A DNA stretch of 58,428 nucleotides, from positions 1-58,428 of the IMG/VR virus record IMGVR_UViG_3300037634_006328; one strand, given 5' to 3'. Positions 1-58,428 of this stretch are shown here, one piece after another. Below the pieces are notes generated by a model. The model did no database searches, was not told the DNA's origin, and worked only from the letters and a program-made list of their open reading frames with translations. The DNA is from a virus. Lineage: Duplodnaviria > Caudoviricetes. Every line of letters begins with the position of its first letter. Positions within the stretch are counted from its first letter, which is position 1. The position numbers were made by a program, and so were the translations under genes.

Positions 1-10
1 CTATCACGAA

Positions 11-19
11 ACTACTTAT
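11..19 (+). promoter_or_regulatory. candidate phage late promoter motif ACTA(T/C/G)TTA(T/A)
   Basis: ACTACTTAT 22 nt upstream of the ATG at 41. The same motif recurs before late-type genes at 26925, 28745, 32996, 39186 and 56078. Confidence 0.5.
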
Positions 20-40
20 CAAAGGATTGGAGGGAGCCTG

Positions 41-748
41 ATGGCCGACATTTGTTTTAAATACGTTCCGACAGGAAGAACAGTGACTTTTAAGGATATC
101 GTGCTCGATACTTTCTCCGATCAACTACAAACCAGCTTGGATCAAGAGAAAGCATTCGGTCGTATGGATCCGATGATCACATATCAGGGAACAACAAGGG
201 TCATCAATCTTTCGTTTACGACTGCCCCGATAAAACAAACCAACACCGACGTCTTATTGGTGAATAAATACAATTTCCGCGCTCTTGGCGAATTCATGAA
301 GCTTCAGTACCCAGTGTACGAAGAAACAAACATAGGAAACGCTTTGGCAATCAAAGCCCCGCCGGTTTTCAAGGTAAAATTGAGCAATTATATCCAAGAC
401 ACCGGAGAATCACTGCTTTGTTTTATAGAGGGTGTGTCTTTTACGCTAGATGACCCTTCTTCGCTTCAATCTATGCCAACTATGCTCGGCGGCGCTTGGA
501 TTCCGCGCAAGTTCACTCTTAATTTAACATTGCACGTTTTGCACAGCAAGCCTGTTGGCTGGAGTAAGGGCAGATGGCAAGGTGGTCATCATTGGCCATT
601 CTTCAATGACGAGCTTGTTAAAAAGACTGGCGGAAGTGAAAGCCTCGCGGCGGAAGCATTTGAGACAAAAGAAGAACCTGCTATACAATCCGATCAACCG
701 GGTGGCAAAGCCACGGTGCTTGATAAAATTGATAAAAAGGTGAAATAA
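41..748 (+). CDS. baseplate/tail-tube initiator-like virion protein
   Basis: GRMDP..TYQGTTR.I.LSF and 'L..LQYP.Y...PP...KL.NYI' pattern typical of myophage tube-initiator proteins; followed by LysM-like and hub-like genes; GGAGG RBS. Confidence 0.55.
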   Translation: MADICFKYVPTGRTVTFKDIVLDTFSDQLQTSLDQEKAFGRMDPMITYQGTTRVINLSFTTAPIKQTNTDVLLVNKYNFRALGEFMKLQYPVYEETNIGNALAIKAPPVFKVKLSNYIQDTGESLLCFIEGVSFTLDDPSSLQSMPTMLGGAWIPRKFTLNLTLHVLHSKPVGWSKGRWQGGHHWPFFNDELVKKTGGSESLAAEAFETKEEPAIQSDQPGGKATVLDKIDKKVK

Positions 749-751
749 ATT

Positions 752-1087
752 ATGAGCCGTTACAGAGACAGTGAAATAGTCGTTAACGAAGAAGAAAGTT
801 ACGACAACATTCGCGAAGAACGCGGTGTAAAGAAGCTTCGCCATTATCGTTCCAAGCAACACCCACCTCCCACAAAAGAGTTCTATCGTTCATTGATTCA
901 GATACCGCATGTTTGGAGTTCGAAGGACAGGTATTGGAAGTTGGCTGTCGAACATTACGGATCCCAGAAATATTGGTATATTATCGCTTGGTTCAATAAG
1001 AAACCAACCGAAGCCCATGTTCAGGAAGGCGATAAGATCTATATCCCCAAACCATTGTCTAATGTATTAGACTTTATGGAGGGTTGA
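752..1087 (+). CDS. baseplate wedge / tail-X LysM-like protein (T4 gp53-like)
   Basis: MSRY start; DRYWKLAVEHYGSQKYWYIIAWFN...GDKIYIP LysM-like motif. Confidence 0.7.
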   Translation: MSRYRDSEIVVNEEESYDNIREERGVKKLRHYRSKQHPPPTKEFYRSLIQIPHVWSSKDRYWKLAVEHYGSQKYWYIIAWFNKKPTEAHVQEGDKIYIPKPLSNVLDFMEG

Positions 1088-1088
1088 A

Positions 1089-3656
1089 GTGATAAACGAC
1101 GAAGCAGCCAACGCCGCTGGCACAGTCAAAATAAATAAATCAATTGCTGCCGCCGCCGAGGGAGACAAAGCCGCCAAAGAAAAATCAAACCTTGAAAAAG
1201 CGAGAGAAAGCAAAGAAGCGTTCGCCAAGACTGTCCGCATTTCTCACCAATGTTTGATGTTCTACAACATCGACAGTTTCAGCAAATATCATCAAGGAGA
1301 GATCGCCGACCTCGACGATGATGATGGGATAGTTTATAAGCAGATTCATTTGTTGTCCGGTGACAATGCTTTTGCGATCAATAACTTGAATTCTTGCCAA
1401 AACTCGGTTAAGTTAGCTCAAGAGATCCGAAATGTTGATTTGTCGTTGCTTACACCCCAAATAAGGTTGTTTAAATATTTCCCATTAAACGGTGCAAGAG
1501 AACTTATAGAATTTGACTTCCCTCTCGACACAGATGAATCGTCTTTCTTTACCAATTTCGGTAGAAGATTTTCCAGAGGTAACTTGGCTGGCCTGAAGTC
1601 ATTCGAATACTCTTACAACGGTTCAGACCCTTTCACAGCGACGAGAGACTTAGAAGCCACATTAGTGATGCACTTCCAAAGTTTCGACGCAATCATGGAA
1701 GAACGCCCCAATGGCAATGGGAACGCCGGCACATATCGTTATTTGGATTTGTTTACACAATCCAAGTGTTTCGAAGATCAAGAAAAGGGCGAACAGAAGC
1801 CCACCGAAAAGAAAAAGATCTTCATTGGTAACCGAGCATACAGGCCCGAATGCTTTGAAATAATGGTTGAAGTTGGTTATGCCACTCCAACCGAGAACAT
1901 GATGGAGTGTTTTCAATCCGAAGAACTGAAAAAGAATAAAGAAGCGGTACAGTGTTTCAAGACTGTTCTTTTCTTGACCGTAGTTGATCACCAAATAGAC
2001 ATACGAGAAGACGGCACAATTGATGTCACAGTCAACTATCGAGCAAGATTGGAGGCGATGTATCGTGACACAAGATATGATTTGCTTTTTGATGCGGAAT
2101 TTGACAAAAAGTTGATAAAAGTTGAAAAAAGATTAAAAGATAAAAACCTCAACGATGAACAGGAGAAGGAACTAAAGAACACAAGAGATAAGCTCATGAG
2201 GCAGCGCCAACGCCGCGCCTATAACAATATCGTTGGAAAGCTTCTCGACAAAGGCCACGTCTACTTTGAAAACATACCAAAAGAAGAAATTGATTTATAT
2301 CTCAATTGGGTTGCAGAAGGTTTTTCGGAATCAACTCGACCACCTTTATTGGGGGAGCATTTTATAAAGAATGTCGCTAGTGCCCGCAACAAAGGTGGCG
2401 AGAGTCTTGAAGGGGTTTTTGAGACAGAGCGCACATTGGATGAAGCTAACGAAGACGTTGTAGAGGAAGCGGAGGAAACGGAAAAAGCGATCAATGATAT
2501 TATCGCTAGCACATCAGAAAGACTTAAATTCGTTTTCTTTGGTGATCTTTTGAACATTGCCTTAGAGATTGTTGATGGGAACATAAATGAATTATTGAAG
2601 AACGATCAGGAACAAATAGACAGGTTCCATAGGACGAAGTTTCTCTTGCCAAGCTTGTATATCGAAACGCCACTTGGCGACAAATATGTTAATTTAGCAC
2701 ACATCCCAATTTCGTTTGATGTTTTAACAACTTTCATGATTAACAAGATTGTCAAGCCCCGTCGCGAACAGTTCAGTTTGCTCGACTTCGTAAGAAGTGT
2801 AGTTAGCGAATTGATTGTTGAAGTATTGGCCGATGACTGCTTCCTTTCAACTGGTCGAAAGAAATACAGGAATGGTATGTCTTATTTTTATGCTCAACCA
2901 AATGGCGGGCAAGACCCTCTTTCGGTTGGTGCTGGAAGTGGTGCTTCTCTCTTAAAGGAGGAGCAAGAGTTCTTCGAAGTTAAAGAGTTTGAGTCTAACA
3001 AAGCGCCCGCTGTAGCCAAAGGAAAAATACGCTATATTCGCGCCAATGCACTGTCCAAACAAGTATCTTCTTACAAAACAGTAACAAAAAATAGCACACC
3101 ATATGAATATATTTGCTTATACAATCAATTACTAGTCCACTCAAAAATGCGTGGCAATGCGAAAGAGGACAATAAGAATAATATCATTCACTTTGCCTTT
3201 GGTTTGGATCGTGGCCTGATCAAGAACGCCAAGTTCCAGAAGACTGATCAACCATTCTTACCTGAAGCTCGCTATCGCCAGAAAGGTGATCACATATTAG
3301 GTCAATTGTCGAATGTCTATGACGTGACTTTCGATATGTTTGGGAACAATTTATTCATCCCAGGTCAATATATCTATTATGATCCATTTACCCTTTCTGA
3401 TGAGCTTGGGAAACCACACGATGTTACCCGATTGGCAAACATCATGGGTCTCGGCGGATATCATTTGATAACGCAGATAACTAATCGTCTGGAGCCCGGA
3501 AAGTTCAATACGACTGTGCGTGCCCGATGGGTAACCAGTGGTGCCCCCCTAGTTCCTCCCTTAGCCTATGATGAAGCTTTCCCGGAAAGCGAACCATTGT
3601 TCAGCGAAGACTACCCAGAGAGCGATCCGGCATTATTCCCCGAAAGCATTCCGTGA
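1089..3656 (+). CDS. large baseplate hub-like protein
   Basis: C-terminal 'TFDMFGNNLFIPGQYIY...GGYHLITQITNRLEPGKFNTTV' resembles gpD/gp27-type hub C-termini; position after the LysM gene. Confidence 0.5.
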   Translation: MINDEAANAAGTVKINKSIAAAAEGDKAAKEKSNLEKARESKEAFAKTVRISHQCLMFYNIDSFSKYHQGEIADLDDDDGIVYKQIHLLSGDNAFAINNLNSCQNSVKLAQEIRNVDLSLLTPQIRLFKYFPLNGARELIEFDFPLDTDESSFFTNFGRRFSRGNLAGLKSFEYSYNGSDPFTATRDLEATLVMHFQSFDAIMEERPNGNGNAGTYRYLDLFTQSKCFEDQEKGEQKPTEKKKIFIGNRAYRPECFEIMVEVGYATPTENMMECFQSEELKKNKEAVQCFKTVLFLTVVDHQIDIREDGTIDVTVNYRARLEAMYRDTRYDLLFDAEFDKKLIKVEKRLKDKNLNDEQEKELKNTRDKLMRQRQRRAYNNIVGKLLDKGHVYFENIPKEEIDLYLNWVAEGFSESTRPPLLGEHFIKNVASARNKGGESLEGVFETERTLDEANEDVVEEAEETEKAINDIIASTSERLKFVFFGDLLNIALEIVDGNINELLKNDQEQIDRFHRTKFLLPSLYIETPLGDKYVNLAHIPISFDVLTTFMINKIVKPRREQFSLLDFVRSVVSELIVEVLADDCFLSTGRKKYRNGMSYFYAQPNGGQDPLSVGAGSGASLLKEEQEFFEVKEFESNKAPAVAKGKIRYIRANALSKQVSSYKTVTKNSTPYEYICLYNQLLVHSKMRGNAKEDNKNNIIHFAFGLDRGLIKNAKFQKTDQPFLPEARYRQKGDHILGQLSNVYDVTFDMFGNNLFIPGQYIYYDPFTLSDELGKPHDVTRLANIMGLGGYHLITQITNRLEPGKFNTTVRARWVTSGAPLVPPLAYDEAFPESEPLFSEDYPESDPALFPESIP

Positions 3657-3664
3657 GATAAAAA

Positions 3665-4945
3665 ATGACTTCTTTTGATGGCAACAACAGTTTAAACTCC
3701 AGAGATATGTTCTTTGAGAGGAATAAGTATATCGCAGATATTCTCACTCTTTTGGATGGCGTGGATGAGTCAACATTGGAAATAAGAGAAATCAAAGATT
3801 TCTTATTTGCAGAAATGGTTCTTCTCGGCAAGATCAACACAACCGGAAAAGCCATTGTTCCATCACCCGGCCTACTCGTCCCGTTTTTTAATGACCCTAC
3901 TGGGCGAAACGTGACTTATAAGTTTGTTGCCGAAGCATTTTCAGCAATGCAGGTGAGGTTTGAAAAAGCTTTGAGAATGGGTCAAATTCAAAGCGGACTA
4001 GAGACCCTTTCAGAACTAATTGTGGAAAAGTCATATGTTGACTTGGATACCCAGTATGCAGTATTCTTGGAAAAGACTCGTAAGCTGTTTTTCACCGGAA
4101 TTGAAGAAACAGAACGAGGTAGAAGGATCTATACATTAGAAGACTTTATTAATGTGTTGTTTGATTACTTCGAAATGAATGCTAACGGGCTTCCTTTCAC
4201 CAAAACCCAGTTTATCAAATCCAGATATGTCTCTCAACTATGCAGCGGACTGATGATTGAAATTTACAAGGGTGATTATGGCGACGACTCTGTAAAAGAA
4301 GAGAAATTCTACAAAAACCCTAATTTCGAATTCTATAAAGAACTGGCATACGCTAACGGTTTCTTTGTTGACAAAAACATACCTTGGAGATTGGTCGTTG
4401 ATGTCAATTCTCCACAAATGAGAAAGTTCATTGAAAGGCAAATCGTTTTGGAAGAGAAGACCGATGTTGAAATTCTGGAAGAACTGTTCGACGTTGTGTT
4501 TATCTCTGAATTCGACAATTTCATGAGTAATGTGGTCAATTGGTGGAACATCTTCGTCAACAGAAATCCAGCCGTCCGGGTCGGGCGCTCAAACTGCAAT
4601 AATAACCAGTTTTTTGAGAGAAAGTCGGCAGTCGTTAGCGACCTGTCGATTCCGAACATGATAGAAAGATATGTTCATCTTCGTATTTTCGAGACTGGCG
4701 TTCCTTTTGACACCCCAGAAGTCAAAAAAGTGTTAAAGAGGGCCAAAGCACTGTTTGAATACGGTGACGAGGAACAGTTCTTATCGTATCTTAACAATAA
4801 GTTCTCGGGCACTGCCCACATCGACGGATCGTTGTTCTCGCAAGTTGTTAAACTTGAAGCAGATCAGTTGACAGGTCACGATACATCGGATATTATTAAG
4901 AGTAGGGACAGGTCGGTTATATCCGATCTGTTTGATGTCTTTTGA
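3665..4945 (+). CDS. hypothetical phage protein
   Basis: 426-aa ORF in an operon; no recognisable motif. Confidence 0.6.
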   Translation: MTSFDGNNSLNSRDMFFERNKYIADILTLLDGVDESTLEIREIKDFLFAEMVLLGKINTTGKAIVPSPGLLVPFFNDPTGRNVTYKFVAEAFSAMQVRFEKALRMGQIQSGLETLSELIVEKSYVDLDTQYAVFLEKTRKLFFTGIEETERGRRIYTLEDFINVLFDYFEMNANGLPFTKTQFIKSRYVSQLCSGLMIEIYKGDYGDDSVKEEKFYKNPNFEFYKELAYANGFFVDKNIPWRLVVDVNSPQMRKFIERQIVLEEKTDVEILEELFDVVFISEFDNFMSNVVNWWNIFVNRNPAVRVGRSNCNNNQFFERKSAVVSDLSIPNMIERYVHLRIFETGVPFDTPEVKKVLKRAKALFEYGDEEQFLSYLNNKFSGTAHIDGSLFSQVVKLEADQLTGHDTSDIIKSRDRSVISDLFDVF

Positions 4946-4952
4946 GGTTCGA

Positions 4953-6128
4953 TTGCTCTTTCAGGTGCTGGATAATAAAGGTGAATGTGCCGCTGTTTAC
5001 GCCGAAAATCAACTTTTCGATGATCTAACGGACGAAATGACCCATACGTGGGCGCGCTCCGTGCATCTGCGTAATAAAAAGGTAGAATGCGCGTACCTGT
5101 ACGCAGAGGGGAAGACTTTAGATGAAGTTTGCCCTCCAGAGTTGACGGATCGCTGGATTGACGCCTCTAATCGCCTTCGGGCACACTATCGCGCTGTTCA
5201 TATCGCTAAAATCGATTTGAGCGAGCACTGTTTTTACGACATGGTTCCAAAACAGTTTCTTTTGGAATATTGTGCCTTGAAGACACAGATTTGCGAGCAT
5301 GTTTTCGCCAATTATGAAAAACCAAAGATGTACGACTTTTATGATTCGCTGCAAGAAGTCTTGACTGATATCGGAACTGTCAAATTGAATCTGAATTGGT
5401 CAAACGTGAAGGCGCTGTCGATGATGGATAAATACAAGGGACAAGTTCAGCGATTGAAGGGTTTGTCTTCGCACTGTCGTTACGATCTCTTTGGAACGAA
5501 GACGGGTAGGCTTACAATTAAGCCTGGAAACTTCCCGATCCTGAACTTTAACTCGGATTTGCGTGCAGTTGTCGAACCCAATAATGACTGGCTTGTGGAA
5601 TTGGATTTCAACGCCGCAGAGCTTCGGATGCTGATGCTCCTCAACGGCTCTGTGCAGCCCGTGGGAGACGTCCACGCTTGGAACATGGTACACACCATCC
5701 CGACCGCTACGACGCGCTCTGACGCCAAGCGAGCCGCCTTCTCGTGGCTTTATGATGACCGGAAGCACGACCCGAAACTGGAGGCGGTTTACGGCACTGA
5801 TAGTGTGCGCGAAAAGTATTGGGATGGTGAAAAAGTGACAAACTTTTACGGTCGTGTGATCACTTCTGACCGGCACCACTCCCTTTCTTATATCATTCAA
5901 AGCTCAATGAGCGATTACTTTATGAAGAAAGTGATCAGAGTCCACGAGCTTTTAAAAGACAAGAAATCGTCAATCGCCTTTACAGTACATGACTCATTGG
6001 TTATAGATCTATGTAACAAAGAAAGAGAACTGATTTTACAGGTCAAGAAGATCATGATGGAAGAGGATTTCTTGGTTAATATTAAGATCGGTAAGGATTA
6101 CGGGAACTTGAAGGAGGTTAATTTATGA
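4953..6128 (+). CDS. compact family A DNA polymerase
   Basis: Motif A LVELDFNAAELR, motif B RSDAKRAAFSWLY, motif C VHDSL, plus TKTGRL. Start probably TTG 4953 after GAGG (track start 4932). Confidence 0.8.
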   Translation: MLFQVLDNKGECAAVYAENQLFDDLTDEMTHTWARSVHLRNKKVECAYLYAEGKTLDEVCPPELTDRWIDASNRLRAHYRAVHIAKIDLSEHCFYDMVPKQFLLEYCALKTQICEHVFANYEKPKMYDFYDSLQEVLTDIGTVKLNLNWSNVKALSMMDKYKGQVQRLKGLSSHCRYDLFGTKTGRLTIKPGNFPILNFNSDLRAVVEPNNDWLVELDFNAAELRMLMLLNGSVQPVGDVHAWNMVHTIPTATTRSDAKRAAFSWLYDDRKHDPKLEAVYGTDSVREKYWDGEKVTNFYGRVITSDRHHSLSYIIQSSMSDYFMKKVIRVHELLKDKKSSIAFTVHDSLVIDLCNKERELILQVKKIMMEEDFLVNIKIGKDYGNLKEVNL

Positions 6129-6973
6129 ATATTGTTGGATTAGGTAACGCTGGGTGTAATATCGCTGGACGCTTCAAAGATCTCGGTCCTTATCGTGTTA
6201 CAACTATCGATTCAGAGCGCAGAGAGGGAAATCATATCGAAATTCCTGTTCAGCTACGCCCAGAAGGATACGAGGAGAATCCTCCTCAAATAAGTCTTCC
6301 CGAAGGCGAAACTATGTTGATCGTCGCAGGCGCAGGCTATATTTCAGGTATGTCTTTGACTATCTTGCAACAGATCCAAAACCATAAGTTGGACGTGATG
6401 TTTATAGTCTCCGATAATGAGATTCTGTCCGAAAAAAGAAAGATGCAGGAGCGCGTTACGTTCAACGTATTTCAAGAATATGCGAGGTCCGGTTTATTGC
6501 GTAATGTGTACTTGATCTCCAACTCTTCCGTGGAAAAAGTGCTTGACAACGTACCCATCGTCGGTTACTATGATCGTATAAATGACGCGATTGTTTCTGC
6601 CTTCCACATGGTGAAGGTATTTGAGCACGAGAAGCCTATTATGGGCCAACTAGAAGTGCCTCACGACACCGCACGCATTGTTTCTTATGGTATTTACAAT
6701 ATCGAAGAAAACGAAGAAATGCTGTTTTTTAGCCTTGACAACGTGCGCGATTCGTGCTATATTTTAGGTATAACAGAGAACAATTTAAACACTGATGGGA
6801 CTCTCCGAAGAACCATCGTGGACAACCTACGCGCAAAGGCGCTAGATTATAGTTCCAACGTATCTTTTGGTATCTATCCGATAGATTATGAGGCGAACTA
6901 TACATACGTGAAAATGTATTCATCAGATATTCAAATTTACACTACAGAAGGGGAAACGAATAATGGCGATTAA
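6125..6973 (+). CDS. divergent tubulin/FtsZ-family GTPase (PhuZ/TubZ-like)
   Basis: N-terminal NIVGLGNAGCNIA; degenerate signature VAGAGYISG; ISN and YDRINDAI motifs at FtsZ-like positions. Confidence 0.65.
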   Translation: MNIVGLGNAGCNIAGRFKDLGPYRVTTIDSERREGNHIEIPVQLRPEGYEENPPQISLPEGETMLIVAGAGYISGMSLTILQQIQNHKLDVMFIVSDNEILSEKRKMQERVTFNVFQEYARSGLLRNVYLISNSSVEKVLDNVPIVGYYDRINDAIVSAFHMVKVFEHEKPIMGQLEVPHDTARIVSYGIYNIEENEEMLFFSLDNVRDSCYILGITENNLNTDGTLRRTIVDNLRAKALDYSSNVSFGIYPIDYEANYTYVKMYSSDIQIYTTEGETNNGD

Positions 6974-7724
6974 TATTGAAAAAATGAGAGCAAAACTCGA
7001 CGCTTTGAACAACAAAGGGGGAGATAATAACCAAATGTGGAAGCCTGAACCGGGCTCACAGGATATCCGGATTGTGTGTCCAGAAGACAGCGATCCGTTT
7101 AAGGAATATCACTTCCATTACCTCAAAAGAGAAGGGTTTTTCAAGTCCGTGCTTTGTCCAAAGCGCAACTTTGACGACAACTGCCCAATTTGCGATTTCG
7201 CAAGTCAGGTTTGGAAAGAGTCGAAGAACAATGACGACAAAACCGGCATGGATTTGGCAAAGGGGCTCTTTGTCCGGCAGCGGTACTATTCCCCTGTGTT
7301 CGTAAGGGCTCAAGAGGAACAGGGTGTCCGAATCTGGGGGTACGGCAAGCGCGCCTATGAACAGTTGCTTAATCTGGTCTTGAATCCAGACTATGGTGAC
7401 ATCACCGATCCCGAAACTGGCATCGACATTACCCTGGTATACACAAAGGCCGATGGCCCTGGAAAGTTCCCAACAACCACGCTCACACCTCGTCGCAAGG
7501 AGAGTGTTTTGGCTGAAACGGACGCCGCTGTTACCGAAATTCTTGAAGGTACACCAACCTTTTCAGAGATTCCGTTTTTTGCCCGCAAGACAACGAAAGA
7601 TGCGCAACTGGCGATGGACGAATTTCTTGAAGAAGAGTCGGAAGGGAGTGACGAAGTTGTGAAGATTGGCGGCGATTCTCTTTCAAAGACCGATCAGGCG
7701 TTCCGCGACTTGCAGAACAGTTGA
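6963..7724 (+). CDS. single-stranded DNA-binding protein (gp32-like)
   Basis: WKP..G...IRI, H.H, CP...CPIC Zn site, DYGDITDPETGIDI, acidic tail; between polymerase and recombinase. Confidence 0.8.
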   Translation: MAINIEKMRAKLDALNNKGGDNNQMWKPEPGSQDIRIVCPEDSDPFKEYHFHYLKREGFFKSVLCPKRNFDDNCPICDFASQVWKESKNNDDKTGMDLAKGLFVRQRYYSPVFVRAQEEQGVRIWGYGKRAYEQLLNLVLNPDYGDITDPETGIDITLVYTKADGPGKFPTTTLTPRRKESVLAETDAAVTEILEGTPTFSEIPFFARKTTKDAQLAMDEFLEEESEGSDEVVKIGGDSLSKTDQAFRDLQNS

Positions 7725-7729
7725 TTCGT

Positions 7730-7753
7730 GGGGCCCCGAAAGGGGTCTCTTTT
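7730..7753 (+). terminator. intrinsic terminator
   Basis: GGGGCCCC-GAAA-GGGGTCTC followed by TTTT, just after the SSB stop. Confidence 0.7.
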
Positions 7754-7864
7754 CGAGATATGTATGGAAACAATACTTGTTTTCGCAAAGTTGCTTACTC
7801 TCTTGATCTTTTGGGTCATGATGAGGCATTTGTGGAAAGAATTCTTTAAATAGGGGTGGTGTAT

Positions 7865-8992
7865 ATGGCGAGAGCCAAAAAGATCGATAAACCAGGGCGT
7901 TTATCAATCGCTGATATGCGTAAAGCGATCAACAAAAAGGCCGGCTATAAGGTCGCGCATGATTTAACAACCGAGAATCCAACCGAAGTAAAGTATTGGA
8001 TCCCAACAGGCTCCAGATGGCTTGACTCTATTGTTTGTAGGGGGAGGATGGCTGGAATTCCAGGCGGCAAAGTGGCCGAAATCTCCGGATTGCCGGCGTC
8101 CGGCAAGTCTTATATGGCTGCTCAAATTGCAGCCAACGCGCAAAAGATGGGAATTGATGTTATCTATTTTGATGCCGAATCTGCACTTGATCCTACATTC
8201 TTGGAAAACGCCGGTTGTGATTTGGATAATCTTCTTTATATTCAGGCGGCGAATGTCGAATTCGTATTTGAAACGATCGAAACGGTCTTAAACTCAACGG
8301 AGAACAAGGTTTTGTTTGTTTGGGACAGTTTAGCGCTGACCCCCACTATTTCAGATATTGAAGGGGACTTCAACCCGCAGTCTTCCATGGCTGTGAAGGC
8401 TCGCGTCCTCTCGAAAGCCTTTCAAAAGGTGACTATTCCATTGGCGAATCATGGCTCGACCATTTTGATTCTAAACCAATTGAAAACAAAGATTCACAGC
8501 AACCCAATGATGGCTAAGTTTGATCCATACACCACACCCGGCGGTAAGGCAGTTGTATATGCTTGTTCTTTGCGAATTTGGTTGACAGCCAGAAAAGGCA
8601 AGGACACAAAGCTGATGGACTCAAACAATTTCCAAATAGGTTCAGAAGTTAAGGTGAAGCTTAAGAAGTCTCGTTTTGGGACTGAAAATCGTGAATGCAT
8701 CCTCAAAATCATTTGGGGAGAGGATGATGTTAGGATTTGCGATGAAGAAGGGTGGCTTGAAGCCCTCCAGTTCTCTAAGTCTGACCGATATAGGGGTGGA
8801 GCCTGGAAGACTCTTGTTCTGAACGATGGGACTGAAAAGAAGTTCCAAGAAGGGGGCTGGCTTGAATGTCTGAAGGATGATTTATTCCGCGAGTCTGTAT
8901 TTCAGATCATGGATGAAGAGATCATTCGAAAGTTTGATAAGCGTGAAGGTGATGCGAATTCGTTTACCAATCTAGAGCCGGAGGAAGAATGA
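7865..8992 (+). CDS. recA: RecA/UvsX recombinase
   Basis: IPTGS..LD, Walker A GLPASGKS, YFDAESALD, WDS, ILILNQL, TPGGKA. Confidence 0.92.
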   Translation: MARAKKIDKPGRLSIADMRKAINKKAGYKVAHDLTTENPTEVKYWIPTGSRWLDSIVCRGRMAGIPGGKVAEISGLPASGKSYMAAQIAANAQKMGIDVIYFDAESALDPTFLENAGCDLDNLLYIQAANVEFVFETIETVLNSTENKVLFVWDSLALTPTISDIEGDFNPQSSMAVKARVLSKAFQKVTIPLANHGSTILILNQLKTKIHSNPMMAKFDPYTTPGGKAVVYACSLRIWLTARKGKDTKLMDSNNFQIGSEVKVKLKKSRFGTENRECILKIIWGEDDVRICDEEGWLEALQFSKSDRYRGGAWKTLVLNDGTEKKFQEGGWLECLKDDLFRESVFQIMDEEIIRKFDKREGDANSFTNLEPEEE

Positions 8993-9948
8993 AAAGAGTT
9001 ATGATCATTGATGCTCTTAATCAATTTTTGAGAGCATATATTGTTAATCCGACCCTAACATCAAATGGCAACCCTATTGGCGGTGTTATCGGCTTTCTGA
9101 ACATTCTTGGTAAACTTTGTAGAGAAATAAAGCCAGATCAGGTTATGATCTGTTGGGACAGCCCTGGCGGAAGCCTTAAGCGCCGCCAAATGAATAAAGG
9201 TTACAAAGCTGGTCGTAAGCCTATCAAAAAGAACTATGAAGTTGATGGGATGGATGAACAGTCCGAATATGAGAACAAGATATGGCAGCAAGAGACCTTG
9301 ATACACATCTTGAATCACATGCCAGTCCAGCAATTCTTGTTACATGGTTCGGAAGCAGATGATATCGTTTCGTTTTTGGTTGGTTCACCAAGACTGAAAG
9401 GTTTTCAAAAGGTGATCGTATCGGCTGATAAAGACTTCATTCAGCTTTTGGATGACGAGACGGTTATGTATCGCCCAATTCAGGATGAAGTCCTGAACTG
9501 CCCAGTGATTGTGGAGAAGTTCAATATTTCACCTCAAAACTTTGTTTTAGCAAGAATCCTCACAGGCGATAAATCCGATAATCTCGATGGCATACGCGGA
9601 GTTGGTCTAAAGACCGCCGCAAAGCGTTTTCCATTTTTGAAGGAAGAGAAGGCACATCTGCTCTCCGACTTGAAAACTTATTGTGAAGAGACCGAGGAGA
9701 CACAAAAGATATATACAGATGTTCTGGAGCAGTGGGAAAAAGTTGAAGATAACTACAAGATCATGAACCTTGTTCCCCCACTTATTTCTGCGTCCGAATC
9801 CATGAAAATCAAAGCAATACTTAAAGATTTCGATTTCACGCTCAATGCCACTGAATTGAAAAAGACAAGTATCAATTACGGGTTTGCGTCATACGACTGG
9901 AGTAGGTTAATAGGTATCATGAAAGGAATCCAAGAAAGGAACAACTAA
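8989..9948 (+). CDS. 5'-3' exonuclease / flap endonuclease (T4 RNase H-like)
   Basis: IIDALN, YKAGR, EADD, SADKDFIQL, GDKSDNLDGIRGVGLKTA (H3TH). Confidence 0.9.
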   Translation: MKRVMIIDALNQFLRAYIVNPTLTSNGNPIGGVIGFLNILGKLCREIKPDQVMICWDSPGGSLKRRQMNKGYKAGRKPIKKNYEVDGMDEQSEYENKIWQQETLIHILNHMPVQQFLLHGSEADDIVSFLVGSPRLKGFQKVIVSADKDFIQLLDDETVMYRPIQDEVLNCPVIVEKFNISPQNFVLARILTGDKSDNLDGIRGVGLKTAAKRFPFLKEEKAHLLSDLKTYCEETEETQKIYTDVLEQWEKVEDNYKIMNLVPPLISASESMKIKAILKDFDFTLNATELKKTSINYGFASYDWSRLIGIMKGIQERNN

Positions 9949-11303
9949 TGGCCGTAGAAGAAACTTTTGCTAAATTCGGGAAGGACTTTCAGGAAAAGCT
10001 CTGTCACCTATTGCTGGAAGACAGGGCTTTCTCTGATAGAATGGCAGAAGTTCTAAAGATTGAACATTTAGAACTTAGTTATTTACGACTTTTTGTTAGA
10101 AAGCTATTCGGGTATAAAGAAACATATTCAGTTCACCCGACTCATGAAATTATGATTACAATTTTGAGGACCGAACTGGAAGATGAAAGCGATCTCATCC
10201 AAAAGCAAGTTAGGGACTATTATACAACGATTTACGGTCAAACGATCAAGGAATCTGAATACATCAAAGACAAGGCTATTGATTTTTGCAGAAAGCAAAA
10301 ACTCAAGGAAGCAATGGTTAAGTCCGTGGGCTTGATTAATACATGTTCGTTTGACCAAATTTCAAGTGTCATCAACGACGCCTTAAAGGCTGGTAATGAG
10401 AACAATGTCGGCCACGAGTATCTTAAAGACTTTGAAACCAGATACTTGCTCCAGACCAGAAGACCTATTCGCACAGAATGGGCAATCATCGATGGTCACA
10501 TGCAGGGCGGATTGGGTGTTGGTGAATTGGGTGTCGTTATCGCGCCCACAGGGGCCGGTAAATCAATGTGCTTGGTGCGTTTAGGTGCGCAGGCTCTAAA
10601 GCAAGGAAAAACAGTCATACACTATACATTAGAGCTTTCAGATGCGGTTGTGGGCTTAAGGTACGATAGTTGCATTTCTGGCATCAAGCTGAATGAGCTT
10701 ACCAAGTTCAAAGATAATGTTTTTGAAGAAATTAAAAGCACCCCAGGGACCTTGATTATTAAGGAATATCCGACCAAGTCGTGTGGGGTAACTACTTTAC
10801 GCTCCCATTTGGAAAAACTGATCTCCAGAGGCATCGAGCCGGATCTGGTTATCGTCGATTATGGCGATTTGTTGAAGAACACTTCCGGGTACACAGAAAA
10901 GTATGATGCTTTGGGCAATACTTTCGAAGAATTGAGAGGGTTGGCAAAACAACAGCAAGTGGCACTTTGGACTGCGACCCAGACAAACAGATCTGGTCTA
11001 AATGCTTCGGTTGTAACGATGGAAGAAATTTCTGATTCTTTTAGTAAGTGTTTCATTTCCGACTTCATAATTACTCTATCAAGGACAGCAGAGGATAAGA
11101 GAAAGAACAAGGGCCGAATGTTCATCGCAAAGAACCGCTTCGGTGCTGATGGACTAGTCTATCCTATTTCTATGGACACGTCGAATGTATTCATAGAAGT
11201 GCTTGAAGCAGATGGGGAGATAGAAGATAAACCCTTATCTGCAAAAGAACAATTAGATAAATTGAAAGAATTCAAAAAGCAACTAAAAAGGAACAGGAGT
11301 TAA
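9948..11303 (+). CDS. DnaB-like replicative helicase (gp41-like)
   Basis: APTGAGKS Walker A, LELS, IVDY, WTATQTNR, KNRFG. Confidence 0.9.
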   Translation: MAVEETFAKFGKDFQEKLCHLLLEDRAFSDRMAEVLKIEHLELSYLRLFVRKLFGYKETYSVHPTHEIMITILRTELEDESDLIQKQVRDYYTTIYGQTIKESEYIKDKAIDFCRKQKLKEAMVKSVGLINTCSFDQISSVINDALKAGNENNVGHEYLKDFETRYLLQTRRPIRTEWAIIDGHMQGGLGVGELGVVIAPTGAGKSMCLVRLGAQALKQGKTVIHYTLELSDAVVGLRYDSCISGIKLNELTKFKDNVFEEIKSTPGTLIIKEYPTKSCGVTTLRSHLEKLISRGIEPDLVIVDYGDLLKNTSGYTEKYDALGNTFEELRGLAKQQQVALWTATQTNRSGLNASVVTMEEISDSFSKCFISDFIITLSRTAEDKRKNKGRMFIAKNRFGADGLVYPISMDTSNVFIEVLEADGEIEDKPLSAKEQLDKLKEFKKQLKRNRS

Positions 11304-11305
11304 AC

Positions 11306-13168
11306 ATGGAATTAGCATCGGAGATTTTATCAGATATTACAGTACATACCAAATATGCGCGTTATTTGGAAGAACAACAGAGACGCGAGACATATGCGGA
11401 AATAACAACGCGAAATAAGAAGATGCATATGCGCCGCTTCCCCTTTCTCAAAGAAGAGATAGAATCGGCCTATGAATTTGTGTATGACAAAAAAGTCCTA
11501 CCTTCGATGCGTTCGATGCAGTTCGGCGGCAAGCCAATCGAGATCAGCCCCAATCGCATCTTCAACTGTGCTTATCTACCGATTGATGATGCCCGTTCCT
11601 TTTCGGAAACAATGTTTTTGCTTTTAGGTGGCACCGGAGTAGGGTTCAGTGTTCAAAAACACCATGTCTCCAAATTACCGGAAATAAGAAAGCCCAATGG
11701 CAAGCGAACAAGAAGGTTCCTTATCGCCGATTCTATTGAAGGGTGGGCAGACGCCGTAAAGGCGCTTGTTTCCGCTTATTTCAAAGGCACCTCAAGGCTT
11801 CGGTTTGATTTCTCCGATATTCGCCCAAAGGGCGCAAAGCTTGTGACTTCAGGCGGTAAGGCTCCAGGTCCACAGCCATTGAAAGAATGTTTGCTCAAAT
11901 TGGAAGGTATTCTGGAAAACAAAGCTGATGGAACACAGCTATCTACTATCGAAGTCCATGATATGGTTTGTCATATTGCTGACGCCGTTTTGGCCGGCGG
12001 TATCCGCCGCGCAGCGCTGATTTCCTTATTTTCCGCTGGCGATAACGATATGCTTTCTGCAAAGTCTGGCAAGTGGTATGAAAAAGATCCACAGAGAGGT
12101 AGGGCTAACAATTCAGTAGTTCTGATGCGCCACCGAATCACTAAAGAATATTTTATGGACCTGTGGGAGCGCGTCCGCGCCTCTGGGGCAGGAGAACCAG
12201 GGTTCTATTTCACGAATGATAAAGACTGGGGATGTAATCCGTGTTGTGAGATTGGCCTTAGACCTTACCAGTTCTGTAATTTAACTGAAGTGAATGTCTC
12301 TAATATTGTATCACAGGAAGACTTGGAAGCCCGCGTGAAGGCTGCTGCGTTTATCGGTACTTTGCAAGCCTCATATACTGATTTCCACTATCTTCGACCG
12401 GTTTGGCAAAGAAACACCGAAAAGGATGCCCTTATTGGTGTTTCGATGACTGGGATTGCAAGTGGCTTGGTTCTAGATATGGATATGACCGCCGCTGCCG
12501 CCGTAGTCAAGGCTGAAAACGCAAGAGTTGCCGAAAAGATTGGCCTCAATCCTGCGGCTAGAACGACGTGTGTGAAACCGGCAGGAACCACAAGTTTGAC
12601 TTTGGGAACCTCCAGTGGAATTCACGCTTGGCACGATGATTATTATATTCGTAGAATGCGGGTTGGCAAGAACGAATCCATTTATCAATTCCTCGCAGAG
12701 TACCACCCAGAACTCGTTCAGGACGAGTATTTCAAGCCGCACCTTGAAGCCGTGGTGGAGGTTCCGCAGAAGGCTCCTGAAGGCGCTATAACCCGGTCAG
12801 AGAGCGCCCTTGACCTTCTTGCAAGGGTGAAGCTGGTCAGCACTCAATGGGTCGCCAAGGGTCACAGAAAGGGTCAGAACACGAACAACGTTAGTGCAAC
12901 GATCAGTATCAAAGAACATGAGTGGGAAGAGGTCGGCGAATGGATGTGGGAGAATCGTAAGGTCTATAACGGACTTTCAGTGATGCCCGAAGATCTCGGT
13001 TCTTATGTCCAGACTCCTTTTGAAAGTTGCGATAAAGAGACCTATGAAAGAATGATGAAGAATTTACAAGAAATAGAGATTAGTTCAATTGTTGAATACG
13101 ACGATAACACCGATTTGAGCGGCGAATTGGCTTGCGCAGGCGGGAGTTGTTCGGTTTCTTATCTTTAG
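11306..13168 (+). CDS. nrdJ: class II (B12-dependent, monomeric RTPR-type) ribonucleotide reductase
   Basis: FNCA, GGTGVGFS, GGIRRAA, NPCCEI, FCNLTE, TTCVKPAGT, C-terminal CAGGSC; no beta subunit nearby. Confidence 0.88.
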   Translation: MELASEILSDITVHTKYARYLEEQQRRETYAEITTRNKKMHMRRFPFLKEEIESAYEFVYDKKVLPSMRSMQFGGKPIEISPNRIFNCAYLPIDDARSFSETMFLLLGGTGVGFSVQKHHVSKLPEIRKPNGKRTRRFLIADSIEGWADAVKALVSAYFKGTSRLRFDFSDIRPKGAKLVTSGGKAPGPQPLKECLLKLEGILENKADGTQLSTIEVHDMVCHIADAVLAGGIRRAALISLFSAGDNDMLSAKSGKWYEKDPQRGRANNSVVLMRHRITKEYFMDLWERVRASGAGEPGFYFTNDKDWGCNPCCEIGLRPYQFCNLTEVNVSNIVSQEDLEARVKAAAFIGTLQASYTDFHYLRPVWQRNTEKDALIGVSMTGIASGLVLDMDMTAAAAVVKAENARVAEKIGLNPAARTTCVKPAGTTSLTLGTSSGIHAWHDDYYIRRMRVGKNESIYQFLAEYHPELVQDEYFKPHLEAVVEVPQKAPEGAITRSESALDLLARVKLVSTQWVAKGHRKGQNTNNVSATISIKEHEWEEVGEWMWENRKVYNGLSVMPEDLGSYVQTPFESCDKETYERMMKNLQEIEISSIVEYDDNTDLSGELACAGGSCSVSYL

Positions 13169-13248
13169 TACATTATGAAAAGAGCATATACACAAGAATA
13201 CTTTATCCATATGTGTAAAATGATAGCAGAAAACAATAAGGATGTAGA

Positions 13249-13581
13249 ATGACAATTGAAGAATCGGAAGCACTTCGGCAAGAAGTCTTAACTGGTAACA
13301 TTCTTGAAATCATTAACAACGTCGACCCACAAGGTTTGGTAAGATCTGGCTGCCCTTTGGACGAACACATGATGGAAGCCCAGATGATTTCAAGATATGT
13401 GGAGAAACACCCAAACGTACACCGCGATGTTTTGGCAGAACAGGTGAAAAACATTTTTGATGATGTGAACGGACTTGAGGAGAAAGCTCGTCAGTCCACA
13501 TCGTTAATTCGCAGAATACATAGGCGCGAATACGAACAGGTCGCTTATCGTATCCACAAAATGCTTGACAGCTTTGTTTGA
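13249..13581 (+). CDS. hypothetical protein
   Basis: 110-aa ORF with RBS. Confidence 0.55.
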   Translation: MTIEESEALRQEVLTGNILEIINNVDPQGLVRSGCPLDEHMMEAQMISRYVEKHPNVHRDVLAEQVKNIFDDVNGLEEKARQSTSLIRRIHRREYEQVAYRIHKMLDSFV

Positions 13582-13612
13582 AGTGGTTATGTTTACTACG
13601 TGAGTAAACAAA

Positions 13613-13834
13613 ATGAGATTCAACCACTTATTGCCAAAAAATGAGGCAATCCAAACCTGTCCCACAAATGGGGCAGCACATTATTATGTCCCAACCAGTC
13701 ATATTGAAAGTATGCTTGGTGGGGCTATCTGCGTCCGCTTTCGCTGTAAGCGCTGCAAACAGTTGGCAAACGCATATCTCGATGAAGAAGAGTTTAGGCT
13801 GAATGAAAATTCAATTAGGAGTAATACAAAGTGA
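13613..13834 (+). CDS. small zinc-ribbon protein
   Basis: C..H and CKRC motifs; sigma70-like promoter upstream (TTGACA 13565). Confidence 0.55.
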   Translation: MRFNHLLPKNEAIQTCPTNGAAHYYVPTSHIESMLGGAICVRFRCKRCKQLANAYLDEEEFRLNENSIRSNTK

Positions 13835-14121
13835 AATTAATACCATTTAACAAGCGTTTGTTAGTATCTTTCCCGGATGAAAAGAAAGAGATAGAAGAAC
13901 TATCGTTGGCCAAAAGCTTTGGCGTCGATAATTCAAAAAAGCCAATTGGTGATAGTTTGGTCATTTTGGATGTTGAACATGTCGGTGAAGAGTTAGAATA
14001 TTCGAATTTCACGAATTTCAAACAAGTGTTGGTCCCCAGACACATGATTGAAACTTTCAAACTAGATGGCAAGGAATATCATTTTGTCGAATATCGAACA
14101 ATTGTTGCGGGTGTGAAGTGA
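13831..14121 (+). CDS. groES: GroES-like co-chaperonin
   Basis: MKLIPFNKRLLV...DGKEYHFVEYRTIVAGV resembles the GroES ends; 96 aa; GroEL is present in the window. Confidence 0.65.
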   Translation: MKLIPFNKRLLVSFPDEKKEIEELSLAKSFGVDNSKKPIGDSLVILDVEHVGEELEYSNFTNFKQVLVPRHMIETFKLDGKEYHFVEYRTIVAGVK

Positions 14122-14366
14122 GTGACAATAAGCCCCCTATCGGATTTGATGATACTGATTTGGTAATTATACGAAATTCTCTCGCACATTCCCAAAGAGC
14201 TTGGAACAAATGGGTCGACGAAGATTCTCTTCCCGAGCCATGGGATCCTCCTTCTGCCCGTAAATTGATTAAAAGAATGGGTGAAATACTTAGTAAATTT
14301 GAGTTTCTTGGGACGCCAAAAGAACAAAAAACGGATTATCCAAAAGTGGCACAAAATGAACAATAA
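14118..14366 (+). CDS. hypothetical protein
   Basis: Coupled GTGA overlap with the upstream gene. Confidence 0.5.
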   Translation: MSDNKPPIGFDDTDLVIIRNSLAHSQRAWNKWVDEDSLPEPWDPPSARKLIKRMGEILSKFEFLGTPKEQKTDYPKVAQNEQ

Positions 14367-14991
14367 CAAAGTTGAATGGATTGGACACTACGGAAACGAT
14401 CTTTTACACGGACTTTCTGCTTGGACGTCTACAAGTCGTAATCTGACTGAAAAGAAGCGAAACAGGGTTGACAAGCTGCTCAAAATGCTGGCAACAGAAG
14501 GTCACAACACTCCTTTTGAGAAGTCGGCACTACACTTTCTTGTAACAACCGATATTGCAAGTCATATTCACCTTTTGAAGCATCGTGTTGGTGTGTCGAT
14601 TAATGGCGAATCAGCGCGATATAAAGAATTTACAGAAGATAAGTTCTATATTCCTGGCGATTGGCCCGAAAGAGAGCAGCGCGCCTTAAGAAATCATATT
14701 CTCACCTCTTATGAGAAATATCACGACTGCATAAGCCGGCTTCTTGATCAAGGGGTACCCAGAAAACGAGCAAAGGAATCAGCAAGATTCTACCTGCCAT
14801 ATGGCATCCAAATCACCGCAGATGTGATGTTCAACTGGCGGTCTTTTGCGCACTTCCAGAAATTGCGAAACGAAGAGCATGCACAGAAGGAAATCAGAGA
14901 CATCGCCCAAACAATGCTTGAGCAAGTTGAAGCGACAGGTGATTTTCCCTTTACAATTGCAGCAATGCGTGAAGCGAAGATGATACCGTGA
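14356..14991 (+). CDS. thyX: flavin-dependent thymidylate synthase
   Basis: GHNTPFE, KHRVGVSINGESARY (ThyX motif), ESARFYLP, NWRS...LR..EHAQKEIR. Confidence 0.92.
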   Translation: MNNNKVEWIGHYGNDLLHGLSAWTSTSRNLTEKKRNRVDKLLKMLATEGHNTPFEKSALHFLVTTDIASHIHLLKHRVGVSINGESARYKEFTEDKFYIPGDWPEREQRALRNHILTSYEKYHDCISRLLDQGVPRKRAKESARFYLPYGIQITADVMFNWRSFAHFQKLRNEEHAQKEIRDIAQTMLEQVEATGDFPFTIAAMREAKMIP

Positions 14992-15677
14992 AATATCTTA
15001 TTGCACTGCTGGCTTGCTCCTGCGTGAAGGCCAGGGAGCCAATAGAGACCCCATATCAAGAGCCGGAAACAATTGTGGAGGTAGCAGTAGAAGAGAGGCT
15101 CCCTCCAGATACAGGGTTGGTGGATGATTTTGAATTGTTTAGTCCAAATTTACCCTACTGTAGACCCGGCGACCATAATGAAATTGATTACGGCGCAGTA
15201 GACAGTAATTATTACAACGAGTGGACCAAGGAATGGAGGTGGTGCATAAGTGATTATGGCGTCGAAGGAAACTATAGCTATTATGTGGTGAATCAAGCAG
15301 GGGAAACACTCTGCGGATACACATACAGATTTACTGGCACATTTCGTGAAGACTTGACCATAACACATTGGCACTATGCTTTCGAGATAGAGGACTCTTG
15401 GTTGCACTGGCATGATGCAACCCAGAATTACATGATGTATGGCATATGCAACCCTTCTAGTAACATAGCCACATACTGGAGGATATCCCCAGAAAATATT
15501 AGAGACGGTATTCCTTGGGAGTTGCTGTATAGCCACAGCGCTGCTACAGGTGTATGGTATCCGCCTTGGTATCATTATAACAAATATGATCCCCTGTATT
15601 ATGCATTACAGGCAAGACCGGCTAAAGCGCCAAATGGTGATATAATCATGAGAATCACTTATCAATTAATGGATTGA
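14988..15677 (+). CDS. putative lipoprotein, aromatic-rich
   Basis: MKYLIALLACSC signal peptide/lipobox-like N-terminus. Confidence 0.55.
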   Translation: MKYLIALLACSCVKAREPIETPYQEPETIVEVAVEERLPPDTGLVDDFELFSPNLPYCRPGDHNEIDYGAVDSNYYNEWTKEWRWCISDYGVEGNYSYYVVNQAGETLCGYTYRFTGTFREDLTITHWHYAFEIEDSWLHWHDATQNYMMYGICNPSSNIATYWRISPENIRDGIPWELLYSHSAATGVWYPPWYHYNKYDPLYYALQARPAKAPNGDIIMRITYQLMD

Positions 15678-15714
15678 AAAAATGTTAATTAACATTTACT
15701 TGACAATTTAACTG

Positions 15715-15743
15715 TTGACCTGTCGCTCTACAGGTGGTATAAT
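15715..15743 (+). promoter_or_regulatory. sigma70-like promoter heading the repeat-delimited ORF array
   Basis: TTGACC-N17-TATAAT. Confidence 0.7.
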
Positions 15744-15769
15744 TATGGGGTAAGCAAGGATAGCGAAGA

Positions 15770-15871
15770 ATGAGTTTGAGTAGATTTTTTCTCTATTTGT
15801 CACGACTTTTTGCAGACAAGCACGGTCATGAAAGAGATGGAACTTACCATCAATGGGAGAGCGAAGAATGA
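15770..15871 (+). CDS. 33-aa ORF, first member of the ESEE array (not in ORF track)
   Basis: MSLSRFFLYLSRLFADKHGHERDGTYHQWESEE*; starts in a partial repeat AGCGAAGAATGA and ends in a full repeat. Confidence 0.55.
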   Translation: MSLSRFFLYLSRLFADKHGHERDGTYHQWESEE

Positions 15872-16122
15872 AATACGGTGGGAAACAAGGAATGAAAGTC
15901 GGCGATAAAGTTCGTGATCGTCTTTTCTACTTTGACAGCGAGTTTAATAGAGGGATAGGAACTATTACTGAGATTCACCCGATTGAAGCGGAGCCCAAAG
16001 GTTTCTTTTATGCTGTCATAAAATGGGACAACGAAATCCCAGAGGGAAATCCATTTGCTTTGACCGACGATACAAGCGAAGATTATTTAGAGGATGTTGA
16101 ACTTGTGGAGAGCGAAGAATGA
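15868..16122 (+). CDS. small KOW/SH3-like hypothetical protein (array member)
   Basis: MKVGDKVR motif; ends ESEE. Confidence 0.65.
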   Translation: MKYGGKQGMKVGDKVRDRLFYFDSEFNRGIGTITEIHPIEAEPKGFFYAVIKWDNEIPEGNPFALTDDTSEDYLEDVELVESEE

Positions 16123-16445
16123 GTATTGAAGTTGCGACATCTGCCCGGATGAGAAAGGGAACTCTCCAAGCGAGGCATAAGATTAGCGTGTCGGTATCCA
16201 ATGCTTTTAGGAAAGAGCTAAAAGTGTGGGAAGATGTATATAAGAGAGATGGTTATATAGGGAAGGGGCATTGGCTATCTATCAGTGTAGGTTTACAGAA
16301 TGTTGTTGCTGATGCTCTTATATCCACTAAGGAATTCCAAGAACTGTCCGAAAGAGAAAAGTTAATGATGGCTTTCTCCATCGGTCAGGGGATAGAAGAG
16401 GAGTTTAGGAAGTTCCAGTCAAGGGTTAGGGAGAGCGAAGAATGA
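16119..16445 (+). CDS. hypothetical protein (array member)
   Basis: ATGA overlap in the repeat; ends ESEE. Confidence 0.65.
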   Translation: MSIEVATSARMRKGTLQARHKISVSVSNAFRKELKVWEDVYKRDGYIGKGHWLSISVGLQNVVADALISTKEFQELSEREKLMMAFSIGQGIEEEFRKFQSRVRESEE

Positions 16446-16708
16446 AAAATCCTTTGGTTGACGAAGACTTTTATATTCCAGTATCCTACAAAGGAAAGCC
16501 GGTAGAATACCGAGGTAAGATCTCTGATAGAGAATCTTTCGAGGGCAAAGAAGAAGGAATTTATTATTTGATTTCCACTGGGTCTGCCTACTGCTACTAT
16601 GACGGCGCTGGCATGCTTGATTTGCGGTTTATACCCAACCCACATAATCCAGAGGTTGCACATATGGAACCTTGTTGGTACAGTGAGTTGAGGGAGAGCG
16701 AAGAATGA
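16442..16708 (+). CDS. hypothetical protein (array member)
   Basis: ATGA overlap in the repeat; ends ESEE. Confidence 0.65.
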   Translation: MKNPLVDEDFYIPVSYKGKPVEYRGKISDRESFEGKEEGIYYLISTGSAYCYYDGAGMLDLRFIPNPHNPEVAHMEPCWYSELRESEE

Positions 16709-16959
16709 TTAAGGGAAGCAAGGAATTAACAAAAAAGGTGTGGTTAAGCGATGATAACTTTAACTCCGACAGAGATGTAGCCCGAAAAGCAATATCTAAG
16801 ATAATAGCCGATCACTATGAAATCCCTTTAGAAAGTGTTGAATGGCGAGATTTTCGAAAGCCAGGATGGCACATAGATCCTCCCGGCAGGTTCTTTATAG
16901 ATGGGGAGCCCTTGCATATGTATGTGTTCGGACCTGGGGATGAGGAGAGCGAAGAATGA
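16705..16959 (+). CDS. hypothetical protein (array member)
   Basis: ATGA overlap in the repeat; ends ESEE. Confidence 0.65.
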   Translation: MIKGSKELTKKVWLSDDNFNSDRDVARKAISKIIADHYEIPLESVEWRDFRKPGWHIDPPGRFFIDGEPLHMYVFGPGDEESEE

Positions 16960-17732
16960 TCCTGGACTCACAAATATGTGAGAACATTGTGATTGGCGGC
17001 TCGACAGAAGCGATATTGTATGCATACAAACACAAGTATCCATTGATAATGCCCTATGTTGAGCCGCTTTTTCCTTTTGAAAATATTAACATCGAAATTG
17101 CAAATCTGAAGAACCCTTTAGAAGAAGAGTTAAGATGCAAACTCCTCTTTTTGATGGGTCTAGACAGTTTGCTCCCAATACCCTTTTCAGTAAGCGGTGT
17201 AAAGATAAAGAATCAAGTTATCATGATTGCGATTAAAGATAAAGGCACCGTCGTGTACAAGTTCGATAAACTACACATTTTTGACGATCGCAATGTTCGG
17301 GGCTTACCAAAAGTCGTGGATACCAGGAAACGCAAAAGAACAGTTATTGACTGGTTCGTTGTCAAGACTGGCATGGAACATGAACATGAAGAGTATAGAG
17401 AAAAGGGTTTGCGGCTTATCTTTTACCCAACAGAACGATTCGCTGGAAGAACTACTTTAAAAGACGTGATCGCGATTACATCACTCCAGAAGAAACAGTT
17501 GAATGACTTTGATTATTCCTCTTCCATGGTCCGCTTGCAAGTCGAAGAGATTATGGTGAATATGGGGGTTGCTCCGAAAATAGAAATAGAATTCGCTGAA
17601 CGTCAGGTCATCGGCCAAGATCGATACATATACGAAGAAGACGAAAGGTTTATATTTCTGGAAGATATGAAAATCGAAGAGATTGCCAAATTGGAAGAGA
17701 AAGAGAGCTATTGTTCTCAATTGGGGATATAA
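16956..17732 (+). CDS. hypothetical protein with degenerate Rossmann-like N-terminus
   Basis: NIVIGGSTEAILYAY resembles a VIGGG..GL.AA dinucleotide-binding strand-helix. Confidence 0.5.
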   Translation: MILDSQICENIVIGGSTEAILYAYKHKYPLIMPYVEPLFPFENINIEIANLKNPLEEELRCKLLFLMGLDSLLPIPFSVSGVKIKNQVIMIAIKDKGTVVYKFDKLHIFDDRNVRGLPKVVDTRKRKRTVIDWFVVKTGMEHEHEEYREKGLRLIFYPTERFAGRTTLKDVIAITSLQKKQLNDFDYSSSMVRLQVEEIMVNMGVAPKIEIEFAERQVIGQDRYIYEEDERFIFLEDMKIEEIAKLEEKESYCSQLGI

Positions 17733-18568
17733 TGCACTTAGCTGGAATTGTGCCTGTTATTTCGCAAACCAGGGACTTCAAGATGCCTTGGGATGACTGT
17801 CTTATGCCAATTGCCCCCGGATATTTGGCTTATGAGCGCGCCGTGTTAGAATGCGCGTATGCTGGCTGTGATACGATATGGATAATTTGCAACGATGACG
17901 TGTCTCCAATTGTGAGAAAGAGAATTGGAGACTTTGTCGAAGACCCGGTTTATTTAGGTCGAAAAACCCGCTTTCCAGACAAGGAAAGAAAGCCGGTCTC
18001 CGTTTATTACTTGCCACTGAATGTACAAGACTTTTACAAACAAAATTGCCAGGCATGGGCGATAACTTACGGGGCTTTGACAATTAAAGACATTTCAGCC
18101 AGAATCAGCAAATGGGTAATGTCCGAGAAGTATTATGTGGCGTTCCCACACTCTGTTTATGATCCTGCGATCGTGAGAGAGGACAGAAGGCTCATAACAA
18201 CAAAAGACAACTATTTCCTACAAAATGGCAAGACGTTCGCAGATGGGGAAAAAATGGGCTTCTCATTCGGTAATGAAGACTTAGAGAAATTCGAAAGGTA
18301 TTTTATAGATTTGGAAAACAACGAATTGTTCTCTCGGAATACAGAATATTGTAGGGAATACTATGACAACCGCGTTTTACTTGACAACCTCTCTGATTTG
18401 GTTATATTAAAGGAAACAGACAAGGTGCGCCCCGTTCCATGGAGCCACCAGATCGATACGTGGGATCAATATTGCGCCTTTTTAAAAGATCCTGTAAGCA
18501 AGACTTTAGCCCATCCAGGCGAACTAGTTATGTCTTACAGGGAACAGCGCGGCATTGGCGGAATTTAA
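17732..18568 (+). CDS. sugar-phosphate nucleotidyltransferase-like (GT-A fold) protein
   Basis: HLAGIVPV...P..CLMPI...ERAVLEC..AGCDTIWII resembles the NTP_transferase N-terminus. Confidence 0.5.
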   Translation: MHLAGIVPVISQTRDFKMPWDDCLMPIAPGYLAYERAVLECAYAGCDTIWIICNDDVSPIVRKRIGDFVEDPVYLGRKTRFPDKERKPVSVYYLPLNVQDFYKQNCQAWAITYGALTIKDISARISKWVMSEKYYVAFPHSVYDPAIVREDRRLITTKDNYFLQNGKTFADGEKMGFSFGNEDLEKFERYFIDLENNELFSRNTEYCREYYDNRVLLDNLSDLVILKETDKVRPVPWSHQIDTWDQYCAFLKDPVSKTLAHPGELVMSYREQRGIGGI

Positions 18569-18824
18569 ACGTGGCGAATTAGTTAAGATTATAGACTATT
18601 ATTTCGATGTGCCTAATGAAGACTATGGCATATACCTGTCTTCCTCTCAAGGGCAAGTGGAGTATTGGGGTAATAAGATTCAATCTCGCATATTCCTCGT
18701 TTTTTGCGTGCGAACTCAACAGGTGTATCGCATACCTGAACAGGACCTGTTCTGTTTGTTGAGGCCGATTGAGGACGATAGTGCATTCCATGAAATTGAA
18801 GCTTGGAGATCTGGTTCAAGGTAA
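18555..18824 (+). CDS. small KOW/SH3-like hypothetical protein
   Basis: FKRGELVK motif. Confidence 0.5.
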   Translation: MAEFKRGELVKIIDYYFDVPNEDYGIYLSSSQGQVEYWGNKIQSRIFLVFCVRTQQVYRIPEQDLFCLLRPIEDDSAFHEIEAWRSGSR

Positions 18825-19005
18825 AAAAGGTATATTTCTCGGTTTTTTGGTCGGCAAGTATGGGGTAGTTGTAGGTTTTGAAGATCTCCTGTACCAGAGT
18901 TCTCCCCCAAATATACGGGTTTTTTGGCTTGGCGTTGGGGTGACTGATAACTGGAATCCCAATGTGGCACTTTATAGAAACAATGAACTAAGGAAGCTAA
19001 CATGA
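18790..19005 (+). CDS. small KOW/SH3-like hypothetical protein
   Basis: LKLGDLVQ...YGVVV...VFW. Confidence 0.5.
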   Translation: MKLKLGDLVQGKKGIFLGFLVGKYGVVVGFEDLLYQSSPPNIRVFWLGVGVTDNWNPNVALYRNNELRKLT

Positions 19006-19298
19006 AAAAAGAAGAAATTAAGGTCTCGATGTATTCGCAGATTGCGACACCAAGTGGGAAATGTCCCGCCGACTTGAAAAGTACGAAAATGAAAGATGTT
19101 CGTATTTGGATGGACGCGGTTAATAAAAGGTGTATCGAAAAAAATGAGATCCTCACAGAAGAGGCGTACCTGTATTATGTAAGGTATTTTCACAGCATCT
19201 TCAGCGAGGAATACAAGATCGTTGAGAAGCAGATTAAGAAGTATTCAGAGCGCAAGATTAACGAAGCGTATAAGGAGCTAAACCTTGAAAGAGAGTAA
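19002..19298 (+). CDS. hypothetical protein
   Basis: Coupled ORF. Confidence 0.55.
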   Translation: MKKEEIKVSMYSQIATPSGKCPADLKSTKMKDVRIWMDAVNKRCIEKNEILTEEAYLYYVRYFHSIFSEEYKIVEKQIKKYSERKINEAYKELNLERE

Positions 19299-22200
19299 AA
19301 TTCCATTTGTGGGCCTTCACGCCCACAGTGTGGCCGGTTCGATATTTGACGCACTGGGTTATCCCAATGAGCACATGGATTTTTGCCATTCAAACGGCGG
19401 TGAAGCATTAGCTTTGACCGATCATGGTAATATGAACGGGTTTTCTCATCAAGTCTTACACGCCAAGAAGATGAACGCTGAAGGTCGAGAATTCAAGCCG
19501 ATTTACGGTGTTGAGGCTTACTTTATCCCTTCGCATAAGAAGTGGAAGGAAGATTATGCAACTGTAATGGAGGATAAGAAAGCCGCAAAGAAGGCGAAGA
19601 AGGAAGAGACTTCTGGCGCTTCGGTCGAGAACGAAGGTGAGAGTAAAAAAGCTGCTAGAAGCATTCTGAACAAAAGACGCCATTTGGTCCTTTTAGCCCA
19701 AAACGAAGCTGGTCTAAAGAATCTTTTTAAGTTAATTTCAGATTCTTACACCGAAGACAAATTCTATCGATTCCCTCGCATCGATTACGAAATGCTCAAG
19801 AACCACTCTGAAGGTGTCATCGCGGCGTCCGCATGTCTAGGTGGGGTTTATGCGGGAAACTACTGGGAGAACCGCGAGGAGGGTCCTGAAGCCGTCCTTA
19901 AAGCCATGAGGGAGACCACAGAAGAAATGGTTGGGATCTTCGGGGACCGCTGGCACGGAGAACTTCAGTGGAACAATATTCCAGAACAGCACACCCTGAA
20001 TAAACATATCATCCAAATGCACAAAGAATACGGAATCCCTCTTATCTCAACGGCGGATAGCCACTATCCTACACCGGATGCGTGGGAATCTCGTGAAATG
20101 TATAAAAAACTTGGTTGGATGGGGAAATCAAGGCCAGATTGGGCAACTAACGAACTACCTGTTTCTGTAGAGGAGATTGGTTATGAGTTATACCCGAAGA
20201 ATGGCGATCAAATGTGGGAGTCGTATAAGAAATATTCGCAGGAGTGCGGTGTCGAATATGACGATGATTTGGTATATCAGTCTATTATCGAAACACATAA
20301 TATTGCTTTCAACAGGATTGACTCTTTTTACCCTGACACTTCTGTTAGGCTTCCTAAGTTTGTCACTCCAGAAGGTGAAACAGCAGATTCAGCCCTAAGA
20401 AAGCTTGCTTTCAAGGGTTTATTTAAGAAGGGTAAACACGAACTTCCAGAATATCGGGAAAGATTGGAATATGAACTTTCTGTAATCGCAGATCGTGGTT
20501 TTTCCGAGTATTTCCTAATGATGGATAAAATCAATGAAATAGCGGCGCAACACATGCTTTCCGGCCCCGGACGCGGATCTGCCGCCGGCTCTTTGGTCTC
20601 TTATGTAGTCGAAATTACTCAAATTGATCCAATCAAGTTTGATTTGCAGTTTGAGAGATTCCTTCGCTCCGACGCAACAGATTACCCAGATATCGATTAT
20701 GATGTTTCTCGTCCAATGGAATTGAAAGAGATTCTTGCTGATATTTGGGGAGATAATACGGTTGTGCCAATTTCCAATTGGAACACCCTACAACTGAAGT
20801 CTCTGATCAAAGATATCTCCAAGTTTTATGACATTCCTTTCGCTGAAGCGAATCTCGTAACAAACAAAATGATGATTGAGGCCACACCCCCTGCAAAGAA
20901 GGCTAGGGGTCAAAAAACAGGTGTTTACACCCCAACGTACCAAGAGGTGAAGAAGTATTCTGCATCAATGCAAGCATTCTTGATTAAGTATCCACACATC
21001 GATACACATGTCGAAGCTTTGTTTGGACAGGTTAGATCTTGTGGTCGCCACGCTGGTGGTGTCGTGATCGCCGATGATCTTGATTCTCATATGCCTCTGA
21101 TCTCTTCAAAGAATGTGCGGCAGGTGCCATGGGCTGAAGGGATGAATGTCCGACACTTGGAACCATTCGGCTTCATTAAGTTCGATATCCTTGGTCTCGA
21201 AACCATGAACACCATTGAGGGTGCGATTAGGCATATTCTCAAGCGCCACCACAACATTGAGGAGCCAACATTCGCTCAAATTAATGATTTCTATAAAAAG
21301 AATCTCCATCCGGACGTTCTTGATATGGAAGACAAAGCCGTGTGGAAGAATATCTTTCAGAAAGGTTGCTGGGCTGGTATTTTCCAATTTACGAAAGAGG
21401 GTTCACAGAATCTTTGTTCTCAAGCGAAACCTACAGGTATTGTTGATTTGGCGGCTGTAACCAGTATCTATCGCCCCGGCCCATTGGAGGCTGGCGTAGA
21501 TAAAGATTACATTGTCACCTTGAATGACCCGAAGAGTGTTCGCTATGTGAACGACATTCACAAGAATGTCACCGAAGAGACAAGAGGGTTTCTTATCTTT
21601 CAGGAACAGATTTCAGCCCTTGCTCACACTCTGGGAAAGGATATCTCTCTTAATGAAGGAAACAAGATCCGAAAGGCTCTGACGAAGACTCCTCGGAATG
21701 AAAAACTGGTTTCTTCATATCGGGATTTGTTTATCACTGGGTGTGTTGAAAAGGGTATGGCTCTGGAAGTATCTGAAAGGCTTTGGGCTACTATGGATAA
21801 TTTCTCCGGATACGGCTTCAATAAGAGTCACGCCGTATCATACAGTATCGTATCATATATGTGCGCTTGGCTATTGACCCACTATGAGCCTGAATGGGTT
21901 GTTTCATTCCTCGATAAAGAGCCGGAAGATCGCAAAGCGAAAGCAATTGCAATCGCCAAGTCTCTTGGTTACAATATTGAGCCTGTGAATGTGAATACGT
22001 CTGGTTTAACCTGGGAGATCTCGACAGACGGCACCACATTTATTCAACCACTGACAAGTGTAAAGGGCGTGGGGGAGATCGCCATTCGTGAGATAATGAA
22101 AGGTCGCCCCTTTAACAATATTGAAGAATTCTTGTTCAATGAAGAGATGCGCTATTCTAAGCTGAACAAAAAAGCTCTTGATGTTTTGGTTCGTTGCGAA

Positions 22201-22710
22201 GCTTTGGGTTGCCTAATGGACAATCGTTTCACCGGAATGAAACACTTTTGGTCTGCTGTTGCGGTCGATCGACCAAGGAAAGTAAAAGATCTTCATGAAA
22301 ACATCGATCTGTATCATGATGAAGGTTCGTTCACCGAAGAAGAGAAAATTCAATTCTTGTCTGATTTGACTGGACACTTCCCTCTCGACAGAGTCGTTTC
22401 TTACCAAGTTCTTGACAGACTTAAGCAACTCCACGTTCCACCGATTTCAGAATACGACCCTCTGCTTCAGCTTGTGTGGGCAATTCCTCGCAAGATTATC
22501 AAGAAAAAAACAAAGACAGATAAGACTTACTATATTATTGAAGTCACCGATTCTAACTCAACTTCTGTGTCAATTAAATGTTGGGGTGTATACAGTGGTG
22601 AAACGATAGAATTGAATAAACCCTATATGTTTAAACCACAATACAACGCCACCTGGGGCTTCTCAACTCGCGGGAGTTTGAAGAAAGCATGGAAGCAAAT
22701 TGATTCTTGA
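19285..22710 (+). CDS. dnaE: DNA polymerase III alpha subunit (family C)
   Basis: PHP domain LHAHS..S..D, LTDHG; GPGRGSAAGSLV; PDIDYD; HAGGVVI; KFDILGL; GFNKSHAVSY. Confidence 0.95.
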   Translation: MKESKIPFVGLHAHSVAGSIFDALGYPNEHMDFCHSNGGEALALTDHGNMNGFSHQVLHAKKMNAEGREFKPIYGVEAYFIPSHKKWKEDYATVMEDKKAAKKAKKEETSGASVENEGESKKAARSILNKRRHLVLLAQNEAGLKNLFKLISDSYTEDKFYRFPRIDYEMLKNHSEGVIAASACLGGVYAGNYWENREEGPEAVLKAMRETTEEMVGIFGDRWHGELQWNNIPEQHTLNKHIIQMHKEYGIPLISTADSHYPTPDAWESREMYKKLGWMGKSRPDWATNELPVSVEEIGYELYPKNGDQMWESYKKYSQECGVEYDDDLVYQSIIETHNIAFNRIDSFYPDTSVRLPKFVTPEGETADSALRKLAFKGLFKKGKHELPEYRERLEYELSVIADRGFSEYFLMMDKINEIAAQHMLSGPGRGSAAGSLVSYVVEITQIDPIKFDLQFERFLRSDATDYPDIDYDVSRPMELKEILADIWGDNTVVPISNWNTLQLKSLIKDISKFYDIPFAEANLVTNKMMIEATPPAKKARGQKTGVYTPTYQEVKKYSASMQAFLIKYPHIDTHVEALFGQVRSCGRHAGGVVIADDLDSHMPLISSKNVRQVPWAEGMNVRHLEPFGFIKFDILGLETMNTIEGAIRHILKRHHNIEEPTFAQINDFYKKNLHPDVLDMEDKAVWKNIFQKGCWAGIFQFTKEGSQNLCSQAKPTGIVDLAAVTSIYRPGPLEAGVDKDYIVTLNDPKSVRYVNDIHKNVTEETRGFLIFQEQISALAHTLGKDISLNEGNKIRKALTKTPRNEKLVSSYRDLFITGCVEKGMALEVSERLWATMDNFSGYGFNKSHAVSYSIVSYMCAWLLTHYEPEWVVSFLDKEPEDRKAKAIAIAKSLGYNIEPVNVNTSGLTWEISTDGTTFIQPLTSVKGVGEIAIREIMKGRPFNNIEEFLFNEEMRYSKLNKKALDVLVRCEALGCLMDNRFTGMKHFWSAVAVDRPRKVKDLHENIDLYHDEGSFTEEEKIQFLSDLTGHFPLDRVVSYQVLDRLKQLHVPPISEYDPLLQLVWAIPRKIIKKKTKTDKTYYIIEVTDSNSTSVSIKCWGVYSGETIELNKPYMFKPQYNATWGFSTRGSLKKAWKQIDS

Positions 22711-22734
22711 CAGAGTGGTCGGATCGGTTATATT
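22707..22734 (+). promoter_or_regulatory. sigma70-like promoter
   Basis: TTGACA-N16-TATATT; the TGA in the -35 box is the dnaE stop codon. Confidence 0.7.
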
Positions 22735-22767
22735 ATAGGGGTAAGGGGAAATGATGGGAGACAAGTT

Positions 22768-23292
22768 ATGAATATTTTTGCCATCGAAGGAAACATTACC
22801 ACAGGAGAGATCGACTGGATTGAGTCTGCGAAATCACAAGATAACTTACGAGTTGTTAAGATGACACTTGAGACTTGCCAAATTTTGTCAACTGCATTAA
22901 ACACGCACGGGTTGGCTGGGCCGTATCGCTCATTCAACCCAAAACACCCATCTTGTTTGTGGGCTATTGAAAGCTCCTCGAATTTTTTGAATCTATTTCG
23001 ACACGGGAATGCGCTTAGTGCGGAATATACAGAAAGGTTTAGTAAGATACACAAATGTCAACATGTTTTGAATCAAATTTCTGCAAGATTCGATCATAGG
23101 GTATTCCCCGAATCTAAACCTACCCCTTTGCGCCTAGCAATCCCAGAAGAATTCAAAACAGATAATCCTATTTTATCATATCGTAAGTTCTATGCGTCGA
23201 AGCCAAGAATTCGTTACCCGCTGAAGAAAATACCTTCATGGTTTCTTGATTTAAGAGGGAACTTAGACTTCGATATCATCAAGGAAAAGTAA
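22768..23292 (+). CDS. pyrimidine dimer DNA glycosylase / endonuclease V-like
   Basis: MNIF...VVKMTLETCQILST...HPSCLW...EYTERFSKIHK...YRKFY. Confidence 0.8.
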   Translation: MNIFAIEGNITTGEIDWIESAKSQDNLRVVKMTLETCQILSTALNTHGLAGPYRSFNPKHPSCLWAIESSSNFLNLFRHGNALSAEYTERFSKIHKCQHVLNQISARFDHRVFPESKPTPLRLAIPEEFKTDNPILSYRKFYASKPRIRYPLKKIPSWFLDLRGNLDFDIIKEK

Positions 23293-23411
23293 AGAGTGAT
23301 TGCAGCACCGAGAGAGGAAAGAGAAGTATTGTTCTCTGGAACATGGGGCGATACGAAGGGCTAGAAAAGCCGACATTAAACTATATTTGAATAAACCAAA
23401 TGGAGAATTAG

Positions 23412-23678
23412 ATGAGTGACGAACAAACAGAAAAGAACGAGCACATTGTTGAGTATATTCGCGATCTATTCGCGATTGAGCAAGCTATGGAGCCCTACAA
23501 GGACCAAAAGAGAGAGTTGCGGAAGCATTATCGCGATAACGGATATCTAAATACTGACGAAATCCGCCTTGCGGTCAAAGCGTATAGGTTGGTTCAATCG
23601 GATTTCGATATGGAAGAGTTACTCGATATGTATCAGACGATTATCACTGGCGGGAGCAAGAAAAACGATGATTCTTGA
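23412..23678 (+). CDS. small dsDNA-binding protein (T4 DsbA/GapR-like)
   Basis: Helical 88-aa protein, IE..ME..K...RE......G....IR..VK pattern. Confidence 0.5.
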   Translation: MSDEQTEKNEHIVEYIRDLFAIEQAMEPYKDQKRELRKHYRDNGYLNTDEIRLAVKAYRLVQSDFDMEELLDMYQTIITGGSKKNDDS

Positions 23679-24126
23679 ATATACTTCAGAACCGTATGCA
23701 AATTTCAAACCCTTCAGGGCGAACCCCTCGGATGCGGGGTTAGATTTACCTTTCAACCCGGAGGATGGAAAAGATGTCCGAATTCGACCGGGGGAAAGTC
23801 ATTTACTTGACACTGGGCTGCGATTTGCAATACCCCATGGGTATATGCTTGAAATTAAGAATCGTTCTGGCATGGCTTTTAAGCGTAGTCTGGTTGTCGG
23901 TGCTTGTGTGGTAGATTCAGGGTACGAGGGTAAAGTCTTTGTAAATCTTCACAATATTGGCACTTTCGACCAACTTATCAACCCCGGCGATCGTATTGCA
24001 CAGGGTGTGGTTATTCCGGTCGTGCATGCTCGCTTTGTTGAGGCCGCAAACTCTCTTGATTGGTATCCAATTACTATTTCCGGTCGAGGTGAAGGGGCAC
24101 TAGGGAGCACTGATGAAAAAGCTTAA
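23668..24126 (+). CDS. dut: dUTPase (trimeric)
   Basis: DAGLDL, NRSG, VVDSGYEG, GDRIAQ, RGEGALGST. Confidence 0.95.
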   Translation: MILEYTSEPYANFKPFRANPSDAGLDLPFNPEDGKDVRIRPGESHLLDTGLRFAIPHGYMLEIKNRSGMAFKRSLVVGACVVDSGYEGKVFVNLHNIGTFDQLINPGDRIAQGVVIPVVHARFVEAANSLDWYPITISGRGEGALGSTDEKA

Positions 24127-24232
24127 AACATCGTTTTTTGAATTCGTAGCAAACCCATATGTTTGTGTAACAGTTTTTTGGCTTGGCTGGGCAGGGTTTG
24201 TCATTTTGCTTTTTAGATTATTGGGGATTTAA
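24113..24232 (+). CDS. 39-aa membrane peptide (not in ORF track)
   Basis: MKKLKTSFFEFVANPYVCVTVFWLGWAGFVILLFRLLGI fills the gap between dut and the MTase. Confidence 0.45.
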   Translation: MKKLKTSFFEFVANPYVCVTVFWLGWAGFVILLFRLLGI

Positions 24233-24708
24233 TGGACAAGAGTGCAACAGAAACAATGTTTTCCAACAAATCAAATGAGTGGTCGACTCCGAACGAGTTT
24301 TATGAAAAGCTGGATTCAATATTCAACTTTACGCTCGATCCTTGTGCAACCGATGAAAACCACAAGTGTGACAAGTTCTACACGATGGAAGATGATGGTC
24401 TTGTTCAAGATTGGGGAGGGGAAAAGGTGTTTGTGAATCCACCATATTCAGAGAATACGAAATGGTTGGAAAAGTGCTATAACGAGTCTCAAAAGCCAAA
24501 CACAATTGTTGTGGTTTTGATTCCGTCAAGAACAGACACGAAGTATTGGCACAACTACGCGATGAAAGCTTCTCATATCTATTTTGTAAAGGGTCGTTTG
24601 AAGTTCGGAAACCAGAGGAACTCGGCACCCTTCCCATCTGCGGTGCTGATATTCAGGCAAAGATTCGGCGATACTGATCCACAAATTTCCACAATCGAGA
24701 GAAAGTGA
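24232..24708 (+). CDS. phage N6-adenine DNA methyltransferase (Dam family)
   Basis: EWSTP, FTLDPCA, VFVNPPYS, SRTDTKYW, GRLKF, SAPFPS. Confidence 0.9.
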   Translation: MDKSATETMFSNKSNEWSTPNEFYEKLDSIFNFTLDPCATDENHKCDKFYTMEDDGLVQDWGGEKVFVNPPYSENTKWLEKCYNESQKPNTIVVVLIPSRTDTKYWHNYAMKASHIYFVKGRLKFGNQRNSAPFPSAVLIFRQRFGDTDPQISTIERK

Positions 24709-25046
24709 TGAATAGGGAACAGCGCCGCCAAGCCGCAAGACAGGCCAAAAAAAGTGGCGACGATGCGGTTGCAGAAAAGATAATGCTTTTCAACAAAATG
24801 CCCGATTACTGTCTCACTTGCGAAGAGCCTTTTGATAAACAAGACAGGGAAATGGTTATGACTTGGCATGTCATAGTAGATAACAAGAAAGAGCAGGTAA
24901 GGTTATATTGCCCAACCTGTATGTCTGAAGCACAAAGAATATTGGAGGATTTCAATGAACACCTTTCTAGAAAGAGCGATGATGAGTCGGGTAACGAAGA
25001 AGAGAGAGCCGGATACCGCAATCAAGGGGATGATGGAAATTTGTAG
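24705..25046 (+). CDS. zinc-finger hypothetical protein
   Basis: NREQRR start; CLTC...CPTC. Confidence 0.6.
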   Translation: MMNREQRRQAARQAKKSGDDAVAEKIMLFNKMPDYCLTCEEPFDKQDREMVMTWHVIVDNKKEQVRLYCPTCMSEAQRILEDFNEHLSRKSDDESGNEEERAGYRNQGDDGNL

Positions 25047-25215
25047 CAGAGTTGTTGATGGAACATTCCAAGTTACAGTTGAACAAGATGACGGCGGTTC
25101 CCACGTCCAAGTCGCGATTGAAAGACAGTCGGTGTTCAATATAGTAGATGTTCCGGACAAAATTGGTGGGTATCGGGTGATTGTTATTCATGTGCCTGTT
25201 GGGTATTTGAAATGA
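24979..25215 (+). CDS. hypothetical protein
   Basis: ORF coupled to the next gene. Confidence 0.4.
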   Translation: MMSRVTKKREPDTAIKGMMEICSRVVDGTFQVTVEQDDGGSHVQVAIERQSVFNIVDVPDKIGGYRVIVIHVPVGYLK

Positions 25216-25499
25216 GTCAAAGAGGAAAGAAGCGGAACACTCTTTTTTGCCAGCCTGAACCTGAAAAATGTGAAGCGGAATTTGCTAGCAATGTCGACCA
25301 CCCCACTCACTACAACACTGGAACAATCGAAACGATTGAGTTTCTTGAATCACTGAACGTCGCAGAAGACTTCTGCGTCGGGAATGCCATCAAGTACCTT
25401 TCCAGATATAAACACAAGGGTAAGCCCTTGGAAGATTTAGAGAAAGCTCTTTGGTATGTGGAGAGAGCAATTCAAAATTTGGAGAAAGAAAGTGAATAA
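25212..25499 (+). CDS. DUF3310 / SaV-like protein
   Basis: VDHPTHY..G.IETI...FCVGNAIKYLSRYKHKG..LEDLEKALWY. Confidence 0.85.
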   Translation: MSQRGKKRNTLFCQPEPEKCEAEFASNVDHPTHYNTGTIETIEFLESLNVAEDFCVGNAIKYLSRYKHKGKPLEDLEKALWYVERAIQNLEKESE

Positions 25500-25562
25500 C
25501 TTAACCGATTTGCTGTTTTTAATTGTTACAATTGTGTTTGTCGCGGCTGTGGTGGTGTCTCT

Positions 25563-26567
25563 ATGAAAGAGCATCTAACATACGACGATGTACTTTTGCA
25601 ACCTCAATATTCAGAAATTGAAAGTAAACACGATGTTGACATTTCCCCGCCAATCGCAGGTATGGAACTTCCAATATTTTCAGCCCCGATGGAAACTGTA
25701 ACAGGTTTGGAATCTGCACTAGCCCTATACGAAGTTGGTGGAAGGGGGGTTATCCATCGATATAATTCGATAGATGAACAAGTCGCCATTTGCAGGGATA
25801 TGTTTTCGTTGACCCCCGTTCAAGCAAACCACCCAGTGTATGCAGCAGTTGGTGTAACTGGGGACTCTAGAAAAAGAGTTCAGGCACTTTACAACGCCGG
25901 AGTCCGCGCATTCTGTGTTGACGTAGCACACGGACATCACGTTCTGGTAAAAAAGATGTTGGAAGATATGCGCGATGCCTATAAATCCAAAATTACCATT
26001 ATGGCAGGAAATGTAGCAACATTGGAGGCTTTTAATGATTTGGCAGATTGGGGCGCTGATTCTATACGTTGTGGGATTGGTGGCGGTTCCATCTGTTCGA
26101 CGCGAATTCAGACAGGACATGGGGTCCCCAGCTTGCAAACAGTCCTTGATTGTGGGAGAAGCAATAGAGAGGCTATATTGATTGCGGACGGAGGAATCCG
26201 AAAATCAGGAGATATAGTCAAAGCACTTGCTGCCGGTGCTGATTGTGTAATGCTGGGTTCGCTTTTAGCAGGAACCACAGAAGCTCCAGGTGATTTGGTA
26301 CATGGTAAGAAAGTGTATCGTGGAATGGCTTCGAAAGAAGCTCAACTAGATTGGAGGGGCAAGGTGTCGTCCATTGAGGGTATTCAAACCATGGTTCAGT
26401 GGAAAGGTTCTGTAAAAGAGGTTCTTGACGAACTATGTACTGGCATCAGAAGCGGATTTTCATATAGTGGTGCTAAGGATTTGAAAGAATTCCAGAGTAA
26501 AGCTCGTTTTTTGAAACAATCGAAAGCCTCTATTTTTGAGAGCGGGACACACATTTTAAACAAATGA
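25563..26567 (+). CDS. IMP dehydrogenase / GMP reductase family protein without CBS domains
   Basis: LTYDDVLLQP, SAPMETV, DVAHGH, AGNVAT, GIGGGSICSTR, ADGGIR, YRGMAS. Confidence 0.88.
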   Translation: MKEHLTYDDVLLQPQYSEIESKHDVDISPPIAGMELPIFSAPMETVTGLESALALYEVGGRGVIHRYNSIDEQVAICRDMFSLTPVQANHPVYAAVGVTGDSRKRVQALYNAGVRAFCVDVAHGHHVLVKKMLEDMRDAYKSKITIMAGNVATLEAFNDLADWGADSIRCGIGGGSICSTRIQTGHGVPSLQTVLDCGRSNREAILIADGGIRKSGDIVKALAAGADCVMLGSLLAGTTEAPGDLVHGKKVYRGMASKEAQLDWRGKVSSIEGIQTMVQWKGSVKEVLDELCTGIRSGFSYSGAKDLKEFQSKARFLKQSKASIFESGTHILNK

Positions 26568-26905
26568 AACATAGTGAAGAAAAACTAGTAGGACAGCTTG
26601 GCAAAAAGGTTGTATTCTACGAGACAGACAAACGGTATGCCGACCTTTTAGTTAGATTGAGTCGGGATGGCCTGAATGCTTCTTATTTCTTCAGGGCAAT
26701 CATGACAGGGTATATCCACCAAGACCCAGATGTGATGAAATTTGTTGAAAAAATACAGATTCATCGGAACTTGGGTAAGGAGCCATTGAAGAATGGGAGA
26801 ATACTTTGTGAGACTGGGAAAGAAGCATTAGAAAACCTGAAACTATCGGAAGAAGAAATACAAAGTATTTTTGATATTTTGGAAAGCGAGAATCCTGATT
26901 TATAG
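26564..26905 (+). CDS. hypothetical protein
   Basis: Coupled ORF. Confidence 0.55.
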   Translation: MKHSEEKLVGQLGKKVVFYETDKRYADLLVRLSRDGLNASYFFRAIMTGYIHQDPDVMKFVEKIQIHRNLGKEPLKNGRILCETGKEALENLKLSEEEIQSIFDILESENPDL

Positions 26906-26959
26906 GTGTTTTGGGTATCAATCTACTATTTATCTATGTATCGAAAGGAGTTATTATCG

Positions 26960-27607
26960 ATGAGTAAAAGAAAGACACTTTTGGCCGAACACCGTGTTCG
27001 CAAATTTATGAAATTGGCCGACATTGGGAATCTTTCTGAAAGCTTCCTATCTGAAATGGAAGACGAGGAAGAACTGGACCTTGAAGATGAGCTAGAAGGC
27101 GACCTCGATGGTGAAGAGCCCTTGGATGACGCCCCAGAAGGGGATTTAGACATCGATGTGGACGACGAGCCTGTATTAGACGTAGATGACGAAGCTGCCG
27201 ACACTGGTTCTTCGGTTTCCGAGGATGAAATTAAAGATCTGGTTGATGCGATTGCAGATGCGATTGAACAGCATACCGGCGTGGAAGTTGGAGTTTCTGG
27301 TGGAGACACCGATACCGACCTCGCCGACTTCGACGCCGAAGAAGAATTAGATGTTGATATGGGTGACGACGACATGGGTGTGGAAGCGCCACCAGTCGAA
27401 GTCGAAGACGAAGAAGAGCTTCCAGGGGATGAAGGGCCGTTGCAGGAAATGGCAGAAGATGACGAAGATTACATGATGGACGAAGACATGGTGAGCGAAG
27501 TAGTCCGCAGAGTGAAGGCTCGTTTGCAAGAATCAAAGAAAGATGCCAAGCGTGACGTGTTCGCTGATAAATTAGCTACACGTCTCTTAAAATCTCTTGA
27601 CAAGTGA
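26960..27607 (+). CDS. highly acidic protein, possibly prohead core/scaffold-like
   Basis: D/E-rich low-complexity body; AAGGAG RBS before ATG 26960; late motif at 26925. Confidence 0.55.
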   Translation: MSKRKTLLAEHRVRKFMKLADIGNLSESFLSEMEDEEELDLEDELEGDLDGEEPLDDAPEGDLDIDVDDEPVLDVDDEAADTGSSVSEDEIKDLVDAIADAIEQHTGVEVGVSGGDTDTDLADFDAEEELDVDMGDDDMGVEAPPVEVEDEEELPGDEGPLQEMAEDDEDYMMDEDMVSEVVRRVKARLQESKKDAKRDVFADKLATRLLKSLDK

Positions 27608-27652
27608 GCCATAACGGTTACATTATACTAGGGAAGGCAAGATAATAACTCC

Positions 27653-27682
27653 AAGCCCCGCGCAAGCGGGGCTTTTTCTTTT
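27653..27682 (+). terminator. intrinsic terminator
   Basis: AAGCCCCGC-GCAA-GCGGGGCTT followed by TTTCTTTT. Confidence 0.85.
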
Positions 27683-27691
27683 AGGGGATAG

Positions 27692-28072
27692 ATGGATTTA
27701 ACAACTATAGCTTTTGGTGTGTTAGTGGGTCTGGCGTTGTCGAGGCTTGTTAATTTCTTTATTGGCTTGGGTAAGGTTTTGATTTGGTTGCAAGATGCTG
27801 AAAAGACAGCCTTGCAGCTACTCTTTAGTGCTGCGGAATCCGCAAGCTATATCCAAAACATGAAATATGAGCAAATGGAAAGGCTTGGGGTAGACGTAGA
27901 GCAAATCAAATTGCAAAAACAAATTGATGATGAAATCTATAGAACTTGGAGAGAAACTGCAATATTGAGTCTTTTGAATTCATACACAGAGAGGTTCAGC
28001 AAGAATCGAACTTTCTATGATTGGGAATCTGCAATAAAAGCATACAACAAAATCAACGAGAGAGAGAAATGA
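27692..28072 (+). CDS. membrane-anchored hypothetical protein
   Basis: Hydrophobic N-terminal helix. Confidence 0.55.
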   Translation: MDLTTIAFGVLVGLALSRLVNFFIGLGKVLIWLQDAEKTALQLLFSAAESASYIQNMKYEQMERLGVDVEQIKLQKQIDDEIYRTWRETAILSLLNSYTERFSKNRTFYDWESAIKAYNKINEREK

Positions 28073-28734
28073 GTAAAATCGGATTTACACGCTTACAAAG
28101 GGAGGACGAATTGGAAGACACTGGAATAAATGAAGATGAGGTGGCCAAGGAACTACTGCTAGAAGAATCGACAGAAGAATCGGCAGAAGAGCCGCTCACA
28201 CTTGACAATCAAATGATTGGCATATTTTCGGATATCAACGAAGAGACTGCTGCTGAAGTAATTCACAACTTGCTCTTAATGAAGGCTGCCGCATCAACCT
28301 TGCCCGCCAATTCCCCAAAATCAAGTGTTGATTTTTACATATCCACTAACGGTGGGACCGCTCACGACATGTTTGCGGTTTACGATATCATGCGTATGGT
28401 TAGAGAACATATAGATATTTGTACAATAGGTGTCGGGAAGGTTATGTCTGCTGGTACACTGCTTCTTGCGGCTGGAACCAAGGGTAAAAGGAAGATAGGT
28501 AAAAACTGTAGAGTGATGATCCATGATGTAATTGGAGGTCATGTCGGACCAATGACCCAGTTAAAAAACGAAATGAAAGAAATCACTCACACGCAAAAGC
28601 AATACGCAGCCTCTTTGGTGGGCGAGACCACGATAACGAGTGAATATATGAAGATTATCCTAGAGAGAGGGGTTAATAGTTATCTCTCTGCGGAAGAAGC
28701 TTTGAAGATGGGTATTGTTGATGAGATATTTTGA
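28069..28734 (+). CDS. clpP: ClpP-family peptidase
   Basis: YISTNGG, VMSAGTLLLAAGTKGKR, VMIH, YLSAEEALKMGIVDEI. Confidence 0.88.
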   Translation: MSKIGFTRLQREDELEDTGINEDEVAKELLLEESTEESAEEPLTLDNQMIGIFSDINEETAAEVIHNLLLMKAAASTLPANSPKSSVDFYISTNGGTAHDMFAVYDIMRMVREHIDICTIGVGKVMSAGTLLLAAGTKGKRKIGKNCRVMIHDVIGGHVGPMTQLKNEMKEITHTQKQYAASLVGETTITSEYMKIILERGVNSYLSAEEALKMGIVDEIF

Positions 28735-28767
28735 TATCTCCGTGACTATTTAATTCTAGGAGAAATA

Positions 28768-29157
28768 ATGCCGTCATATAGTTCAAGATCGAGAGGGAAG
28801 CTACAAGAATGCCACCCGGACTTACAAGATTTATTCAACGAAGTGATCAAACACTTTGATTGTGCGATCTTGACAGGCCACAGATCTAAAGAGAAACAGA
28901 ATGATGCTTTCGCAAAGGGTTTGTCAAAATTGAAATACCCCCAATCGAAGCATAACAAAATGCCTTCTTTGGCGGTCGACGTTGCACCCTATCCAATTGA
29001 TTGGGGTGATAAAGAACGATTCTATTATTTTGCTGGAGTGGTGAAAGGTATTGCTACCCAAATGGGAATAGACATTCGCTGGGGCGGCGACTGGGATTCA
29101 GATACACAAGTTCATGATCAGACGTTTATGGACTTGCCACATTTCGAACTTAAATGA
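28768..29157 (+). CDS. endolysin, M15 L-Ala-D-Glu peptidase type
   Basis: GHRS..KQ, SKHN...LAVD, RWGGDW, DLPHFEL. Confidence 0.9.
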   Translation: MPSYSSRSRGKLQECHPDLQDLFNEVIKHFDCAILTGHRSKEKQNDAFAKGLSKLKYPQSKHNKMPSLAVDVAPYPIDWGDKERFYYFAGVVKGIATQMGIDIRWGGDWDSDTQVHDQTFMDLPHFELK

Positions 29158-29166
29158 GGATTATAG

Positions 29167-30507
29167 ATGTTAGACGCTAATTGGGGCCTATTGATTGAGA
29201 ATTATATGAAGAGGGATGCGGCCAAAGAAAAGTCTGTTGTACCTTTGTATGAAACGCTGCAAAGGCTCGTCGAGCAGGTTTTGGGTGAAGACTCTGATGT
29301 ACTTGGTCAAAAGTTGTCTATCACTTTCCCAGCAATCAAGATTACTGAAAATTGGGGAACACTGGACAACAAAGACCGTGAATTGCTTGAACTTCTTATG
29401 AAGAATGTAAGGGGCACCACGGTTCAAGACAAACTAACACACGTTCAAAATTTCATTACATATGAGGAGGGTCGCCCAATTTCAGACATTTTCTCAAACC
29501 TTATCTTCTTAGAGATTTTTTCAAACATCATTAAAGAATACAATGCTTCGACAACCGGCTTCTTGTTTGAAGCATTTTTGGCAGGTTTGTTTGGTGGGGA
29601 ACAAAGTGTGCAAATCTCCGATCCCGTAGAAGGGAATCTTCCGATCACCGATGTTACGTTGCGAGGTGTTCCATACAGCTTGAAAGTCCTATCGCCATCT
29701 AAGCCTGTTCACGGCTCTTTCAAGAATCTTGTGGATCATTTTAGGACCGAAGAGAAGATTATATATTTGGTTGTCACTAAGCTCAAAGGGGACGAAACAA
29801 ATGTGTTAACTTTTGCAGAATTTGAGATTACTCTGGACAACTTCCATACATATGTCGGATATATAGAGCCCGGCACCGAAGTTGACGATATTCAAATTGT
29901 TAAGGCTTTAGGTTCTGAAATTGATTTTTCCGAAAAGACTGTCGATAATAACGGTGACCTAATCACTTTGGCAAGTAGGGCGAGAATTCCCGGCAAAGGT
30001 TCGTTCACAAAATCAAAACTAGAACCAGATACAGAATATGAAGTCAAAGCTATCGTAGGCAAAAAACAGAGACGAACGGTGCCCAAGGGTCATGGAGGGG
30101 GTGTAGATCTCTATGGTAGCGTGGAGGCTTATGATCACATTGCCGCTCTTACCGATGACAAAAAAACCTTGCAAGCTCTTATCGATACTCCGGGTTATCG
30201 AGATAAAAAACAGTTTGGTATTTCCCCTGCGTATGTCCGTCGTACAGCAACGTTATTGGGGAAGTTGGATCTTAGGGACGAAACCTTAAGGGGGGTAGCA
30301 GAAGCTTACGCCGTAGATCTACAGGAAACTCTAATTCCAATCTATTCCGCACTTTCGGAGCTTACAAACCATGTCAACAAATACTTCCTTGAAGGTGCTG
30401 ACTCCACCGAAACCTCAAGGAAAGAACACGCAGTGTTGGCAGCAAAAGAAGCTATTATCTTGAAAGACTCAACAGACAGAATTGTTAAGAGTACAGAAAA
30501 AGGTTGA
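29167..30507 (+). CDS. hypothetical protein, possible PD-(D/E)XK-like fold
   Basis: GFLFEAFLAGL...ITDV...YSLK arrangement. Confidence 0.45.
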   Translation: MLDANWGLLIENYMKRDAAKEKSVVPLYETLQRLVEQVLGEDSDVLGQKLSITFPAIKITENWGTLDNKDRELLELLMKNVRGTTVQDKLTHVQNFITYEEGRPISDIFSNLIFLEIFSNIIKEYNASTTGFLFEAFLAGLFGGEQSVQISDPVEGNLPITDVTLRGVPYSLKVLSPSKPVHGSFKNLVDHFRTEEKIIYLVVTKLKGDETNVLTFAEFEITLDNFHTYVGYIEPGTEVDDIQIVKALGSEIDFSEKTVDNNGDLITLASRARIPGKGSFTKSKLEPDTEYEVKAIVGKKQRRTVPKGHGGGVDLYGSVEAYDHIAALTDDKKTLQALIDTPGYRDKKQFGISPAYVRRTATLLGKLDLRDETLRGVAEAYAVDLQETLIPIYSALSELTNHVNKYFLEGADSTETSRKEHAVLAAKEAIILKDSTDRIVKSTEKG

Positions 30508-30553
30508 CAATCTCTGTGCAATGGTTATATTATAGGAAGGAAAGAGGTGTTAT

Positions 30554-32143
30554 TTGACGAAGGTTTATGACTGCGATTTAGATGAAGATTTGACCTTGAA
30601 GATGTATAAGGGTGTGAACAAACTGTACGAATATGTTTCAGTCACTCTTGGTCCCCGTGGCCGAAATGTAATTTTACATAAGAAGGGGTTACCCCCAATC
30701 ATCACCAAAGACGGTGTTACGGTTGCAGAATTCCTAGATTTAGAAGATCCTTTTGAGAACGCGGCGGTGCAGATTCTTAAGCAGGCTTCTAGAAAGACGA
30801 ACATTGAAGCTGGCGATGGAACAACAACCTCAACGGTATTGGCTGCCAGTATAATTGAAAAGGCTTTGCCACACTTGGCAACAGGGGCTTCTCCGATCGA
30901 ACTTAAGCGTGGAATTGATTTCACTGTTGGTAAGATTGTTGAGAACATAAGGGAGGCTGCTAGTCCGATTTCTTCTGAAGAAGATATTGCCCACATTGCT
31001 TCTATTTCGGCCAACAACGATGAAACTATCGGCAACCTAGTGGCACGCGCAGTCTCCAGTGTCGGCAAGGACGGCTCTGTTATCATCGAAAAGGGGAAGT
31101 CTATAAACACAATTCTGGACTTCATGGACGGTTTTCATGTCGACGCTGGTTTTTGTTCGACAGCCTTCATCAACAATGCAAGAAAGCAGAGTGTGGTATT
31201 CGAAGATTGTTTAATTTTGATTGCGGACATGAAGTTTGACAAGATTGATCAAATATTCCCGGTTTTAGAAATGGTTCATCATGAAAACAAACCTCTAATC
31301 ATAGTTGCAACCGATGTCGAGTCCGAAGCCTTGGCAGCCCTTATCACAAATGCGCAAAGAGCAATGGCGAAAGTTCCAGGCTCTATGAAAATAGCTGCAA
31401 TGCGAGCACCCAAATTCGGCGAAGAACGAAGAGAAATACTTAAAGACATTGCAATCGCCACTGGTGGGGAGGTCATATCAATGACCGGTGTAAATTTGGA
31501 GAACTTCAAGTTAGAACACCTTGGTGCTGCTAAAAAGGTTGAGATTTATCGAAAGAACTCTTTGTTTGCAGGTCCGATGGGTGACGTCGAAAAGCTTTCA
31601 GAAAGAATCGATATACTGAAAGAGATCATCAGTCAGTCTGACGATTTACATGAATGCGAGCGTATCCAAGACAGGATATCAAGGCTGGCTTCGGGTGCAG
31701 CGATCATTAAGGTTGGCGGCGCAACCGAAATTGAAGTTCAAGAAAAGAAGCACAGGATTGAAGACGCGATTGAAGCGGTCAAATCTGCACAGTTAGAGGG
31801 TATTGTTGCAGGTGGCGGTACAGCTTTGTTGCACGCGGCAAAGAACTTAGACTTATCTTCCTTGTCTGAAGAACAACGTGCCGGCGCATCCATTCTCTTG
31901 AAAGCAATCCGCACACCCATACGCAGAATGGCGGAAAATGCTGGCCTCAAACCCGACATCATCGAAGAGACTGTTAACTCTATGGAGCGGAATTGTGGCT
32001 ACGACTTTTACAGTCGAGAGTCCTGCGATATGCTTGAGAGGGGTATAATAGATCCAGCAAAGGTTACAATCTGTGCATTGCAGAACGGCGCTTCGGCAGC
32101 TAGTACATTACTTTTGACTGGCCGAGCCATAGTGGAGAAATGA
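30554..32143 (+). CDS. groEL: chaperonin GroEL
   Basis: TLGPRGRNV, ITKDGVTVA, AGDGTTTS, VGGATE.E..EKK.RIEDA, GIVAGGG, GIIDPAKV; promoter TTGACA-N16-TATATT at 30504. Confidence 0.95.
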   Translation: MTKVYDCDLDEDLTLKMYKGVNKLYEYVSVTLGPRGRNVILHKKGLPPIITKDGVTVAEFLDLEDPFENAAVQILKQASRKTNIEAGDGTTTSTVLAASIIEKALPHLATGASPIELKRGIDFTVGKIVENIREAASPISSEEDIAHIASISANNDETIGNLVARAVSSVGKDGSVIIEKGKSINTILDFMDGFHVDAGFCSTAFINNARKQSVVFEDCLILIADMKFDKIDQIFPVLEMVHHENKPLIIVATDVESEALAALITNAQRAMAKVPGSMKIAAMRAPKFGEERREILKDIAIATGGEVISMTGVNLENFKLEHLGAAKKVEIYRKNSLFAGPMGDVEKLSERIDILKEIISQSDDLHECERIQDRISRLASGAAIIKVGGATEIEVQEKKHRIEDAIEAVKSAQLEGIVAGGGTALLHAAKNLDLSSLSEEQRAGASILLKAIRTPIRRMAENAGLKPDIIEETVNSMERNCGYDFYSRESCDMLERGIIDPAKVTICALQNGASAASTLLLTGRAIVEK

Positions 32144-32457
32144 TGGAAAGGGTTAGAATCTCGTATACAGTACCAACGTTCAGGGTGAAAAGTATTACGC
32201 ACGAACTCTTAGAATCTTGTAGAGATATTACTGAAACTGTTTCTGTCGATGTAGGGAGTCTCCTACAAAACTACGAAGAGAAGGATCTAAATATCATTAT
32301 CGAAAGAATCGATACTATACTTGATAACGTATCCCTGTCTTTCGAGCAGATGAAGGATGTAAAAGATCTACTTACCGGATACCGGATGCATCTTTTGCAA
32401 AAGGAAGATGTCAAAACCCCAGACGGAGAAATCAACCTAGATGATACAGGATTTTGA
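32140..32457 (+). CDS. hypothetical protein
   Basis: Coupled ORF. Confidence 0.55.
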   Translation: MMERVRISYTVPTFRVKSITHELLESCRDITETVSVDVGSLLQNYEEKDLNIIIERIDTILDNVSLSFEQMKDVKDLLTGYRMHLLQKEDVKTPDGEINLDDTGF

Positions 32458-32659
32458 AAGAGGGGACTTAGTTCACATCCCATCCGAAACAAAGCTGTTC
32501 AAAAAGTTGACTGGTTTTGACTATTATACTGATTTAGTGACATTTGAAAAACCTATTATTGGGCACTATATCGGTGAATATAAAAACGATTCCAAGGTGT
32601 TTCACGCCGGAAGTGTTTACTATGTTGCTAAATTAGATATTTATAAATTGAGGTTTTGA
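32441..32659 (+). CDS. small KOW/SH3-like hypothetical protein
   Basis: FERGDLVH motif. Confidence 0.5.
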   Translation: MIQDFERGDLVHIPSETKLFKKLTGFDYYTDLVTFEKPIIGHYIGEYKNDSKVFHAGSVYYVAKLDIYKLRF

Positions 32660-32932
32660 ATGATTGAGTTGATGGAAATTAAAGGTAAAGACGCAGTTCA
32701 GCAAGCTTGGACATTGAGGAAGATATACATACGCCCAGAGTTTGTAATGTCGATATCGGAAGATAACTCTTTGAAACAGTTGCATCTTCGCGAAAGTCTT
32801 GTGCAAAATTTGCTTCCAGAGCAGGATTTTACAAAGATCATACTCTCTGATGGAAGGACGATCCGTGTTGTTGGCAGCATGTCACATGTTTTGAGACAGG
32901 TTGGTAATTCCAAGCGCCTCCTAAGAGACTGA
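32660..32932 (+). CDS. hypothetical protein
   Basis: GAGG RBS; 90 aa. Confidence 0.55.
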   Translation: MIELMEIKGKDAVQQAWTLRKIYIRPEFVMSISEDNSLKQLHLRESLVQNLLPEQDFTKIILSDGRTIRVVGSMSHVLRQVGNSKRLLRD

Positions 32933-32950
32933 AAAAGCGCGATGATTTCT

Positions 32951-32983
32951 AAACGTATCCATGTATAGACGTGGATACGTTTT
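32951..32983 (+). terminator. long inverted repeat / terminator
   Basis: AAACGTATCCATGT-ATAG-ACGTGGATACGTTT: 14-bp stem with one G.U pair, ending in a T run. Confidence 0.65.
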
Positions 32984-33027
32984 GCTGTGTTTGGAACTAG
33001 TTATGTTTGGTAAGGAAAAAAAGATAT

Positions 33028-35739
33028 ATGGCACATACGAAATTTCATAAATTGTACGAATCATTTAGAGACTTTGGCGAAAAAGAAGCCCTTCAAGAAG
33101 TCAGCGAAGAAACTGTTGATCTAGTGTTAGACAGATTGAGAACGACTGACACGGGCAAGTTACAGCTTCAGTTTGATCACATCTTTGGCCCAGAGGATGT
33201 GCGTATTGCCTTCCCATTGGTTACGGAAAAGAAAACTAAAGCAAATGAAATGATGCGCCAGCTAGTTCAGGATCACGGCTGGAAGACCAAATTCACACAA
33301 AAAGAGGTTGAGCAGAAGCAAAAACAAGGCGACGGCTCCATTCGGACAATCAAGAGAATTTTGGTGGACCCGATTATGACCAAAAAGGTCATTCGTGTTA
33401 TTCCAAAGGGTCCAAAGGCTGGTCAAAAGATTGAAAGAGAAGAGAAAACAACGCTTGCAAGAGTAATTAAGAAAACTCTCGATCCCGAGTGGTTTGAGTT
33501 TTGGCAAGAAAACCAGACCTTCTTCCTTGAGTACGAGAACGCAATGGAATTTCTTGAGTCTCCGGTGATGAATGAGTTCGAACTAGGCGAAACTGACAAA
33601 TATGTGATCATTACTCGCGCCCCTATTGACGTATTGCGAATGTCCGATCACGACGGCTGGACAAGTTGTCATTCCTCACCGGATAAAAGCCAAGGCGAAT
33701 ATTACCACTGTGCAGTGTCCGAAGCAATCGGCGAAGGCGCTATAGCATATATTGTTTACGCAAATGATTATGAAGAAATAAAAGACAGACTTCAGGATGC
33801 AGAGATATTCGAAGATTATGACCGGGGCGTGGACGGCATTTCCCCAATTTCTAGAATTCGCATTCGCCACCTGTTCGACAAAGGGGAGAAGAAATCCTAC
33901 GCCATCCCAGGGATGAGAAAGTATGGCCAAAATGTAATAGGCTTTATGAATATCTTACACGATTGGTTTAAGAAAAAGCAAAAACAAAGACTCTCCACGA
34001 TTGCTGGGGATCTGGAAGAGCGTCCAAGAGACTTCATTTACACTGGTGGCACCTATACCGACAATTCTTTGGCAACGCTTCTCGCCCATTTAACAGGCAA
34101 TTCGTCACTTCGGAGTTATTTAATCCGCCATGAAGACTATTTTGGTACCGAAGTTGGCGAAGATGAACTTCGTAGTTTGGGGTTCGGCGGCGGGCCTACC
34201 GAAGAAGAAGTTTATGAACAACTTGAAAGCGATTTGGATTTCATTCAGTATAACGGCCACCACACGGATGTGTCTTATTATATTAATGAAGAAAGCTTTA
34301 ATCACGACGATGGCGACTTTGCATACGGTTGGGAAGCTAGTTTGAGAATAGAGAATGAGGCATTTGACGCGGTCTCTTCGTTGCCATGGAGGCAACACCT
34401 TGAGGCCGCCAAAGCGGTCGAGGCCGGCTGGGATAACTTTGTTTCCGAAGAAGGGGCCAGCCTTGAACGAGAAGTCTCCGGTTTCGGCGATGTCGACTTT
34501 TCTGATGAAGAAATCACGATAAGGTTTGAAAGTTCGTATTCCAATCACGCCGGGATGAATGATGAACATACTGATTTCAACGATATATGTAACGCCGCTG
34601 AAGAACTTGATGACGAAGACACTATTCAGCTAGTGACCACCTACATCTTAGAAGCTTTGATGGAGGCTGGTTATGTTGAATCCGAACAATACAATTCAGC
34701 AAAAGCATACAAAGAAGAGTTATTTGAATTTGCAGATGAACTGAAATATTTTGATATTGATTTAGAAGAGGGGGATGAAATCGGCTTTACTGTAAAGGTG
34801 TTCAATATATTTCACATTGGCCCGGCCACCAAATGGGCGGAACCATTTGTTGAACTAGGGCTTGAAGAAGAGGGTGTGCTTAGAGGGATTCATAAATACA
34901 TCGCACATAACCCCATGGTGACTATCGATGGCCGCCGCATGCTGTCCAGAGATCTCGTTCAAAAATACTTTGAGGAAGCTTTAGCTGACGAAATGAGTCA
35001 GGTTCAACTACCATTGACGAAGATAGAGAAAGGCCAAGCCCAGATGTTTGGGTACAATAAGTCGGCAATGAGAAAGATTGTTAGTCAAAGATTGTTTTCC
35101 AACATGAGAACCGAATTCAGATTTAGGTCGGAACCAGAGATCCAAGCTGGGAATATTACATTCTCGCCTAATTTGATTTTTGGCATGGAAAGTGCGATAG
35201 AGGATAAAGAGTCTAAAGAGTTGTTCAAAGTGATGTTGAAGTATTTGGATCGAAATCCAACCATCTTTTCCAAGGCGGCTGTTAGATTCTATCGTTCCAT
35301 GATCAAAGGTTGGTGGCGTCAATACAAACTCGATTTGAAAACCAGAACTGCAAGTGCAAAACGACGCTCCGGACCTCCAATGCCCCCAGAGCGCCGAGTA
35401 AAACCTCGCGACATTATGCAGGAAAACGAAACTTCAGCCAGATTATATCAAATTGAAATGCAAATTATTATTGATCGCCAAAGAAGCGGTGGTATTGACG
35501 CAGCTATGAACAGAATTCGTTCGATTGAGGGTGTGACCGTTATTTCCCATCAAGAACCAGAAATGCGGGCTGCTCAAGAGTATTTGCGAGCGAAGATTAA
35601 GTTTCACCCTTTGAAGGACTCGATGACTCCACAGACATACGTGAGAACAATATTGGTCCCAAGTATAAATAAGAGTTCAACTGTCCCTGGCGTTCGAATT
35701 ATTGAAGTCATACCTCGTACTTTGAAGAGACTCCAATGA
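33028..35739 (+). CDS. large acidic hypothetical protein, probably virion-associated
   Basis: About 903 aa; late motif at 32996; N-terminal LYESFRDF..E motif; conserved-looking PIDVLRMSD..W.SCH. Confidence 0.6.
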   Translation: MAHTKFHKLYESFRDFGEKEALQEVSEETVDLVLDRLRTTDTGKLQLQFDHIFGPEDVRIAFPLVTEKKTKANEMMRQLVQDHGWKTKFTQKEVEQKQKQGDGSIRTIKRILVDPIMTKKVIRVIPKGPKAGQKIEREEKTTLARVIKKTLDPEWFEFWQENQTFFLEYENAMEFLESPVMNEFELGETDKYVIITRAPIDVLRMSDHDGWTSCHSSPDKSQGEYYHCAVSEAIGEGAIAYIVYANDYEEIKDRLQDAEIFEDYDRGVDGISPISRIRIRHLFDKGEKKSYAIPGMRKYGQNVIGFMNILHDWFKKKQKQRLSTIAGDLEERPRDFIYTGGTYTDNSLATLLAHLTGNSSLRSYLIRHEDYFGTEVGEDELRSLGFGGGPTEEEVYEQLESDLDFIQYNGHHTDVSYYINEESFNHDDGDFAYGWEASLRIENEAFDAVSSLPWRQHLEAAKAVEAGWDNFVSEEGASLEREVSGFGDVDFSDEEITIRFESSYSNHAGMNDEHTDFNDICNAAEELDDEDTIQLVTTYILEALMEAGYVESEQYNSAKAYKEELFEFADELKYFDIDLEEGDEIGFTVKVFNIFHIGPATKWAEPFVELGLEEEGVLRGIHKYIAHNPMVTIDGRRMLSRDLVQKYFEEALADEMSQVQLPLTKIEKGQAQMFGYNKSAMRKIVSQRLFSNMRTEFRFRSEPEIQAGNITFSPNLIFGMESAIEDKESKELFKVMLKYLDRNPTIFSKAAVRFYRSMIKGWWRQYKLDLKTRTASAKRRSGPPMPPERRVKPRDIMQENETSARLYQIEMQIIIDRQRSGGIDAAMNRIRSIEGVTVISHQEPEMRAAQEYLRAKIKFHPLKDSMTPQTYVRTILVPSINKSSTVPGVRIIEVIPRTLKRLQ

Positions 35740-36149
35740 TGGGTGACTTAATAGAGGGGTGGAAAAATTTCATTAAAGAAGCGGCTGCATCCCCCGTTTC
35801 AAAAGTCTTCATAATCGACCCACAAGGGCGCTTCCTGACGTGCATGCGCCGAGACGATATACCCCACGGCGGGATGTGGGACTTGCCCGGAGGGCACCAA
35901 GACGAGGGCGAGACGGACGAAGAGACAGCTATCAGAGAGGTTGCGGAAGAGACCAGCCTTGAAGTGACTGATTTGGAAGTGGTTCACCGATTCGATCGGT
36001 TTACCTTCTTTGCAACCAAAGTGTTTTCAGGTGAATTTTTCCTTTCAGACGAGCATACTGAACATGCATGGATATACCCACACGAAATTGAACAATACGA
36101 CATGGGAGAGTTATATGAAGAGGTGGTTAAAGAAGTTTTTCGTCTGTAG
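35736..36149 (+). CDS. NUDIX hydrolase
   Basis: Nudix box GGHQDEGETDEETAIREVAEETSL. Confidence 0.9.
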   Translation: MMGDLIEGWKNFIKEAAASPVSKVFIIDPQGRFLTCMRRDDIPHGGMWDLPGGHQDEGETDEETAIREVAEETSLEVTDLEVVHRFDRFTFFATKVFSGEFFLSDEHTEHAWIYPHEIEQYDMGELYEEVVKEVFRL

Positions 36150-37173
36150 TCTATTGTTTTTAGGCTGTAGTGAATACAAGATCCAAGAGTTTTCGGAACC
36201 CGTTTCGGGAGCCCCTAATCCTATTGTGGTCGAGGCGGAAGGCCAGCATGACACGATAACACAAGTATTGCATCCAGAGGTCGATGTTATGTTTGTGATT
36301 GATGACTCTTGTTCGATGTCTGACGAACAGGTTAAGTTGATGATAAGCTTCCCAGAATTTGTCAAATATTTTACAAACACTAATTTAGATTACCATATCG
36401 GGGTTATAACAACTGATATGGTCAGTTGGGAAAAGAGCGGAAAACTGCAATATTCTAATCAATTTAACCCCCCTTATAAGTGGATTGATACGAACACACC
36501 GAACCCAGAAGTCGTTTTTTCTTTAAATGCAGATGTAGGGATTTATGGCTCTTATTTTGAAAAAGGTATGGAGGCAATAGAAGCCTCTTTGACCACAGAG
36601 TATAACGATCACAATGCAGGCTTCTTTAGAGACGATGCCGCATTGCATATAATCATTATCTCCGATGAAGATGATGCATCGATACTTCAAGATGCAGAGT
36701 TTTACAACTTCCTTGATACCTTGAAATCAAGGGAAGATACGGTATTTGTCCATGGCATATATGGGCTATTACCAGCCGGTTGCGCCAGCGATGCCGGTCC
36801 TATCTCCGGCCACGCCGATCCAGGTCGCCGCTATGATAGTTTGATAACAGTTTTTAAAGGAGAAAAGCATTCAATTTGTGAGGAAGAGTGGCGGACGATA
36901 TTGGATGATATTGGTTTAGCTGCGTCTGGCCTGAAAACCAGTTTCTTTTTGACAGCAGTTCCTAATCCAGTTACATTAGAGGTGTGGGTTGAAGAAGGAG
37001 ATTACATGTACTTTTTCGAGCAAGGAGAAGATTATGCGTATGATCGTATAGGTAACAGTATCTCTTTTGTTACCTATCAACCGCCTCGTGGTGCAACAGT
37101 CCACTTAGAGTATGAAATAGCAAGTTCATATATCGGGACATATTCGGAAGAATTTAAAGATACAGGAATTTAG
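36115..37173 (+). CDS. vWA-domain lipoprotein
   Basis: LLFLGC lipobox; MIDAS VDVMFVIDDSCSM; ISDEDD. Confidence 0.75.
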   Translation: MKRWLKKFFVCSLLFLGCSEYKIQEFSEPVSGAPNPIVVEAEGQHDTITQVLHPEVDVMFVIDDSCSMSDEQVKLMISFPEFVKYFTNTNLDYHIGVITTDMVSWEKSGKLQYSNQFNPPYKWIDTNTPNPEVVFSLNADVGIYGSYFEKGMEAIEASLTTEYNDHNAGFFRDDAALHIIIISDEDDASILQDAEFYNFLDTLKSREDTVFVHGIYGLLPAGCASDAGPISGHADPGRRYDSLITVFKGEKHSICEEEWRTILDDIGLAASGLKTSFFLTAVPNPVTLEVWVEEGDYMYFFEQGEDYAYDRIGNSISFVTYQPPRGATVHLEYEIASSYIGTYSEEFKDTGI

Positions 37174-37209
37174 AAAGTTGGGTAGTTCTCTGTAACAAGA
37201 GGGGAAGAA

Positions 37210-37899
37210 ATGAGATATTTTAAGTTAATAGGGTTCTTTGTTTTGTTCGCAGCGATGTTTGCGAATATTACGGTACCTACGTTTTACAGTGCCCAGCAGA
37301 TAGAATACGAATATTACAACGCATCAATCAATAACAAGAGTTATGCTGCAACTTTGAGGGTTTATAATCATGAAGGGACAGCAGTCGGAACAGGGACGTA
37401 CTTTTCGTACAAAGGGAAGGGTATAATAGTCACAGCTTCGCATGTAGTTGGTTATGCGCCATTCGCAAAATATAGTTATCAAGGTTCGAAGATTGAAGCA
37501 GATGTGGTATACAATGATGTTGTGAATGATATTGCTATTTTGTATGTTGGGGATATCCCCGGCTTACGCCCAATAAAGTTTCGAACAGCTAAAAGGGAAA
37601 CATTACAATTAGGCGAAGAACTATTTTATGCCGGCTTCCCAAATAATAGCGGACCATATGCGATCACTGGCACTCTTGCCTCATTCTATTCGAATGTTTA
37701 CGTGATGCAGGCTTACGCATGGCCCGGCTCTTCAGGTTCTTCGGTGTTTGATAAACAGGGGAGGATTGTGGGTGTTTTGATTGCGGTAGAGGTTGGTGCG
37801 CCGTTTGGGTTGCCACAACTGATTTCAGATGTTGCTTTCGTGACGCCAATCGAAGTCATAGAGTACGATATACTTGAATTTATACTAAAGGGAATGTAA
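37210..37899 (+). CDS. trypsin-like serine protease with signal anchor
   Basis: TASHV, DIAIL, PGSSGS catalytic triad motifs. Confidence 0.88.
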   Translation: MRYFKLIGFFVLFAAMFANITVPTFYSAQQIEYEYYNASINNKSYAATLRVYNHEGTAVGTGTYFSYKGKGIIVTASHVVGYAPFAKYSYQGSKIEADVVYNDVVNDIAILYVGDIPGLRPIKFRTAKRETLQLGEELFYAGFPNNSGPYAITGTLASFYSNVYVMQAYAWPGSSGSSVFDKQGRIVGVLIAVEVGAPFGLPQLISDVAFVTPIEVIEYDILEFILKGM

Positions 37900-38166
37900 A
37901 TGGATAACGAATACAAAGAGATTATCAAAAATCTCAAGAAAGAAATAGCATTTAAAAACGAAGAGATCAAAGCCTTGAAGGCTTACAATTTAGATTTAGT
38001 TGATTTGAACAAGAACTTGGAGGCTCAATTGGATGTATTAGCTAAGTTTGCCATCGAACACCAGACAGGTGTACAGAATATGGCGGAAAGGATGTTTGAA
38101 AAGATTGATGAGAGCCTCTTAGACGTATTCAGTCTAGGTCAGGGAAAAGACATAGGTGAAGCTTGA
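37900..38166 (+). CDS. coiled-coil hypothetical protein
   Basis: Heptad-rich ORF. Confidence 0.5.
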   Translation: MDNEYKEIIKNLKKEIAFKNEEIKALKAYNLDLVDLNKNLEAQLDVLAKFAIEHQTGVQNMAERMFEKIDESLLDVFSLGQGKDIGEA

Positions 38167-39185
38167 AGACGTATGTGTTTGACGTAGACGGTACGATAAC
38201 ACCACATCGCGAACGAATGACGGAAGAATTTGCAGAGTTCTTCCGTAAATTCATTTTAAAGAATGAGGTTTATCTTTGTACTGGTTCTGATTTTGAAAAA
38301 ACCAAACAACAAGTTCCGGAAGACATTATTGCAAGTGTGAAGGGTGTCTTCACTTGCATGGGTAATTGCCTATACATTGGTGGAAAAAAGGATTATGAGA
38401 GCGAGTTTATCCCACCTCCAGAGTTGCTTGACGATCTCAACGAGATTCTAAATAATACCAAATACAAGCACAATACTGGCAAACATATAGAGGTTCGTAC
38501 AGGGATGGTGAATTTTACGACGCTTGGAAGGAATGCAAACCCGGTCGAAAGGGCAAATTATTCAGTTTGGGATAAGGAAAATGGAGAGAGGGCGTGGGTT
38601 GCTCACCACTTGGGTATGAAATATCCAGATTTGGATATTGTTATCGGAGGTCAGGTTAGTGTTGATATATACCCCAAAGACAAAGACAAGAGTCAAGCAA
38701 TAAGGTGGATTAAAACAAAGCACCCTGAAGCTTCTATTGTCTTTTTCGGTGATCGCTTAGAACCTGGAGGCAACGATTATGCTGTTACAAAAGAGATCCA
38801 TTCAGACGATAAAATGTATGATGTCGATGGTTGGGTAAACACAATGGAGATCCTAAGGGGTCTTTCGGTATTAGAGGATACCGCTGTTGTCGTTGAGAAC
38901 GAATTAATCCCTAAGGCTGCCGCAAAGAAAGTGGCCCCTCGCGGCATCGATACATTCACGGTGTGTCGAATCAATGATGAGACTGGAGTTTCGGGCACTG
39001 GCGTTATTGTCGAAGGTGTTGAATTTGCCACTGGTCAAGTTATTTTGCATTGGCTGACACCTTTCCCGAAAGGCTCGATCGCCATATTTGAGAGTATCGA
39101 AGACTTTAAGAAGATTCACGTTAACCCTCATCCGGGAAACATGACATTGATAACATGGTCTGATGGTCGTCAAGAGAAATTCTAG
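38163..39185 (+). CDS. HAD-IIB eukaryotic-type phosphomannomutase-like protein with C-terminal fusion
   Basis: FDVDGT, IEVRTGMVNF..GRNA, GGQVSVDI, FFGD...GGNDY; extra C-terminal GVSGTG..EGV.F domain. Confidence 0.78.
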   Translation: MKTYVFDVDGTITPHRERMTEEFAEFFRKFILKNEVYLCTGSDFEKTKQQVPEDIIASVKGVFTCMGNCLYIGGKKDYESEFIPPPELLDDLNEILNNTKYKHNTGKHIEVRTGMVNFTTLGRNANPVERANYSVWDKENGERAWVAHHLGMKYPDLDIVIGGQVSVDIYPKDKDKSQAIRWIKTKHPEASIVFFGDRLEPGGNDYAVTKEIHSDDKMYDVDGWVNTMEILRGLSVLEDTAVVVENELIPKAAAKKVAPRGIDTFTVCRINDETGVSGTGVIVEGVEFATGQVILHWLTPFPKGSIAIFESIEDFKKIHVNPHPGNMTLITWSDGRQEKF

Positions 39186-39210
39186 ACTATTTATACCCGA
39201 GGATGCGAAT

Positions 39211-40140
39211 ATGAATAAACGTTGGCGGGAATTTCAATCCACGATAAATGAATTGGAAGCTTTTCAGAAGAAGGTGAGAAAGAACCACTCTAAAGAAAAG
39301 AAGAGGCTGATCGGCAACGGCGGGAATGAAAATTCACCACCTTTCTCTCGAAAACCGAATTATAAAAGAGCAGAAAGTGCTCCTCCGGGCTTCAATGTGG
39401 TTGGCGAAGCCTTGCAAGAAGAAATAAACGATTCAGTTATGAAAAGCTTTCGACTTAAAAAGGTCTTGGCCCCCATGCTTTGGGATAGGAAAGTTTTGAA
39501 AGACGAGATTAGAGAAAAGCTTATCGAAATTGCGAAAGACTTTTCAAAAGATTGGCCATTTGAACTCGGAGAGGAGGATATACTTCTAACAGGTTCTATT
39601 GCAAACTATAATTGGTCCGAATATTCCGATATTGATTTACATATATTGGTTGACTACGATAAGATTGAGCATGATCGTGAATTAGTTTCTGAATATTTCC
39701 ACAAAGCCGCAACCGTCTGGAATGAACGTCATGATATTTTAATCAAAAATCATGAAGTTGAGATATATGTCCAAGATGTGGCCGAAGAACACTTTTCAAC
39801 CGGGGTTTACTCTCTGTTAACTGAAAAATGGCTCCACAAGCCAGATAGGGTTGTAATGCCATTGGATACCGATCTGATTCAGCAAAAGGCTGAAATGCAA
39901 ATTTCAAAGATTGACACCATTCAACAGATGATGGACTCTGGCGATGTGGAAGAAGCGCACGATATGACCCAAAGGTTGAAGAAAAAGATGAGAAAGATGC
40001 GTCAGACTGGCTTGGAAGATGAGGGGACGTATTCAGTTGAGAATATGGTCTTTAAAGTCTTGCGCCGTACTGGTGAACTTGAAAGGCTGTCCAACCTTAA
40101 AGATGGCTCATATGATCGAATGATGGGAGTTGAGCAATAA
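39211..40140 (+). CDS. Pol-beta superfamily nucleotidyltransferase
   Basis: LTGSIANYNWSEYSDIDLH, VEIYVQD; late motif at 39186. Confidence 0.75.
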   Translation: MNKRWREFQSTINELEAFQKKVRKNHSKEKKRLIGNGGNENSPPFSRKPNYKRAESAPPGFNVVGEALQEEINDSVMKSFRLKKVLAPMLWDRKVLKDEIREKLIEIAKDFSKDWPFELGEEDILLTGSIANYNWSEYSDIDLHILVDYDKIEHDRELVSEYFHKAATVWNERHDILIKNHEVEIYVQDVAEEHFSTGVYSLLTEKWLHKPDRVVMPLDTDLIQQKAEMQISKIDTIQQMMDSGDVEEAHDMTQRLKKKMRKMRQTGLEDEGTYSVENMVFKVLRRTGELERLSNLKDGSYDRMMGVEQ

Positions 40141-40568
40141 TGGGGGAACGAACTTTGTCTGAATCATCCGACCTTGAAAGAAGAATATTCGAAAAAATCG
40201 ATAGTTCTATTGAGAAGGTTACAAATAAAATGGAAGTGTTCCGATCGGAAACAAATGCATCGGTGACCGAGATTAAGTCTAGTTTGGCCGGATACACTGC
40301 CAAGGCGGAATCTCTAGAATCTAGTGTAGCAGAAGGGAAGCGGGCAGATGCTGAATTGGAGCATCGCATACGTGTTGTAGAGAATTGGAAGGTCAAATAT
40401 GAAAGTGCCAATGAAGTGAGGGATAAGAGACAGGATCACAACCTTTCCATTCAAGCCAAGGTGGTTGGTACGATTTTATCGGCTCTGATCATATCTGCGA
40501 CCAGTGCGCTGTTGACGATTTGGGCTTCCGGTCTTGTCAAGACTGCTGTCGCCGGGCCTTTGCCGTAA
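40140..40568 (+). CDS. coiled-coil protein with C-terminal transmembrane helix
   Basis: Coiled coil followed by a hydrophobic segment; holin-like or membrane role is uncertain. Confidence 0.5.
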   Translation: MGERTLSESSDLERRIFEKIDSSIEKVTNKMEVFRSETNASVTEIKSSLAGYTAKAESLESSVAEGKRADAELEHRIRVVENWKVKYESANEVRDKRQDHNLSIQAKVVGTILSALIISATSALLTIWASGLVKTAVAGPLP

Positions 40569-40707
40569 ATTTACTTGACACAACGCCCTTTTATGCTATA
40601 TGTGTGCGCGTGTCTCTTTATTGTGCGCGTACATGGTGTAAAGAAAATGTTTTCCCGGTTGACAACTCCAGTCTGCCGGGATACTTGTATAGTATGGAAG
40701 AAATAAA

Positions 40708-40974
40708 ATGGAACAGGACACGAAAGATAGGGCATCCAGAGAGAGGGAGAAGATCGAATTTCCCTTGACTTTAATGATATCCGACGCAGAGTTGTTTGTA
40801 GCAGAAGTAGAAACTATACGAACCTTTAACGCGACGTTTAAGAAAAAGACCCTAGAAAGCTTATATGATGATTCCCCCCCATATGATCTGAATGCATATG
40901 GTCGTCAAGTAGTCACAAGAAAGGTAATAAAGACAAGGAGGGTGTTAGATGTCCCACAAATCGATAGAGTTTGA
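40708..40974 (+). CDS. hypothetical protein
   Basis: Downstream of TTGACA promoter-like sites at 40576 and 40659. Confidence 0.45.
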   Translation: MEQDTKDRASREREKIEFPLTLMISDAELFVAEVETIRTFNATFKKKTLESLYDDSPPYDLNAYGRQVVTRKVIKTRRVLDVPQIDRV

Positions 40975-41126
40975 AGGTTTTTCCAAACGCTTGAAGATAG
41001 CGGAGAGTCAATAGCCAGTAACTACTGGTGTATAAAATTTAGTCATCGTTGAAAGAATTCGAAGTTGATGGTTTATCATTCTGGTTGAAAACACTACTTA
41101 AAACAGGGGCGAGGGGGGACGCAAAT

Positions 41127-41627
41127 ATGACACTAGGAGAATACAAAACTCTAAAACTTGATGCCTCGTGGCGTCCGGTGGCGGTGACTTCGGCCACAGA
41201 GGCTTTGATCCTTGTTATGAGTGGGAAGGCACAGGTACTAGAAACATGGGAACGCAAAATTAGTTCAGTGAATTCTTCTTTCGCATTGCCTGCGGTTATT
41301 GTTCTTGGTAAATATGTCCGGAAGAAGAAATTCAAGGTTCGCTGTACGCGAAAGAACGTCTTGTGGAGAGATAAACATACCTGTCAATACTGTGGTTTAG
41401 GTGGGTTGCGATTGACTCTCGATCATGTCTTTCCGCGCTCTAGGGGCGGTATTAAGACATGGACTAATATTGTGGCAGCCTGTATCCACTGTAATCAGCG
41501 GAAGGCTGATAAGACCCCAAAGGAAGCGAATATGAAGCTCCTGAAGGAGCCATCGAAACCGACGCTAAGCGCGTGGACCGAACATATCGATGCTCCAGGG
41601 GGAGAGTTATGGAAGAAATATATCTAG
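41127..41627 (+). CDS. HNH endonuclease
   Basis: RD.HTCQYCG...TLDHVFPRSRGG..TWTNIVAAC..CN..K. Confidence 0.92.
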   Translation: MTLGEYKTLKLDASWRPVAVTSATEALILVMSGKAQVLETWERKISSVNSSFALPAVIVLGKYVRKKKFKVRCTRKNVLWRDKHTCQYCGLGGLRLTLDHVFPRSRGGIKTWTNIVAACIHCNQRKADKTPKEANMKLLKEPSKPTLSAWTEHIDAPGGELWKKYI

Positions 41628-41830
41628 AGCTTAAGAGGGGTGATTTGATTGTTTACCAATATCATGACACATCGCCAGAATATGCTATTTTTTTGTGGGA
41701 AGAAGTGAACACGACAGGTCCCCATACCCATAGAACATATTGGTGCTATAGCTTGAATCCAGTAGCGCGCCGCCCCAACGTAGATTATTTTTGTGAAAAT
41801 GATTTTAAACACATTACCAAATTAACTTGA
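41609..41830 (+). CDS. small KOW/SH3-like hypothetical protein
   Basis: LKRGDLIV motif. Confidence 0.5.
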   Translation: MEEIYLELKRGDLIVYQYHDTSPEYAIFLWEEVNTTGPHTHRTYWCYSLNPVARRPNVDYFCENDFKHITKLT

Positions 41831-41839
41831 GGCGATAGA

Positions 41840-42019
41840 ATGTTGCAACCTTGGGAAATTGAAGAGCTTGAGAAGACTCGAAAGGACAAAGAAAAGGTTT
41901 CACAAATACCTTTGTATGCGCCACTGTACCCTTCATATGAAGAGTACCCCGAACGGAAGGACGAGTCAGAAAACAAGGAAGGGGAAAAAATTGATTATGA
42001 GATTAGCTATGAACTTTGA
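41840..42019 (+). CDS. 59-aa acidic hypothetical protein (not in ORF track)
   Basis: GAGG RBS; MLQPWEIEELEK... Confidence 0.5.
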   Translation: MLQPWEIEELEKTRKDKEKVSQIPLYAPLYPSYEEYPERKDESENKEGEKIDYEISYEL

Positions 42020-42114
42020 AAGTTCGGTACGATAAGTTTTTTCCTTGTTAAGAAGAAGAAAAGTGCTTGACAAGTTGCGTCAACGTGGTATATTATGAGT
42101 GTAGAAAAGAATTA

Positions 42115-42197
42115 GGCTTCGTGGTTGGAATTGGTATACACGAGACACTCAAAATGTCTTGCCTTCGGGCATGCGGGTTCGACTCCCGCCGAAGTCA
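42115..42197 (+). tRNA. tRNA-Leu(CAA)
   Basis: Acceptor GGCTTCG/CGAAGTC, anticodon arm AGACA-CTCAAAA-TGTCT, long variable arm, GGTTCGACTCC. Confidence 0.92.
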
Positions 42198-42213
42198 CTT
42201 TGAAAGAGGGGAA

Positions 42214-42822
42214 ATGGCTTATATTTTGGCTTTGATGCTGGCGTCTTGCATCACGGATAACGATAAGGATGGCGAACTTGTCGACAGCTTATCATTCGTG
42301 GATAGTGAAATACCGTATGTCGAACCACCAGTGTTTGATACCGCACCATCCGTGATGGACTCGTCTGTGGTTGAATTTGAAGAATGTGTAATTACCGGCC
42401 AGAATATAACAATTGGTTTGTCGCATCAAACCATCTTCGATTACAAAATTCAAATTGAAGGCTGTATCTCTTCTTTGGAGCTTGAAGTGGTCGTGGTCTT
42501 CTATGGTGAGAATTATGCAGGGGATGTGGTTTGTGGCGAAGCTGTTGTGTTTAACTCGGTGGCAACACAGCCTTCAGTACCCTGTAGTTGGTGTGACTTC
42601 GGACACGATGTGGATTTTGCCCCAATACACACAAACTTGTTCCCTCGATGCCCCGGCTTCTCAATCGACGATAACTGGTGGGACGGGATTGGGTACAACC
42701 AAGGCTCCTCTTTGTTGCTCATGGGGGATTACAGTCACCATGATTTATGGGATGCGATTCCGGTCAACGAGACACAGGAGCTTTTCAAAAACAACGCAGT
42801 TCATTTTACTTTCGTTGAATAA
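42214..42822 (+). CDS. putative lipoprotein, Cys-rich and acidic
   Basis: MAYILALMLASC lipobox; true start is after the tRNA (track start 42067 overlaps it). Confidence 0.6.
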   Translation: MAYILALMLASCITDNDKDGELVDSLSFVDSEIPYVEPPVFDTAPSVMDSSVVEFEECVITGQNITIGLSHQTIFDYKIQIEGCISSLELEVVVVFYGENYAGDVVCGEAVVFNSVATQPSVPCSWCDFGHDVDFAPIHTNLFPRCPGFSIDDNWWDGIGYNQGSSLLLMGDYSHHDLWDAIPVNETQELFKNNAVHFTFVE

Positions 42823-42977
42823 AGACAAGACAACTGACAACCCTTTGTTCTGACTGACTATGTACTAGAACATGTTGTGAAAGCCTTCAGAGAATGGCAA
42901 GTAGTATTCAGATCATTGACAACTTAAATAAGTTTTGGAACGTGTGTGAAGGGTGAGATCCGCTTGCCCTTCACTTT

Positions 42978-43046
42978 GCGGGTGCTTCAAGGTGAAGGCT
43001 TTGGTTGCCAATCAGAGATAGGTCAGTTCGATTCTGATCACCCGCT
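42978..43046 (+). tRNA. tRNA-Gly(GCC)
   Basis: GCGGGTG/CACCCGC acceptor, CTTC/GAAG D-stem, loop TTGCCAA, TTCGATT T-loop. Confidence 0.82.
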
Positions 43047-43063
43047 TTTCCGTTGGAGAGTGC

Positions 43064-43342
43064 TTGAATACTAGAAGGTTTAAATTCGAAGAAGGTGAAC
43101 TGATTGTCTTCAGAAAAAAGAAGACCGCGAAGACCATGGTTTCGCTGAACCGGATCGTGACTCACACCGTGCAGGATGGAACATTTCTAATTATTGCCAA
43201 GACTTTCCGCAGACCTCGGGGCTGGTATGGACCGCACACCCGACCAGAAAGGGAAAATTGGTATATCGTCTTCGATCCGAAGACGATAAAAAACCACACA
43301 TTCAGCGAAGAGATTCTTCGCTTTAGCGAGAAACCAAGATGA
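43064..43342 (+). CDS. small KOW/SH3-like hypothetical protein
   Basis: GGAGA RBS with TTG start; FEEGELIV. Confidence 0.5.
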   Translation: MNTRRFKFEEGELIVFRKKKTAKTMVSLNRIVTHTVQDGTFLIIAKTFRRPRGWYGPHTRPERENWYIVFDPKTIKNHTFSEEILRFSEKPR

Positions 43343-43956
43343 AATATCTATTTTTAGATTTTGATGGCGTGATATGCACCGCCAAATCATACAAACAAGG
43401 CGACAAACAATGGCAGAGAGACGGACGCCCTGCCGCATTAGGGCATAAACAAGGTGACAATTACGGCTTCGCCTCTGACTGTCGCGGCGACAGTGCTTAC
43501 AATTGCGGACCCTATCGAATCGACGCAGAGCTTGCAAAAGACGTTCAGAAGATTTGTGACACCCAAGACCAGATCGTAATCGTGCTTTCCACAACGTGGC
43601 GAAGACTTTATGAATTGAAACATCTTCGGATATGGCTCAATGAGAAAGGTATCACTGCACCAATCGTTGGCAGGACGGACCTGTTCTATTTGAAAGAGCT
43701 TGACGAATACGAAAGAGGTCATTTGATTCAGCGTTGGTGCCAGGACAATGGTGTTCCGATTGAGGATATCGTAATCCTTGATGATAATGAGATTCTTGAC
43801 CCTAACGATGAAAGGGGGAGATATCTCCCCATTGCTAGTCAGTTCGTTCATATCAAGAAAGGCTGGTCTTCTGGTGGGATAACCCAGAAGCACATCAATC
43901 AAGCAATTGGGATATTGGAAGGTAACCTATCGCAAGTTAACAAGCAGTTGACTTGA
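43339..43956 (+). CDS. HAD-family protein (Swiss-army-knife RNA-repair type)
   Basis: YLFLDFDGVI, IVLSTTWR, ERG..I..W, IVILDD. Confidence 0.8.
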   Translation: MKYLFLDFDGVICTAKSYKQGDKQWQRDGRPAALGHKQGDNYGFASDCRGDSAYNCGPYRIDAELAKDVQKICDTQDQIVIVLSTTWRRLYELKHLRIWLNEKGITAPIVGRTDLFYLKELDEYERGHLIQRWCQDNGVPIEDIVILDDNEILDPNDERGRYLPIASQFVHIKKGWSSGGITQKHINQAIGILEGNLSQVNKQLT

Positions 43957-44002
43957 CAGATCGCCTCAATCGGATACATTATATGTGTCGAAGGGGATAT
44001 AT

Positions 44003-44073
44003 TGGGATATAGTGTAACGGCAGCACAAGAGACTTTGAATCTCTCGGTTCAGGTTCAAATCCTGATATCCCTT
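44003..44073 (+). tRNA. tRNA-Gln(UUG)
   Basis: AGAGA-CTTTGAA-TCTCT anticodon arm; GGTTCAAATCC. Confidence 0.9.
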
Positions 44074-44081
44074 CTTTTGAG

Positions 44082-44282
44082 GTGCAGGTGAAAGAGCAGG
44101 AACTAACACTTAAGCAAGCCGAAATAATGCTTTCACAATTGAAGATGATGCTTGATCGTCACGAAACTCCCGAAGCTTGGCAGCAATACTATCTCGTGAA
44201 GCAGCTTGCCAGACTTCTTAAAGAAAAGAGCGAATCATGGTTTCAGAAATATGATCGAATCATGGGGGAGAAGAAGCGGTGA
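44082..44282 (+). CDS. hypothetical protein
   Basis: 66-aa ORF with GAGG RBS. Confidence 0.45.
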   Translation: MQVKEQELTLKQAEIMLSQLKMMLDRHETPEAWQQYYLVKQLARLLKEKSESWFQKYDRIMGEKKR

Positions 44283-44407
44283 TATGCGCCTGCGAAGACT
44301 ATGTATATGTAAACCGTTTGTAAAGCCACTTGACAACTGGCGTGAGCGTGATACATTATAGATGTGAAGAGACACATTTTTAAACAACTAGTACAAACAA
44401 TTATTAT

Positions 44408-44768
44408 GGGCCTGAAAGGATTCGACGGGGCAACTAGAAGGAATAGTGCAAGCCGCCAACTGTAACAAAAGGCGTAAACTTCGTTATAAACGCATAACTG
44501 CAAACAACAACAACAACTTCGAAATCGCTCTAGCGGCGTGATCAAGTTCATTCTCTCCTAGAGAGAATGCGGGGCTTCTAAAAGCCTTGTATCCAATTTC
44601 AGATATCAGCTAACCCTGTGAAAATAAAGGTTCAAGGTGCAACAGTCCAGTGAGCACCGGGAATGTACTGGATATTTTGTTAATTGAGGAAACAATTGAC
44701 CATGCTTGTGGATGACTTGAAATTTGAACGGTCTCGGACCCGGCTATCGTATGCCGGCAGGTCCACCA
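44408..44768 (+). ncRNA. ssrA: tmRNA (ssrA) with tag ANNNNNFEIALAA*
   Basis: 5' GGGCCTGAAAGGATTCGACGGGG; 3' CAGGTCCACCA; G3.U alanine identity pair; ATAACT|GCA resume codon at 44500; stop TGA 44539-44541. Confidence 0.93.
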
Positions 44769-44785
44769 TTTTATAAAGAGGGAAT

Positions 44786-45091
44786 ATGGAACAAGAAGCA
44801 ACAATGAAAATGATCGGTGCTGCGTTAACTTTGGCGATCTTTTCTTCGTCCTCGTTGTATCTCATGATGCGCGCACCCGACAAGACTCAATACTATGAGC
44901 CTACGATTCGAAAAGATTTTGTTTGTGGGCACGAGTGGCTTCCCGAACCCATTACAGAGCCGTCGGGCGGCGAGGTCGACTATCCGATCATAACCATCGG
45001 TCTTGACGGCGGGCTCCGTGTAGAGGTATCTCCGGGCGTTACAGTCGATTCTCTCACCGGACAGGTCGACTACAATTTTGAGCGTCGGTGA
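44786..45091 (+). CDS. membrane-anchored hypothetical protein
   Basis: N-terminal hydrophobic helix. Confidence 0.5.
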   Translation: MEQEATMKMIGAALTLAIFSSSSLYLMMRAPDKTQYYEPTIRKDFVCGHEWLPEPITEPSGGEVDYPIITIGLDGGLRVEVSPGVTVDSLTGQVDYNFERR

Positions 45092-45300
45092 ACATCGTGG
45101 GAAGGATCGCTAGTCGTTGGTATCGAACCGATCAAGGTGGGTTCAAAATCCAAGTCATTGATGACGGGAATTTGATTCACTTGAAGTTTGCCGATCAGTA
45201 TACATTCAGCATGGGTAAAAAACAATTCCTTGATTTCTCGGAAATGATTGCGTTTGCTGACAAGGTGGTGTTAAATGAGATCGAATTACCAGAAAGGTGA
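45088..45300 (+). CDS. hypothetical protein
   Basis: GTGA coupling. Confidence 0.45.
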   Translation: MNIVGRIASRWYRTDQGGFKIQVIDDGNLIHLKFADQYTFSMGKKQFLDFSEMIAFADKVVLNEIELPER

Positions 45301-45472
45301 GTTGTTGATTTATCGGCATGTATATAAACAAGATTTCAGGTTTTGTGTATACATAGGTCCTTCGCCTTCAAGCACGTCGCCATCCTCGATTCCACTTTTT
45401 CCTCATAGGGTTTTCTTTATTGATGTTCAGTTGGTTGGGCGCGCCATGGGTGTTGAGTTAACACAACCTTGA
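45275..45472 (+). CDS. small KOW/SH3-like hypothetical protein
   Basis: YQKGELLI; stop lies in a TTGAC box. Confidence 0.45.
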   Translation: MRSNYQKGELLIYRHVYKQDFRFCVYIGPSPSSTSPSSIPLFPHRVFFIDVQLVGRAMGVELTQP

Positions 45473-45521
45473 CTTGACAAACTCGGTCGGCAGGTTACAT
45501 TATAAGTGTAAGAAGAAATAC

Positions 45522-45593
45522 GCCGCTAAAGCATTTATGGTGATGCATTGGTTTTGTAATCCAAAGAATGGAGTTCAAGTCTTCATTGCGGCA
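45522..45593 (+). tRNA. tRNA-Thr(UGU)
   Basis: GCCGC acceptor, GCAT/ATGC D-stem, loop TTTGTAA, GTTCAAGTC; some mismatches. Confidence 0.8.
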
Positions 45594-45628
45594 TAGACGG
45601 CACATGAACCAGAGAGGGTGTCTAAATT

Positions 45629-45865
45629 ATGGTAAAGAGTTTGTACACCAAGGGCGATCTTGTTCAGCATTATCTTTTTCGTTCGTTCGGGATTGTGGTT
45701 GATAGTCGAAGGACTGCCAGTCTAAGACTGGAGTATAGGGAATATAAAGTATTCTGGCTAAACCCCTCTCCAGTGTTGAAAGAACAGACACAATTGCGGT
45801 GGATTGATAGAAGTGCTATTGAATTAGTAGAAATAGAAAATGGTCCGACGAGGGGGGAGGAGTGA
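45629..45865 (+). CDS. small KOW/SH3-like hypothetical protein
   Basis: YTKGDLVQ...FGIVV...YKVFW. Confidence 0.55.
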   Translation: MVKSLYTKGDLVQHYLFRSFGIVVDSRRTASLRLEYREYKVFWLNPSPVLKEQTQLRWIDRSAIELVEIENGPTRGEE

Positions 45866-46068
45866 CTGAAAAGGATATTGGCTCTTTATATACAATATCG
45901 GGCGATTTTGCGATCTTAACGGGCTTTCGATGGATAGAAGGTCTTGAAGGTGAGTTTGCAACGTTTTTTATGATTGCTCCTAAAATTAAGTGGTACTATG
46001 TTAATGGACTTATGGATTTCGCCGTGGCACGCTTTGACGGCTTTGACGACATCGAAAAGCTTGCTTGA
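45862..46068 (+). CDS. hypothetical protein
   Basis: Coupled ORF; stop lies in a TTGACA box. Confidence 0.5.
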   Translation: MTEKDIGSLYTISGDFAILTGFRWIEGLEGEFATFFMIAPKIKWYYVNGLMDFAVARFDGFDDIEKLA

Positions 46069-46108
46069 CAGCCCCCTGACTTGACAAAACGATTCGATAG
46101 GTTACATT

Positions 46109-46402
46109 ATGAAGAAAGAAGATATCAAGTTGGGAGTCCTTCTAGTATCCTATATAGCTTCAGATTCGCGCCCACAGTATTCGGTGGTGGTAAAAGAGAA
46201 TGTTGATATTCCAAAATGGTCAAGCCATGACTGTCAACATGTGAATTTATATTTCCTTCATTCTCGTATGACGAAAACTTGGCCGATAAAATCCATTTTG
46301 AAAGAAAATACTTCTTCTTTTAGGGTTTTTTATTTGCCCAGTGAAATAAATAGTTGCGGGCCTATAGCTCAATTGGCAGAGCACCGGACTCTTAATCCGT
46401 AG
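46109..46402 (+). CDS. hypothetical protein (3' end overlaps tRNA-Lys)
   Basis: IKLGVLLV motif; start abuts the -10 box, so it is uncertain. Confidence 0.35.
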   Translation: MKKEDIKLGVLLVSYIASDSRPQYSVVVKENVDIPKWSSHDCQHVNLYFLHSRMTKTWPIKSILKENTSSFRVFYLPSEINSCGPIAQLAEHRTLNP

Positions 46403-46430
46403 GTTCTAGGTTCGATTCCTAGTGGGCCCA
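46358..46430 (+). tRNA. tRNA-Lys(CUU)
   Basis: GGGCCTA/TGGGCCC, AGCTCAATTGGCAGAGC, loop CTCTTAA, GGTTCGATTCC. Confidence 0.95.
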
Positions 46431-46462
46431 CACTTTTTTCTTAACTTGGGAAGAGAGACAAA

Positions 46463-46720
46463 ATGTCTTACATAATTGAATACTACTTCGCAAAAGAAGG
46501 TCCAGGTCTGATCCCTGGTTGGTATCGAAGTTCATTGTTCGATACATACAAAGAGGCGAAAGAGGATTTCGAAAGATTGAGGGGTAATCCCTCGGTATAT
46601 AAATATAGGCTTCGCAATACGGAGACTAACAAGATTAGGGGGGAATTTGAACACCCAGATCTGAACAAGTCCAAGCCTGTACGAAAGAAGCGTAAATATA
46701 CGCGAAAAAAGAAGACTTGA
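46463..46720 (+). CDS. hypothetical protein with basic C-terminus
   Basis: RBS; stop lies in a TTGACA box. Confidence 0.55.
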   Translation: MSYIIEYYFAKEGPGLIPGWYRSSLFDTYKEAKEDFERLRGNPSVYKYRLRNTETNKIRGEFEHPDLNKSKPVRKKRKYTRKKKT

Positions 46721-46769
46721 CAACCCCTTGACTTGACAAAACACGTCATTAGGTTACATTATTATATAT

Positions 46770-46843
46770 GCGCGGTTAGCATAACTGAATAATGCCTTCG
46801 GCTTCTACCCGAAATCATGGGGGTTTGAATCCCTCACCGCGTA
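46770..46843 (+). tRNA. tRNA-Arg(UCU)
   Basis: GCGCGGT/ACCGCGT, TTCGG-CTTCTAC-CCGAA, GGTTTGAATCC. Confidence 0.88.
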
Positions 46844-46933
46844 CTTTAATCAGAAGGCGACTTGAAGGTTGATGTGTTTAAGCATCTTTTCAAGACCCGC
46901 GAATCTCATTTGAATTTACTGGAGGATCATACA

Positions 46934-47309
46934 ATGAAAGGGAAAGATTTTTTACGAGGCTCGTGAACGTGCATTAAATAACGATCACGGATTCCATATC
47001 GCGGCTATTCTATATCGGAGGGGTAAACCTGTGACAATCTCGGTTAACTCATGGAAGCAGAAACCAAAGTATTTCCGATACTATTCCAAGGCTACTCGCC
47101 CTGGGCGAGCATATTGCCAACACGCAGAAATGAGCGCACTGGAGTCTGCAAAGCCTGGAGACAAGATCGAAGTCATACGCTTCAGGTGTGATGGTTCAAT
47201 TGGTTGTGCCAAACCCTGTCCGCATTGCGAGAAGCGTTTGCGAAAGCTGAACATCCGTGTCAGGTATACAAATCATGATGGAGAGTGGGAGTGGTTGACA
47301 ACCTCTTGA
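46934..47309 (+). CDS. cytidine/dCMP deaminase-like protein, frameshifted near its start
   Basis: HAE and AKPCPHC zinc motifs. The deaminase-like N-terminus (YEARERAL..HIAAIL) is open upstream of 47031, but the GGAGG+ATG at 46934 is one base out of frame. Confidence 0.7.
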
Positions 47310-47610
47310 CAGAGTCTTGACTTGACTTTTCGGTCCAGCATGATACATTATATGTGTAGAAAAGAGGAAGAGAAAGAAATGTTCACAGTATTCGGTTCGG
47401 TAATGGGCGTAGTTGGTACCATTTTCTTTGCGTCTGAAGTCAAGGCAAAGCATGCCTGTCGTTGCGATAAAGGTGAATGATGGCTTGGGTTATTTATGTT
47501 TGCCTTGACTGTAAGCGTGAATATGATCGCGAATGGTCAGATAGCTGGAAACGTGATATGAAGAGTCACGGATTGTGCGGCAAGTGTGCAGATAAGAGGG
47601 GTTTGAGGTA

Positions 47611-47778
47611 ATGAAGCCATTGCGCGGCGATTTGTTTTACTCTGAATATTCAGTTTTTTATATCTATCTCGGGCAGACTCGTTCAAAAATGTTCTTTTGG
47701 CGAATCAACGGCCATGGTAGTAGTAAGTTTCGCAATTTCACTCACCACTATGTCAAAAGACACATGACCCACGCTTAA
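47611..47778 (+). CDS. 55-aa KOW-like hypothetical protein (not in ORF track)
   Basis: GAGG RBS; LRGDLFY..YIYLG. Confidence 0.4.
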   Translation: MKPLRGDLFYSEYSVFYIYLGQTRSKMFFWRINGHGSSKFRNFTHHYVKRHMTHA

Positions 47779-47873
47779 AACGAATTGTCAACTGATCGTC
47801 AAGCCGCTTGTCAAGGCGGGAGGATCGGTTACATTATAAGGGTAAGAACAAGAAAGAAAAAACTCTTACCACA

Positions 47874-47948
47874 GGGACTGTAGAGAATTGGTATATCGCT
47901 CCGACTTAAAATCGGAGGTCATTGTGGGTTCGAATCCCACCAGTCCCA
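47874..47948 (+). tRNA. tRNA-Leu(UAA) with short variable region
   Basis: GGGACTG/CAGTCCC, TCCGA-CTTAAAA-TCGGA, 7-nt variable region, GGTTCGAATCC. Confidence 0.88.
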
Positions 47949-47967
47949 CTTTAAAAGAAGGGAAACA

Positions 47968-48594
47968 ATGAGGATTTGCCTCATATCAGACACACACCAG
48001 ACACACCCAGACGTTGACAAATTCCCCGATGCAGACTTGCTTCTGCATTGCGGTGATGCCACGAAGAATGGGTGCGCGCAGGAATTCATTGCTTTCAACA
48101 AATGGCTGATCACTTTGAAGCAGAAGTTCCCGCATATCATTTTCACCCCTGGGAATCACGATCTTCTTTTCGAAGACAATGAAGGGTTTGCGCGCTCGCT
48201 TGTTCAAGATGCAGAGATTCTAATCGGTGAAACCACAATGTTCCAGGGTCTTCGGATTCATGGGTTCCCGTGGGTTCCAAAGTTCTACAATTGGGCGTTC
48301 ATGCAAACGTCGACGAGTCGAAAGGTCTCGACATCGGAGATTCCAGAGTGTGATGTTCTGATGACCCATGGCCCACCTTACGGCATTGGCGACGTTGCAA
48401 AGAACTTTTCGAATACCGGCTGCCCATGGCTTCTGCAAAGGGTTGAAAAGCTTCAGCCAAAGTTGCATGTATATGGTCATATCCATGAGTGCCACGGTCA
48501 AACGATTGAGATCGGTGGAACCAAGTTTATCAATGCGGCACAAATGGATCGACACCATCGACCATTGTTTGAGCCAATCGTTGTGGAGATCTGA
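47968..48594 (+). CDS. metallophosphoesterase (calcineurin-like)
   Basis: ISDTH, HCGD, PGNHD, THGPP, GHIHE. Confidence 0.92.
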   Translation: MRICLISDTHQTHPDVDKFPDADLLLHCGDATKNGCAQEFIAFNKWLITLKQKFPHIIFTPGNHDLLFEDNEGFARSLVQDAEILIGETTMFQGLRIHGFPWVPKFYNWAFMQTSTSRKVSTSEIPECDVLMTHGPPYGIGDVAKNFSNTGCPWLLQRVEKLQPKLHVYGHIHECHGQTIEIGGTKFINAAQMDRHHRPLFEPIVVEI

Positions 48595-48800
48595 TGAATG
48601 AAGATGAAATTGCATTCATCGTGTGTGTGGTGTTTGCCGTCACATTGGTGGTATGCTGCATGTCTGCGTATAACAGTGGCAGTAATAGTGCTTCCGCACT
48701 CGTGTGCTCGCAGTATTGTGATACCACCGGAGCAAAGTATGACTTTGTTGAAAACCGGTGCGTATGCATCACAATTACTGAAAAGTTTCAGGGAGAATAG
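48594..48800 (+). CDS. small membrane-anchored Cys-rich protein
   Basis: TM helix followed by C-x3-C...C-x-C. Confidence 0.45.
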   Translation: MNEDEIAFIVCVVFAVTLVVCCMSAYNSGSNSASALVCSQYCDTTGAKYDFVENRCVCITITEKFQGE

Positions 48801-49061
48801 AGAAGAAAACGCAAAGTCGCTTGACATTTTGTGACAGGCGGTTACATTATGTGCATGAAGAAAGAATACAAAATCTATGACAACATCGGGAATCTGATTG
48901 AAATCGGTTCAACCGTCGTTTTCGCGAATGATGGCGCTGTTGAAATAGATCGAGTTTCTGAATTCAGTGGGCGTTCATCGCTGTCAAGAATCGAGAAACA
49001 GAATTTGTGACCAATCGTATATTGGTCTACGAAATATAAAACACACAAAGGAAAAAGAAAT

Positions 49062-49262
49062 ATGTCTCAACCAAAAACAGTCCCTATTTGGGAGTTAGCA
49101 GTCACCGTCAAACAGGGGGAAGGACTTCATACTACGAAGTATCTTGTCGCTGCCGAAGATAAGAGAGAGATTCAGAGGTTTGTTCAAGCAAATCATGGCG
49201 AGCAGTCCCAATGGTCCGCCGATCCAAAGACTGTTTACGAACTTCGCCGCGAGCATCTTTGA
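49062..49262 (+). CDS. hypothetical protein
   Basis: AAGGA RBS. Confidence 0.5.
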   Translation: MSQPKTVPIWELAVTVKQGEGLHTTKYLVAAEDKREIQRFVQANHGEQSQWSADPKTVYELRREHL

Positions 49263-49511
49263 TGAGGTCTTAGCACTCTCTTGACTTGACAAAAGTGCTC
49301 GGCAGGTTACATTATAGGTAGAAAAAGGGGGATAGTTGAACGAAAAGCCGATTTATTTTGAGGATCTGTATCTGAACGAACCCGTATATGGTTTCGATTT
49401 GGACTATGACGTTCCTTGTTTTGATGAAGATGATGGTGAAGAGTATGAAGGATGTCCCTGGGATATCCCCGAAGACCTTCCGTTTTAAGAAGTTACGATC
49501 ACGTTAGCATA

Positions 49512-49700
49512 TTTGATTATTAATGGACCGGGGAGGAAAGGTATTATAGCCGTTCAAAGAACCTAATCGAACGGAATCGCATTCTTAATATATTTACGGA
49601 ATGCATATAGCCACCCACCTTGGCTAATAAAAAGGTGGAGTTGAAGGTGGTTCTAGGGTATATCGCTGAAAACAGATATGCCTTCCCGGTCTTAATCAAA
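49512..49700 (+). ncRNA. candidate structured ncRNA (about 190 nt, multi-hairpin, possible pseudoknots)
   Basis: Terminal stems TTTGATTA/TAATCAAA and GACCGGGGAGG/CCTTCCCGGTC enclose four hairpins. Confidence 0.55.
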
Positions 49701-49709
49701 GAAAAGACG

Positions 49710-49913
49710 ATGTCACTCCACCCAGCGCCATATGAAAAAGGCCAATTACTTAGGTTTAAACTACCTACGCATACAGATAGGAACATAACGCTGGTTGTAC
49801 TTGAAATAAATTTGTGGACACCAACCACTGCGACCATTCACGCATATTGTATCGAATCCGGCACCGCCGCAACATATCAGTTGCGACGAAGTAGCATCAT
49901 AGGTGAATCATGA
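49710..49913 (+). CDS. small KOW/SH3-like hypothetical protein
   Basis: YEKGQLLR; likely start ATG 49710, after the structured region. Confidence 0.45.
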   Translation: MSLHPAPYEKGQLLRFKLPTHTDRNITLVVLEINLWTPTTATIHAYCIESGTAATYQLRRSSIIGES

Positions 49914-50076
49914 TAATGAATAAGAAGAACACCCTTGACACCTCTGGTGCTCGGGGTATTGCTAGGCAGGAACACTTTGCCTCTGGTGGGAGTATTGCCG
50001 AATGGCGGGGCAAACACGTTGTACATAGTTCCGCAAAGAACTACAAGCGAAATCCAAAACATCGCACTAAACGAGA

Positions 50077-50295
50077 ATGGTAAAACCTCATTTGTTAATT
50101 GGCGAAGTAGTCCGGCTAAAGTATGTGGGTGCATCTGTTTATGGCATCGTGATTAGTTGTTCAGACATGAACGATTGCTCAAAAGTGCTAAGGGTATATT
50201 GGCTCCCCTCTAAGGAGTCCACCCCAGACCTAGAAGCATTGAAACGTCAGCGATTTATTGCTTCGAATTATGTTGAATTCTGTGACAAGGCTTGA
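50077..50295 (+). CDS. small KOW/SH3-like hypothetical protein
   Basis: LLIGEVVR...YGIVI...RVYW; stop lies in a TTGACA box. Confidence 0.5.
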   Translation: MVKPHLLIGEVVRLKYVGASVYGIVISCSDMNDCSKVLRVYWLPSKESTPDLEALKRQRFIASNYVEFCDKA

Positions 50296-50361
50296 CATTT
50301 TGTTGACTTGACAAAACCTCTCATCATGTTACATTATAGGTGTAAAAAGGAGAAAGAAAAC

Positions 50362-51075
50362 ATGTCTTACCCTACGTTATCCGCTCGCGGGCGCAAGCTC
50401 ATCGCTGAAGGTCTTCTCGCCCGATTGGATGCCGTCCGCACCAGCACCGCCGCCACGTCGCGGGATCGAGCCTTTCTTGATTCCCTCTTCGAAAACGCTA
50501 AGATTTGGGGTAACCTGTCCCCGAAGCAATACGCGGCGTTGGAAAGGGTTGAACAGCGTATTGAGACCCGTACTTTTGCACACAATGATCATGATGCTTG
50601 GATGACCGAGTGGGATAGCGAGAAGGCCGAACTATTCAGTCTTTTCCTTTCCTACGCATCCTCGACCAAACCTAGTGGTGCCATGAACCGCGCACCCATT
50701 GAATACTATGGTCGCTTCCTGTCTCTAGTGAAAGCTGACGAGAACTTCATTCCCACTCGTGGGCAATTCTCAAAGTATACAGGTAACCTCTACTTTCAGC
50801 GTGCTCTGGCGGAATACCGCCGATCACCTAAATTTGCTATTAACGGCGCTGTAACCTTTCGGTCAACGGCTAATTCTCGCTGCGATGCATATGCTGCATG
50901 TCGCCGCGCCCATGTGGGCACCAAGATTGTTGGGATGGTTACCGAGATTGATCCTTGCTTTCCACGCACCAGTGTCAAAGGTAGCAAAACCTATCGCGTG
51001 GTATTCCCGCAACTTATGAAGCAGTTTATTGTTGAAGAGCGTTGGCTTAAGCTTTCCTCTCGCAAAAAGTCTTGA
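50362..51075 (+). CDS. hypothetical early protein
   Basis: Promoter module plus AAGGAG RBS; FL.SL.......LS.KQ...L motif common in phage proteins. Confidence 0.65.
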   Translation: MSYPTLSARGRKLIAEGLLARLDAVRTSTAATSRDRAFLDSLFENAKIWGNLSPKQYAALERVEQRIETRTFAHNDHDAWMTEWDSEKAELFSLFLSYASSTKPSGAMNRAPIEYYGRFLSLVKADENFIPTRGQFSKYTGNLYFQRALAEYRRSPKFAINGAVTFRSTANSRCDAYAACRRAHVGTKIVGMVTEIDPCFPRTSVKGSKTYRVVFPQLMKQFIVEERWLKLSSRKKS

Positions 51076-51155
51076 CACTCTCTTAACAAAATAAGCCTCG
51101 ACAAAACCCGACAGCGTGATACATTATATGTGTAAGAACGAAAGAGGAAAAGAAC

Positions 51156-51314
51156 ATGGATGACTTCCACAGGGTTCAGGACATCGCGCACGGAGGCTAC
51201 AGGTGCCCTTGCTGCGGGCCTAAGCCTTCCGACCGACCCAAGGCTCGGCGTACTGCTCGACGCCGCCTGAAGGCTGTCACGCGCCGTATCATCCGTGATC
51301 AGATCGAGGACTGA
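51156..51314 (+). CDS. 52-aa basic CPCC protein (not in ORF track)
   Basis: MDDFHRVQDIAHGGYRCPCCGPKPSDRPKARRTARRRLK...; directly after a promoter module and GAGG RBS. Confidence 0.6.
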   Translation: MDDFHRVQDIAHGGYRCPCCGPKPSDRPKARRTARRRLKAVTRRIIRDQIED

Positions 51315-51318
51315 AGAA

Positions 51319-51573
51319 ATGAAGTTTGCTGCAACATTTGAAATCGATTTTGAGTTGGAAATGTCTGTTGCGACAACAACCTTTGTCGCCGAACAGATCA
51401 TGGGTTCCGAAACTTACCAGATTGGTACCGAACTCTTGGGTTTGGTCTCTGGTAATGGAATTAAGCTTGGCAGGCCCACCGCCGCTGACCAAAACATGAT
51501 TCTCCTTTGGGGAGTCCCTGGTTTCCGCGAATGGATGATGGATGCTGCGGCCCACATCGACCCACAAGGCTGA
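51319..51573 (+). CDS. hypothetical protein
   Basis: Follows the 52-aa ORF; GAGG RBS. Confidence 0.5.
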   Translation: MKFAATFEIDFELEMSVATTTFVAEQIMGSETYQIGTELLGLVSGNGIKLGRPTAADQNMILLWGVPGFREWMMDAAAHIDPQG

Positions 51574-51696
51574 CAACACTTGACAAACCCTTGACTTGAC
51601 AAATCACCCTGCGATGTTACATTATAAGGGTAAGAAACAAAAGGGCCGGTTGACCCATTCAACCACTTGATTAAAAACAGTCAAATGGAGGGCAAT

Positions 51697-51927
51697 ATGC
51701 CCCGCAAGAAGACCGAATCTACTTTCACCATTGGTCAGGCCGTTCGCCACCGGGTACCGAACTTCTGCGCATGCATCGCCGAAGATGAGAGCGTGTGGGC
51801 TAGTGGCACCGTGACCGCGCTCGGGACGCACGGAAAAGGTGGGAAGACCGTTACTGTCAAGTGGGCCGATGGTATTGAGCGCAAGTTCACCGCGAGCTTC
51901 GTGATTCCCGCTGTCGAAGCTAACTGA
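51697..51927 (+). CDS. small KOW/SH3-like hypothetical protein
   Basis: GGAGG RBS; FTIGQAVR...GTV...VTVKW. Confidence 0.6.
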   Translation: MPRKKTESTFTIGQAVRHRVPNFCACIAEDESVWASGTVTALGTHGKGGKTVTVKWADGIERKFTASFVIPAVEAN

Positions 51928-51934
51928 AGCCTCT

Positions 51935-52285
51935 AAAGCTAGGGCAAGAACAAATATGTCCCGAAAACACCCTCTGTCCGATTTCAGGTGAAACTCCTGC
52001 CCCAAATATCAATATGCTCACCACCAACATAGGGTCCGAGAAATTACTTTACAGCTCATTTTGAGTGAGTGCCTTCGTTATAAGCTTAGCGGCTAAGAGG
52101 GTTAACTGGATTATGTAAAAGTATCACCCGTGAGCGGGTCGCGCTAATGATGTTGGAAAATGTAGTACCAGACGTGAATGAACGTTGAGCGTAAACGTTG
52201 CATCAGACTTGGTGTTGAGGGTGAACGCGCCCTTCAACTTTAACTACACAGCCGCTGGCACACCGGTTAAAGTGTGCCACCTTTT
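51935..52285 (+). ncRNA. candidate large structured ncRNA (about 350 nt)
   Basis: No credible ORF; several 7-bp long-range helices and local hairpins; ends in a hairpin plus T run. Confidence 0.55.
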
Positions 52286-52386
52286 ATCGCGCCTGTCACT
52301 TTTCTTGACACTCTCTTAACGAAATAAGCCTCGACAAACCACGCCAGCGTGATACATTATATGTGTAAAAAGAAAAGGGGAAAAAC

Positions 52387-53046
52387 ATGAGTTGGAACGG
52401 GACCGTTCGATGCTCGCACTGTGGACAACGTGGACATAACAAACGCGGCTGCTCGGTGTTGAAGGAATGGGTTGCCGAACGGCGCATTACCCACGGCGAC
52501 AATGACTATTACGTTGCCAGCGCTGATCGCAAAGCCGCTAGTGCCAAAACAAGACAATGCTCGTTCTGCCGAGAAACCGGGCATAATCGCCGTGGCTGCA
52601 AGACTCTCAAGTCTGCGAAGATCGCTGCAAAGACTAGGCTTCACACAAATCGCCAATTCCTTTTAGGTTGGGTCACTGCGAACGCAACAAGTTTTCCTGG
52701 TGTTGGTAATATTGCCTTTTGCCCTTGGGCTAAGAAGCCATACGTGATCACTGGCATCGACTGGGGGGTATTTGATAATCTTGAGCGCGATGCCACTGAC
52801 ACAGATGTGCAAGCATATTTTGCGGATAACGACCTTCATTACTATCGGGAGATCTTCATCGGGAAAAGGATAGGAGACTTTCGTAGGACTGAAAGGTTCA
52901 GTGCAGTACAACTCGCTAGAACATCGAGCGATCTCAAGGGTTTTGTTCCCAAACCGCCAGCAGACCTGTTGACTGATGCCGCCTTGGCCACCATTGTTGA
53001 CGGACACTTTGCAAAACACGGAAGATGGTTCCATGGATATCGTTGA
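52387..53046 (+). CDS. double CCHC zinc-knuckle protein
   Basis: CSHCGQRGHNKRGC and CSFCRETGHNRRGC. Confidence 0.75.
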   Translation: MSWNGTVRCSHCGQRGHNKRGCSVLKEWVAERRITHGDNDYYVASADRKAASAKTRQCSFCRETGHNRRGCKTLKSAKIAAKTRLHTNRQFLLGWVTANATSFPGVGNIAFCPWAKKPYVITGIDWGVFDNLERDATDTDVQAYFADNDLHYYREIFIGKRIGDFRRTERFSAVQLARTSSDLKGFVPKPPADLLTDAALATIVDGHFAKHGRWFHGYR

Positions 53047-53229
53047 CGACCTCTTGACAAGATAATCCTCGACAAACGCTGGCAGCGTGATACATTATAT
53101 GTGTAGAAAAGATAGGAGTTCGATGCGCCCCCAGCCCGATTATGCCTTTTGGTTTTTGTGTATCGCTTGGGTATTCATATCCTTTTGGCTATATTATAGT
53201 CTGTTCCCCCTATTTGGCGGACCCTGATA

Positions 53230-53424
53230 ATGAAAGACAGTGAATCGTTCGAAGATAAAGTGGCTGATTACAGCGATTTCATGCTTCGTTCTTTTCTGAA
53301 TGATATGATGTTCGCTCCTATCGACGCCTCCGATCCAATCGAGTGTAAAGCAATTCAGCAAGCATTCGAAAACCTTGCCAATATTGATTGGTACGCATAT
53401 TTCAACGAAGAAGAGGGAAAATGA
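53230..53424 (+). CDS. hypothetical protein
   Basis: ATGA coupling to the next ORF. Confidence 0.45.
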   Translation: MKDSESFEDKVADYSDFMLRSFLNDMMFAPIDASDPIECKAIQQAFENLANIDWYAYFNEEEGK

Positions 53425-53666
53425 AAGTATTTACCGTAACCAAAGATGATGGAATCTTCCATCCAGTGATCGTTGCAGTCTATTCAGACTTCCACGAAGC
53501 CAATACTCATGTGAAGTTCTTGCGCTCAAAGCACAAGGTATCAAAGATCTCTGTCTCTGCGCAGCATTCTGTGAAGTTCAGTGTCGATACATACGATGTG
53601 TCGCCAAAGTTCGACAATGAAGACGCCCGAACGATTTGGGTTGATCCTCTCCGCGCCATGCGTTGA
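53421..53666 (+). CDS. hypothetical protein
   Basis: GAGGG RBS; stop lies in a TTGACA box. Confidence 0.5.
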   Translation: MKVFTVTKDDGIFHPVIVAVYSDFHEANTHVKFLRSKHKVSKISVSAQHSVKFSVDTYDVSPKFDNEDARTIWVDPLRAMR

Positions 53667-53883
53667 CAAACACTTGACAAGATAAGAGTCGACAAACGTT
53701 GTCAACGTGATACATTATATGTGTAGAAAGGAAAATAAAATGTCCACGCCTCGGTTGGCTAAATTCGAAATCAGTTTGATCATTTGTCTCATCATCTTAG
53801 GACTTTGGGTGACCGGTCTTGTGGCTTGGGGCGCGTGATGGAATTGGAAATTGGTTTTCTCAAAGAAGTAAAGGATTAAAACA

Positions 53884-54084
53884 ATGGCAATCTGGCAATT
53901 CATGCAGCGGTGCATGTTGGACCGCGTGCAAAACCCAGCCTACCGAAAGGGTCAGGCATTCATGAATCTCCTGAAGGAGTTTCGCCCAGACTTGGCCGAT
54001 GCAATGCATTCGACCGATCTTGATTGTTCCTGTGTGGATGAACGGTATGATGCTGCCCTCACCTATGTTCGAAAGAACTGGTGA
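53884..54084 (+). CDS. hypothetical protein
   Basis: R.GQAFMN.L...RPDLA motif typical of small phage proteins. Confidence 0.6.
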   Translation: MAIWQFMQRCMLDRVQNPAYRKGQAFMNLLKEFRPDLADAMHSTDLDCSCVDERYDAALTYVRKNW

Positions 54085-54182
54085 ACGGCAACGGAACGCT
54101 TGACAATCACTTGACAACTTAGTGGTCGACAAACCACGTCAGCGTGATACATTATATGTGTAAGAACGAAAAGGAAAACAAC

Positions 54183-54395
54183 ATGTCCGCCAACCTGCCG
54201 ACCGTGATTCTCTGGGCCGATGCCGTCCAAACCTTCGAAACCGACATGCTTCCGGCGCTTATCGAAGCCTATAGTGCTGACGATACCGTTGCATTCAGCG
54301 AGGCTTGGAACGACTGGACCGACTCCTTGTGCAAGGATGGTCAGATCTCTGATTGGCAGTATGCGAACTGGTCGCATCCCGCTTGCTGCGGTTGA
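54183..54395 (+). CDS. hypothetical protein
   Basis: EAWNDWTDSLCKDGQISDWQY.NW motif; stop lies in a TTGACA box. Confidence 0.65.
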   Translation: MSANLPTVILWADAVQTFETDMLPALIEAYSADDTVAFSEAWNDWTDSLCKDGQISDWQYANWSHPACCG

Positions 54396-54572
54396 CAAAC
54401 GCTTGACAACTTGGTGGTTGACAAACCACCCCAGCGTGATACATTATATATGCGAGACGGGGAAAGAAAAAGATGCCCCGCCCCTCGCAGACAAACACTT
54501 GACAACTTAGCACTTGCGTAACCGCCTCAATCGGTTACATTATAGATAGACGAAAAAGAAAAGGAACAAAAC

Positions 54573-55700
54573 ATGGCTGTCAACTTTACCGAATTCTCCG
54601 CTACCGCACCCTTCGTTGTGGATGCGCGATTCCCGGTTCTTATCCGTGGTCGACACGGAATCGGTAAATCTAGCGTTGTGTATCAGTATGCATCGACTGT
54701 CGGCCTTCCGGTTGTGGAACGACGTGCTTCCCAAATGACCGAAGGGGATCTCTTGGGAATCCCTGCAAAGGACGGAAAAGATGTCAACGGCACGATCGCC
54801 AGTGTCTTCGCCCCGTTTGAATGGCTTGTCAGGGCTTGTACTGAACCGGTGGTCCTCTTCCTTGACGAAGTGGACCGCGCCGTAACCGAGGTTCGACAGG
54901 GGCTTTTCGAGCTTTGTGACTCTCGCAAGATCGCAGGCTGGACCCTGCACCCTGATACCATCGTGTTCGCTGCGATCAACGGTGGCGAGCATGGCGCGCA
55001 ATACCAAGTCAATGCAATGGATCCGGCTGAACTCGATCGATACACCGTCTTTGACGTGGAACCGACCGTTGAGGAATGGTGTAGCTATGCCACTGACGCC
55101 TGCGACAGCGCAATCGTGGCGTTCATCCGGAACTTTCCAACACATTTGGAACACTTCGATGAATTCGAGCCGAACAAGGTTTACCCCTCTCGCCGTTCGT
55201 GGTGCCGATTCAATGATGCAATCGTGCGGCACGGCCTTCTGGCTGATGCCAAAGCGAACCGTGCAACGATTTCCCGCCTTGCAACTGCCTTTCTCGGCAT
55301 TGAGGCGTCCGTCAAATTCGTTGACTTCGTTGTCAATTACGATCGTCAGGTCTCTGCTGCGGATATCATCGAGAAGGGTCGTTTTGACCGTCTCGCCGAC
55401 TTTGAGCAGACTGACCATATGTCGGTTGTCGATGCGATCATTTCTGGTGGATACACTTCTTCGAAATTGGAAGGTTCGAACCTTCAGAACTTCGTTGATT
55501 ACCTTGTCAACTATCTTCCAGCCGAATGCGCTATGACTCTCTGGACTTCGGTTGTTGGTAATGCTGATACCCCACAGGACGTGATGACTCATAACATGGT
55601 CAACATTCAACGCAGCGTTGCATCGCCGATGAACGGTCAGCCTGGAATCACTTTTCAGAAGTGGTGCCTTGAGGTCATTCCGACCGACAACGATAGCTGA
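54573..55700 (+). CDS. AAA+ ATPase (MoxR/AAA_5-like)
   Basis: GRHGIGKS, LFLDEVDRA, MDPAELDRY, PSRRSW. Confidence 0.88.
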   Translation: MAVNFTEFSATAPFVVDARFPVLIRGRHGIGKSSVVYQYASTVGLPVVERRASQMTEGDLLGIPAKDGKDVNGTIASVFAPFEWLVRACTEPVVLFLDEVDRAVTEVRQGLFELCDSRKIAGWTLHPDTIVFAAINGGEHGAQYQVNAMDPAELDRYTVFDVEPTVEEWCSYATDACDSAIVAFIRNFPTHLEHFDEFEPNKVYPSRRSWCRFNDAIVRHGLLADAKANRATISRLATAFLGIEASVKFVDFVVNYDRQVSAADIIEKGRFDRLADFEQTDHMSVVDAIISGGYTSSKLEGSNLQNFVDYLVNYLPAECAMTLWTSVVGNADTPQDVMTHNMVNIQRSVASPMNGQPGITFQKWCLEVIPTDNDS

Positions 55701-55751
55701 TAGGGACGTCAATGGGTGCTGGCTTTCTGTCAGCCCCACACTTATCTTTTT

Positions 55752-55826
55752 GGGAATGTGGCCAAGTTGGTAAAGGCACCCGTCTTATAAGCAGGAGATA
55801 CGTGGGTTCAAACCCCACCATTCCCA
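55752..55826 (+). tRNA. tRNA-Ile(UAU)
   Basis: GGGAATG/CATTCCC, GCC..GGC D-stem, loop CTTATAA, GGTTCAAACCC; one mismatch in the anticodon stem. Confidence 0.82.
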
Positions 55827-55846
55827 CTCTAAAACAATGGTATGCA

Positions 55847-56062
55847 ATGAGAACCCCTGCACAGCGGTGCATTGAAGAATACGAGAAATATAAACACATT
55901 GTAATATCGGAAGGTCTTTATACTAACGCTAGTGGAGTTCAGTATCGAATTTCTGACGTTGACAACGAGAGAGGGACCGCAGTGACAACCTCATTGCTGA
56001 ACAACTATGAACTAAGGCGGACCCTACATTGGTGCCGGAAGAATCTAAAGAGAGTGGGATAG
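55847..56062 (+). CDS. hypothetical protein
   Basis: Start placed after the tRNA. Confidence 0.45.
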   Translation: MRTPAQRCIEEYEKYKHIVISEGLYTNASGVQYRISDVDNERGTAVTTSLLNNYELRRTLHWCRKNLKRVG

Positions 56063-56084
56063 AACATGCAATGCGAGACTACTT

Positions 56085-56312
56085 ATGAATGAAATGAAGG
56101 ATCCCGAAGATACGCCAGACATTGCCTCCGAAGTAATGCGAACGTTGGAAGATCAACAGAGAGAACTCCTTGAGATTCAGGCGGCATATGAAACTGCTGT
56201 CAAAGAGACTAGTTCAGAGTTGAACATGTTGCATATTCACGCTTGGCACGTTTGGGCGCTACTTCTTGAAACGCGCCTACCGCCGCAAAGTATCTATCCG
56301 GCTATGGCATAG
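56085..56312 (+). CDS. hypothetical protein
   Basis: Late-type motif at 56078. Confidence 0.45.
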   Translation: MNEMKDPEDTPDIASEVMRTLEDQQRELLEIQAAYETAVKETSSELNMLHIHAWHVWALLLETRLPPQSIYPAMA

Positions 56313-56319
56313 TGAAGTA

Positions 56320-56538
56320 ATGAAGTTGAAGTTTGATCAGATGGAGTTTGAAATAGGGGAATTAATAACCCTTAGATCTCATGATCCTGCAACCTTGCAT
56401 GGCATTGTTTTGAGTGAACCGTGGACGGACCATAATAATGAGGTCCGTGTCACGGTTTTTATCGTTGAAAAAAGGGAAGAATGGATACCATACATTCAAT
56501 CTATAAAGAAAATCAAGGGCTACGAAAATGAAGCTTGA
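56320..56538 (+). CDS. small KOW/SH3-like hypothetical protein
   Basis: FEIGELIT...HGIVL...VTVF. Confidence 0.5.
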   Translation: MKLKFDQMEFEIGELITLRSHDPATLHGIVLSEPWTDHNNEVRVTVFIVEKREEWIPYIQSIKKIKGYENEA

Positions 56539-56746
56539 TGTCGGACAATTGGTGACCACTACTTACAAACACAAGCCCCGCATTCGATATTTCATCGTTA
56601 TCGATCCGCTGGTGCCGCCCGACATCAACGCAGGAAGACCCCATTACATGACTCGCGTTTATTCAGTTTCAAGCTCCATTTTCTGTTATATCCCCGTTCA
56701 GTACGTTGTTCCTGTGCTTTCGTCCGCTTCGTCCACAGCCCTGTAA
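56528..56746 (+). CDS. small KOW/SH3-like hypothetical protein
   Basis: LDVGQLVT. Confidence 0.45.
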   Translation: MKLDVGQLVTTTYKHKPRIRYFIVIDPLVPPDINAGRPHYMTRVYSVSSSIFCYIPVQYVVPVLSSASSTAL

Positions 56747-56965
56747 GCGACCCGTGGCAGCCGCCCCTAGCTCGTCCATGCCAGGACACCCGCGAGCCGC
56801 TAGGACGCCAGCACGACCCCGTGACGGGCGCTACAGAGCCTGCCCCGCCTTCCCGAGACCTGACACCGACCACCAGCCCGAGACCAACCTGTAAAGAGGT
56901 TGTCAAGAGGGTTGACAAGTGCGGTCATCGTGATACATTATGAGTAGGAAAAGGGGAGAACTTTT

Positions 56966-57637
56966 ATGAAGTACAGCGCATCCAACGCCATGTCTCGCGC
57001 AGCCCTGATCGGCGAAATGCGTGCAGTGCTCGAAAAGGCAGGTTTCGCCAAACTTCCCGACGAAACTCGCCGAACCAGACATGGCCGGACCTTCCAGATC
57101 GAAGATCGATATGTCCGCAGCATTGACGAGAAGCGTCGTGTCATTGTGTACACGTCGATCGCAAACAACGACATTCGCAAGAAGGGTGCCGATGCCATTC
57201 GGATCCTTTCGCAGTTGAGTATTGAAGGGGACTTCGATCGCGTTGTTTGTCTGTCTAAGGAGTCCCGTGTCAATCGTGTGGGAAAGGTCAAGGCAATCGC
57301 TGGTCGTATGATCGACCGTATGCGGAATGTATGGGGCGAGACCATAAAGCTGGGGAGTTGCCCCCATTGTAATACCACCATGGCCCTTTCAAAGCAGGGT
57401 AAGGCGTTCTGCGCTATCCGCTGTTGGCTCCGAAAAGAAGTCCAGATGCCGAACATTGGTCAGATGATTGTTTCCGAATGGGGCGATGATCGTCCGGCAG
57501 AGTACGCAATTATTCAAGGCGTGCGAATCAGCAAAGATTTCACGAACTACGATATCAGAACATTCAAAGTTCGGGAGCAAATTCAAACCTCTTGGTATTC
57601 TCTCGCGACTCTCCATCGGATGCGCCGCATTGTGTAA
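56966..57637 (+). CDS. hypothetical protein with Zn ribbon and a KOW-like tail
   Basis: CPHC...CAIRC, then MPNIGQMIV; follows a promoter module and GGGGAG RBS. Confidence 0.6.
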   Translation: MKYSASNAMSRAALIGEMRAVLEKAGFAKLPDETRRTRHGRTFQIEDRYVRSIDEKRRVIVYTSIANNDIRKKGADAIRILSQLSIEGDFDRVVCLSKESRVNRVGKVKAIAGRMIDRMRNVWGETIKLGSCPHCNTTMALSKQGKAFCAIRCWLRKEVQMPNIGQMIVSEWGDDRPAEYAIIQGVRISKDFTNYDIRTFKVREQIQTSWYSLATLHRMRRIV

Positions 57638-57739
57638 ACGGTTTGTCAAGGCATGGCGATCGTCGTTGACAAACCGTGTCAGCGTGATACATTATATGTG
57701 TAAGAAGAAAAGAAAAAACCCTTTTTTAAGGAAAGCGAA

Positions 57740-58428
57740 ATGAGCGATTTTGTTCGCCCGACGTTCAACATGAGCCGACACCTTGTGAAGCTACTTCACG
57801 ATGAGCCGTTTTTCGCCGCGATCTCTCGTCGCGTCAACAAGTGTTCGTCTACGTCGATCCCAACTGCCGGCGTTCGCGTGAACAAGCATACTTGCCAGTT
57901 TGAGATGGTATACAACCCAAAATTCATGCAAAAGTTGGTAGACAATCTCTGTGATGCCTACGATGCGGCTGATTCTACCGGCAAGTCCGAAATACTTAAC
58001 AAGATTGGCGCTAAGAGTTGGTCGCAAATGACTGCAATTACACACGTTAAGGGTGTACTTATGCATGAATTCTACCACCTCGTGTACCGGCATGTAACTT
58101 CTAGACTTCAAACGCCAGAAATTACGAAAGAGTGGAACTATGCGACTGACCTTGCAATTAACTCCGGAATTCCCGGCCTACTTCCCGAAACGTGTCTGCT
58201 TCCGGGACGCGGGTTGTTTGAAAGCTTGCCACTGCACAAGTCCGCCGAATGGTACCTACATCACGGACGCAAAGAGATTGAAGAGGCGATCGAAAAGCAG
58301 GAAGGCCAACAAGGCAAGGGTGAGCCCGGAGACGGAGACGGCCAATTTGACAGTCATGAAGGCTGGGCAGCCGGCGACGAAGACAGCGACGGGTCGCCCG
58401 ATGAAGGTCTTTCCGATGCATATGAGAT
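57740..58428 (+). CDS. DUF2201-like metallopeptidase (vWA partner of the AAA ATPase), truncated by window end
   Basis: EPFFA, IPTAGV, VLMHEFYHLV (HExxH), WNYATDLAIN, SAEWY, FDSHEGW; no stop before the window end. Confidence 0.8.
   Translation, partial: MSDFVRPTFNMSRHLVKLLHDEPFFAAISRRVNKCSSTSIPTAGVRVNKHTCQFEMVYNPKFMQKLVDNLCDAYDAADSTGKSEILNKIGAKSWSQMTAITHVKGVLMHEFYHLVYRHVTSRLQTPEITKEWNYATDLAINSGIPGLLPETCLLPGRGLFESLPLHKSAEWYLHHGRKEIEEAIEKQEGQQGKGEPGDGDGQFDSHEGWAAGDEDSDGSPDEGLSDAYE

Follow-up and report, generated by a model that had tools for sequence, protein, structure and literature searches.

In an uncultured marine phage, five small genes of unrelated sequence lie in one orientation between conserved genes and are joined by an identical 16-nt sequence, GGAGAGCGAAGAATGA. 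We propose, with a probability of about 0.62, that this 16-mer is a linker for translational coupling that doubles as a short-homology recombination boundary, so that the locus would be an integrase-free, expandable array of single-gene cassettes. The window, i.e., the whole 58,428-nt stretch of DNA analysed, represents 32% of its phage genome. The features of the array locus are given in Table 1.

Table 1. Features of the array locus, in window coordinates.
Feature	Position	Strand	Remarks
thyX, flavin-dependent thymidylate synthase	14281..14991	+	Pfam Thy1, E 3.9e-34; conserved gene upstream of the array locus
229-aa ORF, only in this phage	14988..15677	+	without homologue in other loci
Sigma-70-like promoter TTGACC-N17-TATAAT, extended -10 TG	15715..15743	+	11/12 matches
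Leading junction copy GGATAGCGAAGAATGA (1 mismatch)	15758..15773	+	gives cassette 1 its start
Cassette 1, 33-aa microgene	15770..15871	+	homologues 81% (L062) and 75% (L125) in other arrays
Junction 1 (ESEE, TGA, GGAG SD, ATG)	15856..15871	+	
Cassette 2, 84 aa from coupled ATG	15868..16122	+	MKVGD-type family, 8-codon leader
Junction 2	16107..16122	+	
Cassette 3, 108 aa	16119..16445	+	dN/dS 0.15-0.24
Junction 3	16430..16445	+	
Cassette 4, 88 aa	16442..16708	+	matches C-terminal half of a 160-aa ORF in L016
Junction 4	16693..16708	+	left end of natural deletion
Cassette 5, 84 aa	16705..16959	+	present or absent in marine metagenome; L124 homologue 57%
Junction 5	16944..16959	+	right end of natural deletion; starts 258-aa ORF
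258-aa ORF, conserved family downstream of arrays	16956..17732	+	relatives by tblastn

A search of the record confirmed the five exact copies of the 16-mer that a preliminary description of this DNA had reported (junctions 1 to 5), all on the plus strand; no further copies were found elsewhere in the 58-kb record, and none on the reverse strand. The partial copy reported at 15762 proved to be a leading copy with one mismatch, whose exact 12-nt part, AGCGAAGAATGA, begins at that position. At up to 3 mismatches, 6 matches were observed where 0.74 were expected, and 6 or more were reached in 0 of 100 shuffles. The gene layout in that description also stood up. Each copy encodes ESEE and the TGA of one ORF and supplies the GGAG and overlapping ATG of the next, in agreement with the ORF coordinates: all five cassette ORFs end in ESEE and TGA, the next ATG overlaps the stop as ATGA, and an 8-nt purine spacer separates this ATG from the GGAG Shine-Dalgarno sequence. 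The five proteins, of 33-108 aa, were mutually unrelated by BLASTP (best E 1.9), what they have in common being mostly their tails. The promoter ahead of the leading copy, with its extended TG, was the best scoring within 13000-19500, and the ordinary coupled junction at 8981-8992 differs from the 16-mer. The repeat is sharply 16 nt long, information content being <0.35 bit directly outside it in 180 junction contexts; these contexts were chosen at ≤2 mismatches, so values inside the repeat are inflated.

The 229-aa ORF appears to be an insertion separating thyX from the array. It had no match in Pfam, PHROG or NCBIfam, among the fetched loci it matched only the window's own copies, and its N-terminus, MKYLIALLACS, looks by eye like a lipoprotein signal. 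A putative junction relic, AAGCGAAGATGA, at the end of the window's thyX (14972) was left uncounted because it aligned codon for codon with the non-junction thyX sequence of relatives. Downstream, the 258-aa ORF has homologues with 22-33% identity (tblastn) in more than 30 array-bearing loci, with no match in Pfam, PHROG, NCBIfam or PDB. The N-terminus of this family reads, by eye, V(V/I)IGxxLxAL, which we take to be a dinucleotide-binding-like motif.

Related arrays were found by scanning IMG/VR. The exact 16-mer occurred in 113 stretches, 20 of them with 2-8 copies, and a variant, GGAGAACGAAGAATGA, occurred in at least 119 further stretches. Among the matches listed, 54 of 233 fetched loci had at least three junction-like sites on one strand, representing 40 non-redundant arrays. 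Most of these are flanked by thyX on one side and a homologue of the 258-aa ORF on the other, and in relatives thyX, of type A or B, is joined straight to the array through the 16-mer. The interval between the conserved genes varies from 0.5 to 6.6 kb with 1-8 junctions, in keeping with the preliminary description of an expandable array between conserved genes. In a 163-kb, 90%-complete relative (G001), all 7 copies are on one strand within 1.6 kb. No cultured relative was found in the records searched: the array had no blastn match among 50,697 cultured-phage records, cassette 2 and the 258-aa ORF had no tblastn match in cultured phages, and DnaE of this phage is at most 31% identical to those of cultured phages.

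Breakpoints were located by 125 end-comparisons of same-family cassettes on different non-redundant contigs. Of these, 66 combined an identity of ≥0.8 over the 30 nt on the cassette side of the junction with ≤0.5 directly beyond it, and in all 66 of these informative comparisons the homology of the common cassettes ended at the edge of the 16-mer. Exact matches ran past the 16-mer by 0, 1, 2 and 3 nt in 39, 20, 5 and 2 cases, respectively, about the random expectation. The other 59 comparisons had inside identity <0.8, and the same neighbour was kept in none; because their breakpoints are diverged or internal, recombination is not confined to the linker. In the window itself, the start of homology to L062 falls inside the leading copy. 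The order of cassettes also varies. Opposite relative orders were found for 4 of the 19 family pairs that co-occur in two or more arrays, and of 111 pairs of neighbouring families only 3 were seen more than once; the arrays have been re-sorted and not shaped by loss alone. Cassette exchange between phages is both recent and horizontal, cassettes being 94-99% identical in nucleotide sequence where the adjacent thyX 3' ends are 67-76% identical. The 16-mers are, as the preliminary description had supposed, the points where related phages diverge in how many cassettes they have, in which ones these are and in how they are ordered.

The suggestion that the repeat is a recombination boundary was strengthened by a natural variant lacking one cassette precisely between two copies. 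A marine metagenome contig (run X1 record 5), which matches over 1163 nt with 0 mismatches, links 16692 directly with 16944; 251 nt are missing, and cassette 5 is lost exactly, from repeat to repeat, with 17 nt common to both sides. Another contig from this run falls inside cassette 5 (16703-16894). Run X3 record 13 matches 15856-16122 with 0 differences, and on either side its similarity to the window ends where the repeat ends; 16107-16447 is covered by record 15 and 16693-16959 by record 17. Four other joints (15880>16075, 15880>16457, 15986>16070 and 16131>16201), with sides of only 24-31 nt, were set aside and are probably other phages' contigs anchored on the repeat. A 206-nt contig from RNA run X22 covers 16149-16341 with 5 differences, and is no demonstration of transcription of this phage.

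We propose that the 16-mer would act as a standard coupling linker, made up of the last codons of one gene, TGA, GGAG, the purine spacer and the ATG of the next gene, and would presumably give efficient re-initiation. The same linker would stand at both ends of every cassette in this phage lineage, and for that reason would be the one stretch of homology between genes that are unrelated in all else. At the linker, general recombination or template switching may then delete, insert, swap or reorder whole ORFs, both within one genome and between co-infecting relatives, and each event would restore an intact stop/Shine-Dalgarno/start joint. The outcome would be a hot spot of small accessory genes between thyX and the conserved 258-aa gene. 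The crossover would fall inside the 16-mer and be homology-driven rather than site-specific. The window encodes RecA (7856-8992), a gp32-like single-stranded DNA-binding protein (6963-7724) and a 5'-3' exonuclease (8989-9948); these, or replication slippage, are the likely agents that we infer to act on the array, RecA being a plausible driver. Sixteen bp is short for RecA-type exchange, and this counts against the proposal; recombination patches of <50 bp are quoted for T4 in the discussion of PeSL cassettes (PMC2839356).

Since junction and gene boundary coincide, the location of breakpoints does not by itself tell a crossover in the 16-mer from random breakage followed by selection for intact genes. 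The 16-mer might be kept for expression only, as an optimal coupling ribosome binding site or, as has been suggested for the start-associated sequences (SAS) of Cluster K mycobacteriophages, as an operator for a translational regulator or RNase, with breakpoints found there through selection against broken genes. The GGAG, the 8-nt spacing and the ATG overlapping TGA would fit such a role, as would the purine-rich motif, which stayed unpaired in all 5 folds, and a stop/start overlap whose frame is kept in 133 of 180 contexts; the SAS offer a precedent for conserved repeats at gene starts (PMC3203893). We nevertheless regard this alternative as unlikely, if worth keeping in view, since illegitimate joins filtered by selection would be heterogeneous and not identical 16-mers with random sequence beginning directly after them, and since the natural deletion ends in two repeat copies with 17 nt in common. 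Further, elsewhere in this phage coupled genes are joined by different sequences, and so the host ribosome does not require the sequence of the 16-mer.

Integrons consist of the integrase IntI, the attI and attC sites and the promoter Pc. The preliminary description had called the array integron-like, and had suggested that the phage RecA/UvsX or a recombinase outside the window might drive it. The layout is indeed of the integron type, in that one promoter is followed by promoterless cassettes in one orientation. Mechanistically the comparison failed. Neither PF00589 nor PF00239, the tyrosine and serine recombinase searches, had a match in the window or in G001, and the controls for these searches were positive in 14 of 14 genomes for the former and in 12 of 14 for the latter. 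The junction was unpaired in all 5 minimum free energy folds (z-scores -2.0 to +1.5), i.e., no attC-like hairpin was seen; there were no inverted repeats at the junctions, and Rfam gave nothing relevant. Because no tyrosine or serine recombinase was found in the window or in the 90%-complete relative, and no hairpin at the junctions, the array is not an integron. It resembles integrons in its promoter-proximal, mostly promoterless single-gene cassettes of unrelated functions, which have one orientation and vary in number and order. It differs from them in lacking IntI and a structured attC, in having a boundary of 16 nt of coding and ribosome binding sequence, and in being carried by a lytic-type phage genome.

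One pattern is not predicted by simple crossover. Junctions occur in two dialects, with AGC or AAC at position 6, and arrays are homogeneous for dialect (within-array concordance 0.864 vs 0.520 in shuffles, a value reached in 0 of 10000). When arrays of different dialect have a cassette in common, the junction differs in 30 of 36 pairs: 15 of 15 for a common upstream cassette and 15 of 21 for a common downstream cassette. The crossover prediction that position 6 travels with the upstream cassette was realised in 0 of 15 cases. A sequence-specific factor could account for the pattern, namely a phage nuclease, recombinase or annealase that recognises the 16-mer and mobilises single-gene cassettes, with dialects kept uniform by co-evolution with the factor. 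Candidates would be the products of conserved flanking genes, among them the 258-aa ORF (16956-17732) and the ORF at 17711-18568. Every letter of the repeat is the same in lineages whose 258-aa proteins share 18-33% identity, the junction is restricted to one locus, the homogeneous dialect follows the resident array, and two conserved genes without family assignment adjoin the array, all of which would suit such a factor. We consider it quite unlikely, given that the window and the 90%-complete relative have no tyrosine or serine recombinase, that the junction has no inverted repeat or hairpin, and that the 258-aa family matches no nuclease or recombinase family and no solved chain. Moreover, dialect also follows the phylogeny of the flanking gene, and ordinary lineage structure can therefore explain the homogeneity.

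The preliminary description took the repeat to be conserved as DNA rather than through protein-level selection, and named a shared acidic C-terminal tag as a second possibility. In the upstream ORF, the repeat reads as ESEE in 133 of 180 contexts, as RAKNE in 26 and in frame with the ATG in 3; the other 18 contexts have no long upstream ORF. The type B thyX that precedes many arrays ends ..AYRRAKNE through the same DNA, in the +1 frame. Between cassette homologues, the cassette 1 pair being left out, dS was 0.30-1.60 and dN/dS 0.13-0.24, and despite this divergence the flanking 16-mers were unchanged, save for a single change in the most diverged pair. The 16-mer thus reads as a nucleotide-level (DNA or RNA) element and not a peptide tag, because 26 of 180 contexts use it in another frame and it stays fixed while dS is 0.3-1.6. 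These observations agree with the first of the two suggestions and weaken the second. That the repeat is kept by selection for an acidic peptide, such as a degradation or interaction tag, would accord with how complete cassette ORFs end: ESEE is the terminus of 57 and ENEE of 29 out of 154. It is nevertheless very improbable, and as the main cause largely refuted: there is no synonymous variation inside the repeat next to such dS values, the RAKNE reading and the 3 in-frame fusions do not preserve the peptide, and the first copy in the window comes after a promoter, not a gene.

The cassettes belong to few known families. Searches of Pfam, PHROGs and NCBIfam with cassettes 1-5 and their neighbours placed the cassettes in 0 families, and among 57 cassette ORFs from relatives only 3 scored above a curated cut-off (DUF4385, glutaredoxin and Matrixin), two of these sitting after junctions with 2-3 mismatches. 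A few weak Zn-ribbon or membrane matches were seen below cut-off among the relatives' cassette ORFs. Profile searches of PDB with alignments of the cassette 2, cassette 3 and 258-aa families gave nothing credible, and cassette 3 had no informative match in the ESM Atlas. Cassette 2 had only 9 matches among 1.84 billion representatives; a 787-aa repeat protein matching it was judged spurious. The 154 complete cassette ORFs fell into 86 families, 54 of them singletons. A start of the form M[KR][VIA]G[DA] is common to 21 of the 154, and so some cassettes are paralogues; the MKVGD cassettes may, at a guess, be SH3/KOW-like barrels. Despite these paralogues and the shortness of the repeats, it is hardly credible that the array arose by tandem duplication and divergence of one gene, or is a chimera of metagenome assembly at the repeat, given five proteins with a best E of 1.9 between them, the many families and singletons, a 16-17-nt repeat that is shorter than the 31-letter words indexing Logan contigs (which are also built from words of about 31 letters), a 100%-identical cassette in other contexts, and the same array orders in independent assemblies (L034 and L048; L022 and L083), which count against chimeric assembly.

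Among known systems, the array would be best read as a translational analogue of the PeSL cassettes of T4-type phages (Arbiol et al. 2010, PMC2839356; Comeau et al. 2014, PMC4122927). PeSLs are described there as intergenic transcription units in which a sigma-70 promoter is combined with a GC stem-loop terminator and a Shine-Dalgarno sequence, dispersed at about 50 per genome. Their authors proposed homologous recombination by the phage's own machinery as the mechanism, and they too drew the comparison with integrons (PMC2839356). What the two systems have in common is that ORFans, set in hyperplastic regions that separate core genes, are bordered by short, conserved motifs of a regulatory kind, and that related genomes differ by insertions, deletions and replacements at these motifs, with no integrase present; here the 66 of 66 informative comparisons, the order conflicts and the natural deletion place indels, replacements and reordering at the 16-mer. 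Unlike PeSLs, the 16-nt linker contains neither a promoter nor a hairpin; it is embedded where coding sequences overlap, in one tight polycistronic array behind a single promoter, and it would act, if at all, on translation. PeSL mini-circles have been demonstrated; for the present array no circular cassette joint was listed among the Logan contigs, which cannot show circles or other rare forms. The carrier phage, with its DnaE polymerase, is not T4-type.

The modular theory (Susskind & Botstein 1978; Botstein 1980; as summarised in PMC2839356 and PMC3029335) held that short conserved boundary sequences allow homologous exchange that places and regulates an incoming module correctly. Its subject, in those summaries, was lambdoid functional modules; in the arrays a short identical sequence is present at both ends of the exchangeable modules, and the linkers are explicit, identical and found at every gene. 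The SAS of Cluster K mycobacteriophages (Pope et al. 2011, PMC3203893), consensus 5'-GGGATAGGAGCCC, 3-7 bp before the start, are scattered over the right half of the genome, and about half have an extended inverted repeat. Like the 16-mer, SAS (13-16 nt) are asymmetric repeats with a Shine-Dalgarno core, in one orientation before the starts of unrelated genes. They lie directly before non-structural gene starts and sometimes contain the upstream stop; their role is only proposed, and no part in cassette shuffling is reported in the SAS passages of that paper. The 16-mer differs from SAS in sequence, in including the ATG and in being confined to one array.

Literature searches found no published description of such a mini-gene array. 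Phage mosaicism has been explained in two ways, by exchange at short conserved linkers and by random illegitimate joining filtered by selection. To our knowledge, short conserved linkers have rarely been found, and this locus would be an unusually clean natural case of linker exchange, with population-level support from identical cassettes in different contexts and from a deletion that runs from repeat to repeat. Because the linker comprises a protein tail, a stop, a ribosome binding site and the next start, an inserted gene would be expected to be expressed at once. The pool of cassettes is open, with 86 families in 154 ORFs. If a specific factor did act on the 16-mer, the array would be a phage "integron" with new enzymology. 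The arrays suggest how large phages may trade small accessory genes, integrase-free, across backbones whose core proteins are 20-30% identical, and they offer a simple rule for spotting such gene pools in metagenomes.

A motif scan of the window found five exact copies of the 16-mer GGAGAGCGAAGAATGA, the joint between cassettes, where the preliminary description had placed them, and its partial copy proved to be one with a single mismatch, starting at 15758. At up to three mismatches there were 6 matches, compared with 0.74 expected from shuffled sequence, and 6 were reached in 0 of 100 shuffles. The rest of the 58,428-bp IMG/VR record, whose completeness is estimated at 32% (CheckV), has no further copies on either strand. 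The 16-mer joins ORFs of, in order, 33, 84, 108, 88 and 84 aa, and then one of 258 aa. At each joint, G-GAG-AGC-GAA-GAA-TGA forms the end of the upstream gene (ESEE, stop), and the start of the next consists of GGAG, 8 nt and ATG, the overlap with the stop being ATGA. The earlier claims of a promoter ahead of the array, of mutually unrelated ORFs and of a different sequence at ordinary coupled junctions also held: the promoter has an extended -10, the best BLASTP match among the five cassette proteins had an E value of 1.9, and the window's remaining coupled junctions carry other sequences. None of the five proteins had a family match in Pfam, PHROG or NCBIfam. The 16-mer array is a real and statistically solid feature.

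Features of the array and its surroundings, with fused cassette ORFs from related loci
Feature	Position	Strand	Basis or remark
16-mer GGAGAGCGAAGAATGA, exact	15856, 16107, 16430, 16693, 16944	+	motif scan of window
16-mer copy with one mismatch, GGATAGCGAAGAATGA	15758	+	motif scan of window
Promoter TTGACC-N17-TATAAT, extended -10	15715-15743	+	promoter scan
229-aa ORF	14988-15677		between thyX and array; zero homologues in fetched loci
258-aa ORF	16956-17732		family member 3' of arrays; others in L027, L071, L059, L120, L123 and further loci
Fused ORF L059_1699	L059, oriented 1699-1980		internal VESEE
Fused ORF L071_10515	L071, 10515-10934		internal VESEE
Fused ORF L013_10678	L013, 10678-11061		internal VESEE
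Fused ORF L055_2103	L055, 872-1426		internal VESEE

An exact scan of IMG/VR for the 16-mer returned 113 stretches, 20 of which held 2-8 copies. The arrays of loci L123 and L124, reached via their cassette proteins and not via the repeat, use the one-letter variant GGAGAACGAAGAATGA (ENEE), and a scan for this variant gave at least 119 additional stretches. Among the listed matches, 54 of 233 fetched loci held an array, defined as at least three junction-like sites with at most two mismatches on one strand; these correspond to 40 non-redundant arrays. Across 180 distinct junction contexts conservation ended abruptly on either side of the 16 nt; because the contexts were picked at up to two mismatches, the sharp edges are informative but the values inside the 16-mer are not. 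In G001, a 163-kb relative that is 90% complete, all 7 junction copies lie on one strand within a single 1.6-kb stretch, and so the junction does not serve the phage as its general RBS.

Around the array is a large phage's replication and nucleotide-metabolism region, in the order PolA-like, gp32-like, RecA, 5'-3' exonuclease, DnaB, class II RNR, ThyX, array, DnaE; dUTPase, Dam, GMP reductase, ClpP and GroEL lie farther along. Core genes around it retain synteny with G001 at 35-75% amino-acid identity. No cultured relative was found in nucleotide and protein searches of a cultured-phage collection, and the public runs in which pieces of the window occur come from marine metagenomes and viromes. 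Most arrays sit directly 3' of thyX and 5' of a homologue (22-33% identity) of the 258-aa ORF, in an interval of 0.5-6.6 kb with 1-8 junctions. Members of the 258-aa family are always 3' of the arrays; they share V(V/I)IGxxLxAL as a conserved motif at the N-terminus and, in the family alignment, invariant G14, D132, R161, K169 and D170, with zero relatives in Pfam, NCBIfam and PDB. In the window, thyX is separated from the array by a promoter and by a 229-aa ORF peculiar to this phage; in L125 the window's first two cassette families come straight after thyX. The N-terminus of the 229-aa ORF, MKYLIALLACS, resembles by eye a lipoprotein signal that includes a lipobox, and the ORF was perhaps inserted recently, either bringing the array's own promoter with it or arriving before that promoter. 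Seven tRNA genes (Leu-CAA, Gln-TTG, Thr-TGT, Lys-CTT, Arg-TCT, Leu-TAA, Ile-TAT) lie at 42115-55827, in a region of small ORFs where GC reaches about 0.50.

Cassette homologues gave dN/dS of 0.13-0.24 at dS of 0.30-1.60, the cassette 1 pair having been left out, and the cassettes are real genes under purifying selection. The 16-mers flanking the compared cassettes had no changes, except for one change each in the most diverged pair. Of the 180 contexts, 133 have an upstream ORF that reads the repeat as E-S-E-E-stop, 26 have one that reads it in the +1 frame (R-A-K-N-E/D, ending a few codons later) and 3 have one in frame with the ATG; 18 have no long upstream ORF. The same junction DNA also encodes the end of thyX type B (..VAVGAYRRAKNE), one of two upstream thyX forms. 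Given the +1 readings and the thyX type B end, a shared acidic C-terminal tag, which the preliminary description had offered as an alternative, cannot be the main constraint. Its view of a DNA-level repeat, not protein-level selection, agrees with a 16-mer that stays fixed at such dS values and is used in other frames.

The 40 arrays contain 154 complete junction-started ORFs (median 78 aa) in 86 families, 54 of them singletons, and all five window cassettes, even that of 33 aa, have homologues in other arrays. Breakpoints were examined in 125 end-comparisons of same-family cassettes on different non-redundant contigs, leaving out the near-duplicates L048, L104, L083 and L119. In 66, identity was at least 0.8 in the 30 nt inside the junction and at most 0.5 just outside; the other 59, with inside identity below 0.8, are attributed to diverged families, fusions or internal breakpoints. 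The same neighbour was retained in none of these end-comparisons, and exact matches ran 0, 1, 2 or 3 nt past the 16-mer in 39, 20, 5 and 2 cases, roughly the chance level. Adjacent family pairs were seen in two arrays in 3 of 111 cases. Opposite order in 4 of 19 co-occurring family pairs indicates reordering, not differential loss alone, and recovery of the same order by independent assemblies (L034 and L048; L022 and L083) argues against chimeric assembly.

Common cassettes can be far closer than the adjoining core gene. Examples of such identities are 0.973 for family F1 vs 0.671 for thyX (L022/L115), 0.989 for F19 vs 0.757 (L059/L115) and 0.967 for F21 vs 0.673 (L027/L110); an exception was F3, at 0.690 for both (L022/L046). 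Judged from these sequences, cassette exchange is recent and horizontal, though not every pair shows it. Logan contigs from four public runs were aligned to window positions 14200-18600. In run X3, a 1029-nt contig had no differences over 15856-16122 (cassette 2 and both junctions) and was flanked by other cassettes, its loose ends reading as the tail of an F12-like cassette on one side and the MKRYF start of an F1-like one on the other; two more contigs matched 16107-16447 and 16693-16959 exactly. Run X1 is possibly the window's own source sample; there, a 1163-nt contig without mismatches joined 16692 to 16944, skipping 251 nt (cassette 5), with 17 nt at the joint shared by both sides. A second X1 contig falls inside cassette 5 (16703-16894), and thus both forms are present in X1. 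The central proposal of the preliminary description, recombination boundaries of an expandable array, is borne out by this deletion, by the re-sorted order and variable number of cassettes among relatives, and by the 66 breakpoints at the 16-mer edge. Separately, in runs X1 and X6 the summed contig depth was about 70-155 over the cassette 4 region (16405-16698), where many loose contig ends fall, vs about 4-8 to either side; parts of cassette 4 are carried by far more abundant relatives, as far as contig depth, a weak measure, indicates.

Several cassettes have mosaic joins within them. In cassette 2, an 8-codon leader, MKYGGKQG (15868-15894), precedes its family's usual MKVGD start; cassette 4 (start at 16442-16480) corresponds to the C-terminal half of a 160-aa L016 ORF, and its first 12 residues also occur in an otherwise different L033 cassette. 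A further mosaic is P0005 (115 aa, representative library), which ends in ENEE and in which the cassette 2 family's C-terminal half follows an unrelated N-terminal part. Decayed junctions, with TGA or ATG lost (e.g., ..GAAGAACTT, ..AATGC), have given in-frame two-cassette fusions (see table), and so arrays can yield two-domain proteins too.

The array had been called integron-like, and in behaviour the likeness stands. Tyrosine and serine recombinases, a gene of which the preliminary description had suggested seeking, gave zero matches in the window (32% complete) or the 90%-complete relative, with positive controls; the sole mobile-type enzyme seen in the window was an HNH endonuclease 24 kb from the array. 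The junction was unpaired in 5 of 5 local folds, had no inverted repeats and gave no Rfam match. With no recombinase match in either genome and the junction unstructured, the integron's defining features are missing, and the array is classed as linker-mediated modular shuffling, to which the integron analogy applies functionally only. The closest described system is PeSL-mediated modular shuffling of T4-type phages, in which conserved regulatory repeats flank ORFans and exchange is homologous and integrase-free (PMC2839356, PMC4122927). The array shares the flanking repeats and the lack of an integrase, and presumably the homologous exchange; however, the PeSL unit is described there as an intergenic promoter and terminator, whereas that of the array is a 16-nt translational joint within overlapping coding sequence. 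A second repeat family in the window, unrelated to the 16-mer, has 17 sites (27620 and 43976-57689), 5' of many small ORFs and also among the tRNA genes. Its module, ~50 nt long, combines tandem TTGACA-like boxes with a conserved box (..GATACATTATATGTGTAAGAA / ..GGTTACATTATA..); it has the look of a conserved phage promoter and in that resembles PeSL-type regulatory cassettes. In position and asymmetry the 16-mer is like the start-associated sequences described in Cluster K mycobacteriophages (PMC3203893). The short conserved boundary sequences of modular theory are, according to PMC3029335, not findable at most mosaic boundaries, and the array locus is an explicit instance of them. No account of stop/SD/start linkers as cassette boundaries was found in the literature searched, supplements excluded.

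On the best-supported reading, the 16-mer works as a standard coupling linker and doubles as the site of homology-driven exchange, since it is the only sequence common to all cassettes. Within one genome, exchange between two of its copies would delete or duplicate a cassette, as in the X1 variant, and non-allelic exchange between co-infecting relatives would swap and reorder cassettes; each product would regain an intact stop/SD/start joint. Candidate agents, all encoded, are the phage RecA, gp32-like SSB and 5'-3' exonuclease, with replication slippage as an alternative. The AGC (ESEE) and AAC (ENEE) dialects of the junction are concordant within arrays (0.864 vs 0.520 shuffled, reached in 0 of 10000 shuffles), and the 40 arrays are each near-uniform in dialect, e.g., L071, L123, L125 and L120. 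Where arrays of different dialect hold a common cassette, the junction differs in 30 of 36 pairs (15 of 15 for a shared upstream cassette, 15 of 21 for a downstream one). A sequence-specific trans-acting factor acting on the junction would produce such homogeneity and is kept for that reason, although we consider it unlikely; lineage structure with frequent within-lineage shuffling may lie behind the pattern. Under homology-driven exchange at the linker, a lineage whose junction had drifted would lose the common cassette pool, because cassettes cross between backbones only 20-30% identical in their flanking proteins, and this loss could itself hold the linker constant.

Follow-up and report, generated by a model that had tools for sequence, protein, structure and literature searches.

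A stable and conserved RNA structure between small early cistrons of an uncultured marine phage, a possible translational leader

An unusually stable, nucleotide-conserved RNA structure that matches no Rfam family was identified at positions 49512-49700 of a 58,428-bp IMG/VR virus record (the window, that is, the whole stretch of DNA analysed). The structure is read from the + strand, lies between two cistrons of an early operon, and holds an SD sequence and a GUG start codon inside one of its hairpins, P4. We favour the reading of this element as a lineage-specific cis-acting leader controlling translation of a small three-gene module, a tentative choice to which we would give close to an even chance; it includes that the small frame ORF-B is translated from position 49647 and that the fold limits initiation there, both of which we infer. 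This reading may be weakened by the doubtful gene status of ORF-B, by the single variant lineage available, and by the marginal outcome of a max-gap scan (see below).

Genomic setting and architecture of the element

The record has an estimated completeness of ~32%, and the proteins encoded in the window include a DnaB-like helicase, a ribonucleotide reductase, a DnaE-type DNA polymerase and GroEL. The source is an uncultured marine phage with a DNA genome, which carries the DnaE-type polymerase, the DnaB helicase and the ribonucleotide reductase. The DNA polymerase has 571 relatives in IMG/VR, of which the best 80 show 60-66% identity, and among GenBank phages no polymerase exceeds 31% identity. 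Parts of the region 48000-51000 are present in 20 DNA sequencing runs from 13 studies, 18 of them labelled as marine or seawater metagenomes, one as aquatic and one as freshwater; no RNA run figures among the listed runs with parts of this region.

Seven tRNAs (ARAGORN and Rfam) and one tmRNA (Rfam, gathering thresholds) are found in the window. The tmRNA, at 44408-44768, scores 76.3 bits with Rfam, and ARAGORN reported the seven tRNAs but no tmRNA. The 42-58 kb portion is of early type and contains ~18 sigma-70-like promoter modules that are near-identical, spanning 42060-57720, each composed of CTTGACA, a spacer of 16-18 nt and TACATTAT, and each with a tRNA, the tmRNA or some small ORFs downstream of it. 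Many of the modules have one or two additional TTGACA-like direct repeats upstream, and copies of the module are also present on other contigs of two sequencing runs, X3 and X8. ARAGORN, Rfam and the promoter modules thus confirm what the initial annotation had proposed from the letters of the DNA, that the element lies in a tRNA/tmRNA region downstream of a promoter module at 49286.

The unit containing the element runs from this module to the next one at 50307-50337, and all genes in this region are on the + strand. The element lies ~190 nt inside this early polycistronic unit, between ORF-A and ORF-B, unlike most of the tRNAs and the tmRNA of the window, which are found ~20-50 nt from a promoter. 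No terminator-like site was found in 48500-51200. The features of the unit are as follows.

49285-49315, + strand: early sigma-70-like promoter module, driving the unit that contains the element
49336-49488, + strand: ORF-A, 50 aa, very acidic, TTG start and strong SD, first cistron
49512-49700, + strand: whole structured element, 189 nt, five-way junction closed by P0 and P1
49513-49534, + strand: 5' strands of the clamp (P0 49513-19, 5-nt bulge UUAAU, P1 49525-34)
49535-49549, + strand: purine-rich junction GGAAAGGUAUUAUAG, unpaired in the model
49550-49574, + strand: hairpin P2, 6 bp (49550-55/49569-74), with a 13-nt loop containing AGAACC
49579-49604, + strand: hairpin P3, 7+3 bp (49579-88/49594-604)
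49609-49652, + strand: hairpin P4, with the anti-SD-like CCACCU (49615-20) in its 5' strand, and AGGUGG (49633-38) and GUG (49647-49) in its 3' strand
49647-49913, + strand: ORF-B, 88 aa from GUG 49647, gene status uncertain
49657-49682, + strand: hairpin P5, 8 bp (49657-64/49675-82)
49683-49699, + strand: 3' strands of the clamp (P1 49683-92, P0 49693-99), within the likely coding region of ORF-B
49777-49932, + strand: substitution hot spot, with 13 of the 23 differences of contig L092 in 156 nt (P = 6.5e-6)
49910-50083, + strand: ORF-C, 57 aa, SD AGGUGA
50077-50295, + strand: ORF-D, 72 aa, called as a gene on 7 contigs, last cistron before the 50307-50337 module

ORF-A has a coding score of +3.3, with strongly negative values in the remaining frames, an SD pairing of -10.7 kcal/mol, and two natural changes, both synonymous. 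It has no relatives in IMG/VR and no match in Pfam or PHROG. Small acidic early proteins are sometimes DNA mimics.

In the MFE model, P0 (49513-19/49693-99, 7 bp) and P1 (49525-34/49683-92, 10 bp with two G-U pairs) form the clamp that closes the junction. The element has an MFE of -62.2 kcal/mol on the + strand, compared with -41.95 +/- 3.73 kcal/mol for shuffled sequences, and none of 200 dinucleotide shuffles was as good; by the folding z-score (-5.43), one of the measures on which the initial annotation had staked its proposal, the element is not like shuffled sequence. Among 925 windows of 189 nt on the + strand, the lowest GC-corrected MFE is found at 49519, and the exact element lies 4.0 sd below the GC regression, ahead of the windows over the tmRNA. 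The duplex of the P0+P1 clamp (-28.2 kcal/mol) is equalled at none of 1997 other sampled positions. The fold is unchanged in a 321-nt context, with pair probabilities of ~1.0 for P0, P1 and P3, 0.9 for P5 and ~0.63 for P2 (P2/P4 range 0.6-0.7), and the next 90 nt beyond the element, to 49790, are unstructured (z 0.0). The - strand is 13.5 kcal/mol weaker (z -3.25) because 8 of the 56 pairs are G-U, and the signal is therefore that of an RNA read from the + strand.

The stems and all the complementarities listed in the initial annotation are present at the positions it had given them. Of its four hairpins, P2, P3 and P5 belong to the MFE model, whereas the short TAGCCA/TGGCTA hairpin has a pair probability of 0.005, being out-competed by the longer nested hairpin P4 (49609-49652). 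The helices that it had described as closing stem and last hairpin, here P1 and P5, both exist, but in the form proposed they overlap at 49681-82. Support for its two pseudoknots does not rise above chance: the CCACCT/AGGTGG pairing is instead an alternative register of the P4 hairpin, and the complementarity between AGAACC and GGTTCT turns up in 11% of cases when the unpaired residues are permuted. Sterically, an H-type pseudoknot around P4 would be plausible.

Other features were observed elsewhere in the window. The 247 nt between a promoter module and tRNA-Lys (46111-46357) contain no ORF passing the coding score, and their fold is not unusual (z -1.05). A predicted 70-aa ORF (45088-45300) contains 16 nt (45137-45152) that match the T-arm region of two phage tRNAs, and a tRNA is called there by neither ARAGORN nor Rfam. 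At 15855-16961, five copies of the RBS-like repeat GGGAGAGCGAAGAATGA are evenly spaced, 251-323 nt apart, which suggests a tandem family of small paralogous genes. The TTG start of a 255-aa ORF (50308-51075) falls within a promoter module; the recorded form of this ORF begins at ATG 50362 (237 aa), and its only relatives are in its own 97% cluster.

Natural variants and the search for relatives

Four runs were examined for natural variants, two of which (X7 and X8) have no cover over the element. Run X3 provides a single contig across 49000-50300 with 26 differences and no indels, and a JGI contig of 1016 nt (L092) covers 49288-50303 with 23 differences; as 19 of the differences are common to both, the two represent one lineage. 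None of the 189 positions of the element differs in X3 or L092, compared with 26 of 1112 flanking positions in X3 and 23 of 827 in L092. At the flank rate, the probability of finding no difference in the pre-specified 189 nt is 0.011 (X3) and 0.0048 (L092), and a max-gap scan run without regard to the prior coordinates yields marginal values of 0.096 and 0.032, respectively. The stretch without any difference in X3 or L092 extends over 49453-49702. In run X10 (depth 2.5) the sole change seen inside the element is A49676G, which converts a U-A pair of P5 to U-G, is synonymous, and weakens the fold by just 0.6 kcal/mol. All three variants differ at position 49703, so the conservation ends at most 3 nt past the 3' end of P0. 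The substitution hot spot at 49777-49932 shows no third-position bias in the frames checked; it may have been acquired by recombination with a more distant relative, or could reflect relaxed or diversifying selection. From these sequences, and within one lineage, the element appears clearly more constrained than its surroundings.

The initial annotation had not recognised the family of the RNA, and our searches agree: there is no Rfam match, either at gathering thresholds or at E up to 10. A search of the whole window against Rfam 15 (4227 families) at gathering thresholds returned only the seven tRNAs and the tmRNA. With E up to 10, 601 nt around the element gave one minus-strand match of 13 bits, and 208 nt gave two matches of 9-11 bits, to be compared with thresholds of 44-55. 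No match to 49300-49920 was obtained by blastn in distant mode among 50,697 GenBank phage records, and a pattern of the P1 stem found one chance match in IMG/VR, on the high-GC contig L002. A covariance model derived from the element's one sequence detected no paralogue in the 58-kb window, where the element is single-copy, and no copy in five large related records. In 37 further related records, which were length-selected, plus the two closest, from the best 80 of the 571 polymerase relatives, it gave only one partial match (42 nt, 12 bits). With filters off, nothing above 11.6 bits was found by this model in 88 kb of tRNA regions from three relatives.

A two-anchor pattern found four matches in JGI metagenomes, one being the identical copy in L092 and three being due to chance, and three matches in GTDB genomes, all by chance and at most 14 bits. 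Searches anchored on neighbouring proteins gave no relative and no syntenic locus in IMG/VR for the 255-aa ORF, an ATPase, ORF-A or ORF-B, and no relative in JGI metagenomes for a 66-aa ORF; a phosphoesterase anchor led to one locus at 28% identity, in an unrelated 412-kb contig. We found no description of the element in Rfam, by a full-text search of the literature, or in the abstract and outline of Fremin et al. 2023 (PMC10690425), who screened IMG/VR for structured RNAs and whose supplementary tables list 10,006 candidates.

Several known RNAs and signals were considered for this locus and rejected. Neither ARAGORN nor Rfam calls a tRNA or tmRNA at 49512-49700. In tRNA and tmRNA the T arm adjoins the 3' strand of the acceptor stem; the element has no T arm, and the 17 nt preceding P0's 3' strand are taken up by the 3' strand of P1, with no hairpin, so it is neither a tRNA, nor a tmRNA, nor a tRNA with an insertion. 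Bacterial RNase P RNA was considered for the purine-rich junction GGGGAGGAAAGG. RNase P RNA has a P4 pseudoknot whose 3' strand is flanked by those of P2 and P1, and in the element the 3' strands of P1 and P0 adjoin directly, with 0 nt separating them; at E up to 10, the element gives no score with any RNase P model. The complementary loops are a point of resemblance to phi29-type packaging RNA, which belongs to an unrelated phage type and gave no Rfam match. A group I intron, a retron ncRNA and an IS110 bridge RNA were also discarded, with no Rfam match and no adjoining reverse transcriptase or recombinase gene, as was a T4-style late promoter inside the element, there being no repeated promoter-like motif definable in 1-42 kb.

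The ORF-B frame and the explanations of the element

The ORF-B frame is open from 49611, its TGA overlapping the ATG of ORF-C (ATGA); besides GUG 49647, in-frame starts are found at 49620, 49635, 49641 and ATG 49710. Coding scores come from a three-periodic Markov model, for which 36 long ORFs of the window served as the training set. In the ORF-B frame, 49620-49709 scores +4.01. Among stop-free windows, 0.4% of 237 antisense and 0.6% of 343 out-of-frame ones reach this value, and 34% of 394 true in-frame windows do so. The preceding part of the element (49512-49619) has a negative coding score in all three frames, and 49710-49913 scores -0.5. The SD pairing of GUG 49647 is -8.5 kcal/mol, compared with a mean of -4.2 kcal/mol for 1000 random positions and with -1.3 kcal/mol for ATG 49710, which has essentially no SD. 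AGGUGG stands 8 nt before GUG 49647 in an A-rich context, resembling other RBSs of this phage.

Both natural substitutions in 49620-49709 are synonymous and at third positions, and the 11 natural changes in 49710-49913 are distributed 2:5:4 over first, second and third codon positions (6 codons changed non-synonymously and 3 synonymously). In neighbouring ORFs 12 of 15 changes are at third positions (Fisher P = 0.043 against 49710-49913), and the last 45 codons of ORF-B evolve almost neutrally. ORF-B, in any form, is absent from a set of 5.8 billion clustered proteins and has no gene call on record, unlike ORF-D and two other small neighbours, which are on record in that set. No homologue of ORF-B was found among 1.84 billion representatives, and its AF2 model is uninformative (mean pLDDT 44). 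Conserved coding across 49620-49709 had been named in the initial annotation as evidence against an RNA gene; the coding-like score and the SD/GUG are indeed found there, but ORF-B has no homologues, and for this reason the objection applies only in part. The chances that ORF-B is a translated, fast-evolving orphan, with its first 18 codons inside the fold, are about even. ORF-C and ORF-D are better conserved than ORF-B, and show purifying selection in the variants.

Under the leader reading, transcription from the module at 49285-49315 would traverse ORF-A first, and the intercistronic leader of ~135 nt, together with the first ~18 codons of ORF-B, would then fold into the five-way junction. 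P4 would pair the anti-SD-like CCACCU with the SD AGGUGG and the GUG start at 49647, and the 17-bp long-range clamp P0+P1 would join codons 13-18 of ORF-B to the leader's 5' edge. In this way the fold would set the frequency or timing of ribosome starts on ORF-B and also, through the ATGA and overlapping junctions, the translation of ORF-C and ORF-D. Candidate triggers for opening are co-transcriptional timing as in MS2, a protein, a ligand, temperature or nuclease processing. Opening the initiation region at 49647 is predicted to cost 10.45 kcal/mol, a sequestration that is not extreme, as it ranks only 12 of 51 when compared with 50 other gene starts (mean 8.35, sd 3.13 kcal/mol). A conserved regulator before a nearly neutral ORF-B would be odd, so that ORF-C and ORF-D are needed as the real targets.

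The initial annotation had proposed a novel structured ncRNA, such as a ribozyme or a sponge. The structure itself is real, stable and conserved, but its being a free-standing ncRNA, a ribozyme or a sponge found no support of its own. A free-standing RNA of ~190 nt, co-transcribed with the early genes, cut at the P0/P1 stalk and acting in trans, with ORF-B as a chance frame, is nevertheless the chief rival reading, if a doubtful one; decoy, sponge, protein partner and anti-defence RNA are possible roles. Its compact and self-contained fold with paired 5' and 3' ends and exceptional stability, and a conservation that ceases at most 3 nt from the 3' terminus of P0 (49703 being variable), are what such an RNA would show, and so are the 200 nt downstream, which look unconstrained and are unstructured (z 0.0). 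ORF-B also lacks a gene call on record and homologues, and stable RNAs in this tRNA/tmRNA region come from mixed transcripts. However, a chance frame fits poorly with the coding-like score of 49620-49709 in the sole open frame (P about 0.005), with an SD and GUG inside P4 that match the style of the other RBSs of the phage, and with a 97-codon frame ending exactly in an ATGA overlap with ORF-C. Moreover, the element is not directly behind a promoter, as most of the tRNAs and the tmRNA are, no terminator-like site was found (48500-51200), and neither a second copy nor a homologue turned up in the collections searched. That the element represents a new class, an excised five-way-junction phage RNA of ~190 nt acting in trans in host takeover, with ORF-B spurious or secondary, seems to us unlikely. 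Such an excised RNA could hold an H-type pseudoknot formed by UAGCCA/UGGCUA and CCACCU/AGGUGG with a 1-nt loop and an A-rich 6-nt loop, and might be, for example, a decoy for host RNA-targeting defence or for the ribosomal anti-SD.

Phage T7 early mRNAs have intergenic RNase III sites in which two stems flank an asymmetric internal loop, and a site of this type comprises about two turns of dsRNA with the asymmetric loop. The element could act similarly as an intercistronic processing or stability element, the stalk being cut in an RNase III-type manner or the fold blocking exonucleases and RNase E, and its effect would then be on how long the early transcript's upstream and downstream halves last (their half-lives) rather than on initiation as such. 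This we regard as improbable. The moderate sequestration of the RBS agrees with it, as does a clamp stronger than at all 1997 other positions and placed between cistrons of an early unit. A P0 of 7 bp and P1 of 10 bp with a one-sided 5-nt bulge fit the size of an RNase III site, and the P0/P1 helix is capped by a four-hairpin junction rather than a loop. Against this reading, four conserved inner hairpins exceed what a stalk needs; the 3' strand of the stalk is in a probable coding region, and a cut would therefore destroy the ORF-B mRNA; and this is the sole such element among the ~18 promoter units of the region.

It is quite improbable that the element has no dedicated function, the structure being a by-product of drift and the conservation an accident of sampling. 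The single variant lineage, its max-gap values (P = 0.096 for X3 and 0.032 for L092) and the absence of homologues even in 42 related records would suit such an origin, which is however difficult to reconcile with a z of -5.43 (0/200 shuffles), the top position among 925 windows, ahead of those over the tmRNA, a clamp matched at 0/1997 positions, and zero changes in a pre-specified 189 nt beside 13 changes in 156 nt. A DNA-level element, for instance an inverted repeat bound by a protein or a miniature inverted-repeat transposable element, is a very remote alternative. The ends do form an imperfect inverted repeat of ~20-25 nt, and the - strand also beats its shuffles (z -3.25), but the 8 G-U pairs and the + strand more stable by 13.5 kcal/mol speak for RNA, the 58-kb record has one copy and the 42 related records none, and all matches of the two-anchor pattern in GTDB genomes were due to chance. 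A miniature inverted-repeat transposable element in particular was rejected, as the inverted ends are present but there is a single copy and no target-site duplication is visible at the borders.

Significance and comparison with known systems

The interpretation depends on the translation of ORF-B, and the candidate is genuine and well defined within a single lineage. If the leader reading is true, this phage would tune an early gene module by RNA folding, a lineage-specific device of modest general interest. A discrete stable RNA would matter more. To our knowledge the functions of the non-tRNA small RNAs of phage tRNA regions are still poorly known, and this uncultured marine lineage, whose polymerase has 571 relatives in IMG/VR, would then have a candidate open to testing. 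One sequence and two near-identical variants cannot seed an RNA family.

The tRNA region of phage T4 encodes small stable RNAs of unknown function, derived from a mixed precursor transcript. The element resembles these, by description only, in being a structured RNA among phage tRNA genes, and differs from them in overlapping a probable translation start. With SD-containing translational riboswitches it shares a multi-helix junction, a terminal helix, and an SD paired inside the fold at the initiation region. A riboswitch is defined by a ligand and by an aptamer conserved across many loci. Unlike in riboswitches, the closing helices of the element run 54 nt into the probable CDS; there is no Rfam riboswitch match at E up to 10, and no homologues were found, hence no conserved ligand pocket can be defined.

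According to PMC6733600, the full-length mRNAs of type I toxin-antitoxin systems are translationally inert through long-range 5'-3' pairing and SD sequestration. The element is similar to what is described there in its long-distance clamp, its SD-masking hairpin and a small ORF that would stay silent until remodelling or processing, whereas ORF-B is no short hydrophobic peptide and the context is that of a phage early operon.

In MS2, as described in PMC4615214, the hairpins of the maturation-gene 5' UTR form a cloverleaf; a long-distance pairing closes it and hides the SD, and the gene can be translated only in the short time before folding is complete. In the Levivirus maturation leader, the RBS can also pair with downstream sequence (PMC4615214). 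The MS2 leader is at the 5' end of an RNA-phage genome, whereas the element is internal and intercistronic in the mRNA of a DNA phage, and its long-range clamp joins the leader to codons 13-18, the SD being held in a local hairpin. Indeed, the anti-SD and SD of the element are 13-18 nt apart in the same hairpin, and the long-range helix does not include the SD. There is no sequence relationship to the MS2 leader, and the element falls outside the Levivirus class and the resemblance is functional only, the kinetic trap being a feature of MS2. The two have in common, on the same account (PMC4615214), hairpins enclosed by a long-range pairing, an upstream tract that pairs with the SD, and phage control in cis of one cistron. 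Leader folds that mask an RBS are already known, and the element, read as a leader, is a further example of these rather than a new class.

Follow-up and report, generated by a model that had tools for sequence, protein, structure and literature searches.

The RNA encoded at positions 52014-52156 (plus strand) of the window, which is the whole viral contig of 58,428 bases analysed here, is proposed as a new variant of the HDV-like self-cleaving ribozymes that would free the RNA lying upstream of it. The probability of this reading, with the predicted cleavage, is estimated at about 0.55. The predicted layout of the core matches the HDV-like descriptor, and the core is best described as a candidate variant working like an HDV-like ribozyme, not as a proven member of that class. 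Cleavage, cut site and purpose are deduced from anatomy and context. The core is the first part of an RNA of three modules (52014-52285), followed by an exchangeable 3' domain and a hairpin with a fixed loop. The RNA family to which it belongs is well supported and new, with at least 84 sequence variants, and this holds even if the core does not cleave.

The window represents 32% of a viral genome according to the CheckV estimate. All its long genes are on the plus strand, and its gene content includes the Pol III alpha subunit, DnaB, RecA, ribonucleotide reductase and a GroEL-type chaperonin, as well as a tmRNA and seven tRNA genes located between 42115 and 55827. The region 49285-57719 is made of small genes, each headed by a separate copy of a sigma-70-like promoter cassette that is repeated there. 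The RNA is located in a gap bounded by a 76-aa ORF, whose stop is at 51927, and by a terminator-like hairpin (52256-52285). A previous sequence-only reading of this DNA had considered the gap to be devoid of any credible ORF, which was confirmed by the presence of 10, 9 and 4 stops in the three plus frames; the listed ORFs that overlap it have 36-44 aa and no ribosome site. The 76-aa ORF belongs to no Pfam family and no relatives of it were found in viral contigs. The promoter cassette at 51592..51649 probably drives this small gene and also the RNA behind it, and no terminator was predicted between the promoter at 51592 and the hairpin and U tract at 52285. The features of the region are the following:

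51592..51649, plus strand: promoter cassette, one of 9-10 copies of a repeated sigma-70-like module in 49285-57719
51697..51927, plus strand: upstream 76-aa ORF with its ATG after GGAGGG, given as context only
51928..52013, plus strand: unconserved trailer of the upstream gene, outside the RNA family and without match in related loci
52014..52015, plus strand: conserved A and U at -2 and -1 (A in 83/84, U in 80/84)
52016..52021, plus strand: 5' strand of P1, GCUCAC, starting from G+1; pairs with 52130-52135 in the predicted fold (97.4% of cells paired)
52024..52030, plus strand: 5' strand of P2, CCAACAU, complementary to 52150-52156 (7/7); crosses P1
52032..52034, plus strand: 5' strand of P3, GGG; all 3 pairs covary with 52127-52129
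52035..52040, plus strand: start of loop 3, UCCGAG (U 82/84, C 84/84, C 82/84; UCCGAG in 50/84)
52041..52126, plus strand: variable insertion in loop 3; its type is peculiar to the window and its length differs among members
52127..52129, plus strand: 3' strand of P3, CCC, pairing with 52032-52034
52130..52135, plus strand: 3' strand of P1, GUGAGC, directly abutting P3
52136..52137, plus strand: GG, proposed P1.1 partner of C52036 and C52037 (G in 84/84 at both)
52138..52143, plus strand: short linker of six letters at the place of the HDV P4, with the palindrome CGCG
52144..52149, plus strand: junction CUAAUG, with C52144 as candidate catalytic cytosine (CUAAUG 83/84, CGAAUG 1/84)
52150..52156, plus strand: 3' strand of P2, AUGUUGG, complementary to 52024-52030
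52157..52250, plus strand: exchangeable 3' domain, in the window a three-way junction with the stem 52161-52166/52243-52248
52252..52285, plus strand: hairpin module with CCGC, a stem of 7-8 bp, the fixed loop CGGUUAAA and a U tract; 84 viral stretches match
52303..53046, plus strand: next promoter cassette and double zinc-knuckle gene, a neighbour and not a partner

The relatives of this RNA were collected from viral and metagenome contigs. Twelve aligned relatives of the zinc-knuckle protein led to 56 viral loci, which were used as starting set. When the gap was compared to these loci, nhmmer returned nothing and blastn only three matches with E = 4.3. When 50 of the 56 records were searched in full, three matches were obtained (33-36 nt, 88-89% identity), all of them to the terminal hairpin. 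A degenerate pattern of this hairpin matched 84 stretches of viral contigs, while about one is expected by chance (authors' estimate), and at two of these loci the hairpin was followed by the window's own 27-mer from 52014. A pattern for the second conserved block revealed five copies on four viral contigs and a profile search added one. Scanning of metagenome contigs produced 112 stretches, and about 11 of 95 distinct matches lacked the family signature. After removal of duplicates, 84 distinct cores were retained from 71 loci (59 with one copy, 11 with two and one with three). One copy (L251) displays an altered 3' strand of P2, its partner strand being cut off by the contig end.

Two patterns were discarded on the way: the anchor CACCCGTGAGCGGGTC alone matched 47 viral stretches, 43 of which are chance matches in GC-rich phages, and the hairpin pattern matched 6 stretches in prokaryote genomes, with about 9 expected by chance (authors' estimate). 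The core was not found in prokaryotes, represented by one genome for each of 185,579 species, and the 4 pattern matches obtained there were all without the family signature. The covariance model R1 detected no divergent members in the 84 hairpin loci, searched over 718,701 nt with E up to 1, and none in 50 related viral records. At E 1e-5 the gap had no counterpart in the DNA of GenBank phages (a single match of 30 nt appeared at E 0.3); tblastn found nothing there related to the zinc-knuckle protein, and the AAA ATPase had distant matches only. In viral contigs, neither close relatives of the two flanking genes or of the AAA ATPase (single-protein searches) nor relatives of the promoter (19-mer scan) were found. 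No Rfam family matched 52014-52285. To date, members of the RNA family have come from uncultured phage and marine contigs alone. No related locus matches the first 80 nt of the gap, and the sequence farther upstream than about four letters before G+1 is unrelated among members.

The core (52014-52156) shows two nearly invariant blocks around a variable insertion, with about 70 conserved nt. The statistics of the fold were counted on an alignment of 84 members (A3) and compared to 500 shuffles. Paired cells amount to 98.3% in the alignment and 95.1% in the shuffles. Cells changed on both sides are 37 against 5.3 in the shuffles, and 37 was reached in 0 of 500 shuffles. Sliding the partners by 1-3 columns reduced pairing to 28-52%. 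All three pairs of P3 covary (GC is replaced by CG in 9-12 members and by AU in 5), which reflects at least five separate events as judged by the insertion types involved. Two of the six pairs of P1 are changed on both sides, and the compensated variants GUUUCAC/GUGAAAC and GUUUCGU/ACGAAAC display an added base pair; the resulting P1 of 7 bp is found in five members, which the gapped alignment scores as mismatched. This covariation supports the predicted helices P1 and P3. P2 is invariant with the exception of one G-U, but for about 75 of the 84 members its letters, like those of P1.1, had been fixed beforehand by the patterns used for scanning; in the five complete copies that were found on the same loci without such patterns, P2 is kept throughout, once with a G-U. 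The places of P1.1 are occupied by C-G in 84 and 82 of 84 cells, with no variation and no covariation. P2, proposed from complementarity, and P1.1 are thus putative pairings, both without covariation. Since P2 would cross P1, the predicted fold is a pseudoknot. The space between the strands of P3 ranges from 17 nt in one member (L183:3234-3317) to about 190 nt in others.

Folding energies are at chance level for the region 51928-52290 (minimum free energy, z = +0.24 on the plus and -0.36 on the minus strand) and for the insertion 52038-52126 (z = -0.07), and thermodynamic folding of the minimal member also gave z near 0. These values are uninformative because the RNA is, in the predicted fold, a pseudoknot. 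The sequence-only reading had pointed out three crossing long-range complements, ACCCTCT (51969)/AGAGGGT (52096), CCAACAT (52024)/ATGTTGG (52150) and AGCGGCT (52088)/AGCCGCT (52250), as well as four local hairpins and CCTTTT after 52279, all of which are located where it had placed them. Eight perfect 7-mer complement pairs are present in the gap (overlapping windows counted), compared to 3.7 +/- 2.5 in 2000 mononucleotide shuffles, 7.3% of which contain at least 8. With both the listed complements and the folding energy at chance level, they are weak evidence for structure by themselves. Comparison with the relatives retained CCAACAT/ATGTTGG as the P2 of the conserved core and gave no support to the other two pairs, ACCCTCT being positioned outside the conserved RNA and AGCGGCT inside the variable insertion. 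As for the local hairpins, a consensus scan of the gap picked up only the terminator-like one (52256-52279). This terminal hairpin was retained together with AACGTT/AACGTT and GTTGAGGG/CCCTTCAAC, which are arms of the 3' domain common to 6 sequences. The fourth one, ACCCG-TGAG-CGGGT, was rejected as a conserved fold: its arms belong to P3/P1 and P1/P1.1, and it cannot form where P3 is GCC/GGC, for instance in the second copy on L097. The general claim of a structured and pseudoknotted non-coding RNA outside every Rfam family is borne out by the relatives and by the covariation of P1 and P3 across the 84 members, the homologue alignment having been one of the checks proposed in that reading. 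The Rfam comparison was another, and it left the gap without match at gathering scores or with E up to 10.

Two explanations that do not involve a functional non-coding RNA were considered. Chance-level folding energy and stops in all frames could be expected from a decayed gene or from a plain 3' untranslated region with chance hairpins. The existence of 84 distinct relatives with block-wise conservation and covariation, and the expression of the RNA, make this explanation hardly credible for the gap as a whole. It is refuted by these same observations for 52014-52285, and it is the best reading for 51928-52013. The second explanation attributes the conservation to a coding function, namely a tiny ORF or leader peptide starting at the ATG at 52014 (MLTTNIGSE...). 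Members share ATG CTC ACC ACC AAC ATA GGG, and one divergent member keeps Ile and Gly via synonymous-looking changes. The start is nevertheless replaced by AAG in 4, GTG in 1 and ATA in 1 of 84 members, no ribosome site is present, and stops occur after 9 to 25 codons in six copies read by eye; moreover, third codon positions are as invariant as the others and the equally conserved 3' block has no frame. Such a peptide is considered extremely improbable.

A separate observation was made in the linker, where the adjacent letters 52141 and 52142 covary (GC 38, AU 38, UA 5, CG 1). A base pair was considered for this linked GC/AU switch and rejected, as adjacent letters can neither pair within one molecule nor be separated by recombination. 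One member (L235) has a real small hairpin at the place of P4.

The predicted fold was compared to the descriptor of HDV-like ribozymes. As given in PMC6326823, this descriptor comprises a G1 that pairs with Y, 7 bp in each of P1 and P2, a P1.1 with two C-G pairs formed by both C's of loop 3 and the two G directly after P1, a loop 3 beginning with U-C-C in which U19, C23 and G24 are conserved, and C-R-R-A before P2. The 84 aligned members display the strand order of the same nested double pseudoknot, P1-P2-P3-P3'-P1'-P1.1'-J4/2-P2', with 6-7 bp in P1, 7 bp in P2, 3 bp in P3 and 2 bp in the proposed P1.1. G+1 faces C in 83/84 members, as G1 of HDV-like ribozymes is paired to a pyrimidine. No letters separate P3 from P1 (52129/52130) or P1 from the GG, and loop 3 is opened by UCC (82, 84 and 82 of 84). 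Six letters before P2 stands a C, followed by U-A-A in 83/84 members and by G-A-A in 1/84, this C being fixed by the scan in most of them. P4 is missing, as it is in minimal HDV-like forms; according to PMC10879173, such ribozymes without P4 are known beside phage tRNA genes and cleave in vitro. A solved structure is available for the HDV ribozyme of an Ackermannviridae phage (PMC13635239).

The core also departs from HDV-like ribozymes in several respects. Its loop 3 contains an insertion of 14 to about 190 nt near the would-be active site, in place of a loop of about 7 nt with U19, C23 and G24; a G is found at the sixth place in 66/84 members, while the place of C23 is occupied by A in 68/84. 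The candidate catalytic C is followed by U, which differs from C-R-R-A, and an extra UG precedes P2. The closing pair of P1 is G-C instead of the usual G-U, although the descriptor permits Y. The sequence of the core is nearly invariant, whereas HDV-like ribozymes are usually far less conserved; part of the sequence match among members could reflect the recent spread of one cassette. Finally, conservation extends over positions -4 to -1 (A 74%, U 71%, A 99%, U 95%), which counts against the HDV-like reading since catalysis by an HDV-like ribozyme would not require it. The HDV-type models of Rfam gave no match on 51500-52700 or on the 84-nt minimal member with E up to 10. A limited literature search returned neither an HDV-like ribozyme whose loop 3 carries an insertion nor a marine phage family of this kind, the supplementary hits of PMC10879173 lying outside the search.

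An alternative is a stable structured RNA without catalytic activity, in which the double pseudoknot would serve as scaffold or as protective 5' cap for the 3' domain. A nuclease of the host or the phage, such as RNase P or RNase E, would then generate the 5' end by reading the conserved AUAU. The conserved positions -4 to -1 and the HDV models without match are in line with this proposal, and so are the core being joined to the 3' domain in RNA contigs and the at least 20 exchangeable 3' domains, some of them T-arm-like and one at the Rfam tRNA threshold. On the other hand, it does not account for the coincidence of HDV-specific details, namely a P3 of 3 bp followed by UCC, the GG after P1 and C-N-A-A before a P2 of 7 bp. 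In addition, four members have no 3' domain, and thus nothing to scaffold. This alternative is judged to be rather unlikely.

In the preferred reading as a self-cleaving ribozyme, transcription would start from the promoter at 51592 and run through the 76-aa gene and the RNA, probably as one transcript, which would end at the hairpin and U tract at 52285. The core would fold into P1 (52016-21/52130-35), P2 (52024-30/52150-56) and P3 (52032-34/52127-29), and P1.1 would be formed by C52036 and C52037 with G52136 and G52137. HDV-like ribozymes cleave 5' of G1, leave a 2',3'-cyclic phosphate and a 5'-OH, and lose this activity once the catalytic C is replaced by U. In the window the cut is predicted between U52015 and G52016, with C52144 as putative general acid. 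It would free the upstream RNA with a defined 3' end. This RNA would be an mRNA in the window and, in relatives, a tRNA with a trailer of 4-6 nt or an RNA with the conserved hairpin at its end. The ribozyme would remain joined to the 3' cargo domain and the closing hairpin, and the latter may end or protect the RNA.

The 3' domain of the window is of a type common to 6 sequences, and at least 20 other, unrelated types were recognized; four members do not have any 3' domain. Segment 52161-52248 was also found 100% identical between other flanks in RNA contigs. Some of the 3' domains contain T-arm-like hairpins, and one of them reaches the Rfam tRNA threshold (29.4 bits). The hairpin module with its fixed 8-nt loop occurs across very different phages, mostly without the core, and the middle pair of its stem (pair 5) covaries (CG 120, GC 42, UA 14). 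The make-up of the family is mosaic, as the same insertion type occurs together with either of the linker alleles and with differing 3' domains. Such mosaic combinations of insertion type, linker allele and 3' domain could also arise from a mobile regulatory cassette acting mainly at the DNA level, with recombination points and a terminator, the RNA being used for termination only. The hairpin in 84 viral stretches, mostly without the core, and a window full of repeated promoter cassettes are compatible with this explanation. It is nevertheless improbable: selection at the DNA level does not predict the compensatory changes in P1 and P3, the elements are strictly found on one strand relative to tRNA genes, and the RNA is seen in metatranscriptomes.

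Evidence for the RNA itself was obtained from public sequencing runs. Twenty runs hold part of 51600-52400, six of which are marine metatranscriptomes, and the contigs of four of these were compared to the window. They are located solely on 52024-52285. On the core they are at least 96% alike to the window (5 other letters in 133-135), with a depth of 10 to 81, and thus come from close relatives. None of the contigs of these four metatranscriptomes covers 51600-52004 or 52302-52400. No weight was given to this missing cover, because in the relatives from which the contigs come the neighbours may differ. Two contigs start at 52024 (X17) and 52026 (X15), 8-10 nt after the predicted cut, and another one (X16) ends at 52034, each with no loose end on that side. 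Such ends hint weakly at a 5' end of the RNA shortly upstream, near the predicted cut; strand, exact ends and expression level are not readable from the contigs. In one contig of 377 nt, the core continues into another 3' domain, indicating that core and cargo stay joined. As loose contig ends show, two or more further insertion types of the family are represented in these runs. The RNA family is present in metatranscriptomes.

The wider family resides in phage tRNA arrays, in agreement with the link to phage tRNA clusters suggested earlier. The 71 member loci (451 kb) contain 281 tRNA or tmRNA genes. A tRNA on the same strand is present within 1 kb for 67/84 members, and such a same-strand tRNA starts at most 400 nt downstream of 42/84. 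The sequence ending 4-6 nt before G+1 is a tRNA in 6/84 members and the conserved hairpin in 28/84. In 16 member loci, Rfam at gathering scores returned only 76 tRNA matches and one group I intron. The copy of the window lies at the periphery: the closest tRNA genes on its strand are 4.07 kb away on the upstream side and 3.59 kb away on the downstream side.

GOLLD and ROOL are non-coding RNAs often encountered near tRNA genes in phages and prophages, and they form single large conserved folds of about 500-800 nt. The sequence-only reading had regarded the gap as one ornate RNA of about 350 nt, had compared it to these classes without assigning it, and had named the zinc-knuckle protein encoded next to it as a plausible partner. 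The location of the family near phage tRNA genes and the pseudoknot inside would fit. What is conserved, however, is not a single fold but a core of about 70 nt with swappable modules. In the window three modules follow one another from 52014 on, after 80 nt at the start of the gap that are unconserved and without relatives. The GOLLD and ROOL models of Rfam did not match the gap at gathering score or with E up to 10, nor did any other Rfam model. The proposed protein partner fared no better. The zinc-knuckle protein has 55 relatives in a large protein collection and forms a wide family with an invariant N-terminus, yet none of the 50 viral records encoding such a relative contains the RNA core, including 11 records estimated to be at least 90% complete. 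Conversely, the protein is encoded in only one of five RNA-bearing viral records, at a distance of 6.3 kb. In the window, its gene comes with a promoter cassette of its own. No co-occurrence of protein and RNA is seen (0/50 and 1/5 records); the protein is not a conserved neighbour of the RNA and does not travel with it. A large ornate RNA working with this protein is therefore very improbable.

Other phage systems offer partial parallels. The tRNA cluster of phage T4 encodes species 1 and 2, stable small non-tRNA RNAs which are cut from a precursor shared with tRNAs. They resemble the present family, at the level of description only, as small non-tRNA RNAs co-transcribed with phage tRNAs; they are not known to be pseudoknotted ribozymes. 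In T4-type phages, small genes are flanked by promoter and stem-loop cassettes (PeSL). These are likewise short conserved regulatory repeats that bound shuffled modules, comparable to the promoter repeats of the window and to the fixed-loop hairpin. Unlike PeSL, the hairpin of the RNA family keeps a fixed 8-nt loop across very different phages and is coupled to a covarying pseudoknot core.

A close parallel, beside the minimal HDV-like forms without P4, is given by the theta ribozymes, described from gut phages in PMC10879173. Both groups are found on contigs of tailed phages, among tRNA genes and on the same strand, and they differ in origin, theta ribozymes coming from the gut and the RNA family from marine samples. 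Theta ribozymes are positioned within 1 nt of the tRNA, whereas the RNA family directly follows a tRNA in only 6/84 members and at 4-6 nt. In PMC10879173, theta ribozymes are recognized by a cut at most 5 nt from the tRNA 3' end; five of the 84 members lie at such a distance (4-5 nt) and a sixth one at 6 nt. In contrast to theta ribozymes, the RNA family adds an exchangeable domain and a conserved hairpin after each core. The fixed loop length of the theta search motif would miss the RNA family.

Taken as a whole, core, 3' domain and hairpin may constitute a mobile RNA cassette system of marine phages, in which small cargo RNAs of more than 20 kinds, some of them tRNA-like, would be released from tRNA-array transcripts by a self-cutting scaffold. 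The fixed loop would be read by a phage or host factor, and the cargos would possibly be decoys or helpers in a contest over host tRNA. This broader proposal is tentative and rather unlikely. HDV-like ribozymes beside phage tRNA genes have been reported only from 2024 on, and almost only in gut phages. If the core cleaves, the same solution would be widespread in marine phages. The fold would then tolerate a large insertion in loop 3 together with the loss of P4, which would widen the search motifs and tell something about the needs of the active site. Self-cleavage would also be tied to a modular small-RNA system that is seen in ocean metatranscriptomes and has no known role. The family supplies a compact natural variant of 70-84 nt for study.

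The conserved hairpin closing the RNA was found well beyond this locus. Together with its CCGC prefix it was recovered from 84 viral stretches, whose source contigs range from 4 to 395 kb, and it was located behind stop codons, ahead of tRNA genes or ahead of the RNA core. In prokaryote genomes the same pattern gave matches at about chance level only. This hairpin and the other features considered here are the following (window coordinates unless a locus is named).

Features in and around the RNA
52252-52285, + strand, and the related loci L058-L149: hairpin with the fixed loop CGGUUAAA, preceded by CCGC
52387-53046: double CCHC zinc-knuckle protein whose N-terminus is invariant (MSWNGTVRCS.C...GHN)
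49285-57719: repeated promoter cassette, at least 10 copies of 50-82 nt each
44408-44768: phage-encoded tmRNA located among tRNA genes (76.3 bits)
L150:1899-2091: group I intron within the tRNA region of one of the phage contigs carrying the RNA (57.1 bits)

Immediately upstream of the hairpin, a small ORF is repeatedly present, marked by a lipoprotein-like signal and an acidic tail. The arrangement was observed on several unrelated contigs (L084:13361-13512 and many hairpin loci), and the ORF end ...GATACAGCAGCAGAGTAA is common to five of the loci (L059, L081, L096, L100 and L109).

In each promoter cassette, GTGATACATTATATGTGTA comes after two or three TTGACA-like boxes, and a small gene lies behind every copy. 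Altogether, 19 promoter-like sites were seen against 5.0 expected, and a scan of viral contigs returned no exact match of the promoter 19-mer in any other contig. For the zinc-knuckle protein, 55 relatives were identified in metagenomes, along with 56 viral loci, and the record behind L084 carries two tandem paralogues; the Pfam search of this protein gave a sub-threshold zinc-finger match only.

Within the core linker located at the position of P4 in HDV ribozymes, the adjacent letters at 52141-52142 change jointly. In the alignment of 84 distinct core members (A3, columns 211 and 215), GC and AU were each counted 38 times, UA five times and CG once, the linker reading CGCG or CAUG depending on the state of these two positions. 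Both alleles were combined with the same insertion types, and frequently one of each was present on a single contig. The joint switch could reflect a dimer contact or a vestige of P4, or could simply represent two linked alleles.

In the exchangeable 3' domain, the terminal ACUUUAAC (52237-52244) shows complementarity with GUUAAAGU of the hairpin loop (52266-52273), and CUUUAAC is also retained in all five further sequences of the same domain type. From this complementarity, an additional pseudoknot is possible. T-arm-like hairpins (GGUUCGA) were detected in several 3' domains (L188:2560-2620, and those of L186, L153, L082 and L183). One such domain just attained the gathering score of the Rfam tRNA model (29.4 vs 29 bits), and ARAGORN called no tRNA inside any 3' domain. 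Copies of 52161-52248 with 100% identity and different flanks were found on contigs of all four marine metatranscriptome runs compared. Because it is identical between different flanks, this segment appears to be an independent RNA module.
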